A stretch of 64,000 nucleotides of DNA. Origin: Sulfitobacter sp. GTDB lineage: Bacteria > Pseudomonadota > Alphaproteobacteria > Rhodobacterales > Rhodobacteraceae. A program made the translations under genes and the position numbers. This document shows, piece after piece, positions 1 through 64,000 of the stretch; positions within the stretch are counted from its first letter, which is position 1; each line of letters starts with the position of its first letter. The notes beneath the pieces are model-generated. The model saw nothing but the letters and a program-made list of their open reading frames with translations. It was not told where the DNA came from and did not search any database. The DNA is taken from assembly GCA_049680295.1 (NCBI GenBank), contig JBAUHN010000355.1:8836-72835 (forward strand), in the 5' to 3' direction.

Positions 1-631
1 CGTTTACGGCAACACCGATCAAATCCCGATCCGCGAGGACACCGCCCTTGCCCCAGAAAACACCTATGCCTGGACCAAACAGTTTGGCGAAGAATTCCTG
101 ACCCGCGTGTCCGGATCTCATCCTGAATTCAAGACCGGCATCCTGCGCTATTTCAACCCGGTGGGCGCCCATGCCTCAGGCCTGATCGGCGAAGATCCCA
201 GCCTGCCGCCCTCCAATCTGGTGCCGGTGATTGCACGGGTGGCCAAAGGCCAGATGGAAAAGCTGAAGGTTTTTGGCGGCGATTATCCGACCGCCGACGG
301 CACCGGCATTCGCGACTTTATCCATATCTCGGATCTGGCACAGGGTCATGTATTGTCCCTGAATGTGCTGCTGGGCCAAGGTCAGGGGCAGGGCCAAAGC
401 CATCTGGTCAACCTGGGCACCGGTACGGGTTACAGCGTGCTGGAGGTGCTGAAAACCTATTCCGAGGTTTGCGGCATTGATCTGCCTTATGAAATCGTCG
501 CCCGCCGCCCCGGCGATGCCGCGTTATCGTATGCCGGCACCGACCGCGCCTTTGAGATACTCGGGTTCAAAGCCCGGCACGATCTGCGCTCGATGTGCGA
601 AAGCAACTGGGCTTTTGCCTGCCGGGAGTGA
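1..631 (+). CDS. galE: UDP-glucose 4-epimerase, C-terminal part (5' end lies upstream of the window)
   Basis: Frame is open from base 2. Translation VYGNTDQIPIREDT..NTYAWTK (YxxxK)..ILRYFNPVGAHASGLIGEDP..FGGDYPTADGTGIRDFIHISDLA matches the extended-SDR GalE core. The ORF track shows only the part from the internal Met at 107. Confidence 0.85.
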   Translation, partial: VYGNTDQIPIREDTALAPENTYAWTKQFGEEFLTRVSGSHPEFKTGILRYFNPVGAHASGLIGEDPSLPPSNLVPVIARVAKGQMEKLKVFGGDYPTADGTGIRDFIHISDLAQGHVLSLNVLLGQGQGQGQSHLVNLGTGTGYSVLEVLKTYSEVCGIDLPYEIVARRPGDAALSYAGTDRAFEILGFKARHDLRSMCESNWAFACRE

Positions 632-639
632 GACCTGTC

Positions 640-724
640 ACGACACAGAGCCGCGCTGACGCCCGCCCGGCGCCTTCGGCTTGTCCCGGGCCGGAGAAGA
701 CTATCAAGGGCCGGTTTGAGCCCA
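640..724 (+). repeat. Intergenic repeat family, copy A (module 2 only)
   Basis: Core cgcccggcgccttcggcttgtcccgggccggagaagactatcaagggccggtttgagccca recurs near-identically at 9665-9725 (reverse) and 35171-35228. Confidence 0.8.
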
Positions 725-846
725 TTCTGACCGATGCCGCATTTAGCATGGAGGTCCGCTTTTCCGAAATCAAAGTCAGATGCTTAACAGTATTGGTAAA
801 AGTGCTAAATAAACAGTAGCCTATATAGGATAATTCTACAGGCGGC

Positions 847-1434
847 CTATTGGTCAGTTTCTATTTCAAAATAGACTGATCCACCGTCATCAATCCTGAT
901 CGTTGCTACATGCCCTGCAACCCCAAATCCACCTTCAACTCTAAGCAAATGACTTGTGGAATAGTATTCTTTTAGCTCGGCAACATCACTTGGATCACCG
1001 AAAAATGCAATCTTGTCTGATGAAACAGTAAGGTCATTCCGGTTTGAAAAATGCAACGTTATAGCGTTGAAGGTTTCATCTGCAGTTGTGACACTAGGTA
1101 ATGAACCGCTCAAAGAACAATGAAGCAAAGTCCCTTGTGATGTGGCGTTTCCTATCGCAGTAAACTGAAAGAAATTGTCCGGTGACAGCGTAAAATACTC
1201 TATGAAGCCAACAGACTCAGCGGCTCTCATAATCCATTTCCAGTCATTGATTTTGAACAAATTCGGAGATTGGACAAACAGATTTGGATCGCTAACGAAG
1301 GACGTGCATTTTGCCGAAAACAAATCCCACAAACCTCCAATAGTCGTTAATTCTGAGTTTTGCGCTCTTCCAAGAGTTGGATGAAAAGCTCCGCACAAAA
1401 GCAGAGCCAAGAGCGTTTTTTCCAGAAATTGCAC
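847..1434 (-). CDS. Hypothetical secreted protein (low-GC islet)
   Basis: 195 aa ORF with an N-terminal signal-like segment MQFLEKTLLALLLCGAFHPTLGRA. AT-rich coding unlike its flanks. No family motif recognised. Confidence 0.55.
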   Translation of the reverse strand: MQFLEKTLLALLLCGAFHPTLGRAQNSELTTIGGLWDLFSAKCTSFVSDPNLFVQSPNLFKINDWKWIMRAAESVGFIEYFTLSPDNFFQFTAIGNATSQGTLLHCSLSGSLPSVTTADETFNAITLHFSNRNDLTVSSDKIAFFGDPSDVAELKEYYSTSHLLRVEGGFGVAGHVATIRIDDGGSVYFEIETDQ

Positions 1435-1496
1435 GGTAAAAATCCTATATAGTCAGTGTACGAAGAGAAAGATACTGAGGCCGGAGCTAGGCCAAC

Positions 1497-1763
1497 TCAA
1501 GGTTTACAGTAAGGAACATCACAATCTATTTCGAATGGGTACCGAATACTTTCGCCATCAATTTCAACGATGAAGGCGGAGGCCGCGTACCACCATCGCC
1601 CCGTTCCTCCAGCTTTTTTGGCAGCTTCACAGGTCTTTCCAAGGTAGTATGTTGCGCCATCGGTCGTTGTCATGACGGCACCGTGTTTATTGCATTTAAT
1701 GCTGAAGTCAGCAAAAGCGGTGCTTGCTGAGAAAATTGCTAGTATTGTCAGAAAATTTTGCAT
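1497..1763 (-). CDS. Small secreted cysteine-containing protein (low-GC islet)
   Basis: 88 aa with signal peptide MQNFLTILAIFSASTAFA and four Cys in the mature part. No family recognised. Confidence 0.5.
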   Translation of the reverse strand: MQNFLTILAIFSASTAFADFSIKCNKHGAVMTTTDGATYYLGKTCEAAKKAGGTGRWWYAASAFIVEIDGESIRYPFEIDCDVPYCKP

Positions 1764-1777
1764 CTACGGGCTCCAGT

Positions 1778-1804
1778 TTAACACTATGAATGATAGTGTT
1801 AAAT
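1778..1804. promoter_or_regulatory. Perfect 11-bp inverted repeat TTTAACACTAT-N5-ATAGTGTTAAA (operator-like)
   Basis: Read directly, 15 bp upstream of the start of the 88-aa gene. Shares its half-site with the palindrome at 1871-1904. Confidence 0.4.
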
Positions 1805-1870
1805 CTTGGAACTGATGACCAGCGAAATTTTCCCAATGAATTCAGCGGCGACGTTCTCGCCATCCGCCTG

Positions 1871-1904
1871 ATATTTAACACTTCACGGGACAAGTGTTAA
1901 ATAT
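1871..1904. promoter_or_regulatory. Perfect 13-bp inverted repeat ATATTTAACACTT-N8-AAGTGTTAAATAT (operator-like)
   Basis: Read directly. Same TTTAACACT core as 1778-1804. Confidence 0.4.
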
Positions 1905-1983
1905 CTGAAAGCAGACCTTTAGCAGCCAGTCGTGAAAGACGGCTCTGTCCCGCACAGCAGCCATTCCGCCTCAGCCTCAGCCT

Positions 1984-2883
1984 CTACGCCTTTTTGCGGG
2001 CCACAAAGCAGGTCTCGGGACCGACGCGCGCCATGGATGTCTCGGGCGTCAGGCCGGCCTCGCGCAGCCAGCGGCGCATGGATCCGCGCATCGGGTAGAT
2101 GGGCCGCGATGTGGTGGCAACCCCGCGTGCGGGCAGGATGCGGCGGCGCAGGGCCATGTAGCTGAGCGTGTTCAGCGCCGTGATCACAATCGGCTTCAGC
2201 GCGGCGGGCCTGCGCAGCACCGCGCCCAGGGTCAGGCCCAGATAGGTATCCAGCGTACCGCCGATGATCATCAGCTGGCCCCCCGGCTTCACCAGACGGG
2301 CCAGTTCCTTAAAGGCAGGACAGATATCAAAATACTGATGCGCCGAGACGCATAGAACGATGTCGAACTGGGCGTCCTCAAACGGAAGCGCCTCGGCCGT
2401 GCCATGGCGGACATCCAGCGGGGCCATTTTTTCACGCTGGCGAAACAGCGCACCGAACTGGCCATAGGCTGCGACCGGCTCGACGCCCGCGACGCTCTGG
2501 GCGACATCGGCCAGCGACATCAGGTTCGCACCCATGCCGCAGCCGATCTCGACCACGGATTTACCGGCAAAATGGCTTTTGGACAGATGCGGTGCGGCGC
2601 CTTCAAAGGGCAGGGCGCGGTCGCGTTCCAGCCAGAATATATATTCGCGGCACGAATCAGCCGCAAATCCACCCAATTCGGTCAGCGCATGGGTTTCAGG
2701 GTCGATCCAGCCCAGATCCTGTGCAACCTGACCCACCTGCGGGTCAAAGGATTTGGTAGGTTTGCCAAGCGCCATGCACTGCATGAACTCAATCAGATCA
2801 GGGGTATTTTTAAAGATGGAATACCGTTGCATCTGCACAAGGTCATCGGGGGAAAATTGCATAAAGGCTCCAACTGGGTACAA
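1984..2883 (-). CDS. Class I SAM-dependent methyltransferase
   Basis: SAM-binding motif VVEIGCGMGANL followed by a Methyltransf_11-like core (FDIVLCVSAHQYF..LVKPGGQL). Start may be the internal Met at 2862. Confidence 0.75.
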   Translation of the reverse strand: MYPVGAFMQFSPDDLVQMQRYSIFKNTPDLIEFMQCMALGKPTKSFDPQVGQVAQDLGWIDPETHALTELGGFAADSCREYIFWLERDRALPFEGAAPHLSKSHFAGKSVVEIGCGMGANLMSLADVAQSVAGVEPVAAYGQFGALFRQREKMAPLDVRHGTAEALPFEDAQFDIVLCVSAHQYFDICPAFKELARLVKPGGQLMIIGGTLDTYLGLTLGAVLRRPAALKPIVITALNTLSYMALRRRILPARGVATTSRPIYPMRGSMRRWLREAGLTPETSMARVGPETCFVARKKA

Positions 2884-2970
2884 ACGCCAAACAAATTACA
2901 GGCGCGGGCAGATACTATCATAAAATCTGAATAACGGCGAAGATTCTGTTTTCAGGCAGTTTTTTCAACC

Positions 2971-3948
2971 TTAGATGCCAATGAGCCGCAGCCGGAACCG
3001 CGCCAGCGGATCATATCGGCTGACAGCCAGACGCGACAGGGCAAAAGAATCAGACCCTTTTTGTGCCAGCGCCATGTCCAGAACGGTGGCAGAGGTGAAC
3101 CCGATCTCGGCCATAGCGGCGCGCAGGGGGGCGGTGTGATTGCCATTGGGGTAGGCAAAATGCGCCACCTTTCGGCCGGTCCATTTTTGCAAAAGATCGC
3201 GCGAATGGGCGGCGCTGCTTTGGGCCTGGGCCAGCGGGATCTGATCGAGCAGGTTGTGGCAGTGGCTATGCGCCCCGATGGTGACATGGGGGCAGGCTGC
3301 CAGCGTTTTCAACTGCTCCAGTGACATCGGCCCCAGACGCGGCCCGATCTGCGTGACCGGCGCTTGCGCCACCACCTGCGCGGTCAGGTCTTCGCGCAGA
3401 TCAGGGTCCACGGCCTTAAGACGCTCCAGCACGTCCGAGATCACCTGCCAGCGCAGCGCGCCACCGGTTTCAGGCAGGCGCCAGACCGGCAGGCCAGCCG
3501 CATGGAGGTCTATCTGCATGGCGATCGGCGCCTGCAATGCGTTCATGATCCGGTCAAACCAATAGGGTTGCCCGGTCTCAATCTGGCGGGTGGCAACATA
3601 GATCGTCACCGGCAGGGCTTCGGCCTCGACGATGGGTAAAAGATGGGTAAAAAGCCCGATGTCGCCATCATCAAAGGTCAGCACCACACGCGGGCGCGGG
3701 TTGTTTTCGGCCGGGGTCAATGCCTGATCAAGGCTGACAATATCGTAATCCTTGCGCAAAAATGCGATCTGCTGGCGAAACTCACTGACACGCAGGGCGG
3801 TCCAGGCATCCGGGCCGCCGCGGTCAGGGCCCAGCGTGTGATAGCACAGGATCGTCAGGGGGCTGCCGCGCAGCGCCCGGTGTTGCAGGGCTTTATAGGG
3901 CAAAGGCCAGCCCAGCCCTGCCAGCACCGTTCGTTTCAGCAGGCCCAT
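2971..3948 (-). CDS. Polysaccharide deacetylase family protein
   Basis: NodB-type motif VVLTFDDGD plus a later H-rich motif IGAHSHCH. Confidence 0.8.
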   Translation of the reverse strand: MGLLKRTVLAGLGWPLPYKALQHRALRGSPLTILCYHTLGPDRGGPDAWTALRVSEFRQQIAFLRKDYDIVSLDQALTPAENNPRPRVVLTFDDGDIGLFTHLLPIVEAEALPVTIYVATRQIETGQPYWFDRIMNALQAPIAMQIDLHAAGLPVWRLPETGGALRWQVISDVLERLKAVDPDLREDLTAQVVAQAPVTQIGPRLGPMSLEQLKTLAACPHVTIGAHSHCHNLLDQIPLAQAQSSAAHSRDLLQKWTGRKVAHFAYPNGNHTAPLRAAMAEIGFTSATVLDMALAQKGSDSFALSRLAVSRYDPLARFRLRLIGI

Positions 3949-3954
3949 CCCAGC

Positions 3955-5181
3955 TTATCCTTTTTGCGCAAAAAATGCGCGCAGCTTACCCGCTTCGGTG
4001 TCGATGCTGTGGCGCGCCTGTGCCCGTGCGCTGGCATTGCGCCCCAGGGTCCGCATCTTGCGGGTGGGCGTGGCCAGGCTTTCGATCATCGCGCCACTCA
4101 GGTCGTCGATATCGCCTGCCGGCACCAGCCAGCCGTTTTCACCGGGCCGCACCAGTTCGGGGATGCCCGCCACATAAGTGGAAATCACCGGACGTCGCAA
4201 CGCCATCGCCTCCATGATCACCACGGGCAGCCCTTCGATAAAGCTGGGCTGCACCAGCACATTACAGGCCAGAATTTCGTCGCGCACCTGATCTGAGGAA
4301 ATCCAGCCGGTGATGCGCACCGCATCGCCGATGCCAAGGGCGGCAATCTTATCTTCGATCAGCCCGCGCAGATCGCCATCACCGGCCAGCACCAGCCGGG
4401 CTTTGGGATGTTGTTTCAGCGTGGCGGCAAAAGCATCAAGCAGGATCAGATGGCCCTTTTCACCGCTCAGACGCCCAATGCATAAAAACACCGGGGTTTT
4501 GGGCAGATCGCTGTCGGCATCGGCAAAGGCACGGGCTGGCAGGCCGCAATGAACGACCTTGATCTTGGGCCAGTCCTTGGGCGTGATATGGCGCAAAAGC
4601 TGGCTGCGGGTATAGGCACTGATCGCCACCACAAATTTGGCGTGACCCACCTTATGGTCAAACCCCAGCCGTTTGGCATTGTCGGCCTCGTCCATGCCGT
4701 GAATGGTAAAGCTGTAGGGCGGCCCGCCCAGCAATTCCACCAAGGCCGCAATCTCGGCTGAATTGGTGCCGAAATGCGCGTGCATATGGGTGACGGGGGA
4801 TTTGTCGAGATGATCCATGATCCGGCAGGCATGCGCCACATAGATCAGATGGTAGGGCCAGGGCCGCAATCCGTTTTTGGACATCGCAAGCGCGGCTTTG
4901 ACCGCACGCCAGACCGCACCGGGATGGCGAACCGTGCGGCGCAGGGCCGATCCCAGCAGGGACCCCAGCCCGTCTTTCAGCGTGTAGGTGGTCTTGGTCA
5001 ACTCGGATTTATCGCCGTCATCGACCACTTCCGCATCCCAGCCCCGCAGGGCGAAACGCTGGACCGTCACCCCCTGACGTTCCAGCGCCATAATCTCGCG
5101 CCGGATAAACGTATGGCTGACCTTTGGATATTGGTTCACCAGATAGGCGACGTGCAGCGGGGCGGTCGGGTTTTCAGTCAC
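3955..5181 (-). CDS. Glycosyltransferase family 4 (WcaL/colanic-acid-type)
   Basis: GT-B C-terminal signature PSFIEGLPVVIMEAMALRRPVISTYVAGIPELV. N-terminal YLVNQYPKVSHTFI is typical of this subgroup. Confidence 0.85.
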   Translation of the reverse strand: MTENPTAPLHVAYLVNQYPKVSHTFIRREIMALERQGVTVQRFALRGWDAEVVDDGDKSELTKTTYTLKDGLGSLLGSALRRTVRHPGAVWRAVKAALAMSKNGLRPWPYHLIYVAHACRIMDHLDKSPVTHMHAHFGTNSAEIAALVELLGGPPYSFTIHGMDEADNAKRLGFDHKVGHAKFVVAISAYTRSQLLRHITPKDWPKIKVVHCGLPARAFADADSDLPKTPVFLCIGRLSGEKGHLILLDAFAATLKQHPKARLVLAGDGDLRGLIEDKIAALGIGDAVRITGWISSDQVRDEILACNVLVQPSFIEGLPVVIMEAMALRRPVISTYVAGIPELVRPGENGWLVPAGDIDDLSGAMIESLATPTRKMRTLGRNASARAQARHSIDTEAGKLRAFFAQKG

Positions 5182-5508
5182 AATATATTCCGGTCAATTG
5201 TTAAACGTCTGAGATAGGCGATGTGCCGGATCAGAACATCAAAAAAACGGCATCAATAGGGAATTATCGCGTTTTGAATTTAAAGGCAGGGTGTGGGCGG
5301 GGCAAACCTGCGTGAAATAGGCCCCCCCCTCAGGCCGTGGCCTGCGTCAGGAACCGAGGATAAAACGCGCCGCGCCAAAGGTCCGTTGTGCGGACCGAGC
5401 TGGCTTTCGCTGCGCTTGCGCCAAAGTCCACTTTCAGAAAATTCCATCTGACAAGAAGGGGGGGCATCGGTGGAAACCGACACCCCTTGGACAGAAGTGG
5501 CGCTACCT

Positions 5509-6495
5509 TTAGTGTTTGATGCGATCCAGGAATTCGACCATCTGATCGGCAATCTCGTCGCCATATTCCTCAAGTGCGAAGTGACCTGTATCCAAAATGT
5601 GGAATTCCAGATCTTCCAGATCCCGCTTGTAGGGATGAGCACCCATCTCAGGGAAAATGTGATCGTTCTTACCCCACATCAGTAGTGCTGGTGGCTGATG
5701 TTCACGAAACAGCGCCTGCCATTTGGGGTATTCAGCAACGTTTGTTCCGTAGTCCAAAAACATCTCGAGCTGAACTTCTTGGTTGCCGGGGCGGTCAAGC
5801 AGGTACTGCACGTGCCAGAAGTTATCGGGACTTATTTTGGCAGGATCTTGTACGCCGTGAGTGAACTGCCAGATTGTTGCCTCCAGCTCGAAAAACCCAC
5901 GCAACGCATCGCCGTTTTCCGAAGTTGGTTCAGCCCAGTAGGCTTTTAGGGGATCCCAAAATTCACCCAAGCCCTCGGCATAAGCGTTGCCGTTCTGAAT
6001 GATGAAGCCAGACACGCGTTCCGGGTCCTCGGCGAACATACGATACCCAACCGGTGCACCGTAATCCATAAGGTAGACAGCGTAGTCGCCGACATCTTTG
6101 CGATCCAGAAGCTCGGTCATCATTGTCGCGATGTGTGCGAAGGAATATTCGAAAGTCTCAGCGGGTGGCATCTCCGAGGCACCGTATCCCGGATAGTCGG
6201 GAGCGATGACGTGGTAGTCTGCCGCCAGCTTCGGGATCAATTCGCGGTACATATGGGACGAGGTTGGAAAGCCGTGCAGCAATAGGACCGTGGGTTTGTC
6301 AGGATCTCCGGCTTCGCGATAGGCAATTTTGACGCCATCGATGAGTTCAGATTTGAACTGAACCTCTGTCGGGTCCGTTTGAATGCTCTCTGCTGCACGC
6401 AACGGCGAAGGCAACATCATTGGTACAGCCAATGTCAACGCGGCGAGGGTTATAACGCTGCCACTGACAAGCGCAGATTTCATAGTGTGTTTCAT
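5509..6495 (-). CDS. Secreted alpha/beta hydrolase (epoxide hydrolase / haloalkane dehalogenase-like)
   Basis: HGFP oxyanion motif (LLLHGFPTSSHMY), nucleophile elbow MDYGAPVG, C-terminal GHFALEE. Signal peptide begins at the Met at 6495; the upstream ORF extension was rejected. Confidence 0.8.
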   Translation of the reverse strand: MKHTMKSALVSGSVITLAALTLAVPMMLPSPLRAAESIQTDPTEVQFKSELIDGVKIAYREAGDPDKPTVLLLHGFPTSSHMYRELIPKLAADYHVIAPDYPGYGASEMPPAETFEYSFAHIATMMTELLDRKDVGDYAVYLMDYGAPVGYRMFAEDPERVSGFIIQNGNAYAEGLGEFWDPLKAYWAEPTSENGDALRGFFELEATIWQFTHGVQDPAKISPDNFWHVQYLLDRPGNQEVQLEMFLDYGTNVAEYPKWQALFREHQPPALLMWGKNDHIFPEMGAHPYKRDLEDLEFHILDTGHFALEEYGDEIADQMVEFLDRIKH

Positions 6496-6569
6496 GTTTA
6501 TTCCAATCAATTCTGGAGTTCGAGGGAGGATGCCGGGCATGTGTTCTGCCCAACGAGGGTTGTTAAGAG

Positions 6570-7202
6570 TCAACCAATCGAGGCTGATGCTGCAGACTTC
6601 AGTCGCTGGTTTTCGGCCTTCAGGCTTTCATTTTCGGCGTGTAATTCAGATAGATGTGGCTTTAGTTCGTCGATGGTCAGACGTATCGGGATGTGCTGTG
6701 GACAGTTCCAATCGAAGGCCTCGACGTCGATGACAACAGCGCGTTCCGGACGGGCGCGGTAGGTCTGATCATGCAAAGGCGTCGCGATTTCGGGTTCGTC
6801 GGCGGTCTCAATCAGACGCGCACGGCCCCAGATTTTCAGTCGACGGCGGTTCGGGTAATCCATCAGGATCATCGACACCCGGTCATTATTCGCCAGATTT
6901 CCTGCGCTGAGATATTGGCGATTTCCCCGGAAGTCCGCATATGCGACAGTGTTTGGCGTGAGCACTTTGAGAAAGCCGAGGGGGCCGCCGCGAAACTGCA
7001 CGTATGGCCAGCCTGTTTCTGACACGGTTGCCTGATAAAACCCATCACGGGCCGCGATGAAGTCGGTTTCCTCTGACCCAAGCGTGTCGGCACGGGGCGC
7101 ATCTTCGGCCAAGAAAGAGGCGTAGCCGTTGGCTGATCCCATTCGGGATTGCTGGGCGCGGACGGCGGGGGTGAAGGCGATATCTGCAAAGGCGCGGGCC
7201 AT
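6570..7202 (-). CDS. Pyridoxamine 5'-phosphate oxidase-family (FMN-binding split-barrel) protein
   Basis: General PNPOx-like pattern (GWPYVQFRGGPLGFLKV..RVSMILMDY..RRLKIWGRA). Call rests on similarity to that family only. Confidence 0.6.
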   Translation of the reverse strand: MARAFADIAFTPAVRAQQSRMGSANGYASFLAEDAPRADTLGSEETDFIAARDGFYQATVSETGWPYVQFRGGPLGFLKVLTPNTVAYADFRGNRQYLSAGNLANNDRVSMILMDYPNRRRLKIWGRARLIETADEPEIATPLHDQTYRARPERAVVIDVEAFDWNCPQHIPIRLTIDELKPHLSELHAENESLKAENQRLKSAASASIG

Positions 7203-7232
7203 GATGGTATCCTTTCAGTTCAAATATGAGTG

Positions 7233-7697
7233 TTAGAGGCCAAGATCGCTGAGGTCAGGGTGATCTTCCGGGCGCGGGCCAAGCGGCCAGCGGAACAGGC
7301 GGTCTGCTTCGGTAATTGGTAGATCGTTGATGCTGGCCAAGCGGTGGCACATTCGGCCATCCAGCTCGAATTGCCAGTTCTCGTTTCCAAATGCTCGGAA
7401 CCAGTTGTTGCTGTTGTCCTGCCATTCGTAAGCAAAGCGTACAGCGATCCGATTTCCTGCAAATATCCAAAGTTCTTTCATTAGCCGGTAGTTGTGTTCG
7501 CGCTGCCATTTACGGGTGAGCAGCTGGTGAATTTCGGTGTGCCCAGTGGCAAAGTCAGCCCGATTTCGCCAGATGCTGCCCTCGGTGTAAGCGGGAATCA
7601 CAATATCAGGGTTGCGGCTGTTCCAGGCGTTTTCAGCCGCGCGCACTTTCTGATGTGCTGTTGCTTCGGTGAACGGGGGCAAAGGAGGGCGTGTCAT
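7233..7697 (-). CDS. DUF1348 / NTF2-like (SnoaL-fold) protein
   Basis: KVRAAENAWNSRNPDIV..IWRNRADFATGHTEI..RKWQREHNYRLMKELW..NRIAVRFAYEW is the DUF1348 pattern. Start moved to the Met at 7697. Confidence 0.7.
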   Translation of the reverse strand: MTRPPLPPFTEATAHQKVRAAENAWNSRNPDIVIPAYTEGSIWRNRADFATGHTEIHQLLTRKWQREHNYRLMKELWIFAGNRIAVRFAYEWQDNSNNWFRAFGNENWQFELDGRMCHRLASINDLPITEADRLFRWPLGPRPEDHPDLSDLGL

Positions 7698-7903
7698 GGC
7701 AGAACCTTGTGATGAATGCCTTGACCGCAGGGGGTGCGGTCTGGGGTGTGATGGTGAAAGTTTTCGAACGGAAGCGTGTTGATAGAGACCGCCTTCGGCT
7801 GGCGCATAATCTCGCAGGCTCAACTTGATTGCTTTGGTTGACCCCGGGCGGGGGGAACGCCCGAGGTCGTCGGTGTGCTGGTTCGGGAGGAAACCAGCGG
7901 GGG

Positions 7904-8671
7904 TTAGTTGATTACAGCCTGCATGCGCGCAACGGTGGTTTCGGTGTCTGCCACATCGCTCGCAATCATGCGGAAGTTGACCATCGCGGCGGCATATCCA
8001 TCGAGCCCGGGAAGCTGTGCTTCAGCCGTGGCGTCCGTCACCACCATCACTTCGAAGCCTTGTTCCTGAAGCTCTCGCATGTGGGATTCAGTGCATAGGT
8101 TGGCGGACATTCCCGCGATGATGACTTTGGAAATACCCTGCTTGCGCAATTGCAGCACCAGATCGTTGGTTTCGGGTCCAAAGACTTTGTGCAGGCTGGT
8201 GATGACGGTTTCGCCGTCCTCAATGTAGAGCTTGTATTGCGCCAGCCAATCAGCGCCAGACCCCTCAAAGCCGTCTGTCGAAAGCGCGCTGGACCGGTCG
8301 AACATGCCAATTTCGTGCATCAGATTTTCCAGTGCGCCTTCGAAGTGCCACCCATGATCATGCGGGAAATAGTAATGCGGCGAGACGAAGACCGGCATGC
8401 CCGTCGCTTTGGCTGTTGCGAAAAGAGTGCCAATGTTTTCGACCGTACCGTTGGCCTCGACATTGGCACCCACGACGCCCCAGGCCACGCCATCGGGGCT
8501 CAGAAAGTCATTCTGTGGATCTGTAACTAAAAGGGCCGTCTGCCCGGCGACAATGTCGAAGCCGGGATGCGGCAAGCCGTCGTCCGCGAAAACGGGTGCG
8601 GCGAAACCGGATAACGTCGCAGCTGCAAGTGCTGCGACAGGAACCATAAGATAAGAGCGAGCGATGGTCAT
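7904..8671 (-). CDS. Secreted isochorismatase-family cysteine hydrolase
   Basis: Signal peptide, then ALLVTDPQNDF and KVIIAGMSANLCTESH (catalytic Cys context). Confidence 0.8.
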   Translation of the reverse strand: MTIARSYLMVPVAALAAATLSGFAAPVFADDGLPHPGFDIVAGQTALLVTDPQNDFLSPDGVAWGVVGANVEANGTVENIGTLFATAKATGMPVFVSPHYYFPHDHGWHFEGALENLMHEIGMFDRSSALSTDGFEGSGADWLAQYKLYIEDGETVITSLHKVFGPETNDLVLQLRKQGISKVIIAGMSANLCTESHMRELQEQGFEVMVVTDATAEAQLPGLDGYAAAMVNFRMIASDVADTETTVARMQAVIN

Positions 8672-8710
8672 TTCAGTCTCCAGTTGGTTAGATTCAAAGA
8701 TTGTTAGAGT

Positions 8711-8757
8711 TTACCGATCTGTACACCTTATATCTGCCTAAATGTACTGATCGGTAA
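8711..8757. promoter_or_regulatory. Pair of inverted operator-like sites TTACCGATCTGTACA / TGTACTGATCGGTAA
   Basis: Read directly in the divergent isochorismatase/TetR intergenic region. Each half is itself quasi-palindromic (TACnGATCnGTA). Confidence 0.45.
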
Positions 8758-8875
8758 CTCTTGTCAAGAAAATTAAGGGAGACCTGAGCCACTCCTACTC
8801 TCCGGCAGCACAAATTCACACGTGAAACAGTAATGTGATCAACACCTTGTTGCAGTTTTCAATAAATTAAAATAC

Positions 8876-8890
8876 TTACCGAACGGTACA
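8876..8890. promoter_or_regulatory. Third copy of the operator-like site (TTACCGAACGGTACA)
   Basis: Same consensus TTACCGAnCnGTACA, 11 bp upstream of the TetR start codon and overlapping its RBS region. Confidence 0.45.
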
Positions 8891-8900
8891 TATTGAGGGA

Positions 8901-9473
8901 ATGGAAATGCGTCCAAACAAACGAGATGAGCTGGTTCGCAAAGCTCTTGAGATCTTTTATCGCAATGGATTCCATGCGACCGGAATGGACATGCTGGTCA
9001 GAGAGACAGGGGTGTCCAAGACCTCGATGTACAAGCACTTCCGCAACAAGGACGAACTCATCCTGGCAGTCTTGCGGCTGCGGGACGAGAATTTCCGAAA
9101 CTGGTTGTATCGAAGGATCGAGGAAATCGCTGACACGCCAGGCGAGCAACTGCTGGCGTTATTTGATGCCTTGAAGGAATGGTTCACACTCCCTGGGTTT
9201 CGCGGTTGCATGTTTATCAAAGCCAGTGCCGAGTTTCAGGAACCCCAGCACCCTATTCATGCGCAGGCAGCCGAACACAAACGGATGCTTGGAGAATACT
9301 TTTCTGCACTTGCGATGAAGGCCGGTGCAGAAAAACCTCGCGATTTGTCAGCGCAGCTTATGCTCTTGAAAGAAGGCGCAATTGTTCTGGCTGCAATGGG
9401 GGTGAACCGTGAGTCTGCTATGGATGCAAAAAAGGCCGCACAGGTATTGCTTGCCGAGCAAGTTCCTTCTTAG
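8901..9473 (+). CDS. TetR/AcrR family transcriptional regulator
   Basis: N-terminal HTH: RDELVRKALEIFYRNGFHATGMDMLVRETGVSKTSMYKHFRNKDELI. Confidence 0.9.
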   Translation: MEMRPNKRDELVRKALEIFYRNGFHATGMDMLVRETGVSKTSMYKHFRNKDELILAVLRLRDENFRNWLYRRIEEIADTPGEQLLALFDALKEWFTLPGFRGCMFIKASAEFQEPQHPIHAQAAEHKRMLGEYFSALAMKAGAEKPRDLSAQLMLLKEGAIVLAAMGVNRESAMDAKKAAQVLLAEQVPS

Positions 9474-9664
9474 GGATATCCTACGCTGTCATCAACGCGC
9501 CCACTGACAGGACTTTCCGCCCATCGGTTTGTCCGTCAAATGTACACCGGAATTCTACACACCGAAGACGCCAGCGATGCGTTAGCGAAGTCTGATGTAT
9601 CTATCTTGAAAGGCTTTCCATCAACTTAAGCGACCATTGGCTGCAGAGCTGAAAATTAGAAGTT

Positions 9665-9930
9665 TGGGCTCAAACCGGACCTTGATCGTCTGTTCCGGCC
9701 CGGGACAAGCCGAAGGCGCCGGGCGATCGGCGACCCGCGCGCGGGCCTGAGAGGGCACAAAACAGCAGCAGCCATAAACTGCCCGATTGCACCCTTTCAT
9801 CGCCAACCCCCGGACCACCAACCGCCCGGCTTTTCGTGTCTACAGCGTCTCGCGTTTGACCGCAGGGAAAGGCAGCGAACACGTGATTCAGGTTCAAGAC
9901 GGGACGCTTTAAGCAAGGCAATCAGGGTTT
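9665..9930 (-). repeat. Intergenic repeat family, copy B (modules 1+2, reverse orientation)
   Basis: The reverse complement aligns over about 210-270 bp with copy C (35021-35228). It includes the hairpin module ..cgctgcctttccctgcggtcaaacgcga.. and the cgcccggcgccttcggcttgtcccgggc core. Confidence 0.8.
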
Positions 9931-10442
9931 AAACCAGACGTCGATCAATAGCACCCCAGCCCGGAACCAAGGCGTGGCCGCCGGGCCAGCACCTGCCCGT
10001 CCCTTCACGTAAAACTGCGCATATGTTGCGCTCCTTCCGTGGGTACACCTCTGATCTAGAAGCACAATCTGTTCCTTCCTCCATGGGCACGCGTCGCTTG
10101 TCGAAAAGAGTCTCGCTTTCTCTTGGTGGACACAGACGGGAACGGGCCTGGCGTCGGACCGTCTCCAACTTCACTTGTTGAAAAACTCCCTAATAGGATC
10201 GGAGCCATCGAATTCCTCCCGATGCGTTCTCAGAAAGAACCGAGAAAACGTTGGCCTGGCCCGGTCTGCACAATCCCATCGCGCCGAAAGAGAGTCCGCC
10301 AGGCGGACAACTATTTCCACAGAGATACTCGGCACCGGGATTTGCTTCTAAGTAGTTTGAACACCGCCGTAGCTCTTTGGGAGGGAAAGCCCGACATGCA
10401 GTTTTATTGCAAATGCGCGACGCAATTTGCAGGACGTCGCTC

Positions 10443-10919
10443 ATGCCCATAGCGACCTGGGCGCGAGCATCCCTGATCCTGGCGGCAACGTGCTTCTTGA
10501 TCGGAGCAAGTGCGACAGTGGTTGATGTCTTGATCCGGGCGGTGGCAAATCGCAATTTGCCGGGTGTCATCGAGATCACAACACTGTCCATTGGATTGGG
10601 GGCGCTCCTGTCGATGCCGGTGTGCTATCTCAACGACACCCATGTCACCGCGCGTCTTCTGAGCGAACTCCGCCCTGCTGTGTTCCTGCGACCACTCGGA
10701 ACGATCGGCGCCGCATTTGCCTTCATATTTGCAGGCATCATGGCTGCGATCATGGGGAATTTTGCACTTGGAAAGCTGGGTGGGCCGGAAACCACGTCTG
10801 ACCTTCAGATCAGAATGGATGTCTTGCTGGTCATCGTTTTTCTGGCGTTTCTTGCAGCACTTGTGGCCGCGTTCATTCGTATCCTGTCCCTTGCCCGAGG
10901 AGGACAGGGTAATGGTTGA
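10443..10919 (+). CDS. TRAP transporter small permease (DctQ-type)
   Basis: About 160 aa four-TM protein immediately upstream of, and overlapping by 8 nt, the DctM-type gene. Start uncertain (10377, 10413 or 10443). Confidence 0.7.
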   Translation: MPIATWARASLILAATCFLIGASATVVDVLIRAVANRNLPGVIEITTLSIGLGALLSMPVCYLNDTHVTARLLSELRPAVFLRPLGTIGAAFAFIFAGIMAAIMGNFALGKLGGPETTSDLQIRMDVLLVIVFLAFLAALVAAFIRILSLARGGQGNG

Positions 10920-12216
10920 CGGTCTTTTTCTGGGCGGTCTCGGTTTTGCTGCCGCGATCTTCCTGATCCTGATCGAGGTTCCCGTGGGGATCGCTATGGG
11001 TCTGGTGGGTCTGGCGGGGTGCGCCATGATCCTTGGTATTTCTGGCACGCTCGTGATCGGTGCAACAACGACTTGGGAGTCGCTGACAAACTATACCCTG
11101 ACAATGCTGCCGCTCTTCGTGCTCATGGGCAATTTGGCGGCGCAGAGCGAGTTGTCGTCTCGGCTCTACTCGGCGATGCGTACCTTGATGGGGCATCGCC
11201 GAGGCGGCCTCGCGCTGGCCACAATCGGGGCGTCGGCAGGCTTTGGCATGATCTCTGGCTCGTCCCTGGCTACGACTGCCACGATGGGCCGGATCGCGCT
11301 GCCTGAAATGCGCGCCGGAGGATACTCCGACAGCCTGTCTTCGGGAACCATCGCGGCCGGCGGGACACTGGGCATACTGATCCCTCCTTCAACGGTTCTG
11401 GTGATCTACGCCTTCCTCGCCGAGCAATCCATTCGCCAACTCTTGCTGGCAACTGCCGGACCGATTGTTCTGGCAGTCATCCTTTACTGTCTCGCGATCT
11501 GGCTTCCCATCTTGTTCGGTTGGTCCCAGGCACCCCGCCGCGAACGCGCAACGGTTTCAGAGCGGCTCGCTGCACTGAAGGAACTGGCGCCCCCAATGGG
11601 AGTTTTCGGGCTGATCATGGGCGGGCTTTACAGCGGATACTTCACCGCCAACGAGACCGCAGCGGTTGGTGTCGCTGTGGTGCTCGCTTATGGGGTCGGT
11701 TCGCGCAGGCTGGATTTCAAAGGGTTCACAGCCGCCGCAATGGACACAGCAATGACCTGCGGGGCCCTTTATCTTGTTCTTATCGCAGCCAACATCTTCA
11801 ACTTCTTTCTGGCGCTGTCCGGTCTGCCGTTTTCGTTGACCGCCCTGTTCGCAGGTATCCTGGATAATCCGCTTCTGGTCATCCTCGTGATGAGCGTGAT
11901 CTACATTCTGCTCGGGACGCTTATGGACAGCCTGGCCATGTTGCTTCTCACGGTCCCGCTCTTCGTGCCGGTCGCACAGGCTGCGGGGATTGACCTGATC
12001 TGGTTTGGCATTTTCGCCGTGATGGTGGTCGAGATGGGTCTGATCACGCCGCCCGTCGGGATGAACCTTTTCGTACTCAAGGCGACCAATCCCGACATTC
12101 CGATGACGACGCTGTGGCGCGGCGTGCTGCCGTTCGTCACTGCTGATGCAGTCCGCATCGTCCTGCTCATCGCCTTCCCTGCCTTGGCGCTGTGGTTGCC
12201 ACACGCTGCCCTTTAA
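10912..12216 (+). CDS. TRAP transporter large permease (DctM-type)
   Basis: 434 aa polytopic protein with a DctM-like pattern (GIAMGLVGLAG..LPLFVLMGN..GGTLGILIPPS..GMNLFV). Start set to ATG 10912; the upstream ORF extension overlaps dctQ out of frame. Confidence 0.9.
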   Translation: MVDGLFLGGLGFAAAIFLILIEVPVGIAMGLVGLAGCAMILGISGTLVIGATTTWESLTNYTLTMLPLFVLMGNLAAQSELSSRLYSAMRTLMGHRRGGLALATIGASAGFGMISGSSLATTATMGRIALPEMRAGGYSDSLSSGTIAAGGTLGILIPPSTVLVIYAFLAEQSIRQLLLATAGPIVLAVILYCLAIWLPILFGWSQAPRRERATVSERLAALKELAPPMGVFGLIMGGLYSGYFTANETAAVGVAVVLAYGVGSRRLDFKGFTAAAMDTAMTCGALYLVLIAANIFNFFLALSGLPFSLTALFAGILDNPLLVILVMSVIYILLGTLMDSLAMLLLTVPLFVPVAQAAGIDLIWFGIFAVMVVEMGLITPPVGMNLFVLKATNPDIPMTTLWRGVLPFVTADAVRIVLLIAFPALALWLPHAAL

Positions 12217-12242
12217 ATGTCTGCAATCAGGAGGAAACGCAC

Positions 12243-13241
12243 ATGACATTTCAATTCCCTACATCACTGGCCGCGGCGGCAGCCTTGGCTCTGACCATCG
12301 GGGCCGCGGACGCCCGAGAACTTCGTGTGTCCAGTTTTGAACCCCAGCAGGGCTTCTTTTCGCAGACCTTGCAGGCATGGATCGAACAGATCTCGCCCGC
12401 GCTTTCGGATCAGACATCGTTGAAACTTTATCCCGGCGGAATCCTTGGCGCACCACCTGCCCAGGCCGACCTGGTGCGTGCCGGCGCGGCAGACATTGCC
12501 TTTGTTGTCCCAACATATACGGCGGGTCTGTTTCCCATGACGTCCGTTGCCGAGATCCCCGGTCTGATCGACCAAAGCGCGACCGGAACCGAGATCCTGA
12601 ATACCCTTCTGGAGGAAGGTGCGCTTGGTGACGAATATGCAGACTACAAGGTGCTGGCGCTGTTCACCACGCCGGGCTACCGCGTGTTTTCGGCTGAGCC
12701 GATTGCAGTGCCGGGCGACATGGCCGGGCTTCGGCTGCGATCTCCGTCCGCCTTCGGGGCCAACGTTCTGGAGATGATGGGGGCTTCGGGTGTACCGATC
12801 CCCGCACCTCAGGTCTACGAGAACATCGAACGCAACGTCGTTTCCGGCGCGGCTTGGACCATGGACGCGTATCGTACGTTTCGGCTGAACGAGGTTGCGC
12901 CCAACATCACCGCGACACGCCTGATCGCCAGCCCATTGGCGATCCTGATGAACCGCGCGTCCTACGATGGCTTACCCGAGGCAGACAAGGCCGTCTTCGA
13001 TGCGCAGACCGGGCGCGTTTTGGCGGAGTGGATCGCGGAACGGGTCGATACCACGGAAGCCGAGATTGAAACCGCGCTCAGGGAGGCTGGCGAAGTGGCT
13101 TTCGTGGATCTCGACGCGGCTGGCACAGCGGCATGGCAAGCGGCCCTTTCAGGGGCAGCAGATGCCTGGTTGGCGGGTCAGCAGGGTGACGCTGCCGCTT
13201 CCGTCCTGGAACGCGCACGCGAGATCGCTGCGCAAGAGTGA
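12243..13241 (+). CDS. TRAP transporter substrate-binding protein (DctP-type)
   Basis: AGGAGG RBS at 12229-12234, signal peptide MTFQFPTSLAAAAALALTIGAADA, and operon position after the Q and M genes. Confidence 0.8.
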   Translation: MTFQFPTSLAAAAALALTIGAADARELRVSSFEPQQGFFSQTLQAWIEQISPALSDQTSLKLYPGGILGAPPAQADLVRAGAADIAFVVPTYTAGLFPMTSVAEIPGLIDQSATGTEILNTLLEEGALGDEYADYKVLALFTTPGYRVFSAEPIAVPGDMAGLRLRSPSAFGANVLEMMGASGVPIPAPQVYENIERNVVSGAAWTMDAYRTFRLNEVAPNITATRLIASPLAILMNRASYDGLPEADKAVFDAQTGRVLAEWIAERVDTTEAEIETALREAGEVAFVDLDAAGTAAWQAALSGAADAWLAGQQGDAAASVLERAREIAAQE

Positions 13242-13306
13242 TGCCTTGCATCGGGACTGCCCGGTTCGGCTGGTCCCGTTCTGCCCAAATCGCACGGAGA
13301 CAAGAT

Positions 13307-14290
13307 ATGGCAATTTGCGCACTGGGATACCTCGGAATTCGGTCGGATCGGTTAGAGGACTGGTCGGATTTCGCAAGTGACCTGCTCGGCATGATGAGAA
13401 TTGACCGGGGCGCGACCGCTTTGGCGTTTCGCATGGACGATCAGATGCAGCGGTTGCTGGTTTCCGATGAGCCCGGCGACACTCTGGCCTTCATGGGGTG
13501 GGAAGTCGAAACCGACGACGATCTGCAATCCTATGCTGGCCGTCTGGAAAAGGCAGGTGTGGCGGTTCACCTCGGCAGCCCTGCGTTGGCTGACAGGCGC
13601 TTTGTCCGTGATCTGATCTGGTTCGAGGATCCAATGGGAAACAGGATCGAACTGTTCGTGGCGCCGATGATCGCAGACGATCCTTTCGTGCCGGGCCGTC
13701 CGATCGACGGATTCAAGACGGGACCGCTGGGTATGGGTCATGCGGTCCTGCATGTGCGCGATATCGGTGTCATGCTTCCCTTCTATCGCGACCTTCTTGA
13801 TTTTCGGGTCTCCGATTATGGCCTGTCGCCTTATGGCCTCTACTTCTTCCACGTCAACGGCCGCCATCACAGCTTCGCCATGGTGGGTTCCGGCCAAGAG
13901 GGGTTCCACCACTTTATGGTGGAATTCCAGAACCTTGACGATGTTGGTCAGGGGTTTGATCTCGCCCAGTTGGACGAGGACCGCGTCGCCTACACCCTGG
14001 GGCGGCACACGAACGATTACATGACGTCCTACTACGCGCATTCCCCATCGGGTTTCTTTGTCGAAAACGGCTGGGGCGGGCGTGTCATCGACGCCGCAAC
14101 ATGGACACCTCACGAAACGACCCTCGGTCCCAGCTTCTGGGGGCACGAGAGGCTTTACCTGCCCGAAGATGGGGGAAGGAAGTCACTGCGTGACATGCGT
14201 TTGCAGGCCGCTGCCGAAGGACACCGTGCTCCGCCCGTGATGGCTTGTCCTTGGCTCTATTCCGAAATGGCGAAAAAGGGGCATTCATAA
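13307..14290 (+). CDS. Type I extradiol ring-cleavage dioxygenase (VOC superfamily, BphC/catechol-2,3-dioxygenase-like)
   Basis: Two VOC modules. LGYLGIRSDRLEDW..; metal-ligand contexts GMGHAVLHV, HHFMVEF, YYAHSPSGFFVENGWG. Confidence 0.85.
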   Translation: MAICALGYLGIRSDRLEDWSDFASDLLGMMRIDRGATALAFRMDDQMQRLLVSDEPGDTLAFMGWEVETDDDLQSYAGRLEKAGVAVHLGSPALADRRFVRDLIWFEDPMGNRIELFVAPMIADDPFVPGRPIDGFKTGPLGMGHAVLHVRDIGVMLPFYRDLLDFRVSDYGLSPYGLYFFHVNGRHHSFAMVGSGQEGFHHFMVEFQNLDDVGQGFDLAQLDEDRVAYTLGRHTNDYMTSYYAHSPSGFFVENGWGGRVIDAATWTPHETTLGPSFWGHERLYLPEDGGRKSLRDMRLQAAAEGHRAPPVMACPWLYSEMAKKGHS

Positions 14291-15799
14291 ATGCTTGATA
14301 ATTCGACGAATGAAACCTTTGACGTTGTGATCGTGGGCCTTGGCCCGGTCGGGGCCACGCTGGCACATCTGCTCGGCTTGCGAGGCGTCAGGACATTGAT
14401 CCTCGACCGGGAGGCCGCGGCCTATCATCTGCCGCGCGCCGTGCATTTCGACGATGAAACCATGCGCGTTTTTCAGTGTATTGGAGTGGCCGACGAGTTG
14501 CTGCCGAAGTTGCGGATCAACCCGGGCATGCGTTTTGTAGATCCCGAGGGAAACCTGCTTCTGGATTGGCCACGGCCACAGAGCGAAAGTGCTTTGGGAT
14601 GGCATCCCAGTTGGCGGTTTCATCAACCCGACCTCGAAGAAATCTTGCGTACCCGTTTGGCAGAACGAGAAAGCGTCACCATCCGTACACGTTGCGACGC
14701 GTTCATGGTCGAGGACAAGGGGACACATGTCTCATTGCGCTATGAAGACATGGCCAAGGGCAAGATCCATCATGTTCACGCCCAATATGTCGTTGGCTGT
14801 GATGGCGCCCGTTCTTTGATCCGTCGCTTTATTAAATCGGGTATGCAGGATCTGGGTTTTCACGAGCGCTGGCTGGTCGTTGACCTGATCCTGAAGCGGG
14901 ACAAGCCGGAACTTGGCGATCACTCGATTCAGTATTGCAACCCCTCGCGCCCGGCGACCTATGTGCGCAGCCCCGGCTTGCGCCGGCGTTGGGAAATCGC
15001 GGTGCTGCCAGAAGAGGACAACACCTTCATCACCTCAGAACCCCAGGTCTGGAAGCTTCTGTCGAGCTGGATTTCTCCCGATGATGCCGACATCGAGCGC
15101 AGCGCCGTCTACACGTTCCATTCGCTGATCGCCGAGCACTGGCGGCGAGGGCGTCTTCTGATCGCGGGTGATGCCGCGCATCAAACCCCGCCTTTCATGG
15201 GACAGGGGATGTGCGCCGGCATACGCGATGCTGCCAATCTGGGCTGGAAACTGGCGGACGTGGTACAAGAGCGGGCGCAAGAGCATCTGTTGGACAGTTA
15301 TCAGTCGGAACGAGAACCCAATACGTCAGAATTTATCCAAACGGCCGTACGTTTGGGCCAATTGATCAATGCAGCCGACAGCGAAGGCGCGCTGCGCGCC
15401 GCGGTTCACAAGCCGGACGGCCGGGCCGAGATGAAATCTCTGTACCCGCCGCTGGGCCCAGGGCTCGGTCAGGGCGCACTGGCTGGCGGGCAGTTCGGAC
15501 AGCCCAGACTGGCCGATGGCACCAGGATGGATGACAGGATCGGATACGCCCCTGTTGTTGTTGCTGATGCTTCTCTGGCGCGCGGGTATCGACCTGCGGC
15601 GGGCATTGCCCTTCTGACAACAGACGACGCACCTGACCTGACCGAACATCTGAAATCGCTTGGGACTCGCGCGGTTCTGCTGCGTCCTGATCGTTACATT
15701 CTTGGCGCGGCCGAAACGAAAGAGGAACTCGACGCCCTTTCAGAGCTTCTGCCAACCCGCAATCCTGACATGAATTCCCTGAAAGGGCCTATCCAATGA
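14291..15799 (+). CDS. FAD-dependent aromatic monooxygenase (MhpA / 3-hydroxyphenylpropionate hydroxylase-like)
   Basis: FDVVIVGLGPVGATLAHLL (GxGxxG), CDGARSLIR, GDAAHQTPPFMGQGMCAGIRDAANLGWKL. Confidence 0.85.
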   Translation: MLDNSTNETFDVVIVGLGPVGATLAHLLGLRGVRTLILDREAAAYHLPRAVHFDDETMRVFQCIGVADELLPKLRINPGMRFVDPEGNLLLDWPRPQSESALGWHPSWRFHQPDLEEILRTRLAERESVTIRTRCDAFMVEDKGTHVSLRYEDMAKGKIHHVHAQYVVGCDGARSLIRRFIKSGMQDLGFHERWLVVDLILKRDKPELGDHSIQYCNPSRPATYVRSPGLRRRWEIAVLPEEDNTFITSEPQVWKLLSSWISPDDADIERSAVYTFHSLIAEHWRRGRLLIAGDAAHQTPPFMGQGMCAGIRDAANLGWKLADVVQERAQEHLLDSYQSEREPNTSEFIQTAVRLGQLINAADSEGALRAAVHKPDGRAEMKSLYPPLGPGLGQGALAGGQFGQPRLADGTRMDDRIGYAPVVVADASLARGYRPAAGIALLTTDDAPDLTEHLKSLGTRAVLLRPDRYILGAAETKEELDALSELLPTRNPDMNSLKGPIQ

Positions 15800-16638
15800 A
15801 ACTATGCTCCTTCCGCACCGACGGCCGCGCCTCATACGGTCTTGTCACCAATAACGGCATCATCGATCTGGGCAGAAGATCTACAGCAGCCACGCTGCGT
15901 GATTTCATTGCCAGCGGCGAAGTGGGTGCTGCGGCGGACCTTGCCAACGCGCCCGCCGATTTCGGTTTCGATGCGGTCGATCATGACCCGGTCATTCCGA
16001 ACCCCGACAAGATCATATGCGTTGGTTTGAACTATCATGACCACATCAACGAAACCGGCCGGGAAGAAACATCTTTCCCAGTGCTCTTTGCCCGCTTTCA
16101 AGGCAGCCAGATCGGGCACGGCGCGCCGCTTGTCAAACCGCTGGAGTCGGACAAGTTCGACTATGAAGGTGAACTGGCGGTAATCATCGGCCAGGAGTGT
16201 CGTCGAGTCTCTGAGGATCAGGCCCTCGACATGGTCGCAGGTTACGCCTGCTATAACGACGGGTCAGTTCGCGACTGGCAAAAGCACACGCACCAGTTCA
16301 TGCCGGGCAAGACCTTTGCCAACACGGGTCCCTTTGGCCCCTGGATGGTCACCGCAGACGAAATTCCTGACCCCTCGAAGCTGCGCCTGCAAACCCGTCT
16401 CAACGGCGAAGTCATGCAGGACACGTCGACAGAATTGCTGATCGCATCCATACCGCGCCTCATCTCATATTGTTCAACCATTCTTCCGCTGCTGCCCGGC
16501 GATGTGATCGTCTCGGGAACACCCGGAGGCGTCGGAGCGCGACGCAATCCGCCGGTGTTCATGAAAGATGGCGACATCTGTGAGGTGGAAATCTCGGGCA
16601 TCGGCGTCCTGCGCAATGTGGTCAGGGACGAGACCTGA
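15796..16638 (+). CDS. Fumarylacetoacetate hydrolase (FAH) family protein
   Basis: KIICVGLNYHDH..FDYEGELAVIIG..GDVIVSGTPGGVG. 4-nt overlap with the upstream monooxygenase gene. Confidence 0.85.
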   Translation: MKLCSFRTDGRASYGLVTNNGIIDLGRRSTAATLRDFIASGEVGAAADLANAPADFGFDAVDHDPVIPNPDKIICVGLNYHDHINETGREETSFPVLFARFQGSQIGHGAPLVKPLESDKFDYEGELAVIIGQECRRVSEDQALDMVAGYACYNDGSVRDWQKHTHQFMPGKTFANTGPFGPWMVTADEIPDPSKLRLQTRLNGEVMQDTSTELLIASIPRLISYCSTILPLLPGDVIVSGTPGGVGARRNPPVFMKDGDICEVEISGIGVLRNVVRDET

Positions 16639-16684
16639 ACCTCAGGTCATTGCGCGCAGGTGCCGCCCATGCGACGATTCAAGT

Positions 16685-17476
16685 ATGCCTGCCGAAATCA
16701 ACAAGGACGAAAAGAAAACCGATGCAGTCCGTGCCTTGACGCGCGGGCTGGACATATTGCGATACGTTAACGAGACCGGGGCCTGCAAAGCCGCAGACAT
16801 TGCCCGGGCGCTTTCAATACCCAGACCCACAGTCTATCGCCTTCTGGAAACGCTCGAACAGCAGGGATATGTAGCCTTCTCGCCAACATCGGCACGTGTG
16901 CGTGTCACCCGGCTGGCAGGCTCATTGGGCGATGGCTTTGGCGCGACGTCAGAATTATGCCAGATCGTAGGACCGCTTTTTACTTCCCGCTCCCGCCAGA
17001 TCGCCTGGCCTCTGGATCTGACGGTCTACGAGAATACCGCCATGATCATTCAGGAAACCACCCATAGTCGCAATCCTCTTTCTATCGACTCGGGTATGAC
17101 CGGATATCGCTTACCCATGCTGCGCACCTCTGCCGGGCGGTGTTATCTGGCCCTTTGCCCGCGTGAAGAACACGAAATCATCCTCCGTCACCTGCAACGA
17201 AAGGGAGATCCGGATGATATGCCGTTCCTGGAACCGAAGACCCTCGACCGGCTGTTGCAAGAGGTCAAGGCGAGCGGGTTTGGCGCTCGCTTTGGCCTGG
17301 AATTTCGACCAAAGACATCGTCCATCGCTGTGCCGGTCATGGCGGGTGGCAGGATCGTATGTTGCATTTCGGTCATCTGGACTCGCGGAGCGATGAACAA
17401 GAGCGAAGCCATCAACAAGCTGGTTCCCCAGATGCAGGACCTGTCCCGCGATATCGCCCAGCGACTTGATCCCTAG
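16685..17476 (+). CDS. IclR family transcriptional regulator
   Basis: HTH ALTRGLDILRYVNETGACKAADIARALSIPRPTVYRLLETLEQQGYV plus an IclR effector domain. Start moved to the Met at 16685. Confidence 0.85.
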   Translation: MPAEINKDEKKTDAVRALTRGLDILRYVNETGACKAADIARALSIPRPTVYRLLETLEQQGYVAFSPTSARVRVTRLAGSLGDGFGATSELCQIVGPLFTSRSRQIAWPLDLTVYENTAMIIQETTHSRNPLSIDSGMTGYRLPMLRTSAGRCYLALCPREEHEIILRHLQRKGDPDDMPFLEPKTLDRLLQEVKASGFGARFGLEFRPKTSSIAVPVMAGGRIVCCISVIWTRGAMNKSEAINKLVPQMQDLSRDIAQRLDP

Positions 17477-17486
17477 GGTCCTGACC

Positions 17487-18065
17487 CTAACCCATCAGCG
17501 GTTGTTCAGACAGTTCCTGCGCGATCCGGGTGTCGAGCGGCGTTCCGAAAGTGTTCACGATAAACGCGAGGGTCGAGTAGAATCCTACGGTCGCCATCAC
17601 GTCCAGCACACCCTCCTTGCCGACAAGATCGACCAGTTGTGCGATTGTCGCGGTGGACATCTTCGAGCTGGTCAACAGTTCGTCCACCGCTCCCGCCAGA
17701 ATTGCGTCTTCGGCTGCCATGTTTTCTAGCGGCCCGCGAAGCGATGCAATTCGCCTGTCTTCAAGGCCGCAGGCACGCGCACGCGACACATGATGGCTCC
17801 ATTCATAATCAGAGCCATGACGGATGCCGGTGCGCAATATCGCCACTTCATTTCGCACAAGACCCAAGGAATTGTTCCGGACAACATGTTCGCGGATATC
17901 TACCCAAGCCCGCAGCAATGCCGGGTTGTGCGCCATCACGCGGTACACATTGAGTTGCCCCGCAAAGCCGCGGGCAAGATCAATGGCTTCAGCGGGCCAC
18001 CGATCATCTGCCAACGGCGCAAATGGCTTATCAGGAAAATCAGGGTCGCTGGCGGCATGTGGCAT
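17487..18065 (-). CDS. Carboxymuconolactone decarboxylase (AhpD-like) family protein
   Basis: NVYRVMAHNPALLRAW..EVAILRTGIRHGSDYEWSHH pattern of the CMD family. Start moved to the Met at 18065. Confidence 0.7.
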   Translation of the reverse strand: MPHAASDPDFPDKPFAPLADDRWPAEAIDLARGFAGQLNVYRVMAHNPALLRAWVDIREHVVRNNSLGLVRNEVAILRTGIRHGSDYEWSHHVSRARACGLEDRRIASLRGPLENMAAEDAILAGAVDELLTSSKMSTATIAQLVDLVGKEGVLDVMATVGFYSTLAFIVNTFGTPLDTRIAQELSEQPLMG

Positions 18066-18546
18066 TTTCTTGGAGCTTTCCAAATGGCTTCGGTTTCTTC
18101 GCAGACAGTTAGCGCCAGCACTCATCGTTTTGCAGACACATTGTCTTGGATGTCCGCCTGTCAGACAGATGCACATCCGCGAATGCCCGCCAAGTGCAAC
18201 ACAAAAGATACGGAGAGAACCTGTCGTCAGGCGACCAGGTCAATGCTCTCCCCCCTCCAGGAATGCCGGAACGGCCGATAGCACGCTAAGTTTTAACTAT
18301 GCAGATTTGCGCTCTCAGCACCGCCTGGCAACTGTATTTATCAGACGGTCTGAACGGACCATTTCTGATCTGATTTGATGAGAGCGTTGACGATGGTCAC
18401 GATCATAAGAACGACGCGCCGCTGTCTCCAGCATGCGGCGTTGGATTGCACTGTTCTTCTCTGTCTATTCGAGGCGTTCCGCCAGCCCCCCGTCTTGGAA
18501 AACCCCAAACCTTTCAATAAAGGGTAATAAAAATTGGAGCCTCCCC

Positions 18547-19524
18547 ATGTCCGAAATCCTGGCGCTGGCCAGCGCGAATCTTTTGTCGCCGATTATCCTG
18601 TCATTCGTACTTGGCCTTTTCGCCGCGATGGCGCGCTCAGATTTGTCCATCCCCGAAGCCGTCGCAAAAGGCATGTCGATTTATTTGCTATTTGCCATCG
18701 GTTTTAAGGGGGGGGCCTCGGTCTCGGATCATGGGGTCGATGCGGCCCTGTTGATGTCGGTTGGCGCAGGGGTTCTCTTGTCCTTCGGGCTCCCGCTGAT
18801 TGCCTTTGCTTTGTTGAAGGTGTTTACAACGTTCTCTCGGCTGGATGCCGCGGCTGTGGCTGCGCACTACGGCTCGATCAGTATCGTAACATTTGTGGCA
18901 GCAACCTCGGTTCTTGAAGGACGGGCGATTGCAGCAGAAGGCTATATGGTTGCCGTCGCCGCCGCGATGGAGGCACCGGCAATCCTGTCGGCCCTTTGGT
19001 TGGTGTCTCGCAATGGTTCAGGCGGGCGAATGGAGCCGGGGCTGATGCGAGAGATCATGCTCAATGGCTCAATCGTCTTGCTGGTTGGTAGCTTTGCAAT
19101 TGGTATCATGACTGGTGAAAAAGGCCTGGACGAAATTGCGCCGTTTATCGTCTCGCCTTTCAAAGGGGTTTTGTGCCTGTTCCTGCTGGACATGGGATTG
19201 GTTGCGGGACGCGGGTTGAGACAATCGAGGGGAATTTTGGGGGTCGGTGCAGTGGCATTTGGTATTGTCATGCCGCTCGTGGGATCAACGATCGGGCTCG
19301 TCTTGGGTATGATGATCGGGCTGTCCACGGGCGGCGTCATTCTCTTGATGGTACTTGCCGCGTCGGCTTCCTATATCGCGGTGCCTGCTGCGATGCGGGT
19401 GGCATTGCCAGAGGCGAACCCGGCACTCTATCTGACACTATCGTTGGGGGTGACGTTCCCATTCAATCTGACCTTGGGTATCCCTCTTTACGTGGCCGTG
19501 GCCACCCAGCTAACAGGAGTCTGA
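18547..19524 (+). CDS. SbtA-like sodium-dependent bicarbonate transport family permease
   Basis: The N-terminus LLSPIILSFVLGLFAAMARSDLSIPEAVAKGMSIYLLFAIGFKGGASV follows the SbtA (Sbt_1) pattern. About 10 TM segments, followed by a PII-like gene. Confidence 0.7.
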   Translation: MSEILALASANLLSPIILSFVLGLFAAMARSDLSIPEAVAKGMSIYLLFAIGFKGGASVSDHGVDAALLMSVGAGVLLSFGLPLIAFALLKVFTTFSRLDAAAVAAHYGSISIVTFVAATSVLEGRAIAAEGYMVAVAAAMEAPAILSALWLVSRNGSGGRMEPGLMREIMLNGSIVLLVGSFAIGIMTGEKGLDEIAPFIVSPFKGVLCLFLLDMGLVAGRGLRQSRGILGVGAVAFGIVMPLVGSTIGLVLGMMIGLSTGGVILLMVLAASASYIAVPAAMRVALPEANPALYLTLSLGVTFPFNLTLGIPLYVAVATQLTGV

Positions 19525-19525
19525 C

Positions 19526-19834
19526 ATGCAGATGACCCCCGCGAAACGCGTCGAAATCGTGATTGAAAAACCACTTGAAGGGCGACTGACCGATGCGCTC
19601 AACAAGGCGGATGTGACGGGTTATACTGTCCTCCCTGTGCGCGGAGGGTCGGGCCGATCCGGGCCTTGGACACGCGAAGGTCAGGTTGGCCGTGCCGGAA
19701 TGGTAATGGTCGTCTGTCTGATAAGGCCCGAACGACTGGACGCGCTTCTTGAATCTGCTTTTGCGGTCGTGGAGCGCCATATCGGTGTGGTATCGGTAAG
19801 CGACACACTCGTCCTCAGGGCTGAGCGTTTCTGA
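19526..19834 (+). CDS. PII-like signalling protein (SbtB-like)
   Basis: 102 aa with ferredoxin-like PII topology: KRVEIVIEKPLEGRLTDALNKADVTGYTVLPVRGGSG...MVMVVCLIRPERLDALL. Starts 2 nt after the permease stop. Confidence 0.65.
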   Translation: MQMTPAKRVEIVIEKPLEGRLTDALNKADVTGYTVLPVRGGSGRSGPWTREGQVGRAGMVMVVCLIRPERLDALLESAFAVVERHIGVVSVSDTLVLRAERF

Positions 19835-20090
19835 CCTCTGACCACAGACCAAAGCGTTGCTCCTGGGTGGACAACAAATCTGAACCGGAAATGGCCTTTG
19901 GGTTTGACAGCCCCGCGTCTTGGGAAAATCATAAAAAAGTCTGGTTTGGCGGGTAAATCCGCGCTCAAATCCGTGGCAATATTCCGGTCTGTGGCGGATT
20001 GGCTATCGCTTTTGGGTTATTGGGCTTAAAAGACCCTGATTATACTGCGACGATCACATCTGACTGACAGAAAGCTGCCCGCTTAAGACT

Positions 20091-21635
20091 ATGCCCAATA
20101 TTCTCGCCTACCTTGTTGTTTTTGGCTACCCGGTTGTCGTGGTTGTCTTGTTTCGCAAACTGCCTGTGCCGGCGGCTTTGACCTGGTCGCTTTTGCTGGG
20201 GTATCTGTTTTTGCCAACGGGTGTCGGGGTCGATGTGCCGATTTTGCCGGCGCTGGACAAGGTGCTGATCCCCAGCCTGTCTGCGGCCATTATGTGCTTT
20301 TTCGTCACCCGCAAGGCCCGCAAACCTGCCCCCGGGCGCGATCCCGCGGCGCGGCGGCGCAAAACGTCCCTGGGCACCAAGGTTTTTCGCCTGCTAGTGG
20401 CAATCTTGATTGTGACCCCGTTCCTGACTGTCAGCCAGAACGCAGAGCCGATCATCGTCGGGCTGATTTATATCCCGGGCATGCGTCTTTATGATGCGTT
20501 TTCGATCATCAACGCGTCTTTGGTGACGATCCTGCCTTTGTTGCTGGGCCGGCATTTTCTTAACACGCCCGAAAGCCATATGACACTGTTGCGGGCGATC
20601 TGTCTGGCAGGCCTTGCCTATTCGCTTTTGATGATGTTCGAGGTTCGGATGAGCCCGCAGCTGAACCGCTGGATCTACGGGTTTTTCCCCCACAGCTTTG
20701 AACAGCATATCCGCGCCGGTGGCTTTCGCCCTCTGGTGTTTTTGAAACATGGGCTATGGGTCGGGATATTCACCGCGATGGCGATCTTGTCGGCGGTGAC
20801 CTTGTGGCTGCATGACCGCGCCGTCGGCAAACGCTCGCCCTGGTTTCTGGCGGGTGTGTGGTTGCTGGTGACCCTGTTTTTTGCCAAGACCGTGGGCGCG
20901 CTGATCCTGGCGGTGTTGATGCTTTTGCTGCTGTTTTTCACCCGGGTGCGCGGGCAGATGATTTTCGCGGTCTGTGTGGCCTCGGTTGTGCTGCTGTATC
21001 CGGTTTTGCGCACTGCCGGATATATCCCGGTCGAAGAGATTTACGAGTTCTCGAAAGCGCGCAGCGAAGACCGCGCACAGTCGTTCAAATTCCGGCTGGA
21101 TAACGAAGACATCCTGCTCGAACGGGCCAGTGAGAAACCGGTTTCGGGCTGGGGTGGCTGGGGACGCTCGCGGGTTTATGATGCGGAAAACAGCGAAGAG
21201 GTCACAACCGCGGACGGGGCCTGGATCATTATCATCGGACAGTCAGGCTGGTTGGGATATATCGCTCAGTTCGGGCTTTTGACCTTGCCATTGCTGTTGC
21301 TGGGTCTGGGGTCCCGGCGCAAGCTAGGGCTGTCGCTGGCCACATCCGGGTTGATGGTGGTGTTATCCATCAATCTGATTGATCTTTTGCCCAATGGCAC
21401 ACTGACCCCCATTACCTTTTTGCTGGCAGGGGCGTTGCTGGGCCGGTATGAACATGCGCGCGCCGCCCTTTGGGGGCAAAAAATCGCCGCTGCCGAACAG
21501 CAAGTGAAGGCCAAGATAAAGGCCCGGCAACCGGCAGACCCCAGTCCGGCCTTTGCGGCGACACCCGCGGCCCCGCCCTCAGGTCCCGCCCGCCATCAGC
21601 GCAGGTCGCGCAGCCAGCCTCTTACCGAAGAGTGA
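20091..21635 (+). CDS. O-antigen ligase / Wzy-like polytopic membrane protein
   Basis: More than 10 TM segments, a central periplasmic-loop region and a Pro/Ala-rich basic tail. Sits among GT genes. Family call is by architecture only. Confidence 0.55.
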   Translation: MPNILAYLVVFGYPVVVVVLFRKLPVPAALTWSLLLGYLFLPTGVGVDVPILPALDKVLIPSLSAAIMCFFVTRKARKPAPGRDPAARRRKTSLGTKVFRLLVAILIVTPFLTVSQNAEPIIVGLIYIPGMRLYDAFSIINASLVTILPLLLGRHFLNTPESHMTLLRAICLAGLAYSLLMMFEVRMSPQLNRWIYGFFPHSFEQHIRAGGFRPLVFLKHGLWVGIFTAMAILSAVTLWLHDRAVGKRSPWFLAGVWLLVTLFFAKTVGALILAVLMLLLLFFTRVRGQMIFAVCVASVVLLYPVLRTAGYIPVEEIYEFSKARSEDRAQSFKFRLDNEDILLERASEKPVSGWGGWGRSRVYDAENSEEVTTADGAWIIIIGQSGWLGYIAQFGLLTLPLLLLGLGSRRKLGLSLATSGLMVVLSINLIDLLPNGTLTPITFLLAGALLGRYEHARAALWGQKIAAAEQQVKAKIKARQPADPSPAFAATPAAPPSGPARHQRRSRSQPLTEE

Positions 21636-22692
21636 TTGCCTGTTCAAACCGCACTGCCGCATCCTCCCATGTATAAGACGCAGCCATGTCTCGGGCTGCG
21701 TCTGACATCGCGCGCCAGGGGGCATCTTCCAGGTTCAGGATATTTGTGATCCCAGCCGCCAGGGCTGTTACATCCTCGACCGGTGCCACATATCCGTTCA
21801 CCCCGTTGCTGATCACGCCCGCCGCACATCCGGTGCGGGTCGCGACAACCGGGGTGCGGCAGGCCATGGCCTCCAGAATGGGCAGACCAAAGCCTTCGAT
21901 CCGGCTGCTGGTCAGGAACACATCGCACATGGCGTAGGTTTCGCGCAGCGCGTCCGGGCTGGGGCTTTGGATATAGGTTGTATTGTCGGGCAGCGGCAGA
22001 TCCTTGTGCGGTGGGATCGCCCCAAAGCAGACCACCCGCAGATCCGGGTGGGTGCGCCGCGCCGCCTCGATCACCGCAAAGCTGGTGTCGAGCCCCTTAA
22101 AGGGCTGCACGGCATACATAAGGCCCAAGGTCGGCACCGGTTGACGTCCGCGCGGCGGCGCATGAAACACCGACAGATCGACACTGTTGGGCACCAGATC
22201 CACATCTGCGTCCCCATAGGTCTGCGCCATCGTGTCTTTCAGCCAGTCGGAAATGGTGATCTTTTTCAAAGGCAGATAGTAGCTGCCCGCACTCAGATGG
22301 CGCGGCAGGTGGGCGTGGACTTCGTGGTGCTGCACAAAATAGAATTTGGCGCCCTTGCTGGCGGACAGCCCCGCCACGGCAAAGGCCGTTTCCCACCAGG
22401 TCGCGATCACCACATCCGCATCAGGCACATCCGCGTCGGTGACGGGCCCGGGGTGATCCAGCAACGTCAGCGGCGCCTGCATCGTGTCGTAATGGGTTGC
22501 CCCCGAAGGCCTGCGTCGCCCAACCAGATCGCGGGCCAGCCCCTTAAGCCGCGCCTTTGACGAAAGCTGCGGCGCAGAGGTGGCGACGACATTTACCTCA
22601 TGGCCACGGGCGCGCAGGGCATCCGCATAGATGGCGACGACGCGCACCCCCCCCGAGAGGTTTGGCGGCGGGCTGACAAAGGTGATTTTCAT
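21622..22692 (-). CDS. Glycosyltransferase family 4
   Basis: MKITFVSPPPNLSGGVRVVAIYA.. start and the GT-B motif SRIEGFGLPILEAMACRTPVVATRTG. Its 3' end overlaps the convergent gene by 14 nt. Confidence 0.85.
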   Translation of the reverse strand: MKITFVSPPPNLSGGVRVVAIYADALRARGHEVNVVATSAPQLSSKARLKGLARDLVGRRRPSGATHYDTMQAPLTLLDHPGPVTDADVPDADVVIATWWETAFAVAGLSASKGAKFYFVQHHEVHAHLPRHLSAGSYYLPLKKITISDWLKDTMAQTYGDADVDLVPNSVDLSVFHAPPRGRQPVPTLGLMYAVQPFKGLDTSFAVIEAARRTHPDLRVVCFGAIPPHKDLPLPDNTTYIQSPSPDALRETYAMCDVFLTSSRIEGFGLPILEAMACRTPVVATRTGCAAGVISNGVNGYVAPVEDVTALAAGITNILNLEDAPWRAMSDAARDMAASYTWEDAAVRFEQAITLR

Positions 22693-22824
22693 AAGGGCTG
22701 CCTTGGTAGTTTGATCCTCTATAAGACAGATCTCGTCCCGGACCAACCGGGGGCTACGGGCAAAAAAGGCGTGATCCGTGATGCCCTAAATTGGCCGTTA
22801 ACCAATCGCTGCTAAAGCTGCCGC

Positions 22825-24624
22825 ATGAAGAAACTGAATTTGCAAATCCTGCATCCCGCAACAACGCGTGGTCATGTCTCGCTGTTTCATCTGATTGTGA
22901 TCGGCTTGTCGCTGACGATGACGATCGGGGCCTGGCAAATCTCTAAGTCCCAGATCGAGACGCGCATCGAGACGCGGTTTGACAGCGCGCGCGACCGGGC
23001 CCTTGGCCTGATCACCGAACGGATGGAGAAATATGAGGATGCACTGTGGGCTGGTGTCTCGGCGATCTCATCGCATGGCGGTGATGTCTCGCATGAGCAG
23101 TGGCGCATCTTTGCGGAAAAGTTGCGGATCAAAGACCGGTATCCCGGCATCAGCGGGATTGGCGTGATCCATTATCTGACGGACCGCGACATGCCGGCCT
23201 ATATGGCCGCCCGGCAGGCGGAACGGCCCGGTTATAAGATCCATCCGGCGCATGCCGAGGCGCTGTATATGCCGATCTCATTTATTGAGCCCGAGGCAAG
23301 GAATGCTGCTGCCGTCGGGCTGGATGTGGCGCATGAACTGAACCGGCGCACCGGGGCGCTGGCCAGCCGCGACACCGGCACCGCGCAGATCACTGGCCCG
23401 ATTGTTCTGGTGCAGGATGCCGGCAGCACGCCGGGTTTCTTGTTCTACGCCCCGTTTTATCGCGGCGGTCATCCTGCCTCGCTCGGGGCGCGCAAGGCGC
23501 GGTTTCAGGGTGCCGTCTATGCCCCTTTTGTCGTGCGCGAATTGATGGCAGGCGCATTGGCCCAAGATCTGCGCGAGGTCAGGTTCAGCATCACCGATGC
23601 GGGCCAGCGTATCTATGACGAACATCTTGCGGATGATCCGCTTTATGATCCCGACCCTCTGCGGACCGATCAGGTCAGTCTGGAACTCTACGGCAGAACA
23701 TGGGTGCTGGACGTCAGATCGAACCTGATCTTTCGCGCCCACAATACATATGATCAGCCGACGTTCATTCTGGTTGCCGGGTTGATCATCGAGGCGCTGA
23801 TCATAGCCCTGCTGGTGCTGATGTCGCGGGCCAATCGCCGCGCGGTGGCTTATGCCGACAGGATGACGGCCGCGCTCAGGCGGAAAACCGAAAGGCTGGC
23901 CCAAAGCAATGAGGAGCTTGAGCAGTTTGCCTATGTCACCTCGCATGACCTAAAGACACCTATTCGCGGCATCGGCGGGCTCACGGAAATGCTGCAAGAA
24001 GACCTGGAGGAATATTTGGCCTCTCCGGGCGCAAATCCAGAAGTTGACCTGAACCTGAACCGCATTCTGGACCGTGTACACCGGATGGATGATCTGACAC
24101 GCGGGGTGCTGGAATATTCCAGAGTTGATACACCCAAGGCGGGGGGCACAACATTGGTTCTGCAAGAGGCGATTGATGCACTGACATCGGACTTTGGCTT
24201 GTTGCCGGGGCAGCTGGCCCTGACTGGCGATATCAAGGTTGTGTGCTATGACACATTCAACCTGCGACGGGTTCTGGAAAACCTTGTCGGCAATGCCATC
24301 AAATACCATGATGGCGTCCAGACGCTTGCCATCTGTGTGTCTGCCCGGGCCAAGGGCGGGCGCTGCGAGATCGCGGTTCAGGACAATGGCCCCGGTATCG
24401 AGCCGCGCTTTCACGGCAGGATTTTCGATGTGTTTCAGACATTGCGGGTTGGGGATGCCCCTGAGAGCACCGGCATCGGGTTGTCGATTGTCAAAAAATC
24501 GGTGGAGCGTCACGGCGGCAAAATCACATTGGATTCGACCCCGGGTGCAGGTGCCAAGTTTTGCTTTGACTGGCCATTGGCGGACGAAGTCAAATTTTAT
24601 CTGGAAACTGGAAAGGCGGCGTAA
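22825..24624 (+). CDS. CHASE-domain sensor histidine kinase
   Basis: N-terminal TM, periplasmic CHASE-like region (GISGIGVIHYL..YMPISFIEP..GPIVLVQD), second TM, HisKA FAYVTSHDLKTPIRGI, HATPase N/G boxes (NLVGNAIKY, DNGPGI, GIGLSIV). Confidence 0.85.
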   Translation: MKKLNLQILHPATTRGHVSLFHLIVIGLSLTMTIGAWQISKSQIETRIETRFDSARDRALGLITERMEKYEDALWAGVSAISSHGGDVSHEQWRIFAEKLRIKDRYPGISGIGVIHYLTDRDMPAYMAARQAERPGYKIHPAHAEALYMPISFIEPEARNAAAVGLDVAHELNRRTGALASRDTGTAQITGPIVLVQDAGSTPGFLFYAPFYRGGHPASLGARKARFQGAVYAPFVVRELMAGALAQDLREVRFSITDAGQRIYDEHLADDPLYDPDPLRTDQVSLELYGRTWVLDVRSNLIFRAHNTYDQPTFILVAGLIIEALIIALLVLMSRANRRAVAYADRMTAALRRKTERLAQSNEELEQFAYVTSHDLKTPIRGIGGLTEMLQEDLEEYLASPGANPEVDLNLNRILDRVHRMDDLTRGVLEYSRVDTPKAGGTTLVLQEAIDALTSDFGLLPGQLALTGDIKVVCYDTFNLRRVLENLVGNAIKYHDGVQTLAICVSARAKGGRCEIAVQDNGPGIEPRFHGRIFDVFQTLRVGDAPESTGIGLSIVKKSVERHGGKITLDSTPGAGAKFCFDWPLADEVKFYLETGKAA

Positions 24625-24637
24625 CGTGGTACGCGAT

Positions 24638-25066
24638 ATGAACATCCTGTTGGTAGAAGACAATGATCTGGACGTTGAGATTCTGAAACGCGGGCTGAAA
24701 AAGATCGGCGCATCGGGGTCACTGGTGCGGGCCCGCGACGGGCTTGAGGCGCTGGAAATCCTAAAGAACGAGGTGGGTAGCGGGCCCGTTCCAGCCCCCT
24801 TTGTCATCCTGCTGGACATCAACATGCCGCGCATGAACGGACATGAATTTCTGGAAGCGCTGCGGCAGAAAGAAGAGATCGCGGATGCGCGCGTTTTTGT
24901 GTTCACGACGTCGGACAGCCAGAAAGACATCTCCCTGGCATACCGAAAAAACACCTGTGGCTATATCGTGAAACCCAATGGTGCCTCTGAGCTGAACAAT
25001 ATCCTGTTGTCGCTGCGCAGCTTTTGGAGGACCTGCGAGTATCCAATGGACGTGTACCCTGCATAG
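24638..25066 (+). CDS. Stand-alone response-regulator receiver protein
   Basis: MNILLVEDNDLDVEIL..FVILLDINMPRMNGHEFL..VFVFTTS..YIVKP. 143 aa with no output domain. Confidence 0.85.
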   Translation: MNILLVEDNDLDVEILKRGLKKIGASGSLVRARDGLEALEILKNEVGSGPVPAPFVILLDINMPRMNGHEFLEALRQKEEIADARVFVFTTSDSQKDISLAYRKNTCGYIVKPNGASELNNILLSLRSFWRTCEYPMDVYPA

Positions 25067-25088
25067 CGGCGCGGGACAGGGCCACCGC

Positions 25089-25496
25089 GTGATCCCTCGG
25101 GGCAGTCTTGGCCGGGTCATGGTCATCGACGACACAGAGGTCGATCAGCTGATGTGCCGGCGTGTGCTTGCGCGCTCAAAAATGGCGACGGATATGATCG
25201 AATTTACCTGTGCGGAAGCTGCGCTGGCCTATCTGGCGGACCCGTCAGAGCCGCCGGTGGATCTGATCCTGCTCGACATTAACATGCCGCGGATGACGGG
25301 GTTTGAATTTCTCGATGCCGCCGACCGCATACTTGGGGCGGGCTGTCTGCCAACCGTTATGATCCTGCTGGGGGGGCCTTTGACCGGGGCTGACAGCCGC
25401 CGCGCGGCTGGCTTTGCGCAGATCAAGGGCCATTGCAACAAACCTTTGGCAGCACAGCACCTGCACATGGCTGCCGGGCTGCTCCGGGCATCCTAA
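25089..25496 (+). CDS. Second stand-alone receiver protein
   Basis: VMVIDDTEVDQLM..DLILLDINMPRMTGFEFL..NKP. Non-ATG start likely. Confidence 0.7.
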   Translation: MIPRGSLGRVMVIDDTEVDQLMCRRVLARSKMATDMIEFTCAEAALAYLADPSEPPVDLILLDINMPRMTGFEFLDAADRILGAGCLPTVMILLGGPLTGADSRRAAGFAQIKGHCNKPLAAQHLHMAAGLLRAS

Positions 25497-25516
25497 ACCG
25501 GGGGTCAGATCGGGGT

Positions 25517-26662
25517 TTAAGCCGGGGACGGCTGAAGACTGCGGCCCGCCAGAGCGCCGATCAGGTCTGTGCGGGTCACAATTCCCAAAAGACGGCCCTG
25601 CTCCAGAACCGGCACCGCATCAACACCGCCTTCAGACATCAGGGCCAACAGCGCTGCAACAGGCGTCGCAGGGGCCGCGCGCGGCCCGGCCGTTTCCATG
25701 ATTTCATGCGCCTGAGCCGGCACCTTGCGACCAGGCAACCGGGTCAGGGTGACCCCGCGGCCCCCCTGTGCCAGCAGATGTATCTGAAAGATGATGCCCA
25801 AAAACCGGGTGTCCCTGTCCACGACAGGCAGTGAGGTGAACCTATGGGCCGCAAACAGCGCCTTGATGTCACCTAGCGGCATATGCGGCCCGACGGTGAC
25901 AAGGTCGCGCGACATGACATCCGCAGCCGTCAGCGGGCCAGTCTGCCGCAGATCAGTCTGATGGGTTGCATTCTGCCGTTCGGCGGCCCCCACCAGCCGC
26001 GCCAGATCCTCGACACCAAGGTTGAAAGACAGATGATACCGATCAAGGATCTCTGTCAGTTCGGCTTCCGACAGGCTCAGGCGTTCCAGCGGGGCGGGGC
26101 CCGGGGTGTCTTGGGCCCTGGGGTCCTCAAATTGACGAAACGGGTAATGGCGCCCGGTGCATTTTGCGTAGATCGCGGCGATCACCACCAGCAAAACAGT
26201 GCCCACCGCAACCGGTGCCAGAACAAAGCGGAACCCCAGATCAGCGATGGCTTCGGGGTTCATTGCGGCGGTCATGGCCACCGCACCTGCGGGCGGATGC
26301 ACCGCACGGCACAGCACCATCGCGCCGATTGTCAGCCCAACGGCCAGCGCAATCCGCAAGGCCGGGTCGGGCAAATACAGACAGGCCAGCACCCCAATCA
26401 ATGCCGCGACCGTATTGCCGACGATGGCAGACCATGGCTGCGCCAGCGGACTGTTTGGCACCGCGAACAGCAAAACCGCGCTCGCTCCGAAGGGCGCGAT
26501 CAGATACAGCCCCAACCGGGTATCGACCGCCGGTGACAGCACAAAAACCCCCGCGACACCCAGCCCCACGAAGGCCCCGAACCCTGCGCGCAATCCCTCA
26601 GTGGGGGATCCTGCGGGAAGGGCCGGACCCATCGCGCGTAAAAACCTGGATACAAAATTCAT
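25517..26662 (-). CDS. HPP-family membrane protein fused to a CBS-domain pair
   Basis: HPP motif (RAVHPPAGAVAMTA) in a four-TM N-terminal part, and two CBS repeats in the C-terminal half (DVMSRDLVTVGPH..; IMETAGPRA..). Start set to the Met at 26662. Confidence 0.75.
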   Translation of the reverse strand: MNFVSRFLRAMGPALPAGSPTEGLRAGFGAFVGLGVAGVFVLSPAVDTRLGLYLIAPFGASAVLLFAVPNSPLAQPWSAIVGNTVAALIGVLACLYLPDPALRIALAVGLTIGAMVLCRAVHPPAGAVAMTAAMNPEAIADLGFRFVLAPVAVGTVLLVVIAAIYAKCTGRHYPFRQFEDPRAQDTPGPAPLERLSLSEAELTEILDRYHLSFNLGVEDLARLVGAAERQNATHQTDLRQTGPLTAADVMSRDLVTVGPHMPLGDIKALFAAHRFTSLPVVDRDTRFLGIIFQIHLLAQGGRGVTLTRLPGRKVPAQAHEIMETAGPRAAPATPVAALLALMSEGGVDAVPVLEQGRLLGIVTRTDLIGALAGRSLQPSPA

Positions 26663-26870
26663 GACGCGCCGAGGTGTCCTTTGGGTGATCGCGTGATCCG
26701 TCAAAGCAAAGGCCGGGGGGGATGTAAAGGTCGCGATCCTGCTGTGGGGAGCACCCCGCATCCGGCCCACCATGGCCACAGAAATATCCAAAAATCGCCA
26801 ACAGCCGGGTGCACACCCTAGGTTGGTGAAACGGCCCCGCGCTTCGGGCCGCCTTAAAGGATGCAGCCCC

Positions 26871-28775
26871 GTGACCGAATACAGACGAGACATTGATGGG
26901 CTGCGCGCGATCGCGATCCTGTTGGTGATCGTGTTCCACTTTAATATTTTCCAGATCGGCAAGGCTGGTTTCATCGGCGTCGATATTTTCTTTGTGATCT
27001 CGGGGTTTCTGATCGGGCACATCATCACCCGTGATCTGCACGCCGGGACATTCACCTTTGGGGGGTTTCTGTATCGCCGGGTGCGTAGGCTTTATCCGGC
27101 GATGCTGGCCACTTTGCTGCTGTTCGGGGTCTTTGGCTATGTCGCCTTTCTGCCCGATCTGTTCAAAGAGCTCGCCGTTGAGGCGGTGTTGTCGCAGCTT
27201 TACGTGGTGAATGTCTATTTCTGGCGCACGGTGAATTATTTTGGCCTGCAAACCGGCGAAGTGCCTTTGCTGCACATGTGGTCGCTGGCGATTGAGGAAC
27301 AGTTCTATCTGATCTTCCCGCTGTTTTGTCTGGGCGTATATAAGATCTGGCCGCGCGGATTGCTGGCGGCTTTTGCGATCAGCTGTGGTGCGTCCTTTGT
27401 TCTGGGGGTGATGGCATCCGGCTGGAAACCCGAGGCGGCGTTTTATTTGCTGCCCACCCGCGCGTGGGAATTCCTGATTGGGGCGGTTCTGGCGCTCAGC
27501 CTCACGCCAAAGGGGCGTATTTTGTGGCTGGCAGGGCCGGTCGGGCTGGCGCTGATTGTTGCCGCTTTGGTTTTGCATACGCCTGCCACGCAGGTGCCGG
27601 GGTGGTACGCGCTGTTGCCGGCTTTGGCGGCGGTGCTGATCATCATCGGCGGCGGGGATGCGCGCGCGCCTGTCACCCGGGCTTTGTGCTGGGGGCCGAT
27701 GGTCTGGCTGGGGCAGATATCCTATCCGCTTTATCTGGTGCATTGGCCGGTGCTGATCGGGCTTAAAAATATTCTGGCGGATTTTGATCTACCCTGGCGG
27801 ATCTTTGGGCTATTGCTGTCGATCGCCCTTGGATTTGCAATCCATGTCCTGGTAGAGCGCCCGGTGAAAAGCCGCCGCATTCTGGCCCGTCCCGCGGCCT
27901 TCCTGAGTGCGACCGCCATGGCCTCAGCCGTGCTGATCGGTACCGGCGTCTACACCCAGCAGACCGACGGCATCCCGACCCGGTTTGCCCCGCCGGTGCG
28001 TGATCTTCTGGCCTATGCGCAGGATCTGCCCGACAGCTATCAGCGGTGCAGTTTTAACGGACAAGCCCCGTCGCAGATGTGCAGGCTGGGCGACCCGCAG
28101 GCCCCGGTCAGCAAGTTAATCATCGGGGACAGCCATGCGCGCGCGCTGGCAGGGGCGGTGGATTTATGGTTGAAAGAGACCGGTCAGGCCGGCCTTTTCG
28201 CCTTTGAACATGAATGCATGCCGATCCCGCGCTTTGGCCGGGCGCGTTGCGTGGATTTTGGCGCCCATATGTTAAATGCGGCGATAGCCGATCGCGCCAT
28301 CGAGGAAGTGATCGCCGTGTCGATCTGGCGTCAGCCCTTTGAAGGCAGCGGTATTCTGTTTGATAACGCATGGCTGACGTCAGACCGCGTGCCACAGGCG
28401 TTTGCAGACACGTTGGCACAGATGACAACATCCCTGTCTGAAAGCGGCACAACACTGACATTGATTGATCCGCTGTTTGCCGCGCCGCGCAATGTGCCCG
28501 CCACTCTGGCCAAGAACGCAGCCTTTGGGCACAGCTGGTCGGTGGACACACCCTTGGAGGCGCATAACCGCTGGTTTACACGGTTGTTTGACGCCTTTGC
28601 ACGGGCTGAAACCATGGGCGCGCGCCGGGTGTCCCTGATTGAAGGGTTCTGCACCGATGGTCTGTGTAAATCGGTCTGGCAGGGGCGGCCGATCTTTTCA
28701 GACAACAACCATCTGGCCTTTAGCATGTCACCTGTGCTGGCATCGGTCCTGACCACCGCGTTTGCCAATCCCTGA
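26871..28775 (+). CDS. OafA/OatA-type O-acyltransferase (acyltransferase-3 membrane domain + C-terminal SGNH domain)
   Basis: YRRDIDGLRAIAILLVIVFH..FFVISGFL AT3 signature, about 10 TM segments, then LIIGDSHARALA (GDS block). Start is GTG 26871 or ATG 26772. Confidence 0.8.
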   Translation: MTEYRRDIDGLRAIAILLVIVFHFNIFQIGKAGFIGVDIFFVISGFLIGHIITRDLHAGTFTFGGFLYRRVRRLYPAMLATLLLFGVFGYVAFLPDLFKELAVEAVLSQLYVVNVYFWRTVNYFGLQTGEVPLLHMWSLAIEEQFYLIFPLFCLGVYKIWPRGLLAAFAISCGASFVLGVMASGWKPEAAFYLLPTRAWEFLIGAVLALSLTPKGRILWLAGPVGLALIVAALVLHTPATQVPGWYALLPALAAVLIIIGGGDARAPVTRALCWGPMVWLGQISYPLYLVHWPVLIGLKNILADFDLPWRIFGLLLSIALGFAIHVLVERPVKSRRILARPAAFLSATAMASAVLIGTGVYTQQTDGIPTRFAPPVRDLLAYAQDLPDSYQRCSFNGQAPSQMCRLGDPQAPVSKLIIGDSHARALAGAVDLWLKETGQAGLFAFEHECMPIPRFGRARCVDFGAHMLNAAIADRAIEEVIAVSIWRQPFEGSGILFDNAWLTSDRVPQAFADTLAQMTTSLSESGTTLTLIDPLFAAPRNVPATLAKNAAFGHSWSVDTPLEAHNRWFTRLFDAFARAETMGARRVSLIEGFCTDGLCKSVWQGRPIFSDNNHLAFSMSPVLASVLTTAFANP

Positions 28776-28958
28776 TCCGGCCGGCGAAGGGCAGTCAAGC
28801 CACCGAAAAATGCCATCTTCTACCCACGATAGAAAGTGTGGGTGTTTTACCCTAAAACCTTTTAAAGCCAGAAACATTGTGTTAAAAATTCGATTAAATA
28901 ATGGCAACGCAGCCCTCCTTCAGGTAACTGAGTTTGAATTGGTGAATAAGGAAACGAT

Positions 28959-29702
28959 ATGATTGGTAAAATTTTTAAAGCGGGAACCCTTGGCGTTGCT
29001 TTGGCAGTTGCAGGTTTTAGCACTGCAAATGCGGCAATTGTCCAGATCGCGACGGAAGAAGGCGTCGGCCAAACCACACAGCAAGGTATTCGCGACGAGA
29101 CCGGAACAACCGGTCTTGATCTGGCGGGTATGCTGGTCACAGCCAACTACGCAGACGGCTCAAGCGAGCAAATGACCTGGGCCGCGATCAACGAATATGA
29201 TCAGGGTGAAGCAACCGGCGCCGGCACACATATCTTTGCCAGCTGGGCTGCGTTTGAACTGACCGCAACACAGCGCCTCAGCTCGCTTTTGTTGCAGGCA
29301 GCCCCTGCAAGCAGCATCTTTGACATGTCGCTTCTGGCCGAAGGTGATGAAGGCAACACCCCGACCACATTGGGCGGCTATCCTTTCCGCGTGACAGACG
29401 ACAGTGGTCTGGGCGTGAGTGACGTTGTCACCGCAACCTACTCTGGCATCGTGACGCTGGCGGGTTACGCCACAGGTGTTGACGCCTATACAGACCTGCT
29501 GCTGGACTTTTCGCAAGCAGCCGGTGGTGGCCTTTTGGGCTACATCGAATTTGAAACAGATCTCGACACATTGCGCGTCTCTGGTGATCTGTCTGCCGTT
29601 CCAGTCCCAGGATCCTTCTGGTTGCTGCTGGCCGGTATCGGTGGATTGCTGATCCTGCGCCGCCGTCAGAACGCAGGCCCTGCGCTGGCGATGGCTGCCT
29701 GA
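28959..29702 (+). CDS. Secreted protein with a VPLPA-CTERM-type sorting signal
   Basis: Signal peptide (..AVAGFSTANA). C-terminus is VPVPGS, then the hydrophobic helix FWLLLAGIGGLLIL, then RRRQ, matching the PEP-CTERM/VPLPA-CTERM layout. Confidence 0.7.
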   Translation: MIGKIFKAGTLGVALAVAGFSTANAAIVQIATEEGVGQTTQQGIRDETGTTGLDLAGMLVTANYADGSSEQMTWAAINEYDQGEATGAGTHIFASWAAFELTATQRLSSLLLQAAPASSIFDMSLLAEGDEGNTPTTLGGYPFRVTDDSGLGVSDVVTATYSGIVTLAGYATGVDAYTDLLLDFSQAAGGGLLGYIEFETDLDTLRVSGDLSAVPVPGSFWLLLAGIGGLLILRRRQNAGPALAMAA

Positions 29703-29741
29703 TACTTTCTGGGTCCTTCGCCGGATCCATGAGTTAAAATT

Positions 29742-29780
29742 AAAACGCGGTCCAATAGATTTGGGCCGCGTTTTCTTTTG
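29742..29780. terminator. Bidirectional intrinsic terminator-like hairpin
   Basis: aaaacgcggtcc-N9-gggccgcgtttt followed by cttttg, between convergent genes ending at 29702 (+) and 29811 (-). The A-run and T-run flanks allow function on both strands. Confidence 0.6.
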
Positions 29781-29810
29781 TCATCTGCCTTTGGGCGCGC
29801 CGGCCCCGGT

Positions 29811-30548
29811 TCAGATTCGCTTTTTCTTGAAAATCGCTTCGGGGATATTGCGGATGATCATCATGATCAGCGCCCAGATCGGTTTGACATAGATGATGTT
29901 CTTTTTTCGGATCACGGCCTTTTCAATGGCTGCGGCCAGCGCCTGCGGTGATGCGGTCAGCTTTTCCGGCAGATCCATCCCTTCGGTCATCCGGGTGGCG
30001 ACAAACCCCGGTAGCACCGTGACCACATGCACGTTTGCACCTACCAGCCGGTTGCGCAGCCCCGAAAGATAGGCGGTAAACCCGGCCTTGGCCGATCCAT
30101 AGACATAGTTGGATGCCCGCCCGCGGTCGCCGGCAACCGAACTGATGCCCACCAGCGTGCCACGGCCGCGGGTTTCAAAGCGGTTGGCCAGCACTGACAG
30201 GATTGACGCTGGCCCCTCGTAGTTGGAGCGCATCACCTCGATGGCGGCATCCAGATCGCGTTCGTTTTCATCCTGATCGCCCAGGCGGCCAACGGCGCAG
30301 ACCACCACATCGGGCAGCGCGTCCAGCCCGTCGACAAAGCCTGCGTGGCTGCCGGTGTCCAACGCGTCAAATTCGTGCAGCGTGACGGGGACGCTGTGGC
30401 GCAGGGCGATGTCATCGCGGTCGGCACTTAAGGTATCCACGTTGCGCGCGGCCAGTTGAATGGCATGACCGGCGGCGGCAAATTGATGGGCGGTGGCCAA
30501 TCCGATATCGGAACGGCCGCCCAGGATCAGAACGGGATCCTTGCTCAT
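29811..30548 (-). CDS. dprE2: Short-chain dehydrogenase, DprE2-like (decaprenylphospho-2'-keto-ribose reductase homolog)
   Basis: SDR motifs (ILGGRSDIGLA, YGSAKAG). 4-nt overlap with the upstream DprE1-like gene, as in the mycobacterial dprE1-dprE2 pair. Confidence 0.7.
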   Translation of the reverse strand: MSKDPVLILGGRSDIGLATAHQFAAAGHAIQLAARNVDTLSADRDDIALRHSVPVTLHEFDALDTGSHAGFVDGLDALPDVVVCAVGRLGDQDENERDLDAAIEVMRSNYEGPASILSVLANRFETRGRGTLVGISSVAGDRGRASNYVYGSAKAGFTAYLSGLRNRLVGANVHVVTVLPGFVATRMTEGMDLPEKLTASPQALAAAIEKAVIRKKNIIYVKPIWALIMMIIRNIPEAIFKKKRI

Positions 30549-31867
30549 AATTTTAATCTTTCTGATTGGCTTGAGGTGAACTGCGTCGATACGCCGGTCT
30601 GATCACGCATGTCCAGAAACGATTGCACCCGATTGTCAGATGCGCGCAGCGTGTCAGACGTCATGCGGCTGTCCTTGGCCAGATAAAACCGGCCGCCATG
30701 GGCCAGGGTGATCTGATCCAGTTCAGACAGCAGCGACAGGGTTTTGGGCCGCACCGGGAAATCCAGCGCCAGCGTGTAGCCTTCCATCGGAAAGGAAAAC
30801 CGGCTGTCTTGCGCGCCAAAGCGTTTGAGCACGGCCAGAAAAGACCCCTGACCGGCCGCCGACAACCGTGTCAGCAGCGCCGTCAGCCCGGATTTCGAGG
30901 TCTCAAGCGGCAAGGCACATTGAAACTGGGCAAAACCATCCCGCCCGTAAATCCGGTTCCAGTCCAGGATCGCGTCCAGCGGATAAAAGTAGCTGTCCCA
31001 ATCGACCAGCTGCGTGCCGGCTTTGCGCGCGCCGGTATAATAATAAAGCGCGTTGAACGCCCGCACGCTATGGCGGTTCAGCGCAAATCCCGGCGCGTTG
31101 AACGGCACCCGCCGGGTGCCTTTGCGCGGTGTCTCAAACGGTCTGCGCCGCAGTTTCATCGGCAAGTCCCCGGCGCTTGCATGTTCGCCCAGCATCACCA
31201 AAGACCGCCCCAAAGCAGCGCCCGAGGCCAGACAATCAATCCACGCGACCGAATAGGTGGCGTCCTGGGCCGCCTCAAATATCGCCATCGCCGCCTCCAG
31301 ATTACCTGCAGGCAGGGTGGTCTGTTCAATCCAGCCGCTTTCAACCGGTTGCAACCGGAACGCGGCGCGCAGGATCACCCCTGTCAGCCCCATGCCGCCC
31401 ACCGTCCAGTCAAACAGATCAGGGTTCTGGTCCGGCCCACAACGGGTGATGGCGCCATCCGCCCCCATCACGTCAATCCAGTCAATAAACCGCCCGAAAG
31501 AGCCGTGTTTGTGATGGTTTTTGCCGTGCACATCCGCAGCAATCATACCGCCGATGGTGACAAATTTGGTCCCCGGTGTGACGCTAGGAAACCAGCCGCG
31601 GGGCAGAAACGAGGCGATGATATCGCTGAGCAGAACACCGGCTTCGGCGACGATCTGTCCGCTGGCCGCATCAAAGGCGGATATCCGGTTAAAGCCACGC
31701 ATGTCCAACGTGCCCTCCCGGTTCAGCGCACTGTCCCCATAAGCCCGCCCATTGCCCCGCGCGATCACCGGCCCGCGCGCAATCTGCCTGGCGACAGCAT
31801 CGGGGCTTCGGGGCCGCGCAATCTTGCAATGTTCAAGGGGAAATCGCCCCCAGCCAGAAATCTTCAT
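30545..31867 (-). CDS. dprE1: FAD-dependent oxidase, DprE1-like (polyprenylphosphoryl-beta-D-ribose 2'-oxidase homolog)
   Basis: Collinear motif matches to DprE1 as I remember it: GWGR, ARGNGRAYGDSA, TIGGMIAADVHGKNHHKHGSFG, GGMGLTGVI, FYPLD..WNRIYG..GFAQFQ, GGRFYLAKDSR. Confidence 0.8.
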   Translation of the reverse strand: MKISGWGRFPLEHCKIARPRSPDAVARQIARGPVIARGNGRAYGDSALNREGTLDMRGFNRISAFDAASGQIVAEAGVLLSDIIASFLPRGWFPSVTPGTKFVTIGGMIAADVHGKNHHKHGSFGRFIDWIDVMGADGAITRCGPDQNPDLFDWTVGGMGLTGVILRAAFRLQPVESGWIEQTTLPAGNLEAAMAIFEAAQDATYSVAWIDCLASGAALGRSLVMLGEHASAGDLPMKLRRRPFETPRKGTRRVPFNAPGFALNRHSVRAFNALYYYTGARKAGTQLVDWDSYFYPLDAILDWNRIYGRDGFAQFQCALPLETSKSGLTALLTRLSAAGQGSFLAVLKRFGAQDSRFSFPMEGYTLALDFPVRPKTLSLLSELDQITLAHGGRFYLAKDSRMTSDTLRASDNRVQSFLDMRDQTGVSTQFTSSQSERLKL

Positions 31868-32151
31868 CACGACATTCTTTACAATACCGGTGCTGAGCAC
31901 CTTTGGGCCAAGCGATACTTTAGACGGCCCTATATGGCCAGAGTATGGTCGAGTTATGGGTTTTTAGGGAGGTTTGCAGACCAGCGGTCCAGTTGTGGCC
32001 AAACGGCCAAAACTTCTGAAAATTACAGATTTGTAAGGAAAATTTTCTTGCAACCCTAGGGTATGCACGCTTAGGTAAGGCCTTAGGTCGGGGGATCTTG
32101 GTAAGTCAAAGCCGTGCATTGGTTTGCTAATCTTCTGTAGTTGGGTTCAAT

Positions 32152-33165
32152 TTGCGCAATACCGGTCCTGAAAAGCACCTCGAAATCGTGATTTCGATTA
32201 TCAATTACCGCACTGCGGAATTGACCATCGCCTGTGTGCAGTCGGTGCTGGATGACCTGTCCGGCATTGCGGCCCGTATCGTGGTTGTCGACAATAATTC
32301 AGGCGACGGATCCGCCAGGGTGATCGCCGACTGGATCGGCACGCTACCCGCAGACGCACCGGTCAGCCTGATCCTGTCGCCGACCAATTCAGGCTTTTCG
32401 GGGGGCCACAATCAGGGGATTGGTGCGCATCGCGCTGATTATTATCTGGTGCTGAATTCGGATGCGATCCTGCGGCCAGGATGCCTTGCCGCCCTGCTTG
32501 AGACGGCAAGGTCCAAGCCTGACATCGGTCTTTTCGCCCCGCGTCTTGAATATGATGACGGCACCCGGCAGACCAGCTGTTTTCGGTTTCCAAGCCCCTT
32601 GAGCGAGGTGATCCGCGGGGCCTGCAGTGGCCCGGTGACGAAGCTGCTGAAACGCTATGATATCCCGTTGGATATGCCGCCTGCGCCAGATCAGATTGAT
32701 TGGGCCAGCTTTGCCTGCATTATGCTGAGCGGCCGGATGATCGACGCTTTGGGCACGCTGGATCAGGGCTATTTCATGTATTTCGAAGATATCGAATACT
32801 GCTGGCGCGCCCGCAAAGCCGGATGGCGGATCATCTATGTGCCGCAGGCCCGCGCGGTCCACTATCGCGGCGGATCAGGCCCGGTGCAGCAAGGCGTGCG
32901 CGAAAACGCCCGGCTGCCGGCCTATTACTACGCTTCGCGGACCCGGTTTTTCTATCAGGCCTATTCAAGGGTCGGTGTTTTCGCGGCAAATGGCTGCTGG
33001 CTGCTGGGCCGCAGCTTTGCCAATCTACGGCGTCTGGTGGGCAAACCAGTGCCAAAAACCAACCAATCTGAACCGAAAGACATCTGGACGAACGCGCTTT
33101 CTCCGCTGGGGGACTGGCGCGCCGAGGGCAATGAACAAGGGCAACTGACAAATGGCACTTCCTGA
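32152..33165 (+). CDS. Glycosyltransferase family 2
   Basis: VISIINYRTAELT..VVVDNNSGDGS..LNSDA (DxD region)..FMYFEDIEYCWR. Clear paralog of the GT2 at 52916-53929. Confidence 0.85.
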   Translation: MRNTGPEKHLEIVISIINYRTAELTIACVQSVLDDLSGIAARIVVVDNNSGDGSARVIADWIGTLPADAPVSLILSPTNSGFSGGHNQGIGAHRADYYLVLNSDAILRPGCLAALLETARSKPDIGLFAPRLEYDDGTRQTSCFRFPSPLSEVIRGACSGPVTKLLKRYDIPLDMPPAPDQIDWASFACIMLSGRMIDALGTLDQGYFMYFEDIEYCWRARKAGWRIIYVPQARAVHYRGGSGPVQQGVRENARLPAYYYASRTRFFYQAYSRVGVFAANGCWLLGRSFANLRRLVGKPVPKTNQSEPKDIWTNALSPLGDWRAEGNEQGQLTNGTS

Positions 33166-33997
33166 TTTTCTGATCGTGGGGGCAATGAAATGTGGGACCA
33201 GTACGCTGGCCGCACAGCTTGGCGCGCAGCCGGGTATTTTCATGACCACCCCGAAAGAGCCAAACTTCTTTTCTGATGATGCGGTCTATGCCAAAGGGCT
33301 GGACTGGTACGCGCATTTGTTTGACGGTGCCCAGCCCGGCGATCTGAAGGGCGAGGCCAGCACCCATTACACCAAACTGCCCACCTATCCCAATTGCGTG
33401 GACCGGCTGACGGCGGTTTTAAAAGCGCCCAAGATCATCTACCTGATCCGTGATCCGCTGGTGCGGACCGTGTCGCATTATATGCATGAATGGAGCATGG
33501 GCGAATTCACCGACGACTATACGGAAACCTTTGCCGCCCACCCCGAGATGATTTCCTACAGTTGCTATGGCGAACAGATCGCGCCTTATGTCGAGGCCTA
33601 TGGCGCGCAGAATATCCTGATCACCAGTCTCGAAGAACTGGCCGCCCGCCCGCAGCAGACACTGGATGAGATATGCGCCTTTCTGGGCCATCCGGCAAAG
33701 CCGCAGTGGCATCAGGAAATCTCGCAGATGAACGTGTCTTCGGAACGCATCCGCCGCTTTCCGCTGCATGATGTTCTGATCGACAGCACGGTGGCCACCA
33801 CCCTGCGCCGATCGCTGGTGCCGCAATCCCTGCGCGACAAGATCAAGGACGCGCGCCGGCTTTATGACAGACCTGCACCGCCGCCCGGCCTGAAGGGCCA
33901 GCTGCAAAACCTCTTTGATCATGACTATGCCCTGCTGCGGTCCTTGTTTCCGAATTCTGAGCGGATCGACGCAAGCTATCTTTTCCGGACCGAATGA
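33152..33997 (+). CDS. PAPS-dependent sulfotransferase
   Basis: 5'-PSB loop FLIVGAMKCGTSTL and 3'-PB motif IYLIRDPLVRTVSHY. Overlaps both flanking GT2 genes (14 nt upstream, ATGA downstream). Confidence 0.8.
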   Translation: MALPDFLIVGAMKCGTSTLAAQLGAQPGIFMTTPKEPNFFSDDAVYAKGLDWYAHLFDGAQPGDLKGEASTHYTKLPTYPNCVDRLTAVLKAPKIIYLIRDPLVRTVSHYMHEWSMGEFTDDYTETFAAHPEMISYSCYGEQIAPYVEAYGAQNILITSLEELAARPQQTLDEICAFLGHPAKPQWHQEISQMNVSSERIRRFPLHDVLIDSTVATTLRRSLVPQSLRDKIKDARRLYDRPAPPPGLKGQLQNLFDHDYALLRSLFPNSERIDASYLFRTE

Positions 33998-34974
33998 CCA
34001 CAGATCCTGTTCTTGGCGCCGTCATTATCGGGCGCAATGAAGGGGGCCGGCTGATCCGCTGTCTGGCGTCCGTGGCCCCCGATGTGGCGCGCATGGTCTA
34101 TGTCGATTCCGGCTCCACCGACGGCAGTGCCGATGCGGCGCGCAAACTGGGCGCACAGGTGGTCGATATCGACATGACCCAGCCCTTTACCGCCGCACGC
34201 GCGCGCAATGCGGGGTTTGCCGCCCTGATGGCGGCAGGGCCGGTAGAGTATGTCCAGTTTGTCGATGGCGATTGCGAATTACAGCCCGGCTGGATTGCGG
34301 CGGCCCGCGATTTTCTGGAGGCGCACCCACAGGCCGCCGTGGCCTGCGGGCGACGGCGCGAACGCTTTCCCGAGGCCACGGTTTATAATCGCTTATGTGA
34401 CTGGGAATGGGACACAGCCCTGGGCCAGACCAAATCCTGCGGCGGCGATGCGTTGATGCGCGCGACGCATCTGGACGGGGTCGGCGGCTTTAACCCCGCG
34501 ATGATCGCCGGCGAGGAACCTGAATTATGCGTGCGCCTGCGCCAGGCCGGGTGGCAGATCTGGCGGCTGGACCATGAGATGACATTGCATGACGCCGCAA
34601 TGACACGGTTTGGCCAGTGGTGGAAACGTGCGCGCCGCGCCGGTCACGCCTTTGGCGAAGGGGCCGCATTGCATGGCGCGCCGCCCGAACGCCACAGTGT
34701 GGACGCCACCCGGCGCATTCTGCTCTGGGGCGTGGCGATTCCGGCCTTCATCCTACTGGCGGCTTTGCTTGTGACCCCCTGGGCGTTGCTGCTGGTGCTG
34801 CTTTACCCGGTGCAGGTCGCGCGTCTGGCGCGCCGCGAAGGGGCCGGGGACAGATCAAGCTGGGAACGGGCCTGTCTGCTGACGCTGGGCAAATTCCCCG
34901 AAGCCTTGGGCGTGCTGGAATACCACTGGCGCCGCCTGCTGGGACGCCCTGCAGGGCTGATCGAATATAAGTAG
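33994..34974 (+). CDS. Glycosyltransferase family 2 with C-terminal TM segments
   Basis: GAVIIGRNEGGRL..VYVDSGSTDGS..FVDGDC (DxD)..GEEPELC, then a hydrophobic C-terminal region. Confidence 0.8.
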   Translation: MTTDPVLGAVIIGRNEGGRLIRCLASVAPDVARMVYVDSGSTDGSADAARKLGAQVVDIDMTQPFTAARARNAGFAALMAAGPVEYVQFVDGDCELQPGWIAAARDFLEAHPQAAVACGRRRERFPEATVYNRLCDWEWDTALGQTKSCGGDALMRATHLDGVGGFNPAMIAGEEPELCVRLRQAGWQIWRLDHEMTLHDAAMTRFGQWWKRARRAGHAFGEGAALHGAPPERHSVDATRRILLWGVAIPAFILLAALLVTPWALLLVLLYPVQVARLARREGAGDRSSWERACLLTLGKFPEALGVLEYHWRRLLGRPAGLIEYK

Positions 34975-35020
34975 GGCTTTGGGAGATACAGGTTTAACGC
35001 GGAACGCGTTAATGTCTGGC

Positions 35021-35228
35021 CTGAACCCTGACTGTCTTGCTTAAAGCAATTCGACTTATACTTGAATCACTTGGTCGCTGCCTTTCCCTGCGGTCAAACG
35101 CGAACAAGTGATCAGTGATGCCTCAGGTCAAAGCCGAAACCCGATAGGCACGAAAAGCCGGGCCGCCAATCGCCCGGCGCCTTCGGCTTGTCCCGGGCAA
35201 GAGAAGGCGATCAAGGGCCGGTTTGAGT
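35021..35228 (+). repeat. Intergenic repeat family, copy C (modules 1+2)
   Basis: ctgaaccctgactgtcttgcttaaagc.., the hairpin atcacttggtcgc..gcgaacaagtgat, ..acgaaaagccggg.., then cgcccggcgccttcggcttgtcccgggc..gatcaagggccggtttgag. Aligns with copies A, B and D. Confidence 0.8.
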
Positions 35229-35335
35229 CAAAATCGACGGATGTTGCGTCCTCGGCCGATGGCCGCTTGCAAACGTGTGGCATTGAGTTGGGTGCTGCTT
35301 GCAGTTGCAGAGACACGCTTCTAGTGTGAGCGCGA

Positions 35336-35878
35336 GTGAATTTGGAGAAGTGCCTGATGTTGAAATACTTCGCCACCTTACTGGTCTCACGGGGGGAAAG
35401 AAGAACAGGCGTTTCGCTTGATTACGCGCGACATATTGCCCAAACAGATATTGCTTTGATGGCGCGATATGGAAAGATATTTTCTTTTCTCGATCCGAAC
35501 AGAAAGACCCCCGCTTTGGCATATCATACGGCGCGGTTGCGCGGTGCTATCGCAGCTGATTGCGGGACCTGTGTCGAAGCCGAAGTGAACCTTGCCAAAC
35601 GCGCCGGTATCAGCGTCGAAATTATCCATCAGGTGCTTTCGGCACAATACGCTGCACTCCCGCAAGAAATTCAGGCTGTCGCGCGCTTGTCAGACGCAGT
35701 GGTCGGGCGCCGGGAGGATGACGATGTTGCGCGTCAGACCGTCCAGTCTGCTTACGGCGATGCAGGCCTCATTGAACTCGGCTATGCGATGAATGGCGCG
35801 GCGCTCTTACCGGGAATCAAGCGCGCAATGGGCTATGCAACTACCTGTGATATCAATGTCTTGCGGCTCAAGGGTTAG
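35336..35878 (+). CDS. Hypothetical protein (possible AhpD/CMD-like fold, CGTC motif)
   Basis: 180 aa ORF at lower GC than its flanks, with a CxxC (AADCGTCVEAE) in a helical context. Family assignment is weak. Confidence 0.45.
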   Translation: MNLEKCLMLKYFATLLVSRGERRTGVSLDYARHIAQTDIALMARYGKIFSFLDPNRKTPALAYHTARLRGAIAADCGTCVEAEVNLAKRAGISVEIIHQVLSAQYAALPQEIQAVARLSDAVVGRREDDDVARQTVQSAYGDAGLIELGYAMNGAALLPGIKRAMGYATTCDINVLRLKG

Positions 35879-35970
35879 GTCTGTGTGGTCAGCATCAATC
35901 GGTTTGACGATCTTGTACCAATGACGTTTGATCCAATTGAGCAGGATATCAACGTTCGAGGAACTATTCT

Positions 35971-36351
35971 GTGACATTCCATTTCTTGATCAGCTTGGGT
36001 ATTGCCTGTTTGATTCTGACCGCGATCGTTCATTCGATTGGCGGTGAAAAATACCTGCTGCGCCCCCTATTCACGCACCGCGGAAACCATGTGCTGAACC
36101 ATAATCTGGGAAGAATGGTTTTGCGTTTTGCCTGGCATATTACTTCCGTTTTTTGGCTGCTGCTTGCAGCAATTCTCTATACATCAGCTTTCTACGAGAC
36201 ATATTTAGTCACATTTGTACTATGGTCAGTTGGCGCGACTTTTGCCGCTGTTGGTGTGTTTGACCTTTTCGCCAGCAGGGGACGTCATATAGGTTGGCCG
36301 CTGCTAGTTTTGACGGGCATTTTCATACTAGCGGCAACCGCTTACAAATAG
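35971..36351 (+). CDS. Hypothetical four-TM membrane protein
   Basis: 126 aa, GTG start, four hydrophobic segments. No motif recognised. Confidence 0.45.
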   Translation: MTFHFLISLGIACLILTAIVHSIGGEKYLLRPLFTHRGNHVLNHNLGRMVLRFAWHITSVFWLLLAAILYTSAFYETYLVTFVLWSVGATFAAVGVFDLFASRGRHIGWPLLVLTGIFILAATAYK

Positions 36352-36527
36352 AGCCTTTTCGGGATTTGGGAAACATATACGCTGGTCTGGTGCGTTCTGC
36401 ATTGCGCTAGAAATTTAGCCATTCGAAAGCGGCCATTGGATTGGAAAATAGAAATGACCGCATTGTCCCGCACAGCCGACCTTGGTTCAGACTTAAAATA
36501 CACGCATTTCAGGGACGCAAACGCGCC

Positions 36528-37913
36528 CTATTCCACCGAGGCCACAACATGGTCGGGCATTGGCGCTGTATTCATACCCAATGCGACCCGCAGCGAGATG
36601 AAATCGACCGCCAGATCACGTTGGTTGCTGGTCAGCACCGAGCGCGATGTGGTCACCGTCCGCTCGCGGTCCAGCAGGTCCAGAACGGTGATGTTGCCGC
36701 GGCTTTCCAGCAGGCGGCGCGACAGGTTCAGGGCGTTTTCGTTCAGGGTGACCACCTGACGGGACGCGCGTACCGCCGCATAGGAGGCATGCAGCGAATT
36801 CAGCGCGGTCTCGACCTCTTCAACGGCTGTCAGAACCACCTGACGCCATTCTTCATAGGCCTGATCGGCGCGCGCCGCACTGGCGCCCACTTCGGCCTGC
36901 AATGTGGGTTGGTTGAACACCGGTAAAACCAGACCGGCAGACAGCGATTCACTGCTCGATCCACCGCCAAAGGGCGCGCGGATCACACCGCTGAGGCTGA
37001 GCCGCGGATAGCGCGCGGCATGGGCCTCGTCGATGCCCGACACGGCGGCGGCATACAGCCGCTCGGCGGCGCGCACATCAGGGCGGTTGCGCAAGATATC
37101 AGCCGGCACGCCAACTTTGGACAGGCCCGGCGGGTTGGGCTGTCTGCCCGAAAACGCCAGATTGATGTTCATCATGCCGACAGGTTTGCCCACCAGCGTC
37201 GACAGGCGGTTGCGTTCGCGCACAATGCTGGCGCCAAGTTTGGGCAGATCCACCTGCAATTCAGCCACCAGTGCCTTGGCGCGCACAACATCCAGTTCCG
37301 TCGACACACCGATATCACGCTGCGTGGTAATCTCGCGCAATGTTACCCGGCGCGAGCGCAGATCCTGGTTCCGCTCGACCAGGCTTTTCTGGAAGAACCG
37401 CATATTCACATAAGATTGCGCCACCTCGGACAGCAGCAGGCGGCGGGCGTCCAATTCGCCCAGACGCGCCGCCTCAAGCCGGGCAGCCGAGGCTTTTTTC
37501 CGCGCCGTGCCGACGCCAAAGGGGTCAAACAGGGCCGACAATCCGACCTCGGCGTTGTCACTGTCGGTATTTGCAACCGTGCCTTGCAGGCGGCCGTCAC
37601 CTGACACGGTATTGCCCGCCGCGCGCACCCCGGCCTCGGCTTCTCTGATCCGGGCAGCGGCCTGGCGCAGCGATGGGTTGTCGGCAAAGGCCTGATCAAT
37701 CAGCTGGTTCAACACCGGGTCGTGGAAATCCGTCCACCAGCGTTCATCGGCCAGCGACGGCCCATGCACCGGTGCAATCAGCGAATACTTGTCAGAAAGC
37801 CGCATATTCGGGGCGTTATAAGGCAGGCTGAGATCACAGCCCGACACAAAAACCGCTGCCAAAAGGGTCAGCGCCATCGGGGATTTCAGTCCCCGGGATT
37901 CATAAAAGCCCAT
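36528..37913 (-). CDS. Outer-membrane efflux lipoprotein (OMF, NodT family)
   Basis: Lipobox LLAAVFVSGC, and duplicated TolC-like halves with a typical pattern (WWTDFHDPVLNQLI.., RPDVRAAERLYAAA..). Confidence 0.85.
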   Translation of the reverse strand: MGFYESRGLKSPMALTLLAAVFVSGCDLSLPYNAPNMRLSDKYSLIAPVHGPSLADERWWTDFHDPVLNQLIDQAFADNPSLRQAAARIREAEAGVRAAGNTVSGDGRLQGTVANTDSDNAEVGLSALFDPFGVGTARKKASAARLEAARLGELDARRLLLSEVAQSYVNMRFFQKSLVERNQDLRSRRVTLREITTQRDIGVSTELDVVRAKALVAELQVDLPKLGASIVRERNRLSTLVGKPVGMMNINLAFSGRQPNPPGLSKVGVPADILRNRPDVRAAERLYAAAVSGIDEAHAARYPRLSLSGVIRAPFGGGSSSESLSAGLVLPVFNQPTLQAEVGASAARADQAYEEWRQVVLTAVEEVETALNSLHASYAAVRASRQVVTLNENALNLSRRLLESRGNITVLDLLDRERTVTTSRSVLTSNQRDLAVDFISLRVALGMNTAPMPDHVVASVE

Positions 37914-38192
37914 AATACTGCCTTAACTAAACTCTGCCTCAACGGGTCATTTTTTCTGAACATGCGACCTCGTCCTTGAAAACATAGCATAATTTATCGG
38001 GGCGTATCGCCCGCCAAACCGCGCATTGGCATTTTCTGGCGGTTTGTTGCCCTCCTGCCCCACCTTTGGGGGGGCGCAGGGGCGGCGTCCTGACCCGAAT
38101 CGCGGCGCGCCCTCGGGCTGCCAAGACTTGTAGGGCCCCCTCTTTGATCTTAAGGCTTTGCTGGATTTGGATTTAAAAAAGGGTTTCGGGCA

Positions 38193-39302
38193 ATGGAAAA
38201 AACAGTTGTGAACAGCTGGAATGAATGGGACCCGTTGCGTCATGTGATCGTCGGCCGGGCGGATGATTGCCATATCCCCCCCGAGGAACCCGCGCTGGAC
38301 GCCAAAGTCCCCGAAGACAGTGATATGCGCGGCCAATGGGGGCGACGCCCACAAGATACGATCGACCGCGCCAATGAACTGCTGGATGGGTTCGCGTCGC
38401 AGCTGCGTGCCCGCGGCATCAGGGTCGACCGGCCCACGTCGATTGATCATTCCCTGCCTGCCACCACGCCTGATTTCCACACCGCCAGCCAGTTTGGCTG
38501 CATGCCGCCGCGCGATGTGTTGCTGACCGTGGGATCGGAAATGCTGGAGGCGACGATGTCTTATCGCTGCCGCTGGTTTGAATATCTCAACTACCGCCCC
38601 CTGATGCAGCAGTATTTCAACGAAGACCCGAATTTCCGCCATGAAAGCGCGCCCAAGCCGCGGCTGACGGATGCGGATTATCACCCTGATTACCTGAGCG
38701 ATAAAATCGGCGATGCCAAGCGGCTGGAATGGGCGGCGGATAAGTTTTTTGTCACCACCGAGGAAGAGCCGCTGTTTGATGCCGCCGACGTCTTGCGCTT
38801 TGGCCGTGATCTGGTGGTGCAGCACGGATTTACCACCAACCTTAAAGGCATCGAATGGCTGCGCCGGCATTTTCCCGATCACCGGGTGCATGCGGTCAAT
38901 TTCCCCGGCGATCCCTATCCTATTCATATTGATGCGACGTTCACCCCCCTGCGCCCCGGCCTGATCCTGAACAACCCGCAGCGCCGCCTGCCCGAAGGCC
39001 AGCGCGAGATGTTCAACAAAAACGGCTGGGAGATCGTGGACGCGGTGCGCCCCGCCCATAACACGCCGCCGCCGTTGTGTTATTCCTCCACATGGCTGAG
39101 CATGAACGTGCTGGTGCTGGACCCGAAAACCGTCTGCGTCGAGAAATCCGAGGTCTATCAGGCCGAACAGATGGACAAGCTGGGCATGGAGGTCGTCGAG
39201 GTCGAAATGCGCGACGCCTATGCCTTTGGCGGCGGGCTGCATTGCTGCACGGCGGATGTCTACCGCGAAGGGAGCTGTGAAGATTATTTCCCGAATATGT
39301 AG
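38193..39302 (+). CDS. Amidinotransferase, glycine amidinotransferase (AGAT)/StrB1 family
   Basis: Full-length collinearity with vertebrate AGAT as I remember it: NSWNEWDPLRHVIVGR, TPDF, MPPRDVLL, FDAAD (Asp), PIHIDATF (His), WLSMNVLVLD, and C-terminal GGGLHCCTADVYREG (catalytic Cys). Confidence 0.88.
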   Translation: MEKTVVNSWNEWDPLRHVIVGRADDCHIPPEEPALDAKVPEDSDMRGQWGRRPQDTIDRANELLDGFASQLRARGIRVDRPTSIDHSLPATTPDFHTASQFGCMPPRDVLLTVGSEMLEATMSYRCRWFEYLNYRPLMQQYFNEDPNFRHESAPKPRLTDADYHPDYLSDKIGDAKRLEWAADKFFVTTEEEPLFDAADVLRFGRDLVVQHGFTTNLKGIEWLRRHFPDHRVHAVNFPGDPYPIHIDATFTPLRPGLILNNPQRRLPEGQREMFNKNGWEIVDAVRPAHNTPPPLCYSSTWLSMNVLVLDPKTVCVEKSEVYQAEQMDKLGMEVVEVEMRDAYAFGGGLHCCTADVYREGSCEDYFPNM

Positions 39303-39321
39303 GGGGGTGAGACCCGTCTCG

Positions 39322-39344
39322 GAAACTGTCCGGGGGACAGTTTC
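39322..39344 (+). terminator. Perfect 10-bp stem hairpin after the amidinotransferase stop
   Basis: gaaactgtcc-ggg-ggacagtttc, 20 nt downstream of the stop. No U-tract, so terminator function is uncertain. Confidence 0.35.
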
Positions 39345-39394
39345 AGGGTCGAACGGGCGCAGCCCCGGAGGCGGCGTTTCAGAGCGCCCCGCCT

Positions 39395-39490
39395 TAAACA
39401 TGTTTCACTTGTTCGCTGCCTTCGCCTGCGGCTCAACGCGAAAAGTGATGCTTAATGGCTCAGGTTAAAGGCGGGACGCTTTAATCAGGA
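39395..39490. repeat. Intergenic repeat family, copy D (module 1, rearranged)
   Basis: cacttgttcgctgccttcgcctgcggctcaacgcgaaaagtg matches the module-1 hairpin of copies B and C. The adjoining ggcgggacgctttaatcagg matches the module-1 end in the opposite orientation. Confidence 0.65.
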
Positions 39491-39600
39491 TTTTCTTCGG
39501 CCCACTGGACGGCCAATAACGGCTTTGCGGGACAAAACGATCATTGACGCGTCTCAAATGAATGGCTGGTTTCGATGTAACGCGACTAAAAATGGAATAA

Positions 39601-40044
39601 CTAAGTCATCCGGCGGCTTAGAAATAGAAGGCCTAGGGTCACAGCGACGACCACTACCGCGATGAAGATTTCCTCTGAAGGGCGATCTCCGCCAGTGCCA
39701 CTTATGACGTAAACCCATACATAATAGATCGCCGCTGAGACGACAGATAAAGCAAACACCAGCTTTGCATTGGATGACTCGGCGAAGAGCAGAATTGATC
39801 CCAACAGCCCTGCGCCCGACGCGACAGCGAAGGCGACCCATATTAAGAGTGGTGTTCCATCAATGGCTGCAGCGTGTGCCGCAGTGATAGCACCGGCTTC
39901 GGACGCGGCGAGGGTTTCCATTGAATACCCAAGCCAGAATTGAAGCAGGCCAAATGCGTACCAAACGATCCCAATTATCGCGATGATCTTAAGCCATTTG
40001 GGTGCATCAGTGGATGTTTTCATAGTAGCTGAGGTGTCCATCAT
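39601..40044 (-). CDS. Hypothetical membrane protein (low-GC cassette)
   Basis: 147 aa with four hydrophobic helices. No motif recognised. Confidence 0.5.
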   Translation of the reverse strand: MMDTSATMKTSTDAPKWLKIIAIIGIVWYAFGLLQFWLGYSMETLAASEAGAITAAHAAAIDGTPLLIWVAFAVASGAGLLGSILLFAESSNAKLVFALSVVSAAIYYVWVYVISGTGGDRPSEEIFIAVVVVAVTLGLLFLSRRMT

Positions 40045-40080
40045 TAAATCCTTTCAACAAGTATCATTTCATAGATGGCG

Positions 40081-40608
40081 TTATTTGAGTGGCCAGTTTT
40101 CGATGCTTTGGCCCTTCTTTGCCAACAACCCAAAAACCGGTGACAGCAATCCAACCATTCGGCCCGTCAAGGCGGGGCGTCCAGTTTCGCAAAGTGTCTT
40201 CAAGTTCGAGCCTATAAATCCTTGAGCGCCTGCCATTTCCTTGAAGAGTTTTCCGCCTTCAATTGCATTCTCAATGGTGAGCGAAAACTCGGTTCCCCCA
40301 TCCTTTTCAACAAGTTCGTATGTCACCTTGCAGGGTGGTTCATCGATATTGGTCATCTGGAACGTGTGGGAATAAATTCGTGGCGGGTCGAACGCGACAA
40401 CCTCACCAACGACCATCGCTACCTTTTTGTTTGGGTGAACCATTCTGTAGCTTGCGCCGGGTTTCAGGCCGTCAGTTGTCTGGCAAATGGAACCAAAGAA
40501 AAACGGCAGCGCCTTATCAGTTGCAACTAGCGTTGACCAAACCGTCTCGATCGGAGCTTTGATAAAAGTGCGGTTGATATTGGCTTTGGCGAATACCGGT
40601 TCAGTCAT
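40081..40608 (-). CDS. SRPBCC-superfamily protein (AHSA1 / activator of Hsp90 ATPase homolog-like)
   Basis: INRTFIKAPIETVWSTLV.. start typical of the SRPBCC/AHSA1 fold. Overlaps the upstream ArsR gene by 8 nt, which is the common ArsR-SRPBCC pairing. Confidence 0.7.
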   Translation of the reverse strand: MTEPVFAKANINRTFIKAPIETVWSTLVATDKALPFFFGSICQTTDGLKPGASYRMVHPNKKVAMVVGEVVAFDPPRIYSHTFQMTNIDEPPCKVTYELVEKDGGTEFSLTIENAIEGGKLFKEMAGAQGFIGSNLKTLCETGRPALTGRMVGLLSPVFGLLAKKGQSIENWPLK

Positions 40609-40960
40609 CGTTTTCCCTCTCTTCCAATTTACGTACCGCTGCCTCAGCAGCGTGCTTGATTATGTTCACCCGATCAGCCCAATGGGATGAATAGGTGTCG
40701 GTCCATCGTTCGTGGATGTCTTGGATTGGCATGGCGTTTAGATAGAGCCTGCGTGACCGCCCGTCTTTCTCACTGATGACGAGTTCAGCTTTCTCGAGAA
40801 CAGCCAGATGGTTCATTACAGCGATCCGGCTAACATCAAAATGACTAGCCAATTTACCCACAGTTAGACCGGGATCAGCCCGTACATGATCCAGCATTGC
40901 GCGTCGGGTCACGTGTGCCAACGCGTGAAAGATCGAATCCATGTCATCATTAGTAATCAT
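40601..40960 (-). CDS. ArsR/SmtB family transcriptional regulator
   Basis: FHALAHVTRRAMLDHV..LTVGKLASHFDVSRIAVMNHLAVLEKAELV winged-helix HTH. Confidence 0.85.
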   Translation of the reverse strand: MITNDDMDSIFHALAHVTRRAMLDHVRADPGLTVGKLASHFDVSRIAVMNHLAVLEKAELVISEKDGRSRRLYLNAMPIQDIHERWTDTYSSHWADRVNIIKHAAEAAVRKLEERENDD

Positions 40961-41164
40961 GTAATTACATTATTACACATATAAGACGTGTCAAGTGGAT
41001 TGCGCGTAAAGCTTTCGAAGCCACTGATTAGCCAAATACTGGGAAGCGGACTTTGCTACGAAGTGCAGCATCCGTCACTCTGGGCTCAAACCGGCCATTG
41101 ACGTGACCATCGCCCGGGCTGCCGCCGGAGGGCGTGTATGCGGCGGATCACCGGACAATCCGCC

Positions 41165-41665
41165 TCACGCAGAGGCAGAGCGACCTCTGAGCGTGATGAC
41201 CCGCAACGCACGGCCCGTGAAGCTGCCAGAGCACATACCGATCACACTTGCAAAAATGGCGGTAAAGACTGTCATTTCTCGCATCTGCGGCGCAACAGCT
41301 TCAACCACGCCGTTCACAAAGTTTGAAAAGAAAATGAGCATCAGGATCAGGATCGTTATGCGATCGCCCTTGAGCCGCATGGTCCAGCCGGTTTTTTGCA
41401 GGATCAAGCCATCTTGCCACCGAAAGGCGAGCGCGACACCAACCAAGTAGCTGACAGCAAAAACAGTCCAGCTTGTCGGGACATGAACAAGCCCGCTGAT
41501 CGCATTGGCCGCAGACAGGCCAAACAGCGGATAAAAGAAATACGGTATGATTGAGCTGTTCCGGGTGCGCATCGCCAAAAAGCCGATGAGCAGCAGAATA
41601 AAAAACAGCGGCCAAATCCAAACCGGCGCATTCTGCCAGATCCCAAGTAAAACCTCGCGCATCAT
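41165..41665 (-). CDS. Hypothetical five-TM membrane protein
   Basis: 166 aa hydrophobic ORF. No motif recognised. Confidence 0.45.
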   Translation of the reverse strand: MMREVLLGIWQNAPVWIWPLFFILLLIGFLAMRTRNSSIIPYFFYPLFGLSAANAISGLVHVPTSWTVFAVSYLVGVALAFRWQDGLILQKTGWTMRLKGDRITILILMLIFFSNFVNGVVEAVAPQMREMTVFTAIFASVIGMCSGSFTGRALRVITLRGRSASA

Positions 41666-41808
41666 AGAAAGACCCAGTCTGTTTTGTTGATAATTTCCGG
41701 CGCGTTGTTGCCGTTTTCAATCATGAGGTCGAGTGCAAAATACATGAAGGCCCGGAACAAAGCCGCAGGCGCCGGGCCAGTGCCTGCTTGCTTTACCCCA
41801 GCCAAACC

Positions 41809-43116
41809 CTATTCGCGGAAGGCGCGGTTAAAGAAATTCATCAGCGGCTGCGTCAGATATTCAAACGCGGTGCGATCGCCGGTCTTGATATAGACCTCGA
41901 CCGGCATCCCCGGCAGCAGCACCTGACCCGTCAGCTTGGCCAGATCCGTCTCAAGCGGCAGAATCTTGGTTTCATAATAATTGGCCCCGGAATTCGGATC
42001 GACAATCACATCCGCCGAGATTTGCGACAGCTTGCCGCCCATTTCGGGCATTTCGCGCTGATCAAAGGCGGAAAAACGCAAGGTTGCATCCTGGCCCAGA
42101 TAGACCTCGTCGATGTTAATCGAATTGATCCGGGCGGACACCACAAGCGGTTGATCTTGCGGGATAATATACATCAGATCGGCGGCGGGCTGCACCACGG
42201 ACTGCACCGCAAAGACCTGATTTTCATAAATGATCCCGCCCACAGGCGCCTTGATATCGAGCCGCGATATGGTGTCGCGCAGCGCGCCGCGGCGCTCCAG
42301 CAACTCGATCTCGCGAAATTGCAGATCGCGCAACGCGGTCACCGCCTCTTCGCGGCGGCGGGTTTCAAGCTGCAACAGACCAATCTGATTGCTGGTCGCC
42401 TGCCCGCGCAATTCGGCAATCTCGGCCTCCAGCCGTCCGGTCTGGCCCAAAAGTTCGGCCCGTTCCCGGCGCAGCCCCAGCACGCGCGAGGCTTGCGTCA
42501 ACTGCTGCTTGAGCAGCTTTTCCTGATCGGCAAGCTCGCCTTCCATGATCTCGCTTTGCGCGGCCAGGGCCTCAAGCTGGGAATTGATGCCCTTGACGCG
42601 GTTTTCGATTTGCAGGTTCTGTTCGCCCAGCAGATCAATTTCCTGCGCCAGCGCCTCGCGGCGGGCATTAAACAGGGTGCTTTCGCCCTCGACCTGTTTG
42701 CGCGCATCCGGGTTTGAGGCCGCAAGGGCCAAAAGCTCCGGTGCAAAGGTGATCTCGGCGGCGCCATCGCGTTCGGCTTCCAGCCGGGCCTGGCGCGCCA
42801 TGATTTCCTGCAACTGACCCACGACAATGGCCAGATCAGACATCAGCCGGGTGCCATCCAGGCGCACCAGCACATCACCGGGGGCAACCTGATCGCCGTT
42901 CTTGACCAGAATGTCGCCGACAACGCCGCCCTCAAGATGCTGAATGACCTGGCGGTTGCTTTCCACCTGCACCGTGCCCGAAGCCACAACAGCGCCCGAG
43001 ATATTGGCCCGCATGCCCCAGTAGCCCAGCCCCAGAACCAGCGCCGAAATGGCCAGAATGCCCGCAACAAGCGGCAGCTTGGCGCCCCAGACAGGGGCTT
43101 TTTCTTGTGCCTTCAT
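41809..43116 (-). CDS. HlyD-family type I secretion membrane-fusion protein
   Basis: N-terminal TM, GTVQVESNRQVIQHLEGGVVGDILVKNGDQV lipoyl-like motif, long coiled coil, and C-terminal LLPGMPVEVYIKTGDRT. Confidence 0.9.
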   Translation of the reverse strand: MKAQEKAPVWGAKLPLVAGILAISALVLGLGYWGMRANISGAVVASGTVQVESNRQVIQHLEGGVVGDILVKNGDQVAPGDVLVRLDGTRLMSDLAIVVGQLQEIMARQARLEAERDGAAEITFAPELLALAASNPDARKQVEGESTLFNARREALAQEIDLLGEQNLQIENRVKGINSQLEALAAQSEIMEGELADQEKLLKQQLTQASRVLGLRRERAELLGQTGRLEAEIAELRGQATSNQIGLLQLETRRREEAVTALRDLQFREIELLERRGALRDTISRLDIKAPVGGIIYENQVFAVQSVVQPAADLMYIIPQDQPLVVSARINSINIDEVYLGQDATLRFSAFDQREMPEMGGKLSQISADVIVDPNSGANYYETKILPLETDLAKLTGQVLLPGMPVEVYIKTGDRTAFEYLTQPLMNFFNRAFRE

Positions 43117-43120
43117 AGCC

Positions 43121-44854
43121 TCAGACCGCCTTTCGGTTGACCAGCGATTTTTTCACGTTGCCCGCGTTTTTCAGCATTTTATCCATCACCTCATCGCGCG
43201 GACCCATGGATGCAATGATGCCGTTTTCAACCACCATCAGCGTGTCGCATTCGGCAATCGCAATCGGGCGGTGGGTCATGATGATGACCGAATGGCCCGC
43301 CTTTTTGAAACCGCGCACGGCAAAGTTCAGCGCTTCTGATCCATCCGAATCCAGCGCCGAGTTCGGCTCATCCAGGATCAGCAGCACCGGGTCGCCATAA
43401 AGCGCCCGCGCCAGGGCGATGCGCTGGCGCTGGCCGCCCGACAGCTGGTTTTCATTGCCGTTGAGAACCGTATCATAGCCATCGGGCAATTGGGTGATCA
43501 TGTCATGCGCGTTGGACCGCCGGGCGGCGGCGACCACAGCTTCGGCATCGGGGGTTTGCGACATGCGGGCGATGTTTTCGGCCACCGTGCCGCTGAACAG
43601 GGTCACCGATTGCGGCAGATAGCCAATGTGCTGGCCCAGCCGTTCGGGATCATATTGGTCCAGCGTCGCGCCGCCCAGCCGCACTTCGCCCGCGGCAGGC
43701 TGCCAATAGCCCAAAAGCGTGCGCGCCAGTGTCGATTTACCCGATCCGCTGCGGCCAATGACGCCAAGCGCCTTGCCCGGTTGCAATTCGAACGACAGCG
43801 CGCGCAATGTCGGCACCTTGCCCCCCGGAGGTACAACCGTCAGCCCCAGAACTTTCAGCCGCGCCTCGGGCACCGGCAGTTGCGTCCGCTCGACCATGGG
43901 CGGGACTTTTGCCAAATAATCCGACAGCGCCTGCCAGCCGGCGCGCGCGCGCTGCAGCAGCGGCCACTGGCCCATGGATTGTTCAATCGGCGCCAGCGCG
44001 CGGCCCAAAAGGATGGTGCCCGCGATCATTGAGCCGGGCGTCATTTCGCCCTTGAGCACATAAAACGCGCCCAGGCCCAGCATCGCGGATTGCAAAAACA
44101 TCCGGAATGATTTGGTCAGTGATGTCAGGCTGCCGGTCCAGTCATTGGCACCAATGCTTTTGCGCAACCCGTCATTGCGCCGCAACAGCCAGCGATCGCG
44201 GATGGTCGAGCGCATGCCCTGGGCCAGAATAATCTCGCTGCCCGCACGGGCCTGATCGGCAAAGCTATGGGCGCCTTGCAGGGCGATCTGGCTTTGGCGG
44301 ACCCTGCGGGCAGTCAAAATCTGGTTGAGCAGCGCAAAGACAATCAGCACCGAAGCCCCGGCGACGGCCAGCCAGCCCAGCATCGGGTGAAACAGGAAAA
44401 TCGCCGCCACGAACAGCGGCGTCCAGGGCACATCCATCAGGGCCAGCAACAGCGGCGAGCCCAGAAAAGCCTGCACCGAATCCAGATCGCGCAGCACCGC
44501 CCCCGACACCGCCTGATCCTGCGGGTTGGTTGAACGGCGCAGCGTTGCCTCAAACACCCGCCCGTCCATGGCGGTCTGAAACCGCGCCCCCACCCGCGCC
44601 ATCACCCGGCCACGGGCAAAATCCAGCACCGCCATCAGGACAAACAATCCGGTGACAAGAATTGATAGCGCAATCAATGTCTCGACCGATTGCGACGACA
44701 GCACCCGGTCATAGACCTGCAACATATAAAGCGGCCCTGTCAGCATCAGCAGATTGACAAAGATGCTGAATATGATCGCCCAGAAAATAAGCGCGCGACC
44801 GCTGCGTTGGGCGGCGCGGAGTTCGTCGCGTCCGGGGGCTGGGGTTGAAGTCAT
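43121..44854 (-). CDS. Type I secretion system ABC permease/ATPase (PrtD/AprD type, no C39 domain)
   Basis: LMLTGPLYMLQVYDRVL TMD start; Walker A GRSGSGKST, signature LSGGQRQRIALARAL, Walker B LLILDEPNSALD. Start moved to the Met at 44854. Confidence 0.9.
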   Translation of the reverse strand: MTSTPAPGRDELRAAQRSGRALIFWAIIFSIFVNLLMLTGPLYMLQVYDRVLSSQSVETLIALSILVTGLFVLMAVLDFARGRVMARVGARFQTAMDGRVFEATLRRSTNPQDQAVSGAVLRDLDSVQAFLGSPLLLALMDVPWTPLFVAAIFLFHPMLGWLAVAGASVLIVFALLNQILTARRVRQSQIALQGAHSFADQARAGSEIILAQGMRSTIRDRWLLRRNDGLRKSIGANDWTGSLTSLTKSFRMFLQSAMLGLGAFYVLKGEMTPGSMIAGTILLGRALAPIEQSMGQWPLLQRARAGWQALSDYLAKVPPMVERTQLPVPEARLKVLGLTVVPPGGKVPTLRALSFELQPGKALGVIGRSGSGKSTLARTLLGYWQPAAGEVRLGGATLDQYDPERLGQHIGYLPQSVTLFSGTVAENIARMSQTPDAEAVVAAARRSNAHDMITQLPDGYDTVLNGNENQLSGGQRQRIALARALYGDPVLLILDEPNSALDSDGSEALNFAVRGFKKAGHSVIIMTHRPIAIAECDTLMVVENGIIASMGPRDEVMDKMLKNAGNVKKSLVNRKAV

Positions 44855-45234
44855 AACCTGGGGTCTACCTGTGTTCGGGTCGTCAGTCTGATCGCCATAG
44901 GGCTCATTGGCCGACAAAGATACTATCTGCGCCCTAAAGGGAAACAATTCCACAAGGCATGAGCGGTTGTCCTCCAGCCAGAGGGGGCCATCTGAGCAGA
45001 GGACCGCCACTTCGCAGGGATTCGCCTCTCGGTTTAGGGCAAGAGGTTTGCGCATTCAACTTTCGATGGAAATTACCACAGTATCAAGGCCTGTCACTGC
45101 CTCAAAAGCACCGGAGGCTTTGTTGCACTGGTTTGCAAACACAGTTATAATCGGCGCATAATTTTCTTTTGTTAAAGAACCGCTTTCATCGCTGACAGCA
45201 GCGATACGGGCCTGTGAATTTAAGGGGTAAGATC

Positions 45235-46203
45235 ATGACAGTTATGGCAGTGATAAAACGGATTGGGTTTTGCCTGTCCATGGCGGTTCTGGCGGCCTGT
45301 CAGGCGGGGGCGGCCAGCGATCTTCCCAACGCAGCAGGCGCCACCAGCGCGGCCCCGACCACAGATATTGCCCCGACACTGGCGCGCAGCCCCGACGCGC
45401 GCCGCCTGAACCTGCGCGTCATCCAATCAGGTCACAGCCTGACCGATCCGATCCCCGAGATTCTGCGCGGCATGGTCAGCGCCCGTGGCATCCAGAACCC
45501 GGTCATCGACCGATCCACCATTCCCGGCAGCCCGATGAGCTGGCGTTGGGACAACGCACCCGGATACGGCGAACCTGACGCGCGCGCCGACATCGGCAAA
45601 TACGAAGTGCTGGTGCTGACCGAAGGGGTGTCGATGTCGTTGACCCTGCCGCATCACAAATCCGATGAACTGGCTTTGCGCTGGTTCAAAAACACATGGT
45701 CCAAAGGCAACAATGGCAAAGGCGCCGAAACCATCCTTTATGCGTCCTGGGTCCATATCACCAGCGGCCCGAACTGGGAAAACCCCTATAAAGACCCCGA
45801 AGGCAATATCCCGTTCCGCAAGCGGCTGCCGCTGGAGTTCGCGCGCTGGGAACATGTGGCCAAATACGTCAATGCCAACCGCCCCAAGGGATCGCCCGCG
45901 ATGCGCATCATCCCCGGTCCTTTGCTGATGGCCGCCCTTTATGACGCAATTCAGGCCGGTAGGGCACCGGGGCTGACCAACATCTCGGATGTGTTCGAGG
46001 ATGAAATCCACGTCAACGATAAGGGCGCCTATTTTATCGCACTGGCACATTATGCTGTGATTTACGGCCAGAACCCGCGTGGATTGCCCTATAATCTTGG
46101 ATTGGCGCGACCGCCCAGCCGTGACCTTGCCCTGTGGATGCAGGATCTGGTCTGGAAAGTTGTGACAGATTACAAAGGCGCGGGCGTGCGGGCCTCTGGA
46201 TAA
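45235..46203 (+). CDS. Lipoprotein, SGNH-like hydrolase candidate (paralog 1 of the pair bracketing the PKS/NRPS locus)
   Basis: Lipobox AVLAAC, GHSL block (IQSGHSLTD) and C-terminal DEIHVND (DxxH). About 35-40% identity by eye with 62232-63164 across all blocks. Confidence 0.7.
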   Translation: MTVMAVIKRIGFCLSMAVLAACQAGAASDLPNAAGATSAAPTTDIAPTLARSPDARRLNLRVIQSGHSLTDPIPEILRGMVSARGIQNPVIDRSTIPGSPMSWRWDNAPGYGEPDARADIGKYEVLVLTEGVSMSLTLPHHKSDELALRWFKNTWSKGNNGKGAETILYASWVHITSGPNWENPYKDPEGNIPFRKRLPLEFARWEHVAKYVNANRPKGSPAMRIIPGPLLMAALYDAIQAGRAPGLTNISDVFEDEIHVNDKGAYFIALAHYAVIYGQNPRGLPYNLGLARPPSRDLALWMQDLVWKVVTDYKGAGVRASG

Positions 46204-46439
46204 TATGGCCTGCCGTTTCCCAGGGCCTGCGGGCAATGGTGAAATATCGCACCCCCCGATGAGGCCATACACCACATAGTTGCAATTGCACCCTACACGT
46301 TGCGCCGATTGGCCTCCTTCGCGTATTCTGCCCTTAACAAATTTTTTTAAAAAAAGCGTCTAGAAGACAGATTACCGCCCCAAAGACACCCTAATTTTTG
46401 TATTAAGACAGACAGTATTAAAGAGGATGCCCGAACGTT

Positions 46440-49400
46440 ATGGACGGTTCTGATCAAGATATTCCGGTAAACGACAACGACATCGCTATCGTTGGTATGG
46501 CAGCGCATCTTCCGGGTGCGCGCACCATTGGCGATTACTGGGACAACCTGCGGGGTGGCGTCGAATCGATCCGCAAACTCACCCCCGAAGAACTGCGCGC
46601 CGCCGGTGAGCCTGAACATATTTCAGGCCGTCCCGATTATGTGCCCTATGCTGCCGTGCTTGAAGGCTTTGAAACATTTGACGCCGAATTCTTTGGTTTT
46701 TCCCCCAAAGAAGCCGCGATCATGGACCCGCAGCACCGCCAGTTTCTGGAGGTCGCCTGGGCCGCGCTGGAAAACGCGGGCCACCCGCCTGAAAACACCC
46801 CCGGACCGGTGGGCGTTTTTGCCGGCTGCGGCATGGGCAGCTATTTCTATTTCAACGTCTGTTCAAACCCGGATCTGGTCGACAATGTCGGCATGTTCCT
46901 GCTGCGCCACACCGGCAACGACAAGGATTTTCTGGCCACACGTCTTAGCCACACACTGGACCTCAAAGGCCCCAGCGTGAACATGCAGACCGCCTGTTCG
47001 ACATCACTGGTGACCACCCATTATGCCTGTCAGGCGCTGATGAACGGCGAATGTGACATGGCGCTGGCGGGGGGTGTGACGATCGAATTGCCCCACGCGC
47101 GCGGCTATCTTTACAAAGAAGGCGAAGTCCTGTCGCCGGATGGTCATTGTCATGCCTTTGATCACCGCGCCCAGGGCACGGTTTTTGGATCAGGGGCGGG
47201 CGTTGTTGTGCTGCGCCGTCTCGCGGACGCGATTGCCGATGGCGATCACATCTGGGCGGTGATCAAGGGCACGGCGATCAACAATGATGGCGCCGCCAAA
47301 GCCGGGTATCTGGCGCCTTCCGTCGATGGGCAAGCCGCCGCCATTGCCGAGGCGCATATGATGGCCGGCACCCCGGCCGACACCATTGATTACATCGAAT
47401 GTCACGGCACCGGCACCTATCTGGGCGACCCGATCGAGGTTGCGGCCCTGACACAAGCCTTTGCCGAGACCACGGACGATCAGGGTTTTTGCCGGATCGG
47501 GTCGGTCAAAACCAACATTGGCCACCTTGATACGGCGGCCGGTGTCGCCAGCCTGATCAAAACCAGCCTGTCGCTGCACCACAAGCAAATCCCGCCCTCG
47601 CTGGGCTATGAGGCCCCAAACCCGTCGATTGATTTCGATGGCAGCCCCTTTGTCGTCAATGACAAGCTGACCGACTGGGCGTCGCACAAAGGTCCGCGCC
47701 GGGCCGGGGTAAATTCACTGGGTGTGGGCGGAACCAATGCCCATGTTGTCCTGCAAGAAGCGCCGATGCGCGCCCCATCAGAAGATTCCGACTGGCCGTT
47801 TCAGATCTTGACCGTCTCGGGCCGCACCAAGGCCGCTTTGGACGGCAATGCCGCAGCCCTGGCCGCCCATCTGCGCGCAAACCCTGACCAATCGCTGGCC
47901 GATATCGCCTGGACCCTCAAAGAGGGCCGTCGCGCCTTTGAAAAACGCCGGGTGATTGTGGCCGCAGACCACGCAGAGGCGGCACAGCTGCTGGAAGAAA
48001 ACGATCCGCGCCGGGTGTTCACCCATACGCTGGTCGATGACGCCCCCGAATCCGTCTTTATGTTCCCCGGTGGCGGCGCCCAATACGCCGGCATGGCCCG
48101 CGATCTTTATGAGACCGAGCCGGTGTTCCAGGAATGGATGGACCGGGGTCTCGATATTCTGCAGCCCAAGCTCGATTACGACATCCGGGCGATCTGGCTG
48201 CCGGGTGCGGCAGATCACGCCAGCGCCGAGGAACGTCTGAAAACGCCATCCGTGCAATTGCCGTTGATCATGATCGTGGAATATGCGCTGGCGCAGCTTT
48301 GGATGTCCTGGGGTGTCAAACCCGACGTGCTTGTTGGCCATTCGATGGGCGAGAACACTGCCGCGTGTGTCGCCGGTGTGATGTCGTTTGAGGATTGCAT
48401 CGGTCTGGTGCATCTGCGCGGTCAGCTGTTTGATACCGTGGCCCCCGGGGGCATGCTCAGCGTGCCCTTGCCTGCTGCTGAACTGGAACCTTTGCTGGGC
48501 GACGATCTGGATCTGGGCGCGATCAACGCGCCGGACCTCAGCGTCGCCACAGGCCCGCAGGCCGCCTTGGACGTGCTGGAGGAGGTCCTGAAAGCCCGCG
48601 AGGTCGACTGCCAGCGGATCGGCATCAATATTGCCGCCCATTCGCGCATGTTAGAGCCTATTTTGGAGCGTTTCGGCGCCTATCTGCGTTCGATCACGTT
48701 AAACGCGCCGCAAATCCCTATTGTCTCAAACCGCAGCGGGCAGATGATGACGGATGCGCAGGCCATGGACCCTGACTATTGGGTCGGCCATTTGCGTCAC
48801 ACCGTGCGCTTTGCCGATTGCATCACCACGCTTGCGACAGACGCCACCCCCCGCATCTTTATTGAGGTCGGACCGGGCAAGGCGCTGTCGTCGCTGACCG
48901 GCATGCATGACAAGGTCAGCGCCAATCAGGTCATAGGCAGCCTGCGCCATCCCGATGACACCACAGCCGATGACGCCTATTTCATGGCGATGCTGGGCCG
49001 GGTCTGGGCGGTTGGCGGTGAATTCGACTGGGCGCAGATCTGGGGCGAGGCACGGCGCAACCGTGTGCCGCTGCCGGGATACGCCTTTCAGCGCGCGCCC
49101 TATTTCATTGAACCGGGCAGCAACCAGACCCAAAGTCAGGCCCAATGGCTGACCCGTACCGATGATGTGGGCGACTGGGGCTACCGCCCGGCCTGGGTGC
49201 CGCGCTATGCCGCCTGTGATCTGGATGTCACCCATGATCTGAAAGACGCCGAGACGCAGACATGGCTGGTCTTTGAAGACAACACCGGTCTGTGTACCGG
49301 CATCTCTGAGCGCCTGCGCGGTGCGGGCCAGCGTGTGGTCACCGTCACCCCCGGCGACGCCTTTGTGAAAACCGGCGACGACAGCTATGTGATTGCCCCT

Positions 49401-52400
49401 GAACGGGGGCGCGAAAACTATGATCAGCTGATCGGTGATCTGATCGCCCAAGATAAGGCACCCACCCGCATTCTGCACGGCTGGCTGGTCACCGGGGACG
49501 AAAGCTTCCGCCCCGGCAGCAGCTTTTTCCATCGCAATCAGGAACAGGGCTTCTACAGCCTGTTGTTCCTGGGCCAGGCCATCGGCGGCGAAGATCTGGC
49601 AATGCCTGTGCATATGACGGTTCTGACATCGGGGGCCATGCAGGTCAGCAACGAGGCGCTGCGCTATCCTGATAAATCCACCGTCATGGGACCTGCACGG
49701 GTGCTGCCGCAGGAATTTCCGGGGCTCACCACAACGGTGCTTGATCTGGATCTGCCGCTGGCTGCCAAAGGCCGGCGCAAGGGTCAGATCGCGCCGCAAA
49801 TGAACCGGCTGATTGATCAGACCCTCGAAGATCTGATTGCCGCACCGGCCAATATCACCGCCGCCCTGCGCGGTGAAAAACGTTATGAACTGTCGGTGCG
49901 CAAACTGGAGATACCAGAGCCTGACAAGGGTGATTTGCCCCTGCGCGACAAAGGTGTCTATATGATCACCGGCGGCTTTGGCGGCATTGGCCTGACCATC
50001 GCCCGCGATCTGATCACCACCCATTCGGCCCGCATTGTGCTGCTGTCACGCAGCGCCATGCCGCCGCGCGATCAATGGGATCAGGTGCTGCACCAGAACG
50101 CGCCGCAAGACCCTGTTGTGCGCCGCATCCGCGCCATTCAGGACCTCGAAAACCTGGGCGGCGAAGTGCTGTGCATCGCCGCCGACGTCAGCAACGTCGA
50201 AGACATGCGCGACGCGGTGACCCAGACCCGCGACGCCTTTGGCGACATCAACGGTGTGATCCATGCCGCAGGGCTGATTGCCGATGCCCCGATCATGGGT
50301 AAATCCACCATGGAGATCGAGGACGTGCTCACGCCCAAGGTCCATGGCACCCATGTGCTGGAAAGCATCTTTCCCGATGGCACGCTGGACTGGCTGGTGC
50401 TGTTCTCGTCAACGTCAACCGTGACCACGCCCGCAGGTCAGGTCGATTATGTCGCCGCCAACGAATATCTGAATGCCTATGCCAAATCGCGCAAGGGCGA
50501 CAAAACCCGGGTGCTGGCGATCAACTGGGGGGTCTGGTCCGAGGTCGGCATGGCCGCGGATGCGATGCTGGCACGGTCCGGCAGCGCCACGCCGCCGCCT
50601 TCTGATCCGGCCCATGTCCCGATGCTGGACGCCGCCACCTTTGGCCCGGCCCATAACCGGGTCTTTACCGCCACATATACCGCCAAGGACCGCTGGTTCC
50701 TGGATGAACACCGCACCAAAGCAGGCGACGCACTGTTGCCCGGCACCGGCTATCTGGAACTGGCCGCCGAAGCGCTGGAGGCGCAGGGCGAAACCAGCCC
50801 GTTTGAAATTCGCGATCTCTATTTCCTGCGCCCGCTGGCTGTGGGCGATGACGTGGCCCAAAACATCCGTCTGCGGCTGCCGCGCAGCGATGTCGGCTAT
50901 GATTTCTCGGTGCAAAGCAGCGATACGGACGCCTTTGAGATCAACGCCCAGGCCAGCCTGTCCCTGCTGCCGATGGAGACCCCCGAGGCGGTGGATATCG
51001 CGGCCCTGCGCGCGCGCTGCACAGTGGCGGCCACTGCGGATGCAGGTGCCGCCATCACCTCGCGGCAAGAAGAACATCTGAACTTTGGCCCGCGCTGGCG
51101 GGTGCTGATGTCGACCGCTTATGGCGACAACGAAGGTCTGGCCGATCTGAAACTGTCAGATGCCTATCAGGGCGATCTGGACGATGGCTATGTGCTGCAC
51201 CCCGGTCTGATGGATCTGGCCACCGGCTGGGCGATGGATCTGATCCGCGACTACCAGCCCACCAACCTGTGGGTACCGGTGTCTTATGGCTCTGTCAAAG
51301 TCTACCGCGATCTGCCGCGCGAGGTGGTCAGCTGGGTCCGCAATGCCGGTGACAACCACGCCGGCGGCCAGATGGCCAGCTTTGATGTCACCATCATGGC
51401 CCCCGATGGCACCGTCTGCGTCGAGATCAAAGGCTTCTCGATCCGGCGCATGGACAGCGTTGCCGATTTCGCCAAAACCGAAAACGCCGCCGTCGCACAG
51501 ATAGACGAGGACGCACCGCGCCCCTTGTCACCTGCCGAAGAACGGCTGCGGCACAATATCTCGCAGGGCATCAAACCGCATGAAGGCTCGGATGCGTTTT
51601 TCCGCGCGCTGGCCTCATCGGCGCCACAGGTCATCGTGTCTTCGCTGGATCTGGATTTGCTGACCGCGCAAGTCGCCGAAAGCTCGGCGGTGCCGGAAAG
51701 CTCCGAGCAGACCTTCCAGCGGCCGGAACTGGATTCCGAATACGCCGCCCCCGCCAATGACATCGAGGAAAAACTGGCCAGCATCTGGCAGGATTTGCTG
51801 GGTGTCGATCAGGTCGGCGTCGAAGACAGCTTTTTCGACCTCGGGGGCCATTCGCTGATCGCGGTGCGGCTGTTTGCGCAGGTGCGCAAGGCCTATAGTG
51901 TCGATTTTCCGATCTCGGTGCTGTTTGAAGCGCCAACCATCCGCAAATGCGCTGAAATGATCGCCGCACGCGGTGTGGCCACATCCTCGGATGCCGGTGA
52001 CAATGCCACCGCAGCGCCCGAAACCGCCACCCGCCGCTTTACCCATCTGGTGCCGATGCACGCAGGCGAGGCCGGACCGCAAACGCCGTTCTTTCTGGTT
52101 GCGGGCATGTTTGGCAACGTGCTGAACCTGCGCCATCTGGCGCATCTTCTGGGCGCGGACCGGCCATTCTACGGGTTGCAGGCGCGCGGGCTTTACGGCG
52201 ATGAGGCGCCCCATACCTCCCTGGTTGAGGCGGCCACCGATTACATCGCTGAAATCCGTGCCGTGCAGCCGCATGGGCCTTATATGGTTGGCGGATTTTC
52301 CGGCGGCGGCATCACCGCCTATGAGATCGCACAACAATTGACAGCCATGGGCGAAGAAGTATCGGTTCTGGTGATGCTCGACACACCGCTGCCGGTGGCA

Positions 52401-52913
52401 GAGCCTGTGACCCTGCGTGACCGGCTTATGATCCAATGGATTGAGCTGCGCAAAAAAGGCCTGAACTATCCGCTGCAATGGGCCAGAAACCGCATTGCAT
52501 GGGAACTCTCCAAGCGCCGCGGTGACGCGGACGGCGATGACATGCCCGCCAATCAGTTCCACAACACCGAAATCGAAGCCGCGTTCATGGAAAGCGTGCG
52601 GTCTTACCAGGTCAAACCCTGGAACGGCCCATTGGCAATGATGCGCCCGCCCTTGGTTGGCACCTGGGAAGTCGCCCCAGGCCGCTGGATCAATGATGAA
52701 CGTGACTATGTGCTGCATGACAATGGCTGGACCGGCTGGGCGCCCAAAATCGAAGTGTTCGAAGTGCCCGGAGACCACGATTCCATGGTGTTAGAGCCGA
52801 ATGTACGGGTGCTTGGCGCCCGGATGAAGCGCTGTATTGAGGCGGCAGGTCGCAGCCCCGGCGTCGCACCCGTCTCCGCAGGCCTGCGCACCATTAAAAA
52901 GGCAGCAGAATAA
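46440..52913 (+). CDS. Type I polyketide synthase, KS-AT-KR-DH-T-TE
   Basis: KS: TACSTSLV, ECHGTGT, KTNIGHLDTAAG. AT: GHSMGE..R..IAAHS. KR: GGFGGIGL, HAAGLIAD, S..YVAANEYL. DH: HRTKAGDALLP and HPGLMD. Carrier: FFDLGGHSL. TE: GGFSGGG, LDTP, GDHDSM. Confidence 0.92.
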   Translation: MDGSDQDIPVNDNDIAIVGMAAHLPGARTIGDYWDNLRGGVESIRKLTPEELRAAGEPEHISGRPDYVPYAAVLEGFETFDAEFFGFSPKEAAIMDPQHRQFLEVAWAALENAGHPPENTPGPVGVFAGCGMGSYFYFNVCSNPDLVDNVGMFLLRHTGNDKDFLATRLSHTLDLKGPSVNMQTACSTSLVTTHYACQALMNGECDMALAGGVTIELPHARGYLYKEGEVLSPDGHCHAFDHRAQGTVFGSGAGVVVLRRLADAIADGDHIWAVIKGTAINNDGAAKAGYLAPSVDGQAAAIAEAHMMAGTPADTIDYIECHGTGTYLGDPIEVAALTQAFAETTDDQGFCRIGSVKTNIGHLDTAAGVASLIKTSLSLHHKQIPPSLGYEAPNPSIDFDGSPFVVNDKLTDWASHKGPRRAGVNSLGVGGTNAHVVLQEAPMRAPSEDSDWPFQILTVSGRTKAALDGNAAALAAHLRANPDQSLADIAWTLKEGRRAFEKRRVIVAADHAEAAQLLEENDPRRVFTHTLVDDAPESVFMFPGGGAQYAGMARDLYETEPVFQEWMDRGLDILQPKLDYDIRAIWLPGAADHASAEERLKTPSVQLPLIMIVEYALAQLWMSWGVKPDVLVGHSMGENTAACVAGVMSFEDCIGLVHLRGQLFDTVAPGGMLSVPLPAAELEPLLGDDLDLGAINAPDLSVATGPQAALDVLEEVLKAREVDCQRIGINIAAHSRMLEPILERFGAYLRSITLNAPQIPIVSNRSGQMMTDAQAMDPDYWVGHLRHTVRFADCITTLATDATPRIFIEVGPGKALSSLTGMHDKVSANQVIGSLRHPDDTTADDAYFMAMLGRVWAVGGEFDWAQIWGEARRNRVPLPGYAFQRAPYFIEPGSNQTQSQAQWLTRTDDVGDWGYRPAWVPRYAACDLDVTHDLKDAETQTWLVFEDNTGLCTGISERLRGAGQRVVTVTPGDAFVKTGDDSYVIAPERGRENYDQLIGDLIAQDKAPTRILHGWLVTGDESFRPGSSFFHRNQEQGFYSLLFLGQAIGGEDLAMPVHMTVLTSGAMQVSNEALRYPDKSTVMGPARVLPQEFPGLTTTVLDLDLPLAAKGRRKGQIAPQMNRLIDQTLEDLIAAPANITAALRGEKRYELSVRKLEIPEPDKGDLPLRDKGVYMITGGFGGIGLTIARDLITTHSARIVLLSRSAMPPRDQWDQVLHQNAPQDPVVRRIRAIQDLENLGGEVLCIAADVSNVEDMRDAVTQTRDAFGDINGVIHAAGLIADAPIMGKSTMEIEDVLTPKVHGTHVLESIFPDGTLDWLVLFSSTSTVTTPAGQVDYVAANEYLNAYAKSRKGDKTRVLAINWGVWSEVGMAADAMLARSGSATPPPSDPAHVPMLDAATFGPAHNRVFTATYTAKDRWFLDEHRTKAGDALLPGTGYLELAAEALEAQGETSPFEIRDLYFLRPLAVGDDVAQNIRLRLPRSDVGYDFSVQSSDTDAFEINAQASLSLLPMETPEAVDIAALRARCTVAATADAGAAITSRQEEHLNFGPRWRVLMSTAYGDNEGLADLKLSDAYQGDLDDGYVLHPGLMDLATGWAMDLIRDYQPTNLWVPVSYGSVKVYRDLPREVVSWVRNAGDNHAGGQMASFDVTIMAPDGTVCVEIKGFSIRRMDSVADFAKTENAAVAQIDEDAPRPLSPAEERLRHNISQGIKPHEGSDAFFRALASSAPQVIVSSLDLDLLTAQVAESSAVPESSEQTFQRPELDSEYAAPANDIEEKLASIWQDLLGVDQVGVEDSFFDLGGHSLIAVRLFAQVRKAYSVDFPISVLFEAPTIRKCAEMIAARGVATSSDAGDNATAAPETATRRFTHLVPMHAGEAGPQTPFFLVAGMFGNVLNLRHLAHLLGADRPFYGLQARGLYGDEAPHTSLVEAATDYIAEIRAVQPHGPYMVGGFSGGGITAYEIAQQLTAMGEEVSVLVMLDTPLPVAEPVTLRDRLMIQWIELRKKGLNYPLQWARNRIAWELSKRRGDADGDDMPANQFHNTEIEAAFMESVRSYQVKPWNGPLAMMRPPLVGTWEVAPGRWINDERDYVLHDNGWTGWAPKIEVFEVPGDHDSMVLEPNVRVLGARMKRCIEAAGRSPGVAPVSAGLRTIKKAAE

Positions 52914-52915
52914 CG

Positions 52916-53929
52916 ATGTCTCACCCCACAGTTCTGACCATCATCCTGAACTATAAAACCGCCCCGATGACCCAGAAATCCATCGCCGCAGCGCGGGCCG
53001 CGATGGCCGGGTTATCCGGTGAAATCACCGTCGTTGATAACGCCTCACAGGACGGATCCTTCGAGACGCTGTCGGCGTATGTGGCAGGCCTTGGCCCCGA
53101 TCCGGACATCCCGGTCCGGGTCCTGGCATCGGGCCGCAATGGCGGCTTTGGGGCGGGCAATAACGTCGGCATCCGCGCCGGGCTGAAGGATGGATCGAAA
53201 CCCGATTACGTCTATGTGCTGAACTCTGACGCCTTCCCGGACAAAGACGCCATTCGTCTGCTGCTGGCGCATCTGCAAACCCACCCCGACGCGGGTTTTG
53301 CCGGCAGTTACATCCATGGCGAAGACGGCGACACCCATCTGACGACATTCCGGTTTCCCTCCGTGTTCAGCGAATTCGAAGGGGCGATCCAGTTTGGCCC
53401 GGTCAGCCGTCTGCTGGCCAAATATGCCGTGCCGGTCAAAACCCCGGACACGGTCACACCCGTCGACTGGCTGGCAGGCGCCAGCATCATGATGCGCCAA
53501 AGCGTGCTGGATGAAATTGGCATCTTTGACGAAGAATTCTTTCTCTATTTTGAGGAAACGGACCTGTGCCGCCGCGCCCATCTGGCCGGGCATCAGACCG
53601 TGTTTGTGCCGCAAAGCCGTGTGGCCCATATCGGGTCGGTGTCCACGGGCATGAAAACATGGGGGCGGGTGCCGGGCTACTGGTTTGCCTCGCGGCGCTA
53701 TTATTTCACCAAGAACCACGGCCGGCTTTATGCGGGTCTGGCCACGCTGGCGCATCTGGCGGGGGGCGGGCTGCACTGGCTGCGCTGTCTGGTGACGCGC
53801 CGCGCCAACAACACGCCGTCGCATTTCCTGCGCACCTTGGCCTGGCATGATCTGACCGCCCGGCGCCGCGAGAATCCAAAACCGCAACCTGCGCTGACAT
53901 CCACGCCCCATCCAACGACCGGAGAATAA
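52916..53929 (+). CDS. Glycosyltransferase family 2 (embedded between the PKS and NRPS genes)
   Basis: LTIILNYKTAPMT..VVDNASQDGS..LNSDA..FLYFEETDLCRR. Starts 2 nt after the PKS stop and ends 4 nt before the NRPS start. Confidence 0.85.
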   Translation: MSHPTVLTIILNYKTAPMTQKSIAAARAAMAGLSGEITVVDNASQDGSFETLSAYVAGLGPDPDIPVRVLASGRNGGFGAGNNVGIRAGLKDGSKPDYVYVLNSDAFPDKDAIRLLLAHLQTHPDAGFAGSYIHGEDGDTHLTTFRFPSVFSEFEGAIQFGPVSRLLAKYAVPVKTPDTVTPVDWLAGASIMMRQSVLDEIGIFDEEFFLYFEETDLCRRAHLAGHQTVFVPQSRVAHIGSVSTGMKTWGRVPGYWFASRRYYFTKNHGRLYAGLATLAHLAGGGLHWLRCLVTRRANNTPSHFLRTLAWHDLTARRRENPKPQPALTSTPHPTTGE

Positions 53930-53933
53930 CCCC

Positions 53934-56900
53934 ATGTCCGATTTCAATTCCATCGTCATCGGCAACGAATCCCTTGTGATTCAATGCGGTGACATGCTGT
54001 TGCAGGGCGGGCATAAGATCAGCGCCCTTGTCACCCGCAACCCGGACGTGCGCGCCTGGGGCGAAAAACAGGGTCTAAGCGTGCATAGGCCGGGGTCTGA
54101 TCTGGCGGATCGGCTGGGGGATACCCCCTGTGACTGGCTGTTTTCCATCGCCAACCTCGATATTATTCCGCAGGCCCTGCTGGACCGCGCCGCCAAAGGG
54201 GCGATCAACTTTCACGATGGGCCCCTGCCGCGTTATGCCGGTCTGAACGCACCGGCCTGGGCGCTGATCAACGGCGAGGCGCAGCACGGCATCACCTGGC
54301 ACCTGATCGAAGGCGGCATCGACGAAGGCGATATCATCGAGCAACGCAGCTTTGACATCGCCCCCCATGACACTGCCCTGACGATGAACACCAAATGCTA
54401 TGTCGCGGCGATCGAAAGTTTCGGCGCGGTGATATCGGCCGTGGCAGATGGTCTGCCCGGCCGCCGCGCTCAGGACCTGTCCCAGCGCAGCTATTTCGCC
54501 AAAGACGCCCGGCCCGCCGCTGCCGCACGGCTGGATTTCAATACATCCGCCAAAGATCTGGTGGCCTTGGTGCGGGGCCTTGATCATGGCGACTACTGGA
54601 ACCCGCTGTCTTGCCCCAAGATCGAAGCGAATGGCCAAATCTGGCTGATCGGCGCCGCCTCTGTCGCCGAAGACAGCCCCGATGCGGCCCCCGGTACGGT
54701 CCTTGCCAGCGACGGCGACACACTGACTGTTGCCACCGGTGCAGGCGCCATTGCGCTGACAAATATCAGACCCTGCACAGGCGATGCGGACCTGCCACAG
54801 GCAGGCGATGTCCTCTCCTCGCCCTCGGCAGCCGAGGCAACGGCCCTTGATGCCGTCCTGGCCAAAACCCTGCGCGCAGAACCCTATTGGCGCAAACGTC
54901 TTGAAACCCTGACCCCGGCGCAGGCCCCTTTGATGCAGGCCACGGATGCCAAGGGCGTCGAGACGCGCAAATTAAATCTGCCCGCGGCACTAGGCGCGGA
55001 TGATCAGGCCGCAGTGCTGGCCACATTGGTCCTGCGCCTTGGCGATGACAGCACCATTGATCTGGCCTGGCAGGACGCAGGAACCACCCATAACGCGCCA
55101 AAACCCTATGTCAGAGACTGGGTGCCGCTGCGGTTTGAGACAAAAGACAGCTTTGACGCCGCCAGCACCGCACTCGCCGATGAGATCGCAACCGCGCGCA
55201 GCAAGGGCGGTTTTGCCTGCGATCTGCCCGCGCGTATTCCGGGTCTGGATGCTGCGCAAATGCCGCAGGTCGGGGTGACATCCGGCCGTGAAATCATTTC
55301 CGGCACGGTTCTGACCCTTGCCACCGGTGACGCCCCCGCCCTGATCGCGGATGCCGCACAGATGCCCGCCGCCCTGCTGGATCTGATCGCAGCGCGTCTT
55401 GAAACCCTTGGCACAGCCCTTGCCATGCCTGACGCGCGCGGCCAGGCGCTTAGTGCCCTGCCGATCCTGCCGGATGCAGAACGCCAGCACATCCTGCAGG
55501 GCCTGAACGACACAAAAACCGCCTACCCGGCAGATGCCTGCATTCATCAGCTGTTTGAAGCCCAGGTCGCCCGCACGCCGGACGCCGAAGCACTGGTGTT
55601 TGAAGGCGAGGTGCTAAGCTATGCCGCGCTGGATGCGCGCGCCAATCAGGTGGCCCATGTGTTGCGCGATATGGGCGTCGGCCCCGGCAAAACCGTCGGG
55701 CTGCATTTGCGCCGCTCGACCGAATTGCTGGTGGGCGCCCTGGCGATCTTTAAGGCCGGGGGCGCTTATGTGCCGCTGGACCCAGGCTTCCCCTCTGATC
55801 GCATTGCCTACTACATCGAAGACAGCGCCGCACCGGTGATCATCACCCAGAGCGATCTGGCAGCGGGCCTGCCCGCGCATAGTGCCAAAGTGCTTGTGTT
55901 AGAGAGTGATCCGCGCATTGCCGCCGCCGCCACAGACACGCCCGACAGCGGTGTTTCCGCCTCTGATCTGGCCTATCTGATCTACACTTCCGGCTCGACC
56001 GGCAAGCCCAAGGGCGTCATGGTTGAACACCGCAATGTATCGAATTTCTTTACCGGCATGGACGCCCATATCAGCCATGACCCTGCGGGCGTCTGGCTGG
56101 CCGTGACCAGCCTGTCGTTTGATATCTCGGTGCTGGAACTGTTCTGGACCCTTGCGCGGGGTTTCAAACTGGTGCTTAGCAGCGATGAAGACCGCGGTCT
56201 GATCTCAAACGGGGGGCTGCAGGTATCCGACACGCCGATGGATTTCAGTCTCTATTACTGGGGGAATGACGATGCTGTCGGCACCGAGAAATACAAATTG
56301 CTGCTGGAAGGCGCGAAATTCGCCGATGACCACGGCTTTTGCGCTGTCTGGACGCCTGAACGGCATTTCCACGCCTTTGGCGGGCCTTATCCCAACCCGT
56401 CCGTGACCGGTGCGGCGGTGGCTGCCGTGACCAAAAATCTGTCGGTGCGCGCCGGTAGTATCGTCGCCCCCCTGCACCATCCTGCGCGCATTGCCGAAGA
56501 ATGGGCGGTGATTGACAATCTGACGGGGGGCCGTGTCGGGCTGGCCATGGCCTCGGGCTGGCAGCCCGATGATTTTGTGCTGCGCCCCGAAAACACGCCG
56601 CCACACAATAAAACCGCCCTGATAGAGACGATCAAGACCGTGCGCCGGCTTTGGGCGGGCGAAGCGGTTGAATTCCCCCGCCAGGATGGCGCGATGCACG
56701 CGGTTGTCACCCAGCCGCGCCCGATTTCGGACAAAATGCCGATGTGGGTCACCTCTGCCGGCAACCCCGCCACCTGGGTTGAGGCGGGCGAATTGGGCGC
56801 CAATGTTCTGACCCACCTTCTGGGCCAAAGCGTGGATGAGGTCGCCGAAAAGATCAAAATCTACCACAAGGCGCTGCGCAGCGCCGGGCATGATCCGGCC

Positions 56901-58562
56901 GACCACACCGTCACGCTGATGCTGCACACCTATATCGCCGACAGCCGCGATGCCGCGCGCGACGTCGCCCGCGAGCCGATGAAAAGCTATCTGCGCAGTG
57001 CCGCCGGGCTGATCAAACAATACGCCTGGGCCTTTCCCGCCTTTAAGCGCCCTGAGGGGGCCAAAAACGCCTTTGATCTTGATCTGGGCAGTCTGGAACC
57101 GGACGAGCTGGAAGGCATCCTCGATTTCGCCTTTGAGCGGTATTTCAACGATTCCGGCATGTTTGGGACTGTTTCGGACTGTGTGGAACGGGTCGAAGCG
57201 CTGAAAAAAATCGGCGTTGGCGAAGTCGCCTGCCTGATCGAATATGGCATCGCCACCGACACCGTTCTTGAGGGTCTGCGCCCGCTGGCCGAGGTGTTGC
57301 GCCAGTCCAATCAGGCCACTGAACTGGACGCGGATGATTTCTCCATCGCCGCCCAGATCATCCGCCACAAGGTCACGCATATGCAGTGCACCCCCTCAAT
57401 GGCGCAGATGATCACCATGAACGACGAGGCGCGCAGCGCTTTGGCGCGGGTGCCGCATGTGCTGGTTGGCGGCGAGGCACTGTCGGGTGCGCTGGCCCAG
57501 GAATTGCACCAGATCACCGGCAAGCCGGTCCAGAATATGTATGGTCCCACGGAAACCACGATCTGGTCCACAACCGAACGGACAACAGGCGGCGAGGGTG
57601 TGATCAACATCGGCAAACCCATCGCCAATACCCAGGTCTATGTGCTGGACGAGGACCGCCAGCCCGTGCCCATCGGCACCGCAGCCGAGCTTTATATCGG
57701 CGGCGATGGGGTGACGCGCGGCTATTGGCAGCGCCCTGATTTGACAGACGAAAGATTCGTCGCTGATCCCTTTATAGAGCCTGATATGGCCGCCCCCGGC
57801 GGCGCGCGCATGTACCGCACCGGCGATCTGGTGCGCTGGCGCAGCGATGGGCGGCTTGATTTTCTGGGCCGCATTGACCATCAGGTCAAACTGCGCGGCT
57901 ACCGGATTGAACTGGGCGAAATTGAAGCGGCAATTGACGGCTTTGCAGGCGTGCGCCAATCGGTGGTGATGCCCCGCGAAGACACCCCCGGCCTGACCCA
58001 GCTGGTGGCCTATGTGACCACCACCGCCCCGGTGGCCGAGGCAGCGTTGCGCAAACATATCGGCGCCGGACTGCCTGACTATATGGTACCCGCACGTGTT
58101 GTAACGCTGGACAGCTTTCCGCTGACCCCCAACAAAAAGATCGACCGCAAGGCGCTGCCGGCCCCCATGGCCGTGCAGGCTGCACCCCCCGCGACAGCCA
58201 GCGCCCCGGCCCCGGACGGATCATCGGCCCAGAGGATCGCCGACATCTGGTCACAGATATTGGGCGTCGCCAACATCGGTGCGCGCGATAACTTCTTTGA
58301 TCTGGGCGGGCATTCACTGCTGGCGGTACAGGCCCACCGTGAAATACGCACCACCCTGTCGGTGCCAAAGCTCAGCATCACGGACATTTTCCGCTTTCCA
58401 ACCCTGCAGGCCCTTGCCGCCCAGGTGGATGCGAAATCCGGCGTGTCTGAACCTGCGTCCAAACCCGATGACGCCCCCGCCGTGGCCGAACGGGCCGCAG
58501 CCCGCAGCGATGCCATGTCGCGCCGCAAGGAAATGAGGGCGAAACGTCACGCCCGCTCATGA
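53934..58562 (+). CDS. NRPS starter module: formyltransferase-like domain, C-domain C-lobe remnant, A domain (Gly code) interrupted by a luciferase-like monooxygenase, and T domain
   Basis: F: INFHDGPLPRYAG + GGIDEGDII. A: LSYAALDARAN (A1), LKAGGAYVPLD-type (A2), YLIYTSGSTGKPKG (A3), FDISVLE (A4), then a 360-aa LLM insert, then NMYGPTETT (A5), GELYIGG..GYW (A6), YRTGD (A7), GRIDHQVKLRGYRIELGEIE (A8), LPDYMVP (A9), NKKIDRK (A10). T: FFDLGGHSL. Confidence 0.92.
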   Translation: MSDFNSIVIGNESLVIQCGDMLLQGGHKISALVTRNPDVRAWGEKQGLSVHRPGSDLADRLGDTPCDWLFSIANLDIIPQALLDRAAKGAINFHDGPLPRYAGLNAPAWALINGEAQHGITWHLIEGGIDEGDIIEQRSFDIAPHDTALTMNTKCYVAAIESFGAVISAVADGLPGRRAQDLSQRSYFAKDARPAAAARLDFNTSAKDLVALVRGLDHGDYWNPLSCPKIEANGQIWLIGAASVAEDSPDAAPGTVLASDGDTLTVATGAGAIALTNIRPCTGDADLPQAGDVLSSPSAAEATALDAVLAKTLRAEPYWRKRLETLTPAQAPLMQATDAKGVETRKLNLPAALGADDQAAVLATLVLRLGDDSTIDLAWQDAGTTHNAPKPYVRDWVPLRFETKDSFDAASTALADEIATARSKGGFACDLPARIPGLDAAQMPQVGVTSGREIISGTVLTLATGDAPALIADAAQMPAALLDLIAARLETLGTALAMPDARGQALSALPILPDAERQHILQGLNDTKTAYPADACIHQLFEAQVARTPDAEALVFEGEVLSYAALDARANQVAHVLRDMGVGPGKTVGLHLRRSTELLVGALAIFKAGGAYVPLDPGFPSDRIAYYIEDSAAPVIITQSDLAAGLPAHSAKVLVLESDPRIAAAATDTPDSGVSASDLAYLIYTSGSTGKPKGVMVEHRNVSNFFTGMDAHISHDPAGVWLAVTSLSFDISVLELFWTLARGFKLVLSSDEDRGLISNGGLQVSDTPMDFSLYYWGNDDAVGTEKYKLLLEGAKFADDHGFCAVWTPERHFHAFGGPYPNPSVTGAAVAAVTKNLSVRAGSIVAPLHHPARIAEEWAVIDNLTGGRVGLAMASGWQPDDFVLRPENTPPHNKTALIETIKTVRRLWAGEAVEFPRQDGAMHAVVTQPRPISDKMPMWVTSAGNPATWVEAGELGANVLTHLLGQSVDEVAEKIKIYHKALRSAGHDPADHTVTLMLHTYIADSRDAARDVAREPMKSYLRSAAGLIKQYAWAFPAFKRPEGAKNAFDLDLGSLEPDELEGILDFAFERYFNDSGMFGTVSDCVERVEALKKIGVGEVACLIEYGIATDTVLEGLRPLAEVLRQSNQATELDADDFSIAAQIIRHKVTHMQCTPSMAQMITMNDEARSALARVPHVLVGGEALSGALAQELHQITGKPVQNMYGPTETTIWSTTERTTGGEGVINIGKPIANTQVYVLDEDRQPVPIGTAAELYIGGDGVTRGYWQRPDLTDERFVADPFIEPDMAAPGGARMYRTGDLVRWRSDGRLDFLGRIDHQVKLRGYRIELGEIEAAIDGFAGVRQSVVMPREDTPGLTQLVAYVTTTAPVAEAALRKHIGAGLPDYMVPARVVTLDSFPLTPNKKIDRKALPAPMAVQAAPPATASAPAPDGSSAQRIADIWSQILGVANIGARDNFFDLGGHSLLAVQAHREIRTTLSVPKLSITDIFRFPTLQALAAQVDAKSGVSEPASKPDDAPAVAERAAARSDAMSRRKEMRAKRHARS

Positions 58563-59254
58563 CCCCGGTTCCCGGGTTGGAAGCGGCCCTGCGCAGCCAG
58601 CTGGGCGGTCAGATCTCGGTGGCTTTGGCAGACCCCAAAGCCCCAACCGGCAGATTGTTCCCCGCTGAAGCGGCCGCCATGGCAGCGGCGACGCCAAAAC
58701 GCCTGTCGGAGTTTACCGCCGGACGCGGCGCGGCGCGGCGCGCGCTGGCCGCCATCGGCGTGGACCCTCAGCCCATCCTGCACGCCCCCGACCGTGCACC
58801 GATCTGGCCCGCGGGTGTGACCGGCAGCATCACCCATTGCGACATTTTATGTCTCTCTGCCGTGGCCAGGACCGACACCATCCGCAGCCTTGGCATTGAT
58901 CTGGAACCCGACGCAGACCTGCCCCGCGATCTGGAAGACATCGTCTGTACATCGGCCGAGCGGGGCTGGCTGGACAGCCACCCCGCAGACAGACGCGGGA
59001 CACTGGCCAAGCTGATCTTTTGCGCCAAGGAAAGTGCCTATAAGGCGCAATATCCCCTGACACAGAGCCTGTTTGGCTTTGAGACCTTTGAAATTACCCT
59101 TGATCCGGAGGCGGGGCAATTCACTGCAACCTTCCAAAACCCGGTCGGCGGGTTTGCAGCCGGTGACGTGCTACAGGGGCGGTTTCTGCGGCAACAGGGT
59201 CTGATTTTCACCAGCGTGGTGATCCCACACTCTGACAGCCCGGTGTTCGGCTGA
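58559..59254 (+). CDS. Sfp/EntD-type 4'-phosphopantetheinyl transferase
   Basis: WPAGVTGSITHC, SLGIDLEP and FCAKESAYKA motifs. ATGA overlap with the NRPS stop. Confidence 0.88.
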   Translation: MTPVPGLEAALRSQLGGQISVALADPKAPTGRLFPAEAAAMAAATPKRLSEFTAGRGAARRALAAIGVDPQPILHAPDRAPIWPAGVTGSITHCDILCLSAVARTDTIRSLGIDLEPDADLPRDLEDIVCTSAERGWLDSHPADRRGTLAKLIFCAKESAYKAQYPLTQSLFGFETFEITLDPEAGQFTATFQNPVGGFAAGDVLQGRFLRQQGLIFTSVVIPHSDSPVFG

Positions 59255-59366
59255 CGCAAACGACACAAACCTGCGGCTCAATCTGTTCCAGACGGCCATT
59301 TTAACTGTTTGTTAAGACCTTGAGACCCTGGTGTTGCGCACGAGGTTTCACAGGGTAAATGCAAAC

Positions 59367-60878
59367 ATGCGCGACATAAAAGCAGCGGTTTTTATCATGG
59401 CCTGTCTGTTCCATATTGCCCCTGTGGAACAGGCCCGCGCCCAGGAAGGCGCGCTGGATCTGGAACTCAGCACCACATACGAGCGGTGGACGTTACCCGG
59501 TAACGAAAAGATGGGCATGGCCAATGTCAGGCTGTCGGAATTTTCCGGGGAGTATTTCAATTATGGCATTGAATCCTACACCGCAGTGGCGGGGGAGCGT
59601 GGCGGCTTCATCACAATCGGTGCGCATGCTGGATTGCGCTTTCCCGTCAGCCAGAGACTGTCACTGGACAGTGGGCTTTCTGTGGGGGCCGGGGGCGGGC
59701 GTGGAGGGTATTTCCTAAGTGGCGGCGGCCTGATGCTGCGTGGGCACGCAGGTCTGAAATACGCGGCTCCCATCGGGCAGTTGGGTCTGGGTGTCAGCTA
59801 TGTAAGCTTTCCTGAAAATGGGGATATAGACAGTGCGCAAGCCTATATTTCCTATTCTCTGCCCTTCTCGGTGGCGGGCAGACCTGGCCTGAATTTCGGC
59901 ACCGCTGCGCAGGCTGGCAATGCAATTCCGCGCAGAAAAGATTCCAAAACACATCAGTTTTCACTGGTGACGCGGTCGGTGATGGCCAACAGACAGGTTC
60001 TGAAAGACGCCAGCGCAACGGTCTTTCAGGAAGATTTCAAAATGCTGGGGGTCAGGTGGCGGACGCATTTGACTGACACATGGATCGCCCAGTTTGAAAC
60101 AGTCGGAGGCGGCGGAGGCAACAGCGCGGGGTACATGCATCTTCTGGCCGGGTTGGGTGCGCGGCAATCCATCACCAGAAACCTGTCGGTCTATGAAACC
60201 CTGTCCATCGGGGGCGGTGGCGGCGGCGGCGTGCCCACGGGGGGCGGGTTTTTGGTAGATGCCGCCATCGGCGTTCAGTATCTGTTTCCCAATTCTGCCT
60301 TTATCGATGTGTCCGCGTCCAAATTTCTTGCGCCTTCAACAGCGTTTTCAAACACCACTTTAAATCTGAACTTTGGCTACCAGTTGGGCACAGCCAGACC
60401 CGCGGATACGGGCAGTGTGGACAGGCGCCTTGCCTATCCGGTCAGAATTCGGACCGTCCAGCAGAACTATAAAGGCACACATCCAAACTGGCGAAACCGG
60501 CCCGCGCAGCCCGTCGATAACCTTGGGTTTCAGATTGACTATTTTATGTCTCCCAACATGTTTCTCACCGGGCAGGCCATTGGCGCATGGGGCGGAGACG
60601 CCGGGGCCTATATGACGGGTCTGGTCGGCGCAGGTGTGCATAAAGATTTGATCGGCAACCTTTTTGTCGAAGCAGAGGGTCTTGTTGGTGTTGCAGGCGG
60701 CGGCGGTCTGACCGTCGGTAGCGGCGCCGTGGGACAAGTGAATTTGGGTCTTGGATATCAATTTACACCCCGTTTAAGTGCGATGGTCAGCACCGGAAAA
60801 ATCAAATCTTTTGACGGGGACTTTGAAGCAGATGTTCTGGGTGTCTCGCTCAACTACGATTTCACCCTGTTCTTTTAA
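59367..60878 (+). CDS. Predicted outer-membrane beta-barrel protein with three internal repeats and poly-Gly tracts
   Basis: Signal peptide ..APVEQARA/QEG, alternating-hydrophobic strands, terminal ..LNYDFTLFF (C-terminal Phe beta-signal), and Gly runs GAGGGRGG, GGGGG, GGGGGGG, AGGGG. Confidence 0.65.
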   Translation: MRDIKAAVFIMACLFHIAPVEQARAQEGALDLELSTTYERWTLPGNEKMGMANVRLSEFSGEYFNYGIESYTAVAGERGGFITIGAHAGLRFPVSQRLSLDSGLSVGAGGGRGGYFLSGGGLMLRGHAGLKYAAPIGQLGLGVSYVSFPENGDIDSAQAYISYSLPFSVAGRPGLNFGTAAQAGNAIPRRKDSKTHQFSLVTRSVMANRQVLKDASATVFQEDFKMLGVRWRTHLTDTWIAQFETVGGGGGNSAGYMHLLAGLGARQSITRNLSVYETLSIGGGGGGGVPTGGGFLVDAAIGVQYLFPNSAFIDVSASKFLAPSTAFSNTTLNLNFGYQLGTARPADTGSVDRRLAYPVRIRTVQQNYKGTHPNWRNRPAQPVDNLGFQIDYFMSPNMFLTGQAIGAWGGDAGAYMTGLVGAGVHKDLIGNLFVEAEGLVGVAGGGGLTVGSGAVGQVNLGLGYQFTPRLSAMVSTGKIKSFDGDFEADVLGVSLNYDFTLFF

Positions 60879-60935
60879 ATGTAAGAATTGGCGCGTCTGG
60901 GGTTCGCCCCTCCGAACAGCAGGCAAAACCAAAGG

Positions 60936-62117
60936 TCAGCCTTGCCTGAGTGTTGCGGCCAGATGATCCATGCGGCGCCCGAACTCTGTTTGGAAATCGC
61001 GCGCCTGCGCAAAGGCCACCGATGCCGTGCAGGCCGCGACGATCTGGTCGCGATCCGCATTCAGCGTGGCGATGGTGTCGGCCAAAGCCCCCACATCCCC
61101 CAGTGGCACCGCCCAGCCCGCCTGTGCCTGCGCCTGCACCGCAGACCACATCTGATTGGCATAGCCGACAATGGCCAGCCCGCAGCCCATGCTTTCCAGA
61201 TAGGTGCACGACGGGTCCGACTGGCGATGACAACTCAGAAAGATATCCGCGCAGGTCCGGCTAACCGGCACCAAGACGTCCTCGAAATCCACCGGATCAT
61301 GCAGAGTCACGTGATCGCCCAGATTTTTGCTGTTGATCTGATCTGCGATCTCGTCGCGCAGGCTGCCCGCGCCGTAGATATCCAGCTGAAAGTTGATGCC
61401 CTTCCCCTGCAGGCGCTGTGCAACCGGGATCAGGTCCTGCGCGCCTTTCATCGGTTCCAGCCGGCCTGAATGGATCAGCCGCAGCGGGGAACCTGATTGC
61501 AAATGCGCCGCGCGGCGCTGCATTTCATCATCCGTGACAAACAAATCCGGCTTCATCCGGTTGTCGAGATACATCATCGTATTGGCGTTTAGCCCTTTGT
61601 AGGCTCTGTATGCGGGGTAGCCATTGACCTGAACGCCCTGGGCGTGCCGAAAGGCGCGGCGGCGGCGGATTTCATGCCATGTGTTCCAGCCCATCGAATA
61701 GATCCGGCGCGCAAGGCTTTTGTCTTTGCTCAGCCATGCGATCTGCAATCGGGCCTGCAAGGTATATTCAATCGTATAGACAACCTTTGCCCCGACCTGC
61801 GCGCCAAGGGCTGCGATGTGCAGACCTTCATGGTCATCGGCGGCACAAAACACCACATCATAGCCTTGCAGCATGTCGCGGGTCACGGGCTGCCCCGGAT
61901 CCAGCACTGTCAGGCCAAATTCCAGATCCGCAGGGTTTTGCGTGGTCTGAAACGGGATATGGGTCGCCCCGCCGTGCAGAATGCAATCCACCTTGCCCTC
62001 CCACAGGGCGCAATGCTGGCGCATGCCCTCGACAAACTTGGCGTCCAGAATCAGGGCGTCCCCCGCAGGCATGACCGGAGCGGTGGCAATCATCAACAGG
62101 TGGGGCATTTTATTCAT
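60936..62117 (-). CDS. Glycosyltransferase family 4 (GT-B)
   Basis: RLIHSGRLEPMKG..DIYGAGSLRDEI..LSCHRQSDPSCTYLESMGCGLAIVGY GT1/GT4 C-terminal domain. Confidence 0.8.
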   Translation of the reverse strand: MNKMPHLLMIATAPVMPAGDALILDAKFVEGMRQHCALWEGKVDCILHGGATHIPFQTTQNPADLEFGLTVLDPGQPVTRDMLQGYDVVFCAADDHEGLHIAALGAQVGAKVVYTIEYTLQARLQIAWLSKDKSLARRIYSMGWNTWHEIRRRRAFRHAQGVQVNGYPAYRAYKGLNANTMMYLDNRMKPDLFVTDDEMQRRAAHLQSGSPLRLIHSGRLEPMKGAQDLIPVAQRLQGKGINFQLDIYGAGSLRDEIADQINSKNLGDHVTLHDPVDFEDVLVPVSRTCADIFLSCHRQSDPSCTYLESMGCGLAIVGYANQMWSAVQAQAQAGWAVPLGDVGALADTIATLNADRDQIVAACTASVAFAQARDFQTEFGRRMDHLAATLRQG

Positions 62118-62231
62118 CTTTGGTAATATTCAGTGTCGAGAGTAGAATTGAGTGCGCTATATTGAAACCTAATAACGTTTTTTATATGCCCTTGGGGCGT
62201 TTTTTTCAGACCGTTACAAAAGGACAAAACA

Positions 62232-63164
62232 TTGCTGAGACGTCTCAAACGCCATAGCCCCGCTTTTCTTTTATTGCTGCTTGCCGCCTGTGGCAGCCTG
62301 ACCCGCTGTAGCGGGCCCAAACCACTGGATCAGGCCGCGTTTGACGCGCTTTATGCGACCCCGCAGGCCGTTGGCGCTGGTCCGCAAAAAACCTACCACA
62401 TTGGCCATAGTCTGGTCGGGCGTGACATGCCGGCAATGCTGGCGCAATTGGCCGGAGACGGGCATGGCTATGACAGCCAGCTTGGCTGGGGCAGTCCGCT
62501 GAAAGCGCATTGGGACCCGGATGAGGAAATCAACGGCTTTGACGTTGAAAACAACCACCCGCGTTACCGCGACGCAATGGAGGCGGTGACATCGGGGGAG
62601 TACGACGCGCTGGTGCTGACCGAAATGGTCGAAATCCGCGACGCGATCAAATATTTCAACTCAGGCGATTACCTGCACCGCTGGGCGCAGGCCGGATGGG
62701 GGGCAAACCCCGAAATGCGGGTCTATTTATACGAAACCTGGCATCCGCTGGACGATCCCGAGGGCTGGCTGGAGCGCATAGACAGCGATCTGGCCCGCTA
62801 TTGGGAGGGCGACATCCTGCGCCGCGCGCTGGCCTATGATGACATGCCGCATCCGGTCTATGTGATCCCGGCCGGACAGGTGCTGGCCGCTTTTGTCCGC
62901 GCGATTGAGGCGACCCCCGTCGATGGCCTGTCTGCGCGGGCCGATCTTTTCAGCGATGACATCCACATCAACGATCTGGGGGCCTATCTGGTGGCGCTGA
63001 CGCATTATGCGGTGCTTTATCAGAAATCCCCCGTTGGGTTGCCTCATGCGCTCAACCGTGCCGACGGAACCCCGGCCACAGCCCCCGGTGAAGGCACCGC
63101 ACGATTGATGCAGGAAACGGTCTGGCGCGTGGTGCAGGCCTATCCGCCCGCAGGGCTGCCCTAG
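62232..63164 (+). CDS. Lipoprotein, SGNH-like hydrolase candidate (paralog 2)
   Basis: TTG start, lipobox LLLAAC, YHIGHSLVG, YDALVLTE, DDIHINDLGAYLVALTHYAVLY. Paralog of 45235-46203. Confidence 0.7.
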   Translation: MLRRLKRHSPAFLLLLLAACGSLTRCSGPKPLDQAAFDALYATPQAVGAGPQKTYHIGHSLVGRDMPAMLAQLAGDGHGYDSQLGWGSPLKAHWDPDEEINGFDVENNHPRYRDAMEAVTSGEYDALVLTEMVEIRDAIKYFNSGDYLHRWAQAGWGANPEMRVYLYETWHPLDDPEGWLERIDSDLARYWEGDILRRALAYDDMPHPVYVIPAGQVLAAFVRAIEATPVDGLSARADLFSDDIHINDLGAYLVALTHYAVLYQKSPVGLPHALNRADGTPATAPGEGTARLMQETVWRVVQAYPPAGLP

Positions 63165-63333
63165 GGGTCAGGCGTGCGCCGCCGCGAGACCAATCAAAAT
63201 TCAACCCACGCGGGATAAAGCCGGGCAAAAAAGCAGGTTCCCGCCGATACGCCCGCCGATCCTGCCAAGTCTCTGGACTTGTCAGACCCCGCATAGGACA
63301 CAAGCTGTGGGCTATTTATCTTTCGGGAATACA

Positions 63334-63612
63334 ATGGGTGACTTAGAGACCAAGCTCCGGCAGGCCGGAGAAGAACTCCGTGCGATCCGGGGTCATGTGA
63401 ACATATTGAAATCAATCGCCCCCAAACGGGCAGAGGAAAAAGCCGCGCCTTTGACCTTTCGGTCCGTGCGACACGACACCCAAAGCCCCAAACGGCCCAC
63501 ATTGTCTGTGCTCAGCAATGAGCGGCTGGATATGCTGAAAAACCAGTTCACCAAACTGGCCGATCTGGATCAGTTCGTGTTTTCCTACAAACGCGAAAGC
63601 AAAGCCGGCTAG
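63334..63612 (+). CDS. Hypothetical small protein
   Basis: 92 aa ORF with GC-rich third positions and a coiled-coil-like N-terminus. No motif recognised. Confidence 0.35.
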   Translation: MGDLETKLRQAGEELRAIRGHVNILKSIAPKRAEEKAAPLTFRSVRHDTQSPKRPTLSVLSNERLDMLKNQFTKLADLDQFVFSYKRESKAG

Positions 63613-63800
63613 CCAAGGCACGGCCCGGCGATGCAAAGCCGCTGCAAACACGCTCTCGGGAGAGGGCGGTGTCGGCATATGAATGACCGCTCCGCCCCCG
63701 ACTTACGGGTGTTGCAGGCCTGCCAACTGTCTGCCAGTTTTCTTGTACTTTAGCAGTCGGGCAAACCTGATCCGGCGATGAAATTAACGGGGGCCACCAA

Positions 63801-64000
63801 ATGCCAGAGGGAACATGTCATTGCGGCGACGTAAGCTGGACAATGAGAGATTTGCCTGAATCAGCCACCGCATGCAATTGTACGGTTTGTCGTCGTTACG
63901 GTGTTCTTTGGGCATACGGCTATATTGGCGATGATATATTTTCTGATGGAAAAACAAATATTTACCGCCGAAGTGACGGCGGAGACATCGACTTTCATTT
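63801..64000 (+). CDS. GFA-family (glutathione-dependent formaldehyde-activating / CENP-V-like) protein, 5' part; runs off the window end
   Basis: Not in the ORF track because no stop lies in the window. ATG at 63801 gives MPEGTCHCGDVSW..ATACNCTVCRRYGVLWAY, the Zn-binding CxC..CxC..C pattern of the GFA family. Confidence 0.7.
   Translation, partial: MPEGTCHCGDVSWTMRDLPESATACNCTVCRRYGVLWAYGYIGDDIFSDGKTNIYRRSDGGDIDFH

Follow-up and report, generated by a model that had tools for sequence, protein, structure and literature searches.

The window, the whole 64,000-nucleotide stretch of Sulfitobacter sp. DNA analysed here, carries the gene for a one-module NRPS, preceded by genes for a PKS and a GT2 glycosyltransferase and followed by one for a phosphopantetheinyl transferase (PPTase) (Table 1). 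Pfam and NCBIfam resolve the NRPS into a formyltransferase domain (F), a spacer, an adenylation domain (A) split by a luciferase-like monooxygenase (LLM), and a carrier domain (T). The A domain is recognised as two AMP-binding stretches, the second of which (residues 1134–1345) is followed by AMP-binding_C, and its NCBIfam TIGR01733 match lies above the cut-off for that family. The adenylation core motifs A3, A4, A5, A7, A8 and A10 are all intact, as is the carrier serine. The insert, lying between the motifs FDISVLE (residue 729) and NMYGPTE (residue 1201), scores 471.9 bits with TIGR04020 over residues 771–1121, against a cut-off of 244, and has PuwE (6KET) as its best solved relative. Pfam identifies two glycosyltransferases in the locus, and the PKS is the likely acceptor of the starter unit made by the NRPS.

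Table 1 Genes, domains and specificity-code residues of the NRPS locus, with nucleotide positions in the window. Code positions follow GrsA-PheA numbering.
Feature	Position	Strand	Basis
Partner PKS, KS-AT-KR-DH-carrier-TE	46440..52913	+	Pfam; KS Cys/His/His and AT GHSMG present; syntenic in 78/80 loci
GT2 glycosyltransferase between PKS and NRPS genes	52916..53929	+	Pfam; synteny
NRPS loading-module gene, 1542 aa	53934..58562	+	Stop-free ORF and translation; Pfam Formyl_trans_N/C, AMP-binding (2 stretches), Bac_luciferase, AMP-binding_C, PP-binding
Formyltransferase domain, aa 1-285, N92/H94/D130	53934..54788	+	Formyl_trans_N/C; best solved relative 1FMT
Spacer of ~220 aa, no catalytic C domain, C-A linker alone recognisable	54831..55493	+	No Pfam match; home-built C-domain HMM
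A-domain N-terminal part, aa 541-754; A3 at aa 679, A4 FDISVLE at aa 729	55554..56195	+	Pfam AMP-binding 541-754 = profile 1-242; motifs
Code 235/236/239 = D730, I731, L734	56121..56135	+	1amu mapping; invariant in 120 sequences
Luciferase-like FMN monooxygenase between A4 and A5, aa 771-1121	56244..57296	+	TIGR04020, Bac_luciferase, PuwE 6KET
A-domain C-terminal part, aa 1134-1402, motifs A5/A7/A8/A10	57333..58139	+	Pfam, NCBIfam TIGR01733, motifs
Code 278 = Q1151	57384..57386	+	xPS motif alignment; opposite Q of DhbF-A1; column validated in other A domains
Code 299/301 = L1177, G1179	57462..57470	+	1amu mapping; DhbF-A1 alignment
Code 322 = M1202	57537..57539	+	NMYGPTE motif; invariant in family
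Code 330/331 = I1210, W1211	57561..57566	+	PTETTIWST against identical DhbF-A1 segment
Code 517 = K1402, A10 reading N-K-K-I-D-R	58137..58139	+	1amu mapping; invariant
Carrier (T) domain; phosphopantetheine-attachment Ser1461 at 58314-58316	58230..58424	+	Pfam PP-binding 1433-1497; GGHS Ser invariant in family
Sfp-type phosphopantetheinyl transferase, start overlapping NRPS stop	58559..59254	+	Pfam 4PPT_N and ACPS; synteny

The NRPS gene is a member of the conserved Roseobacter PKS/GT/NRPS/PPTase cluster, which was reportedly first described by Martens et al. in 2007. The order PKS-GT2-NRPS-PPTase is found in 75 of 80 Rhodobacterales loci, the remaining five having one end gene without a match, and relatives of the NRPS are encoded in 563 species-level genomes. 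The F-A(LLM)-T fusion is present in all 80 loci checked and in 119 of 120 sequences of the same architecture, the exception being a sequence of 1314 residues that has no F domain. A four-gene NRPS/PKS/GT/PPTase cluster, its product uncharacterised, has been described as conserved, being present in 28 of 57 Roseobacter genomes (PMC4337385), and two strains of our 80-locus set, Leisingera sp. ANG-Vp and ANG-M1, bear names also listed in that study. Neither a characterised F-A(LLM)-T module nor an identified product of the cluster was found in the searchable literature.

The best solved relative of the F domain (residues 39–285) is the E. coli Met-tRNA formyltransferase (1FMT), with whose catalytic residues Asn92, His94 and Asp130 align. 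This intact triad is present in all 119 homologue rows spanning the site, with one further row gapped. Overall the domain is closer to Met-tRNA formyltransferase, ArnA and sugar N-formyltransferases than to the F domain of LgrA (E = 6e-7). The spacer that follows (residues 300–520) has no Pfam match even at E = 10. Upstream of the A domain we found neither an HHxxxDG motif nor a Pfam Condensation match that would indicate a catalytic C domain; a C-domain HMM built here matches residues 497–546 alone, corresponding to the C-A linker, and a YWRxxL trace at residues 314–333 is not significant with this HMM. Among split modules of giant NRPSs, seven of nine have a catalytic HHxxxDG C domain about 330 residues upstream, so that glycine would be N-acylated there by the C domain; as the NRPS described here lacks one, its F domain is the only possible N-acylating activity.

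The ten-residue specificity code of the split A domain reads DILQLGMIWK (Table 1). By 1amu coordinates the anchors Asp235 and Lys517 are present, and all of the Gly-type pocket residues accompany them (I236, L239, Q278, L299, G301, M322, I330 and W331). The register on 1AMU was taken from the coordinate ranges of the alignments rather than from a residue-level alignment. In the N-terminal half the alignment to GrsA-PheA (1amu_A) ends with residue 748 at position 253, which places residue 730 at 235; in the C-terminal half it runs from residue 1176 (298) to residue 1411 (526), placing residues 1177 and 1402 at 299 and 517, respectively. Positions 278, 322, 330 and 331 were placed by the xPS/T and NxYGPTE motifs, with indirect validation via HMM columns, using what we take to be the corresponding motif strings of GrsA. 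The motifs that carry the code begin at residues 729 (FDISVLE, nucleotides 56118–56138), 1147 (VTHMQCTPS), 1175 (HVLVGGEA), 1200 (QNMYGPTE), 1205 (PTETTIWST) and 1400 (NKKIDRK, nucleotides 58131–58151). The sequence-only reading of this DNA had arrived at the same code by hand alignment of these six motifs to GrsA-PheA, and is borne out by both the 1amu coordinates and the HMM columns. Each motif lies where that reading placed it in the open reading frame 53934–58562, and the span it gave, 56116–58141, is correct to within 2 nucleotides.

To read the same columns in other proteins, HMMs of both A-domain halves were built from 120 family members and applied to approximately 850 A domains from 150 unrelated giant multimodular NRPSs. 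These columns yield textbook Thr, Ser, Val and Asp codes elsewhere (e.g. DFWNIGMVHK, DVWHFSLVDK, DALWLGGTFK and DLTKVGHIGK), and DAWQFGLIDK was likewise among the textbook codes recovered, indicating that the choice of columns is right, including that for position 278, which falls outside the 1amu coverage. Of the complete codes read from 514 unsplit A domains, most are 5–8 mismatches away from DILQLGMIWK, and every code within two mismatches is of the DILQxGxxWK type; the match of the query is therefore not by chance. Within these giant NRPSs the DILQxGxxWK type is found in 8/8 monooxygenase-split A domains with complete codes, compared to 34/514 unsplit domains (Fisher p = 9e-10), although the LLM-split domains probably belong to a single lineage and the eight are hence not eight independent events. 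Four of these eight carry exactly DILQLGMIWK.

Nine of the ten code positions are invariant in the 120 sequences of the same architecture, which are 67–82% identical over the A domain, compared to 25% of all A-domain columns. In the 80 named Rhodobacterales orthologues the code varies at position 299 only, all 80 reading DILQxGMIWK with Met (57), Leu (18), Phe (2), Tyr (2) or Ile (1) at that place, so that an aromatic residue stands there in four. The A10 motif of the query has NKK in place of the near-universal NGK. We considered this as a marker of monooxygenase-split domains and rejected it, a basic residue being found at that place in only one of nine split domains of giant NRPSs.

The textbook glycine code, DILQLGLIWK, differs from that of the query at position 322, where it has Leu instead of Met. 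The earlier description of the query code as a nine-out-of-ten match to glycine is thus accurate but understated, since the match is ten out of ten to the monooxygenase-bearing subclass of Gly domains. In a 2025 survey of 2051 A domains, all four characterised domains of this subclass (CtaG, FtaE, MelG and MtaG) share the code DILQLGMIWK, each MOX-split A domain that has been characterised is specific for Gly, and Leu/Met at 299 and 322 and Ile/Val at 330 belong to the normal variation of Gly codes (PMC12283262). A segment of 78 residues containing the pocket (residues 1138–1215) has as its best solved relative DhbF-A1 (5U89), from the glycine module of bacillibactin synthetase, which was crystallised with glycyl-vinylsulfonamide (Gly-AVS) (PMC10510592, PMC11253843). 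Between positions 278 and 331 DhbF-A1 reads Q/L/G/L/I/W and the query Q/L/G/M/I/W, with Met opposite Leu at 322 as the sole difference. From this relative we infer how the pocket may select its substrate: D730 and K1402 would hold the α-amino and carboxylate groups, while I731, L734, Q1151, L1177, M1202, I1210 and W1211 would fill the side-chain space so that glycine alone fits.

The identical published code, the match to DhbF-A1, the conservation of the pocket and the association with split domains all support glycine as the starter-unit substrate, as had been proposed, and by its code the split A domain very probably activates glycine in the manner of the MtaG/MelG/SolF type. This call repeats a published rule, by which an A domain split by a monooxygenase has the code DILQLGMIWK and glycine as its substrate, and standard substrate predictors would probably return glycine too. 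The relation of code to substrate is not one-to-one, as the Gly module of LgrA differs at seven of the ten positions. That module, which belongs to the top PDB match, has N, L, C, I, I and Y between positions 278 and 331; we set it aside as support for the code and regard it as neutral.

Activation of a different small amino acid, be it Ala, Ser or Cys, or of a non-proteinogenic one, with a misleading Gly-like code, would fit the observation that Cys codes match Gly codes at 299, 322, 330, 331 and 517 (PMC12283262). After masking of the ten code columns, the six A domains nearest to the query are all Gly-type, but Ser-type domains are nearly as similar, with similarities of 0.50–0.54 for the Gly-type and 0.50 for the best Ser-type domain, a small margin. 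The best-named NCBIfam match, SolG, is moreover a serine module, though at 516 bits it falls far below the cut-off of 2200, and the relevant solanimycin module is SolF. Gly codes are told apart from Cys and Ser codes by I236, L239, Q278 and G301, and the query is Gly-type at all four; none of 480 non-Gly-type codes comes within two mismatches of it, and the code is identical to that of four characterised Gly domains in a class whose characterised members are all Gly-specific. A substrate other than glycine is therefore very improbable. Still harder to credit is that the insertion of 350 residues has disabled the A domain and left the code as a functionless relic. The interruption does fall in the middle of the A-domain core, with nothing else specific in favour of such a loss, whereas the core motifs are intact, the ten pocket residues are conserved far above the average of the domain, and A domains interrupted at this very site work in the pathways to myxothiazol, melithiazol and solanimycin (PMC11411415, PMC10204066).

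With glycine as the probable substrate, the role of the F domain can be considered. Its nearest solved relatives are Met-tRNA formyltransferase, ArnA and sugar N-formyltransferases; two glycosyltransferases are encoded in the locus, and the spacer of about 220 residues between F and A is unlike the arrangement in LgrA. Glycine might thus be loaded while the F domain is inactive on glycyl-S-T, being either structural or directed at a sugar amine linked to the cluster glycosyltransferases, which would leave free or hydroxylated glycine as the starter. We consider this unlikely in view of the nearly universal fusion of F to A(LLM)-T, the invariant catalytic triad, and the position of F as the sole candidate N-acylator where most split Gly domains of giant NRPSs sit behind a catalytic C domain. 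Formylglycyl starters also have precedent: for OzmO and CongA, both loaders of the type F-A(Gly)-PCP, and for the rhizopodin loader, a formylglycyl thioester is the proposed starter of the PKS (PMC4504003). By analogy with these loaders, formylation of the glycyl unit by the F domain is likely. The proposal of a formyl-glycyl-S-T starter in the sequence-only reading was, given this precedent and the intact triad, a sound one as far as it went, but it ignored the monooxygenase inserted in the same A domain.

In MtaG and MelG the α-carbon of the N-acyl-glycyl-S-carrier is hydroxylated, and the resulting carbinolamide collapses to a terminal amide and an α-keto acid (PMC11411415). Labelled glycine is incorporated into solanimycin, whose synthetase has a flavin monooxygenase within a Gly A domain; the α-hydroxyglycine that this domain gives is kept (PMC10204066). 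On the strength of these analogies we lean towards a similar role for the inserted monooxygenase here, as a hydroxylase of the glycine α-carbon. In the sequence of events that we envisage, Gly-AMP would form and glycine would pass to the phosphopantetheine on Ser1461; the N-terminal formyltransferase would formylate the glycyl amine, as in the OzmO, CongA and LgrA loaders; the FMN monooxygenase would hydroxylate the α-carbon of the N-formyl-glycyl thioester, as in MtaG/MelG and SolF; and the KS of the adjacent single-module PKS would take over the unit. What the PKS receives would most likely be N-formyl-(α-hydroxy)glycyl or the remnant of its collapse.

A further step is conceivable, and we put it forward tentatively, regarding it as possible rather than probable. 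The formyltransferase and the monooxygenase may be paired on carrier-bound glycine, with the formyl group as the N-acyl group that the monooxygenase needs, to give N-formyl-α-hydroxyglycyl-S-T. This could either be kept, as a masked aldehyde open to glycosylation by GT2, or collapse to formamide and glyoxylyl-S-T, and the module would in effect make an α-oxo PKS starter from glycine. If true, such paired formylation and hydroxylation would constitute an unreported route of PKS priming and give a first chemical lead on the orphan cluster of the Roseobacter group. The specificity call by itself adds little, being correct but ordinary, with the query as one more orthologue in a known class of Gly domains; its value is that the glycine assignment would settle the identity of the first unit used by a four-gene cluster present in hundreds of Rhodobacterales genomes.

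Among characterised systems, DhbF-A1 of bacillibactin synthesis (5U89) is Gly-specific and identical to the query at positions 278, 299, 301, 330 and 331, differing by Leu in place of Met at 322; no insert interrupts this A domain, which belongs to a C-A-T elongation module and needed an MbtH-like partner in the crystal. The initiation module of LgrA (linear gramicidin, F-A-T), the top PDB match of the whole protein, likewise has an N-terminal formyltransferase acting on a carrier-bound aminoacyl group, but it loads valine, its F domain is distant from that of the query, it has neither spacer nor monooxygenase, and the Gly module of LgrA itself has a different code. In OzmO and CongA (oxazolomycin and conglobatin, F-A(Gly)-PCP), as probably in the query, a formyltransferase, a Gly A domain and a carrier start a PKS (PMC4504003). 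These lack the monooxygenase insert, and their clusters encode an oxazole-making ATP-dependent cyclodehydratase (OzmP, CongE); no family of this kind was assigned by Pfam or NCBIfam to the scanned open reading frames of our locus, four of which have no family match.

The monooxygenase insert finds its counterparts in elongation modules. Module 4 of SolF (solanimycin, Dickeya solani), compared here by description rather than alignment, likewise carries a flavin monooxygenase inside its Gly A domain and retains α-hydroxyglycine in solanimycin B, but it operates in mid-chain, with the glycine N-acylated by the polyketide chain and not by formate (PMC10204066). MtaG, MelG, CtaG and FtaE (myxothiazol, melithiazol, cystothiazole and fulvuthiacene, C-A(MOX)-T-TE) carry the luciferase-like monooxygenase in a Gly A domain with the identical code (PMC12283262, PMC11411415). 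Each of them ends its assembly line as an elongation module that has both a catalytic C domain and a TE and in which a sacrificial glycine leaves a terminal amide, whereas the module described here is a starter module in which a formyltransferase replaces the C domain, the TE is absent and the unit would be handed over to a PKS.

The window adenylation (A) domain carries N-K-K in motif A10 in place of the near-universal N-G-K. The residue preceding Lys517 is Arg in 69 and Lys in 50 of the 120 members of the F-A(LLM)-T family, the loading modules whose A domain is split by a luciferase-like monooxygenase (LLM), while Gly occupies this site in 825 of 881 background A domains from giant multimodular NRPSs. 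A basic residue at this site is a mark of the F-A(LLM)-T family, not of monooxygenase-split domains generally. Among orthologues at the 80 Rhodobacterales loci compared (L001–L080), position 299 is the sole specificity-code position that varies (Met in 57 genomes, Leu in 18, Phe and Tyr in 2 each and Ile in 1), with the Leu of the window being a less common state shared with Leisingera, Phaeobacter and part of Ruegeria.

Features of the window locus
Feature	Window position	Residues (aa)	Description
Formyltransferase domain	53934-54788		
Code position 299	57462-57464	1177	
Motif A10 variant	58131-58148	1400-1405	N-K-K-I-D-R
Paralogous pair	45214-46203 and 62232-63164		No family match; one each side of locus

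Of the 80 related loci, 39 contain matches to the two flanking paralogues, but placed downstream of the PPTase; only 2 loci share the bracketing layout of the window.

Some full-length homologues of the same architecture, at ∼60% identity, carry the labels Hydrogenophaga, Acidovorax and Burkholderiaceae (e.g. P0051, P0063, P0109, P0111 and P0112); their similarity to the window protein equals that of many copies from Rhodobacterales, suggesting transfer between classes.

In the representative library, monooxygenase-split Gly modules also occupy mid-chain C-A(LLM)-T-C positions in giant multimodular NRPSs (P0134, P0142, P0197, P0220, P0232 and P0251), so retained SolF-type α-hydroxyglycine residues may be commoner than the few characterised cases imply.

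The formyltransferase domain retains the C-terminal subdomain found in both Met-tRNA formyltransferase and ArnA, and is far more similar to these two enzymes (E = 3e-22 and 2e-16, respectively) than to the F domain of LgrA (E = 6e-7).

Follow-up and report, generated by a model that had tools for sequence, protein, structure and literature searches.

A putative formylating glycine loading module with a predicted alpha-hydroxylating monooxygenase inside its adenylation domain in an orphan Roseobacter gene cluster

Results

The NRPS of a conserved orphan Roseobacter gene cluster is a loading enzyme in which a luciferase-like monooxygenase (LLM, or MOx) interrupts a glycine adenylation (A) domain and a formyltransferase (F) domain precedes it. 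We propose, with a probability of roughly 60%, that the LLM acts in cis as an FMNH2-dependent alpha-hydroxylase on N-formylglycyl-S-T, the formylated glycine carried by the module's own thiolation (T) domain, and that the product would prime the polyketide synthase (PKS) encoded in the same operon. This reading draws on domain sequences and on analogy with characterised enzymes. The window, that is, the whole stretch of DNA that was analysed, comprises 64,000 nucleotides of a Sulfitobacter sp. contig, and its features are collected in Table 1; the NRPS is 100% identical to a protein of a Sulfitobacter sp. MAG. Taken as a whole, the first-pass annotation of this region stands in its domains, the position of the insert, the glycine specificity and the starter role, but not in its views on precedent and rarity, and it had missed both a condensation remnant and the polysaccharide setting of the genes.

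Table 1. Features of the NRPS and its neighbourhood (positions in the window)
Feature	Coordinates	Strand	Residues	Evidence
NRPS loading-module gene	53934..58562	+	1542 aa	ORF and translation; Pfam and NCBIfam domains
Formyltransferase, FMT/ArnA-like, N-terminal catalytic and C-terminal subdomains	53934..54818	+	aa 1-295	Pfam
Condensation C-terminal lobe remnant and C-A linker	54861..55523	+	aa ~310-530	Profile vs PDB; Pfam
A domain, N-terminal part, motifs A1-A4	55524..56213	+	aa 531-760	Pfam AMP-binding 541-754; motif positions
Luciferase-like FMN-dependent monooxygenase (MOx/Ox), A4-A5 loop	56244..57296	+	aa 771-1121	TIGR04020; 6KET
A domain, C-terminal part, motifs A5-A10, code positions 278-517	57333..58178	+	aa 1134-1415	TIGR01733; AMP-binding_C
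Thiolation (PCP) domain	58230..58424	+	aa 1433-1497	Pfam PP-binding 48 bits; Ser1461 in LGGHS
Basic C-terminal tail, conserved, ..DAMSRRKEMRAKRHARS	58434..58559	+		Charge; motif
Partner type I PKS, KS-AT-KR-DH-T(PCP-like)-TE	46440..52913	+	2157 aa	Pfam; active-site motifs present
GT2 glycosyltransferase, between PKS and NRPS, tight spacing	52916..53929	+		Pfam Glycos_transf_2
Sfp-type phosphopantetheinyl transferase (PPTase)	58559..59254	+		Pfam 4PPT_N, ACPS; start overlaps NRPS stop by 4 bases
SGNH-fold lipoprotein u310, frequent fifth cluster gene	62232..63164	+		AF2 pLDDT 91; Foldseek
SGNH-like lipoprotein u329, u310 paralogue, directly upstream of PKS	45214..46203	+		BLASTP 33% identity, E 1e-29
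GT4 (GT1-fold) glycosyltransferase	60936..62117	-		Pfam Glycos_transf_1; NCBIfam EpsE-like, 72 bits

A luciferase-like monooxygenase lies between motifs A4 and A5

The region 56235-57308 (+), which had been read as a luciferase-like domain, is open throughout and in the same frame as the NRPS; MDFSLYYWGNDD, FCAVWTPERHFHAFGG and VAPLHHPARIAEEWAVIDNLTGGRVGLAMASGW are all present in its translation, with FDISVLE upstream and NMYGPTETT downstream. An HMM check bore out the reading. The insert scored 477 bits (E 3e-143) against NCBIfam TIGR04020, the MupA/Atu3671 family of FMN-dependent LLMs, for which the curated cutoff is 244.45 bits, and spanned positions 1-340 of the 341 in the model, while Pfam Bac_luciferase gave 157 bits (threshold 27.9). 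The identity of the insert as a member of these families is far beyond chance. Its location between A4 and A5, likewise proposed before, was also found: the Pfam AMP-binding match is broken in two (aa 541-754 and about 1134-1345), and the motifs lie at aa 679 (A3), 729 (A4, FDISV), 1201 (A5, NMYGPTE), 1294 (A7), 1312 (A8) and 1400 (A10). Alignment with uninterrupted A domains leaves aa 755-1132 (378 aa) as an extra block, the two sides of which adjoin each other in those domains.

We modelled aa 531-1415 with AF2 (pLDDT 77). Complete A domains of known structure could be superposed on this model from one side of the insert to the other (8WWW, TMt 0.82; 1AMU, 0.73-0.78), and the insert itself superposes on the Ox domain of PuwE (6KET) with a TMt of 0.89, an rmsd of 3.8 A and 43% identity, so that in the model the insert has the (beta/alpha)8 LLM fold of a solved family member. 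PuwE Ox is also the closest solved structure by sequence (342 bits). Across 119 orthologues the LLM is the best-conserved part of the NRPS, with a mean identity of 0.76 and 167 of 351 residues invariant, and the family motifs WxPERHF, GS and ASGW, which it has in common with PuwE, are invariant. In alignment, His44 and Arg107 of LuxA are replaced by Arg810 and Ser874 in the LLM family. The flavin contacts of the LLM are therefore not deducible from luciferase, to which PuwE is preferable because it matches instead; bacterial luciferase was accordingly dropped as a guide to the flavin-binding residues and PuwE taken as the proper reference.

These substitutions relative to the LuxA active site are the one observation that would favour an insert that is an inactive evolutionary relic or a purely structural element. 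Such a role is barely credible for the most conserved region of the NRPS, one that matches its family model over the full length, has the family motifs of the crystallised PuwE Ox domain and has been kept across about six phyla.

The host protein is a predicted formylating glycine loader with a condensation remnant

Pfam and NCBIfam place the domains of the NRPS in the order F, C-lobe remnant, A(LLM), T and basic tail, and its best full-length PDB match is the LgrA initiation module (6MFZ and others). The starter-module character suggested earlier agrees with this layout. Pfam and profile searches found neither an active condensation (C) domain nor a thioesterase (TE) in the NRPS, and without an HHxxxDG lobe or a TE only loading would be possible; on its domain content, the NRPS is a stand-alone loading module whose C-lobe remnant is predicted to be catalytically dead. 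Key residues of the F (N92/H94/D130), A (D730/K1402) and T (S1461) domains are kept in homologues with 39-63% identity, and S1461 is nearly invariant.

The N-terminal formyltransferase, also named at first pass, consists of Formyl_trans_N (63.6 bits) and Formyl_trans_C (28.5 bits). Its triad N92, H94 and D130 aligns to the N-x-H and D positions of FMT and is invariant in 24 diverse homologues. Against the PDB, E. coli FMT (1FMT) scored 80 bits and ArnA 61 bits, compared with 28-30 bits for the F domain of LgrA. The F domain thus resembles that of LgrA less than it does FMT, ArnA and the sugar N-formyltransferases, so that its acceptor is assumed, and it probably represents a fusion separate in origin from that of LgrA.

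Between F and A lies a stretch of about 230 aa, the least conserved part of the NRPS (mean identity 0.36). A profile built from 16 homologues matches residues 195-482 of McyB (8HLK) with an E value of 4.5e-29, and Pfam Condensation is found in 9 of the 16 members. The N-lobe that bears HHxxxDG is absent from the NRPS and the F domain stands in its place. This C-lobe remnant points to descent from a C-A(MOx)-T ancestor, and we infer that the loader is derived from such a module.

The specificity code of the A domain is DILQLGMIWK, which by the Stachelhaus code we take to denote glycine, in agreement with the specificity assigned before. The glycine code DILQxGxxWK was present in 119 of 119 A(LLM) domains examined, comprising 97 F-type, 16 C-type and 6 fragmentary sequences. 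Relatives of the C type have the layout of MtaG and SolF, C-A(LLM)-T(-TE); their LLMs are 51-55% similar to that of the window (distant F-type, 48-77%), and F-type and C-type modules did not form separate groups in a neighbour-joining tree of 151 LLM domains.

This coupling of the glycine code to the A4-A5 insertion, which includes C-type modules not beside a PKS, bears on whether the LLM could instead act, in trans or in cis, on a PKS-bound polyketide thioester in the manner of MupA and PuwE, the A domain being a mere scaffold. Other chemistry does occur in TIGR04020; for example, polyketide thioesters are hydroxylated by MupA-type members, and a Favorskii-type step has been proposed. PuwE Ox, MicD (microginin), RmyA (ralsolamycin) and MupA belong to the same LLM family as the insert; instead of being embedded in an A domain they stand alone or are flanked by an aminotransferase and a C domain, and they act on beta-amino or polyketide acyl chains. 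PuwE-type Ox domains are carrier-protein-dependent alpha-hydroxylases, and the 2-hydroxyl of an acyl chain on a carrier has been attributed to PuwE Ox, the closest solved relative (PMC4219810). The use of acyl chains rather than glycine by PuwE and MupA, together with the presumed docking of the NRPS and PKS, would favour a polyketide substrate. However, an embedded MOx in the characterised cases works on the glycine of its own module (PMC10204066), and with the coupling seen in all 119 domains we regard action on the PKS chain as improbable.

The loader and its PKS belong to a widespread conserved pair

The region 46440..59254 is a conserved orphan four-gene Roseobacter cluster (PKS-GT2-NRPS-PPTase), and this gene order recurs in dozens of Rhodobacterales loci. 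Roseobacter bacteria are marine and abundant, and are often associated with algae and animals. The cluster, the same operon of PKS, glycosyltransferase, NRPS and PPTase that is seen here in a Sulfitobacter genome, is cited as on record since 2007 (Martens et al., as described in PMC4337385 and PMC5014874) and has been reported in 28 of 57 Roseobacter genomes (PMC4337385, PMC5014874). We found no product for it in the full-text literature, and both papers call the product unidentified; these two accounts make no mention of the F domain, the C-lobe remnant, the A-embedded LLM or a spread beyond Rhodobacterales.

The F/A(LLM)/T architecture of about 1540 aa occurs in at least 592 species genomes from about six phyla, and of the 150 cluster representatives (50% identity) nearest to the window LLM, roughly 105 have it. 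This LLM clade is found mostly in the F + A(MOx) setting and the enzyme is common, so the combination, which the first-pass annotation had presented as a rarity, is not rare. That it had gone undescribed does agree with our survey: no description of an F + MOx/LLM module or of N-formyl-hydroxyglycine was found in the full-text literature.

Across phyla, 70 of 82 loci have a homologue of the PKS alongside the NRPS; a homologue of the GT2 gene is present in 67/82 and the PPTase gene in 65/82. In Phycisphaerae, Chloroflexi, Gemmatimonadota and one deltaproteobacterium the order is NRPS then PKS, with the PKS 17-25 bp downstream, and one locus (L080) has the NRPS+PKS pair with no adjacent glycosyltransferase or polysaccharide gene. 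The conserved core is the NRPS+PKS pair. With no C domain in the NRPS, the KS-first PKS of its operon is a candidate for the downstream acceptor. The tail of the NRPS is net positive in 80/80 related loci and carries the motif DAMSRRRAMRARR, and the N-terminus of the partner PKS is acidic in 63/66 loci; the tail is a possible docking element for the PKS. No cyclodehydratase was found in the conserved cluster core.

The setting is a polysaccharide locus, usually of the Wzx/Wzy type, in 55 of 64 long loci. The two glycosyltransferase genes noted earlier near the NRPS are of the GT2 and GT4 families (Table 1). A u310 homologue follows the PPTase gene in about 25 loci, and Foldseek related u310 to the DUF4886 protein 4I8I (E 9e-8), GDSL esterases and the periplasmic domain of an LPS O-acetyltransferase (6SE1). 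Kinship with the capsule-PKS system of Sinorhizobium was set aside because its PKS, RkpA, is not known to have an NRPS partner.

The polysaccharide loci, the associated SGNH-fold periplasmic lipoproteins and the closeness of the F domain to FMT, ArnA and sugar N-formyltransferases rather than to LgrA would fit a role other than that of a PKS starter, in which N-formyl(hydroxy)glycine is off-loaded to a sugar or polysaccharide, or in which F formylates an amino sugar as ArnA does, with the PKS making a separate lipid part. We consider this very improbable, since the NRPS has no release domain, the minimal conserved unit is the NRPS+PKS pair even at L080, and the NRPS-PKS order comes with gaps of 17-25 bp.

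Proposed reaction sequence

In the reading that we favour, hydroxylation of N-formylglycine in cis, the A domain would activate glycine and load it onto T; here the domains and the code are observed and the activity is predicted. The F domain would then N-formylate Gly-S-T with N10-formyl-tetrahydrofolate, giving an N-acyl-glycyl thioester, which appears to be the substrate type of all known A-embedded MOx domains. A starter module receives no peptidyl chain from upstream, and the formyl group would take the place of one. With O2 and FMNH2 from a cellular flavin reductase, the MOx would hydroxylate C-alpha of the tethered N-formylglycine to N-formyl-2-hydroxyglycyl-S-T, a step modelled on MtaG, MelG and SolF and on the alpha-hydroxylating PuwE/MupA-type relatives. 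The KS of the partner PKS (KS-AT-KR-DH-T-TE), which is conserved along with the NRPS, would take over the starter, as architecture and gene order suggest, for extension with malonate, reduction, dehydration and release by the TE. The product would then probably be glycosylated by the GT2 enzyme and, judging from context, incorporated into or attached to a surface polysaccharide or glycoconjugate of the Wzx/Wzy type.

The carbinolamide might be kept, as in solanimycin B, or might collapse to formamide and a glyoxylyl thioester. The glyoxylyl thioester had been put forward at first pass, next to a hydroxyl that would serve as a handle for glycosylation, and the sequence data are compatible with both. 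In the event of collapse hydroxylation would be a cleavage device, as in amide formation in myxothiazol, and N-formyl-2-hydroxyglycyl-S-T would yield glyoxylyl-S-T, so that the PKS would start from a glyoxylyl (2-oxoacetyl) group. In MtaG/MelG the carbinolamide of alpha-hydroxyglycine does undergo cleavage (summarised in PMC10204066), the C-lobe remnant points to C-A(MOx)-T ancestry, and a disposable formyl serving as the activating N-acyl group would account for F and MOx always occurring together. Yet solanimycin B retains alpha-hydroxyglycine, so that collapse is not obligatory (PMC10204066), and spending ATP and formyl-THF on glyoxylate, an ordinary metabolite, seems wasteful; we therefore think cleavage unlikely, though worth bearing in mind.

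Relation to known systems

The myxobacterial modules MtaG, MelG and CtaG (myxothiazol, melithiazol and cystothiazole), compared with the window NRPS by architecture and glycine code only, likewise have a glycine A domain with an embedded luciferase-like MOx, and MtaG/MelG hydroxylate C-alpha of glycine (PMC10204066). Each of them ends its assembly line, has a complete C domain as well as a TE, acts on a long acyl-Gly chain and leaves a terminal amide by carbinolamide cleavage, whereas the window NRPS starts one, has an F domain followed by a dead C-lobe, and lacks a TE. The claim that they are the only precedent for the insertion does not hold. SolF of solanimycin biosynthesis in Dickeya solani is a C-A(Gly, FMO)-T protein, and its alpha-hydroxyglycine is kept in solanimycin B (PMC10204066), which shows that the carbinolamide can survive and pass downstream. 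SolF is thus also a glycine module with an embedded flavin monooxygenase, but it elongates in mid-line, has an active C domain and lacks an F domain. Databases hold many further C-A(LLM)-T(-TE) modules, and a C-A(LLM)-T-TE layout with the same glycine code occurs among the nearest relatives of the window LLM (P0151). A homologue search from P0151 and a cluster look-up of the C-type representatives returned only unnamed or generically named proteins, with no MtaG, MelG, CtaG or SolF among them.

On the formylation side, F-A(Gly)-PCP loaders that deliver N-formylglycine to a PKS are established, namely PtxE, OzmO and the conglobatin and rhizopodin loaders (PMC5764310, PMC4979870). By description these, like the window NRPS, are stand-alone combinations of formyltransferase, glycine A domain and carrier. 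No MOx has been reported in the A domain of OzmO/PtxE-type loaders, a cyclodehydratase leads to an oxazole and the PKSs are large and modular, in contrast to the single KS-AT-KR-DH-T-TE found here. LgrA (F-A-T, linear gramicidin) is the structural paradigm for formylation of an aminoacyl-S-T; its substrate is Val, while the window NRPS uses a glycine code and has a C-lobe remnant between F and A, an LLM insert and no downstream C domain.

Wider implications

Among the orphan biosynthetic clusters of marine Roseobacter bacteria, the one that encodes this NRPS is one of the most conserved. The NRPS itself brings together a formylation domain and a flavin monooxygenase within an A domain, both of which are rare devices in NRPSs. 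The loader and its PKS partner also occur far outside the Roseobacter group, usually within surface-polysaccharide loci. For the hunt for the product, an N-formyl-2-hydroxyglycyl or glyoxylyl starter provides a testable chemical starting point, and the setting suggests that cell-surface glycoconjugates are a better place to look than diffusible antibiotics. As a small single-module system, the loader also lends itself to enzymological study of an A-embedded MOx in NRPSs.

A broader proposal, which we offer tentatively and as conjecture rather than expectation, is that F-[dead C-lobe]-A(MOx)-T and the single PKS form a phylum-spanning two-enzyme machine. It would make a short polyketide primed with N-formyl-alpha-hydroxyglycine or glyoxylyl, to be joined covalently to Wzx/Wzy-type surface polysaccharides as substituent, primer or anchor, with formyl as the surrogate N-acyl group that would let an MtaG-type MOx work in a starter module. 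If true, this would be the first polysaccharide decoration built by an NRPS/PKS, and the loader would be the most widespread F-domain NRPS known; reviews call F domains very scarce (PMC8949500).

Other open reading frames

Three ORFs of the window, 59331..60878, 60888..61469 and 37947..39401, had no Pfam or NCBIfam match. The second and third of these look like spurious antisense ORFs, and the antisense ORF 56205..57380 (-) opposite the LLM likewise looks spurious.

A luciferase-like monooxygenase interrupts the adenylation domain

The first-pass annotation had placed a luciferase-like monooxygenase (LLM) between motifs A4 and A5 of the adenylation (A) domain, and this was borne out by family match, motifs, alignment and structural model. 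All of the peptide strings quoted in its support are present in the translated stretch or its context in the 1542-aa NRPS ORF (53934..58562), and both families suggested for an HMM check, TIGR04020 and Pfam Bac_luciferase, match the insert. NCBIfam TIGR04020, the MupA/Atu3671 family of FMN-dependent luciferase-like monooxygenases, aligned over model positions 1-340 of 341 (E 3e-143, 477 bits; curated cutoff 244 bits), and Bac_luciferase scored 157 bits; homologues of the protein are already annotated by NCBI as MupA/Atu3671-family LLMs. The Pfam AMP-binding match is broken into aa 541-754 and about 1134-1345, with A4 (FDISV) at aa 729 and A5 (NMYGPTE) at aa 1201, and in alignment with uninterrupted A domains, whose two flanks adjoin, aa 755-1132 form an extra block. 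In an AlphaFold2 model of aa 531-1415 (mean pLDDT 77), the complete A domain of 8WWW superposes across the insert (TMt 0.82), as does GrsA 1AMU (TMt 0.73-0.78), and the modelled insert itself superposes on 6KET, a flavin-utilizing monooxygenase (OX) domain (TMt 0.89, rmsd 3.8 A). The LLM is also the best-conserved part of the protein among 119 close orthologues (mean identity 0.76, with 167 of 351 positions invariant).

The module carries a formyltransferase domain and a condensation-lobe remnant

Residues 1-295 form a two-subdomain formyltransferase (F; Pfam Formyl_trans_N and Formyl_trans_C), which stands far nearer to E. coli Met-tRNA formyltransferase (80 bits) and ArnA (61 bits) than to the LgrA F domain (28-30 bits), and whose triad (N92, H94, D130) is invariant in 24 homologues that are 39-63% identical to the protein. 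The interval of roughly 230 residues that separates F from A gave no Pfam match, and a profile of it built from 16 homologues identified it as a condensation (C) C-terminal lobe (McyB 8HLK residues 195-482, E 4.5e-29); Pfam Condensation matches the interval in 9 of the 16 members. Since the N-lobe with HHxxxDG is absent from the protein, the module reads F - dead C-lobe - A(LLM) - T, and the remnant is its least-conserved part (mean identity 0.36 in the 119 close orthologues). This layout suggests that the protein arose from a C-A(MOx)-T ancestor in which an FMT-like domain took the place of the catalytic C half. The specificity code, DILQLGMIWK, is identical at 9 of 10 positions to the classical Gly code. 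The T domain keeps its serine (S1461) and the protein contains no TE, so that it is predicted to be devoid of condensation and release activity.

The architecture is widespread

The protein is 100% identical to that of a Sulfitobacter sp. MAG. All of its 120 best homologues (59-80% identity) have the LLM-interrupted A domain, and 119 have the F domain; the match to the remaining one (1314 aa) spans only 85% of the query. Their hosts belong to the Roseobacter group or, as with Acidovorax and Hydrogenophaga, to the Betaproteobacteria. With the LLM alone as query, 1965 matches at E <= 1e-30 were obtained among 1.84 billion 50%-identity cluster representatives. Among the top 150 representatives, F-...-A(LLM)-T proteins about 1.5 kaa long account for about 105, and C-A(LLM)-T proteins, some of which also have a TE or an additional C, for about 30. 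The C-type LLMs are 51-55% identical to that of the window, inside the range of distant F-type LLMs (48-77%), and the code DILQxGxxWK was found in 119 of 119 A(LLM) domains of both types. When a single genome was scanned for each species, the full-length protein was present in at least 592 species, including Rhodobacterales, Rhizobiales, Betaproteobacteria, Myxococcota, Phycisphaerae, Chloroflexi and Gemmatimonadota. The databases do not support the rarity initially sensed for this combination. In one review, F domains are still described as very scarce (PMC8949500).

Two multi-domain PKS/NRPS proteins from the LLM search, P0124 and P0126, carry two LLM domains each. The first lies behind an aminotransferase, as in PuwE; the second is late in the A domain, inside the C-terminal subdomain and not between A4 and A5, and this is a second insertion site for the family.

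The NRPS and an adjacent PKS form the minimal unit

The operon runs PKS - GT2 - NRPS - Sfp-type PPTase, with spacers or overlaps of 3-4 bp. It is the orphan PKS/NRPS cluster conserved in Roseobacter, which has been described from 28 of 57 genomes and makes an uncharacterised product (PMC4337385, PMC5014874). A PKS gene accompanies the NRPS at 70 of 82 related loci, a GT2 gene at 67 and a PPTase gene at 65. In Phycisphaerae, Chloroflexi, Gemmatimonadota and one deltaproteobacterium the NRPS precedes the PKS, the two being 17-25 bp apart, and in Ca. Leptofilum (Chloroflexi; locus L080, 9992-21180) the two genes stand without GT2 or PPTase between housekeeping genes (OMP decarboxylase and SRP54). 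This order in distant lineages, together with the lone Chloroflexi pair, indicates that NRPS and PKS are the minimal unit. At a Gemmatimonadota locus (L082, 9986-22117) the PKS, at 1922 aa, is shorter and is likely to lack the TE; two alpha/beta-hydrolase genes come next.

The partner of the NRPS is an obligate KS-first, TE-last PKS, in which the KS, AT, KR, DH and TE active-site motifs are intact. Its domains come in an unusual order, KS-AT-KR-DH, a PCP-like carrier (LGGHSL, no ACP-type motif) and then TE, which is closer to iterative synthases of the PUFA or enediyne type than to modular PKSs. The NRPS tail is net positive in 80 of 80 loci, with a conserved basic motif (DAMSRRRAMRARR), and a short acidic PKS leader is found in 63 of 66; the two may constitute a docking pair in the NRPS-to-PKS direction.

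Features of the window (strand and remarks as in the analysis)
Feature	Position	Strand	Remark
Surface-polysaccharide gene set	20091-34974		genes listed in text
OEP (TolC-like), HlyD-family, ABC exporter (membrane + ATPase) set	36528-45055	-	just upstream of cluster
Long ORF, 484 aa	37947-39401	-	Arg-rich
Lipoprotein paralogue	45214-46203	+	SGNH-fold prediction
PKS	46440..52913	+	KS-AT-KR-DH-T-TE
PKS acidic N-terminal leader	46440-46490	+	short
Long ORF, 391 aa	56205-57380	-	Arg-rich
LLM stretch	56235-57308	+	open, in frame with the NRPS ORF
NRPS basic C-terminal tail	58434-58559	+	conserved DAMSRRRAMRARR-like motif
Glycine-rich 515-aa protein	59331-60878	+	signal peptide, C-terminal ...FTLFF; directly 3' of PPTase
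Long ORF, 193 aa	60888-61469	+	Arg-rich
Lipoprotein	62232-63164	+	SGNH-fold prediction

A candidate mechanism for starter formation

In the protein, the A domain is intact and of the Gly type, the F domain has its triad, the LLM is under strong constraint and a holo-T site is present. Glycine would be loaded by the A domain onto T and receive an N-formyl group, after which the embedded LLM would hydroxylate C-alpha with FMNH2 and O2. The proposed hydroxylation is modelled on the myxothiazol and melithiazol Gly-MOx modules, on SolF, whose alpha-hydroxyglycine stays in solanimycin (PMC10204066), and on Ox domains of the PuwE type, which are alpha-hydroxylating (PMC4219810). MOx domains of this kind normally work on an N-acylated substrate, and here the formyl group plausibly fills that role. 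Loaders of the F-A(Gly)-PCP type (PtxE, OzmO, conglobatin, rhizopodin) pass N-formylglycine to a PKS (PMC5764310, PMC4979870), and an N-formylglycine-derived starter would be handed on here in the same way. The carbinolamide may persist, perhaps glycosylated by the GT2, or it may collapse to formamide and a glyoxylyl thioester.

An A-embedded MOx acting on glycine, an F-A(Gly)-T PKS starter and the orphan Roseobacter cluster are each known singly. In the searchable literature we found no description of F and an A-embedded MOx in a single module, nor of the dead C-lobe, the FMT-like origin of F, the cross-phylum spread or the polysaccharide-locus context. The NRPS offers a well-posed way into an ecologically widespread orphan pathway, with as yet no surprising new principle.

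Polysaccharide surroundings and other genes

Of 64 long loci, 55 have one or more genes of the Wzx, Wzz, WecG, Wzy, BY-kinase or initiating-transferase kinds no more than 10 kb away, and the window holds Wzy_C, GT4, AT3-SGNH, two GT2 genes, a sulfotransferase and the OEP/HlyD/ABC trio. The polysaccharide set encodes a Wzy_C membrane protein, GT4, a CHASE-domain histidine kinase, an AT3-SGNH acyltransferase, an SDR, a FAD-binding oxidase, GT2, a sulfotransferase and a further GT2; it may be a locus for a sulfated or acylated polysaccharide with a functional link to the operon. The OEP/HlyD/ABC set resembles a system for type I secretion or efflux, through which the cluster product may be exported.

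The two lipoproteins, one on each side of the cluster, are paralogues (33% identity) that match no Pfam family. An SGNH/GDSL fold is predicted for them (AF2, pLDDT 91, and Foldseek), with a DUF4886 protein, GDSL and carbohydrate esterases and an LPS O-acetyltransferase periplasmic domain as best Foldseek matches; G58-H59-S60 and D242..H245 are invariant. All 2473 homologues are annotated 'hypothetical', and one comes after the PPTase in about 25 of the 82 loci. The glycine-rich protein, which has no family match, looks like an outer-membrane beta-barrel. The three long ORFs, which are antisense to or overlap real genes, are Arg-rich and gave no family matches, and are most likely spurious frames of the sort typical of GC-rich DNA. 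Finally, 10717-17476 encodes a TRAP transporter (DctM, DctP), an extradiol-dioxygenase-like protein, a FAD monooxygenase, a FAA-family hydrolase and an IclR regulator, an aromatic-acid catabolic operon that bears no relation to the NRPS.

Follow-up and report, generated by a model that had tools for sequence, protein, structure and literature searches.

The question raised by this locus is why a gene for a putative outer-membrane protein (OMP) should stand directly behind the PPTase gene of a thiotemplate operon, and what kind of protein it encodes. The window, that is, the whole 64,000-nucleotide stretch of Sulfitobacter DNA that was analysed, had been described in an earlier note as carrying an outer-membrane barrel candidate built from three tandem repeats with glycine-run turns, with the strand count left to structure prediction. 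Our main reading, which we hold at a probability of about 0.6 with its three parts taken jointly, is that the protein is a chain of three eight-stranded barrels (8-8-8), that it has an accessory role in surface-polysaccharide export and that its gene arrived next to the operon by a local insertion.

The gene and its product

The open reading frame opens at GTG 59331 and closes at 60878 on the forward strand, with ATG 59367 as the likelier start. The locus and the predicted parts of the protein, numbered from that ATG, are as follows.

58559..59254, + strand: PPTase gene, last of the conserved PKS-GT2-NRPS-PPTase unit; upstream flank
59367..60878, + strand: OMP coding sequence, 503 aa, stop codon included; likely start ATG 59367
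59367..59441, + strand: Sec-type signal peptide, residues 1-25, from the sequence and an AlphaFold helix; predicted cut after A-R-A
59448..59885, + strand: predicted barrel 1, residues 28-173, eight strands, from alignments and AlphaFold; ends YISYSLPF
59685..59729, + strand: glycine-rich strand 5-strand 6 hairpin of barrel 1, residues 107-121
59886..59948, + strand: linker 1, residues 174-194, low model confidence
59949..60386, + strand: predicted barrel 2, residues 195-340, eight strands, from AlphaFold and PF13505 in homologues; ends LNLNFGYQL
60210..60248, + strand: glycine-rich strand 5-strand 6 hairpin of barrel 2, residues 282-294
60387..60431, + strand: linker 2, residues 341-355, low model confidence
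60432..60875, + strand: predicted barrel 3, residues 356-503, eight strands, folds alone in the model; ends SLNYDFTLFF
60687..60725, + strand: glycine-rich strand 5-strand 6 hairpin of barrel 3, residues 441-453
60936..62117, - strand: convergent GT4-type (Glycos_transf_1) glycosyltransferase gene
62232..63164, + strand: downstream flank gene; its orthologue lies directly after the PPTase gene in 4/8 relatives

The translation starts with MRDIK, continues with a hydrophobic stretch and reaches ARA-QE, the layout of a typical Sec signal, with the cleavage site between ARA and QE placed by the AxA rule. The AlphaFold model has a helix at residues 2-14 and a pLDDT below 50 at residues 15-26. At the other end, the 503-residue protein closes with SLNYDFTLFF, a beta-signal-like C-terminus. 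Both the signal peptide and the terminal Phe claimed for this protein are thus present in the translation, which ends in TLFF. The gene is single copy in the genome, and its GC content of 0.556 equals the genome mean (0.561), as against 0.61-0.66 in the PKS/NRPS genes.

A threefold repeat of about 150 residues

The three tandem repeats proposed earlier are well supported by profile comparison. When the three segments were cut from alignment A1 of 43 homologues and compared as sub-alignments with hhalign, the probabilities between units were 98.2, 96.5 and 99.7% (E = 3e-14, 9e-10 and 2e-25), in register across 106-114 columns and unchanged after the segments were extended to whole domains. On the single sequence, Smith-Waterman z-scores against 500 shuffles were 7.3 for R1-R2 and 9.7 for R2-R3, and just 2.2 for R1-R3.

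The repeat length of about 115 residues given before did not hold, as those segments begin only after the first strand or two of each unit. The omitted early strands also align across the three units (LDLELSTTYERWT, HQFSLVTRSVMAN and YPVRIRTVQQNYK), and so does the first strand of every unit in an alignment of 924 units; the true unit is therefore about 150 residues plus a linker (residues 28-173, 195-340 and 356-502), with a period of about 160-165 residues.

All the motifs quoted by the earlier note occur in the translation, with the opening motif looser than had been stated. The glycine runs GAGGGRGG, IGGGGGGG and VAGGGG are there, as are the aromatic strand ends YISYSL, LNFGYQL and LNYDF. 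Their assignment to turns also agrees with the AlphaFold model, in which each run covers the last part of strand 5, the loop and the first part of strand 6; by standard topology this hairpin would be an extracellular turn. Among the most conserved columns in the alignment of 43 homologues are GERGGFIT and GAGGGRGGY.LSGGGLMLR, both carried as invariant motifs by barrel 1, together with GGGGGGGVDTGGG and GAAGGGGLAVGSG. As part of the best explanation of this pattern, we propose that the three barrels arose by triplication. At the DNA level, the hairpin region of barrel 2 has a 72% echo with positions 60696-60724.

Three small barrels or one large barrel

A signal peptide, strands alternating between hydrophobic and polar residues and a C-terminal aromatic beta-signal are what an outer-membrane beta-barrel is expected to have, and all are found here. 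The whole-protein AlphaFold2 model computed from alignment A1 (mean pLDDT 86.3, pTM 0.81) contains 24 strands, which fall into three groups of eight divided by low-confidence linkers at residues 182-191 and 344-351. The barrel claim of the earlier note stands as regards an outer-membrane beta-barrel protein with a triple repeat, and probably falls as regards one barrel, the evidence favouring separate eight-stranded barrels.

Unit 3 was also modelled alone, using as input an alignment (A2) of 126 unit-2 and unit-3 segments from the window and 62 loci. The result was an eight-stranded structure with pLDDT 96.4 and pTM 0.87, whose best PDB matches are closed eight-stranded barrels within an overall TM range of 0.5-0.77: OmpA (TM 0.63), NspA (0.64/0.63), the designed barrel 6x9z (0.62/0.77, rmsd 3.3 A) and the N-domain of OprF (0.60/0.67), with OmpX, Ail and OmpW also matched. 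The whole model, in turn, fits 18- to 22-strand barrels poorly (TM <=0.29, Foldseek against the PDB), and no 24-strand usher or LptD is among the 50 Foldseek matches listed for it.

The Pfam profile PF13505 (OMP_b-brl) gives a second view of where a barrel ends. It is weakly matched by 10 of the 43 homologues (E<=1), three of those inspected pass its 28.7-bit cut-off, and the window protein itself has no match at E<=1. In the members inspected, the match reaches the last or next-to-last position of the profile within unit 2. Together with the homology between the three units and the PDB matches of unit 3, this gives the chain the mark of a multibarrel, at least two non-overlapping segments that are each homologous to a complete outer-membrane barrel. 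In the column statistics, residues of the strands point alternately outward and inward in the usual way; the outward face is hydrophobic, and the inward face is better conserved, richer in glycine and carries conserved E, R, Q, N and D residues. Small residues occupy the outer face of the third strand in units 2 and 3. Every unit ends in an aromatic, beta-signal-like strand. The 24 strands and their short turns take up all the residues of the AlphaFold model, which contains no plug domain.

Residue covariation was analysed by mean-field DCA, once with 308 full-length sequences (Neff about 233) and once with 924 units pooled, for which controls with swapped strands were included. Hairpin contacts were recovered; the barrel-closing signal between strands 1 and 8 was not above background (0.305 vs a null of 0.215 +/- 0.125), and neither was the signal for a 24-strand alternative.

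Taken together, the models, the PDB matches, PF13505 and the strand pattern favour three separate eight-stranded barrels on one chain as the most likely architecture; the three may be packed side by side. An even number of strands precedes linker 1, which is therefore predicted to be periplasmic. The competing architecture is one 24-stranded barrel with a wide pore, to which each repeat would contribute eight strands. A whole-model pTM of 0.81 would suit one such rigid body, and covariation offered no closing signal within units. Yet unit 3 closes by itself at pLDDT 96 with TM 0.6-0.77 to eight-strand proteins, the whole model fits 18- to 22-strand barrels poorly and has no 24-strand usher or LptD among the 50 matches listed, each unit has an end strand of its own and PF13505 stops within unit 2. 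Moreover, the junctions between units are low-confidence linkers of 15-20 residues predicted to lie on the periplasmic side, and an empty 24-strand pore, with no plug, would leave the membrane open. We consider the single large barrel very unlikely. As regards transport, an eight-strand barrel is too narrow for a polymer or a large metabolite, so that the 8-8-8 protein is probably not a pore.

A large family of hypothetical proteins

Homology searches agree with the claim that no characterised family has this design. Against Pfam-A and NCBIfam the window protein had no match even at E<=1, and the PDB contained no sequence relative, profile searches giving noise (2dlk, E = 1.8; OprF, E = 0.06). 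Membership in a well-known porin family was likewise not found, either in Pfam and NCBIfam or by Foldseek (TM <=0.29). In a set of 5.8 billion proteins, 666 homologues were found at E<=1e-3, all of about 500 residues and all labelled "hypothetical". An exhaustive profile search of 50%-identity cluster representatives identified 897 clusters with E<=1e-3; at the stricter limit of E<=1e-30 there were 424. Hits in genomes are spread over Chlorobiaceae, many freshwater Burkholderiales and Methylophilaceae, Gallionellaceae, Zetaproteobacteria and Legionellaceae, and further over Desulfuromonadaceae, Ignavibacteriales, Gemmatimonadales, Holophagaceae and Marinimicrobia.

Free single-barrel relatives were sought with a unit profile. 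The search returned 13 short proteins, all on contigs of 6 kb or less, which we took as gene fragments and not as barrels that occur on their own; the four inspected have no signal peptide and start inside unit 2 or unit 3.

Our literature search found no paper on the family, its glycine hairpins, an OPX association or a fusion to a YjbH barrel, and no experiment on any family member.

Position beside the PKS/NRPS operon

The operon upstream encodes a PKS (KS-AT-KR-DH-ACP-TE), a GT2, a formyltransferase-A(monooxygenase)-PCP protein and the PPTase. Of eight relatives fetched, four have an orthologue (55-62% identity) of the gene at 62232-63164 no more than 200 bp behind the PPTase gene. In the window the same two genes are 3 kb apart, and the gap is filled by the 8-8-8 gene on the forward strand and the convergent GT4 gene on the reverse strand. 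Neither an 8-8-8 gene of any kind nor an orthologue of the GT4 gene occurs in the eight relatives fetched. In one relative (L117), a single weak GT1 match of 25% lies about 4.4 kb from the PPTase gene.

A DNA search of 20 relatives, a sample drawn from outside the genus, did not find the inserted segment, and no convincing repeats turned up on either side of it as marks of its boundaries. We conclude that the 8-8-8 and GT4 genes probably form an insertion of about 3 kb into a conserved orphan PKS/NRPS cluster. Since the pair sits as an insertion in a conserved cluster, the position after the PPTase gene is probably incidental.

The alternative is a role in the neighbouring PKS-GT2-NRPS-PPTase pathway, whose glycolipid or lipopeptide product the protein would export or anchor in the outer membrane. 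The gene does lie on the same strand, 113 bp downstream of the PPTase gene, and an otherwise uninformative promoter and terminator scan of the gap found no terminator-like site between the two. The operon includes a GT2 gene and has a GT4 gene as a neighbour, an ABC-HlyD-TolC set is present elsewhere in the window, and in one relative (G116) a homologue comes after an ABC-HlyD pair. Against such a role, the two traits do not travel together: among 200 genera sampled within this taxonomic family, 66 genomes have the NRPS and six a distant 8-8-8 homologue, and besides the source genome no genome in the sample has both (0/66 and 0/6). Two metagenomic homologues (81% and 75% identical) have other neighbours, an MFS transporter gene in one case and an IS21 helper gene in the other. 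The PPTase gene directly abuts the downstream gene's orthologue in half of the eight relatives, the GC content differs from that of the PKS/NRPS genes and eight-strand barrels offer no wide channel. We regard a function in this pathway as unlikely.

The link to the thiotemplate operon implied by the earlier note therefore reduces to the adjacency seen in this window, which is absent for the 81% and 75% identical homologues and in the 66 related genomes with the NRPS. The search for a family and its context did reveal a large family, in which the link to the operon is not conserved. In practice, the 8-8-8 gene should not be annotated as an exporter of the PKS/NRPS product.

A GT1 gene 41% identical to the window's GT4 gene occurs 4 kb from a distant 8-8-8 homologue at another locus (L081), which is not clearly a polysaccharide locus.

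Family neighbourhoods and polysaccharide export

To place the 8-8-8 protein in a process, we turned to the neighbourhoods of the family, clustering all open reading frames within 7 kb of the gene at 63 loci. The sole recurrent neighbours were OPX (Poly_export + SLBB) at 13 loci, Wzz/GNVR at 13, a WecA-like GT4 at 10 and Polysacc_synt_2 at 8, and at least one of the four lies within 7 kb at 20 of the 63 loci. When only the 39 loci flanked by 5 kb or more in each direction are counted, one of the four is present at 16 and an OPX gene at 11. For a random gene, OPX adjacency would be expected at roughly 1.4%, a rough estimate from the four OPX genes of the 4.6-Mb window genome and spans of 16 kb. 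Gene orders differ among Chlorobiaceae, Polynucleobacter, Comamonadaceae, Methylophilaceae and Mariprofundaceae, and the association is therefore not one inherited arrangement. The P0006 locus is another example of a differing order.

Four diverged proteins connect the family to polysaccharide export by fusion. P0124 (889 aa) consists of a complete 8-8-8 module followed by a match to the C-terminal region of the Pfam YjbH profile (positions 406-648 of 658), and P0269-P0271 (893-900 aa) have the same build with a signal peptide; in the YjbH part the four are 45-56% identical. At the two loci retrieved, those of P0124 and P0270, the fusion gene immediately precedes genes for an OPX protein of 942-970 aa and for Wzz, and Wzy_C, GT4 and Polysacc_synt_2 genes are close by. 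The OPX proteins encoded beside the family have three to six SLBB stretches and, in 5/8, a weak GfcC-like match; no Wza_C was found in them at E<=0.1. On Pfam matches alone, these proteins look like members of class 2A or class 3 in Saidi et al. (PMC9603273).

The family context is not uniform. In about 60% of the well-flanked loci no polysaccharide gene is nearby, and none of the eight distant homologue loci in six other genomes of the same taxonomic family has OPX or Wzz. The four OPX genes of the source genome are all on other contigs; a profile search found no YjbH homologue in that genome, and the window protein has no PF06082 match. Other glycan genes are found in the window 15-40 kb upstream (Wzy_C-like, AT3-SGNH, GT2, sulfotransferase and TolC/HlyD/ABC).

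These data have to be weighed against the possibility that the protein is a general structural or adhesive poly-8 OMP of the OmpA/OmpX kind, with no pathway-specific role, and that its polysaccharide neighbours reflect the clustering of envelope genes. Its fold does resemble OmpA, OmpX and NspA, most loci are without polysaccharide genes and the neighbours vary widely (haem-binding protein, M50 protease, IleRS, DctM and FeoB). Such a generic role is nevertheless difficult to reconcile with an OPX gene at 11/39 well-flanked loci, far above the rough expectation, and with the fusion to YjbH's C-terminal barrel, which is conserved and lies within OPX-Wzz operons. In addition, the loops of the AlphaFold model are too short for an adhesin, and the inward-facing motifs are invariant across phyla. 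We therefore find a generic OMP improbable, and an accessory function in polysaccharide export, as suggested by the family context, the likely role of the protein.

Proposed mechanism

Under this hypothesis, the Sec system would export the protein and BAM would then insert the three barrels one after another, a sequential insertion that would be permitted by the beta-signal-like terminal strand of each barrel. Each barrel would be almost entirely embedded in the membrane, joined to the next by one of two short periplasmic linkers, and would present a conserved, glycine-rich, polar inward face together with its strand 5-strand 6 glycine hairpin. Once inserted, the barrels would pack into a compact, pore-less platform; such packing would agree with the pTM of 0.81 and with the small outward-facing residues of the third strand in units 2 and 3. 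The partners of this platform would be KpsD/GfcE-like OPX proteins and Wzz-type co-polymerases, a partnership modelled on the extra barrel of GfcD/YjbH beside the gated barrel of that protein. At polysaccharide loci, the platform would give the OPX/Wzz machinery a docking or organising site at the outer membrane, or would take over the polymer's lipid end.

A bolder proposal is that the 8-8-8 module would be a previously unrecognised, widespread component of Wzx/Wzy-type export, a three-barrel platform that couples helix-less KpsD/GfcE-like OPX proteins to the outer membrane. As the natural fusions suggest, it would be interchangeable with the N-terminal barrel of GfcD/YjbH. We put this forward as a tentative idea, with the odds against it. 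If it holds, the family would be the first of the multibarrel kind outside Enterobacteria to which a pathway can be assigned. The passage of polysaccharides across the outer membrane is an open question for OPX proteins that lack a membrane-spanning helix (PMC9603273), and the existence and role of multi-barrel single chains are so far supported mainly by prediction (PMC8346858). A large family of about 900 clusters, conserved across phyla and with high-confidence models, a natural fusion to a GfcD-type barrel and recurrent OPX/Wzz neighbourhoods, offers a concrete, testable candidate for both questions.

Comparison with known systems

Chains of several barrels, mostly poly-8 and including an 8-8-8 type (MB-family 007), were predicted by Solan, Pereira, Lupas, Kolodny and Ben-Tal (PNAS 2021, PMC8346858), who list 186 MB-families. 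The present family shares with them several eight-stranded barrels per chain obtained by amplification, with computational support from homology and from contact or structure prediction. It differs in that the poly-8 superfamilies described there are from Bacteroidetes, whereas the present family occurs in Chlorobi, Proteobacteria and several other phyla and always has three units; glycine-rich hairpins and an OPX/Wzz link are absent from the main text of that study. The 8-8-8 architecture is thus of an already predicted kind (PMC8346858), and for the OPX association and the YjbH fusion we found no earlier description in the literature.

The nearest functional parallel is GfcD/YjbH (PF06082), two-barrel OMPs of group 4 capsule and related exopolysaccharide operons (PMC8346858, PMC9603273, PMC11494523), in which the C-terminal barrel is, according to modelling, an exit with a lateral gate through which lipid-anchored chains would leave (PMC11494523). 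Like GfcD/YjbH, the present family would be a multi-barrel OMP encoded, at some loci, with an OPX gene, and in the four fusions the 8-8-8 module stands in place of GfcD's N-terminal 12-strand barrel. The barrels of the window protein have eight predicted strands, as opposed to 12 and 13 in GfcD/YjbH, and none of them is laterally gated.

Wzp, PgaA, BcsC, AlgE and Wzi are also outer-membrane beta-barrels found beside an OPX protein with no recognisable Wza_C helix, a setting that the present family shares at some loci; they are, however, single wide barrels of 16 to 18 strands that can pass or bind a glycan chain (PMC9603273), whereas the window protein would consist of three narrow eight-strand barrels and has no sequence or fold similarity to them. 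Trimeric porins and OprD/Occ (16-18 strands) differ from it by the missing family match and a Foldseek TM of at most 0.29, and the ushers PapC/FimD (24 strands and a plug) by the plug, with no usher among the 50 matches listed. In fold and size, the single unit is closest to the N-domains of OmpA and OprF and to OmpX/Ail, NspA and OmpW (TM 0.5-0.77), and it is set apart from OmpA-type eight-strand barrels by the three units per chain, the very short loops and the glycine-run hairpins.

Genomic setting of the outer-membrane protein gene

Across the taxonomic family of the window's genome, the PKS-GT2-NRPS-PPTase unit occurs widely, with the NRPS present in 66 of the 200 genera sampled. In four of eight relatives (loci L114, L115, L117 and L118) the PPTase gene at the end of the unit is followed directly by an orthologue of the gene at 62232-63164, whereas in the window (58559-63164), alone among the genomes compared, a 3 kb pair formed by the outer-membrane protein gene and the GT4 gene lies between the two.

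Genome-wide, GC content averages 0.561. The PKS and NRPS genes (50000-59000) greatly exceed this, at 0.61-0.66, and the outer-membrane protein gene (59000-61000) equals it; the compositional oddity is the thiotemplate cluster and not the outer-membrane protein gene. ORF clustering further reported an antisense ORF within the latter (59331-60878, minus strand) that recurs in 27 of 63 loci and is most likely no gene but an artefact of GGC-rich glycine codons being read from the opposite strand.

Just past the window end, on the same contig (C355; locus L084, 3418-5634), genes for an HTH_13 protein and a phage-type integrase are found downstream of the cluster, some 2.5 kb before the contig ends, possibly marking a mobile-element border.

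Homologues and other envelope genes

Among the homologues of the protein, which is predicted to carry three tandem eight-stranded barrels (8-8-8) on one chain, a distant 8-8-8 member in one genome of the same taxonomic family (G116:C11, locus L119, 5259-10154) lies directly 3' of genes for an ABC exporter (681 aa) and an HlyD-type adaptor (446 aa), occupying the slot where a TolC-like outer-membrane factor would be expected. Some family members (P0162, P0193 and P0194) carry N-terminal extensions of 180-240 aa. P0162 gave a weak LptD_N/LptA-like match, below the cut-off (E = 0.002), which would hint at lipid handling; P0193 and P0194 matched nothing.

Within the window, a run of envelope-glycan genes (20091-45055) may encode a pathway for a surface glycan or glycolipid that is both sulfated and acylated:

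20091-21635, Wzy_C/O-antigen-ligase-like gene
26772-28775, AT3-SGNH acyltransferase gene
32152-34974, GT2, sulfotransferase and GT2 genes
36528-37913, minus strand, TolC-like OEP gene
41809-45055, minus strand, HlyD and fused ABC exporter genes
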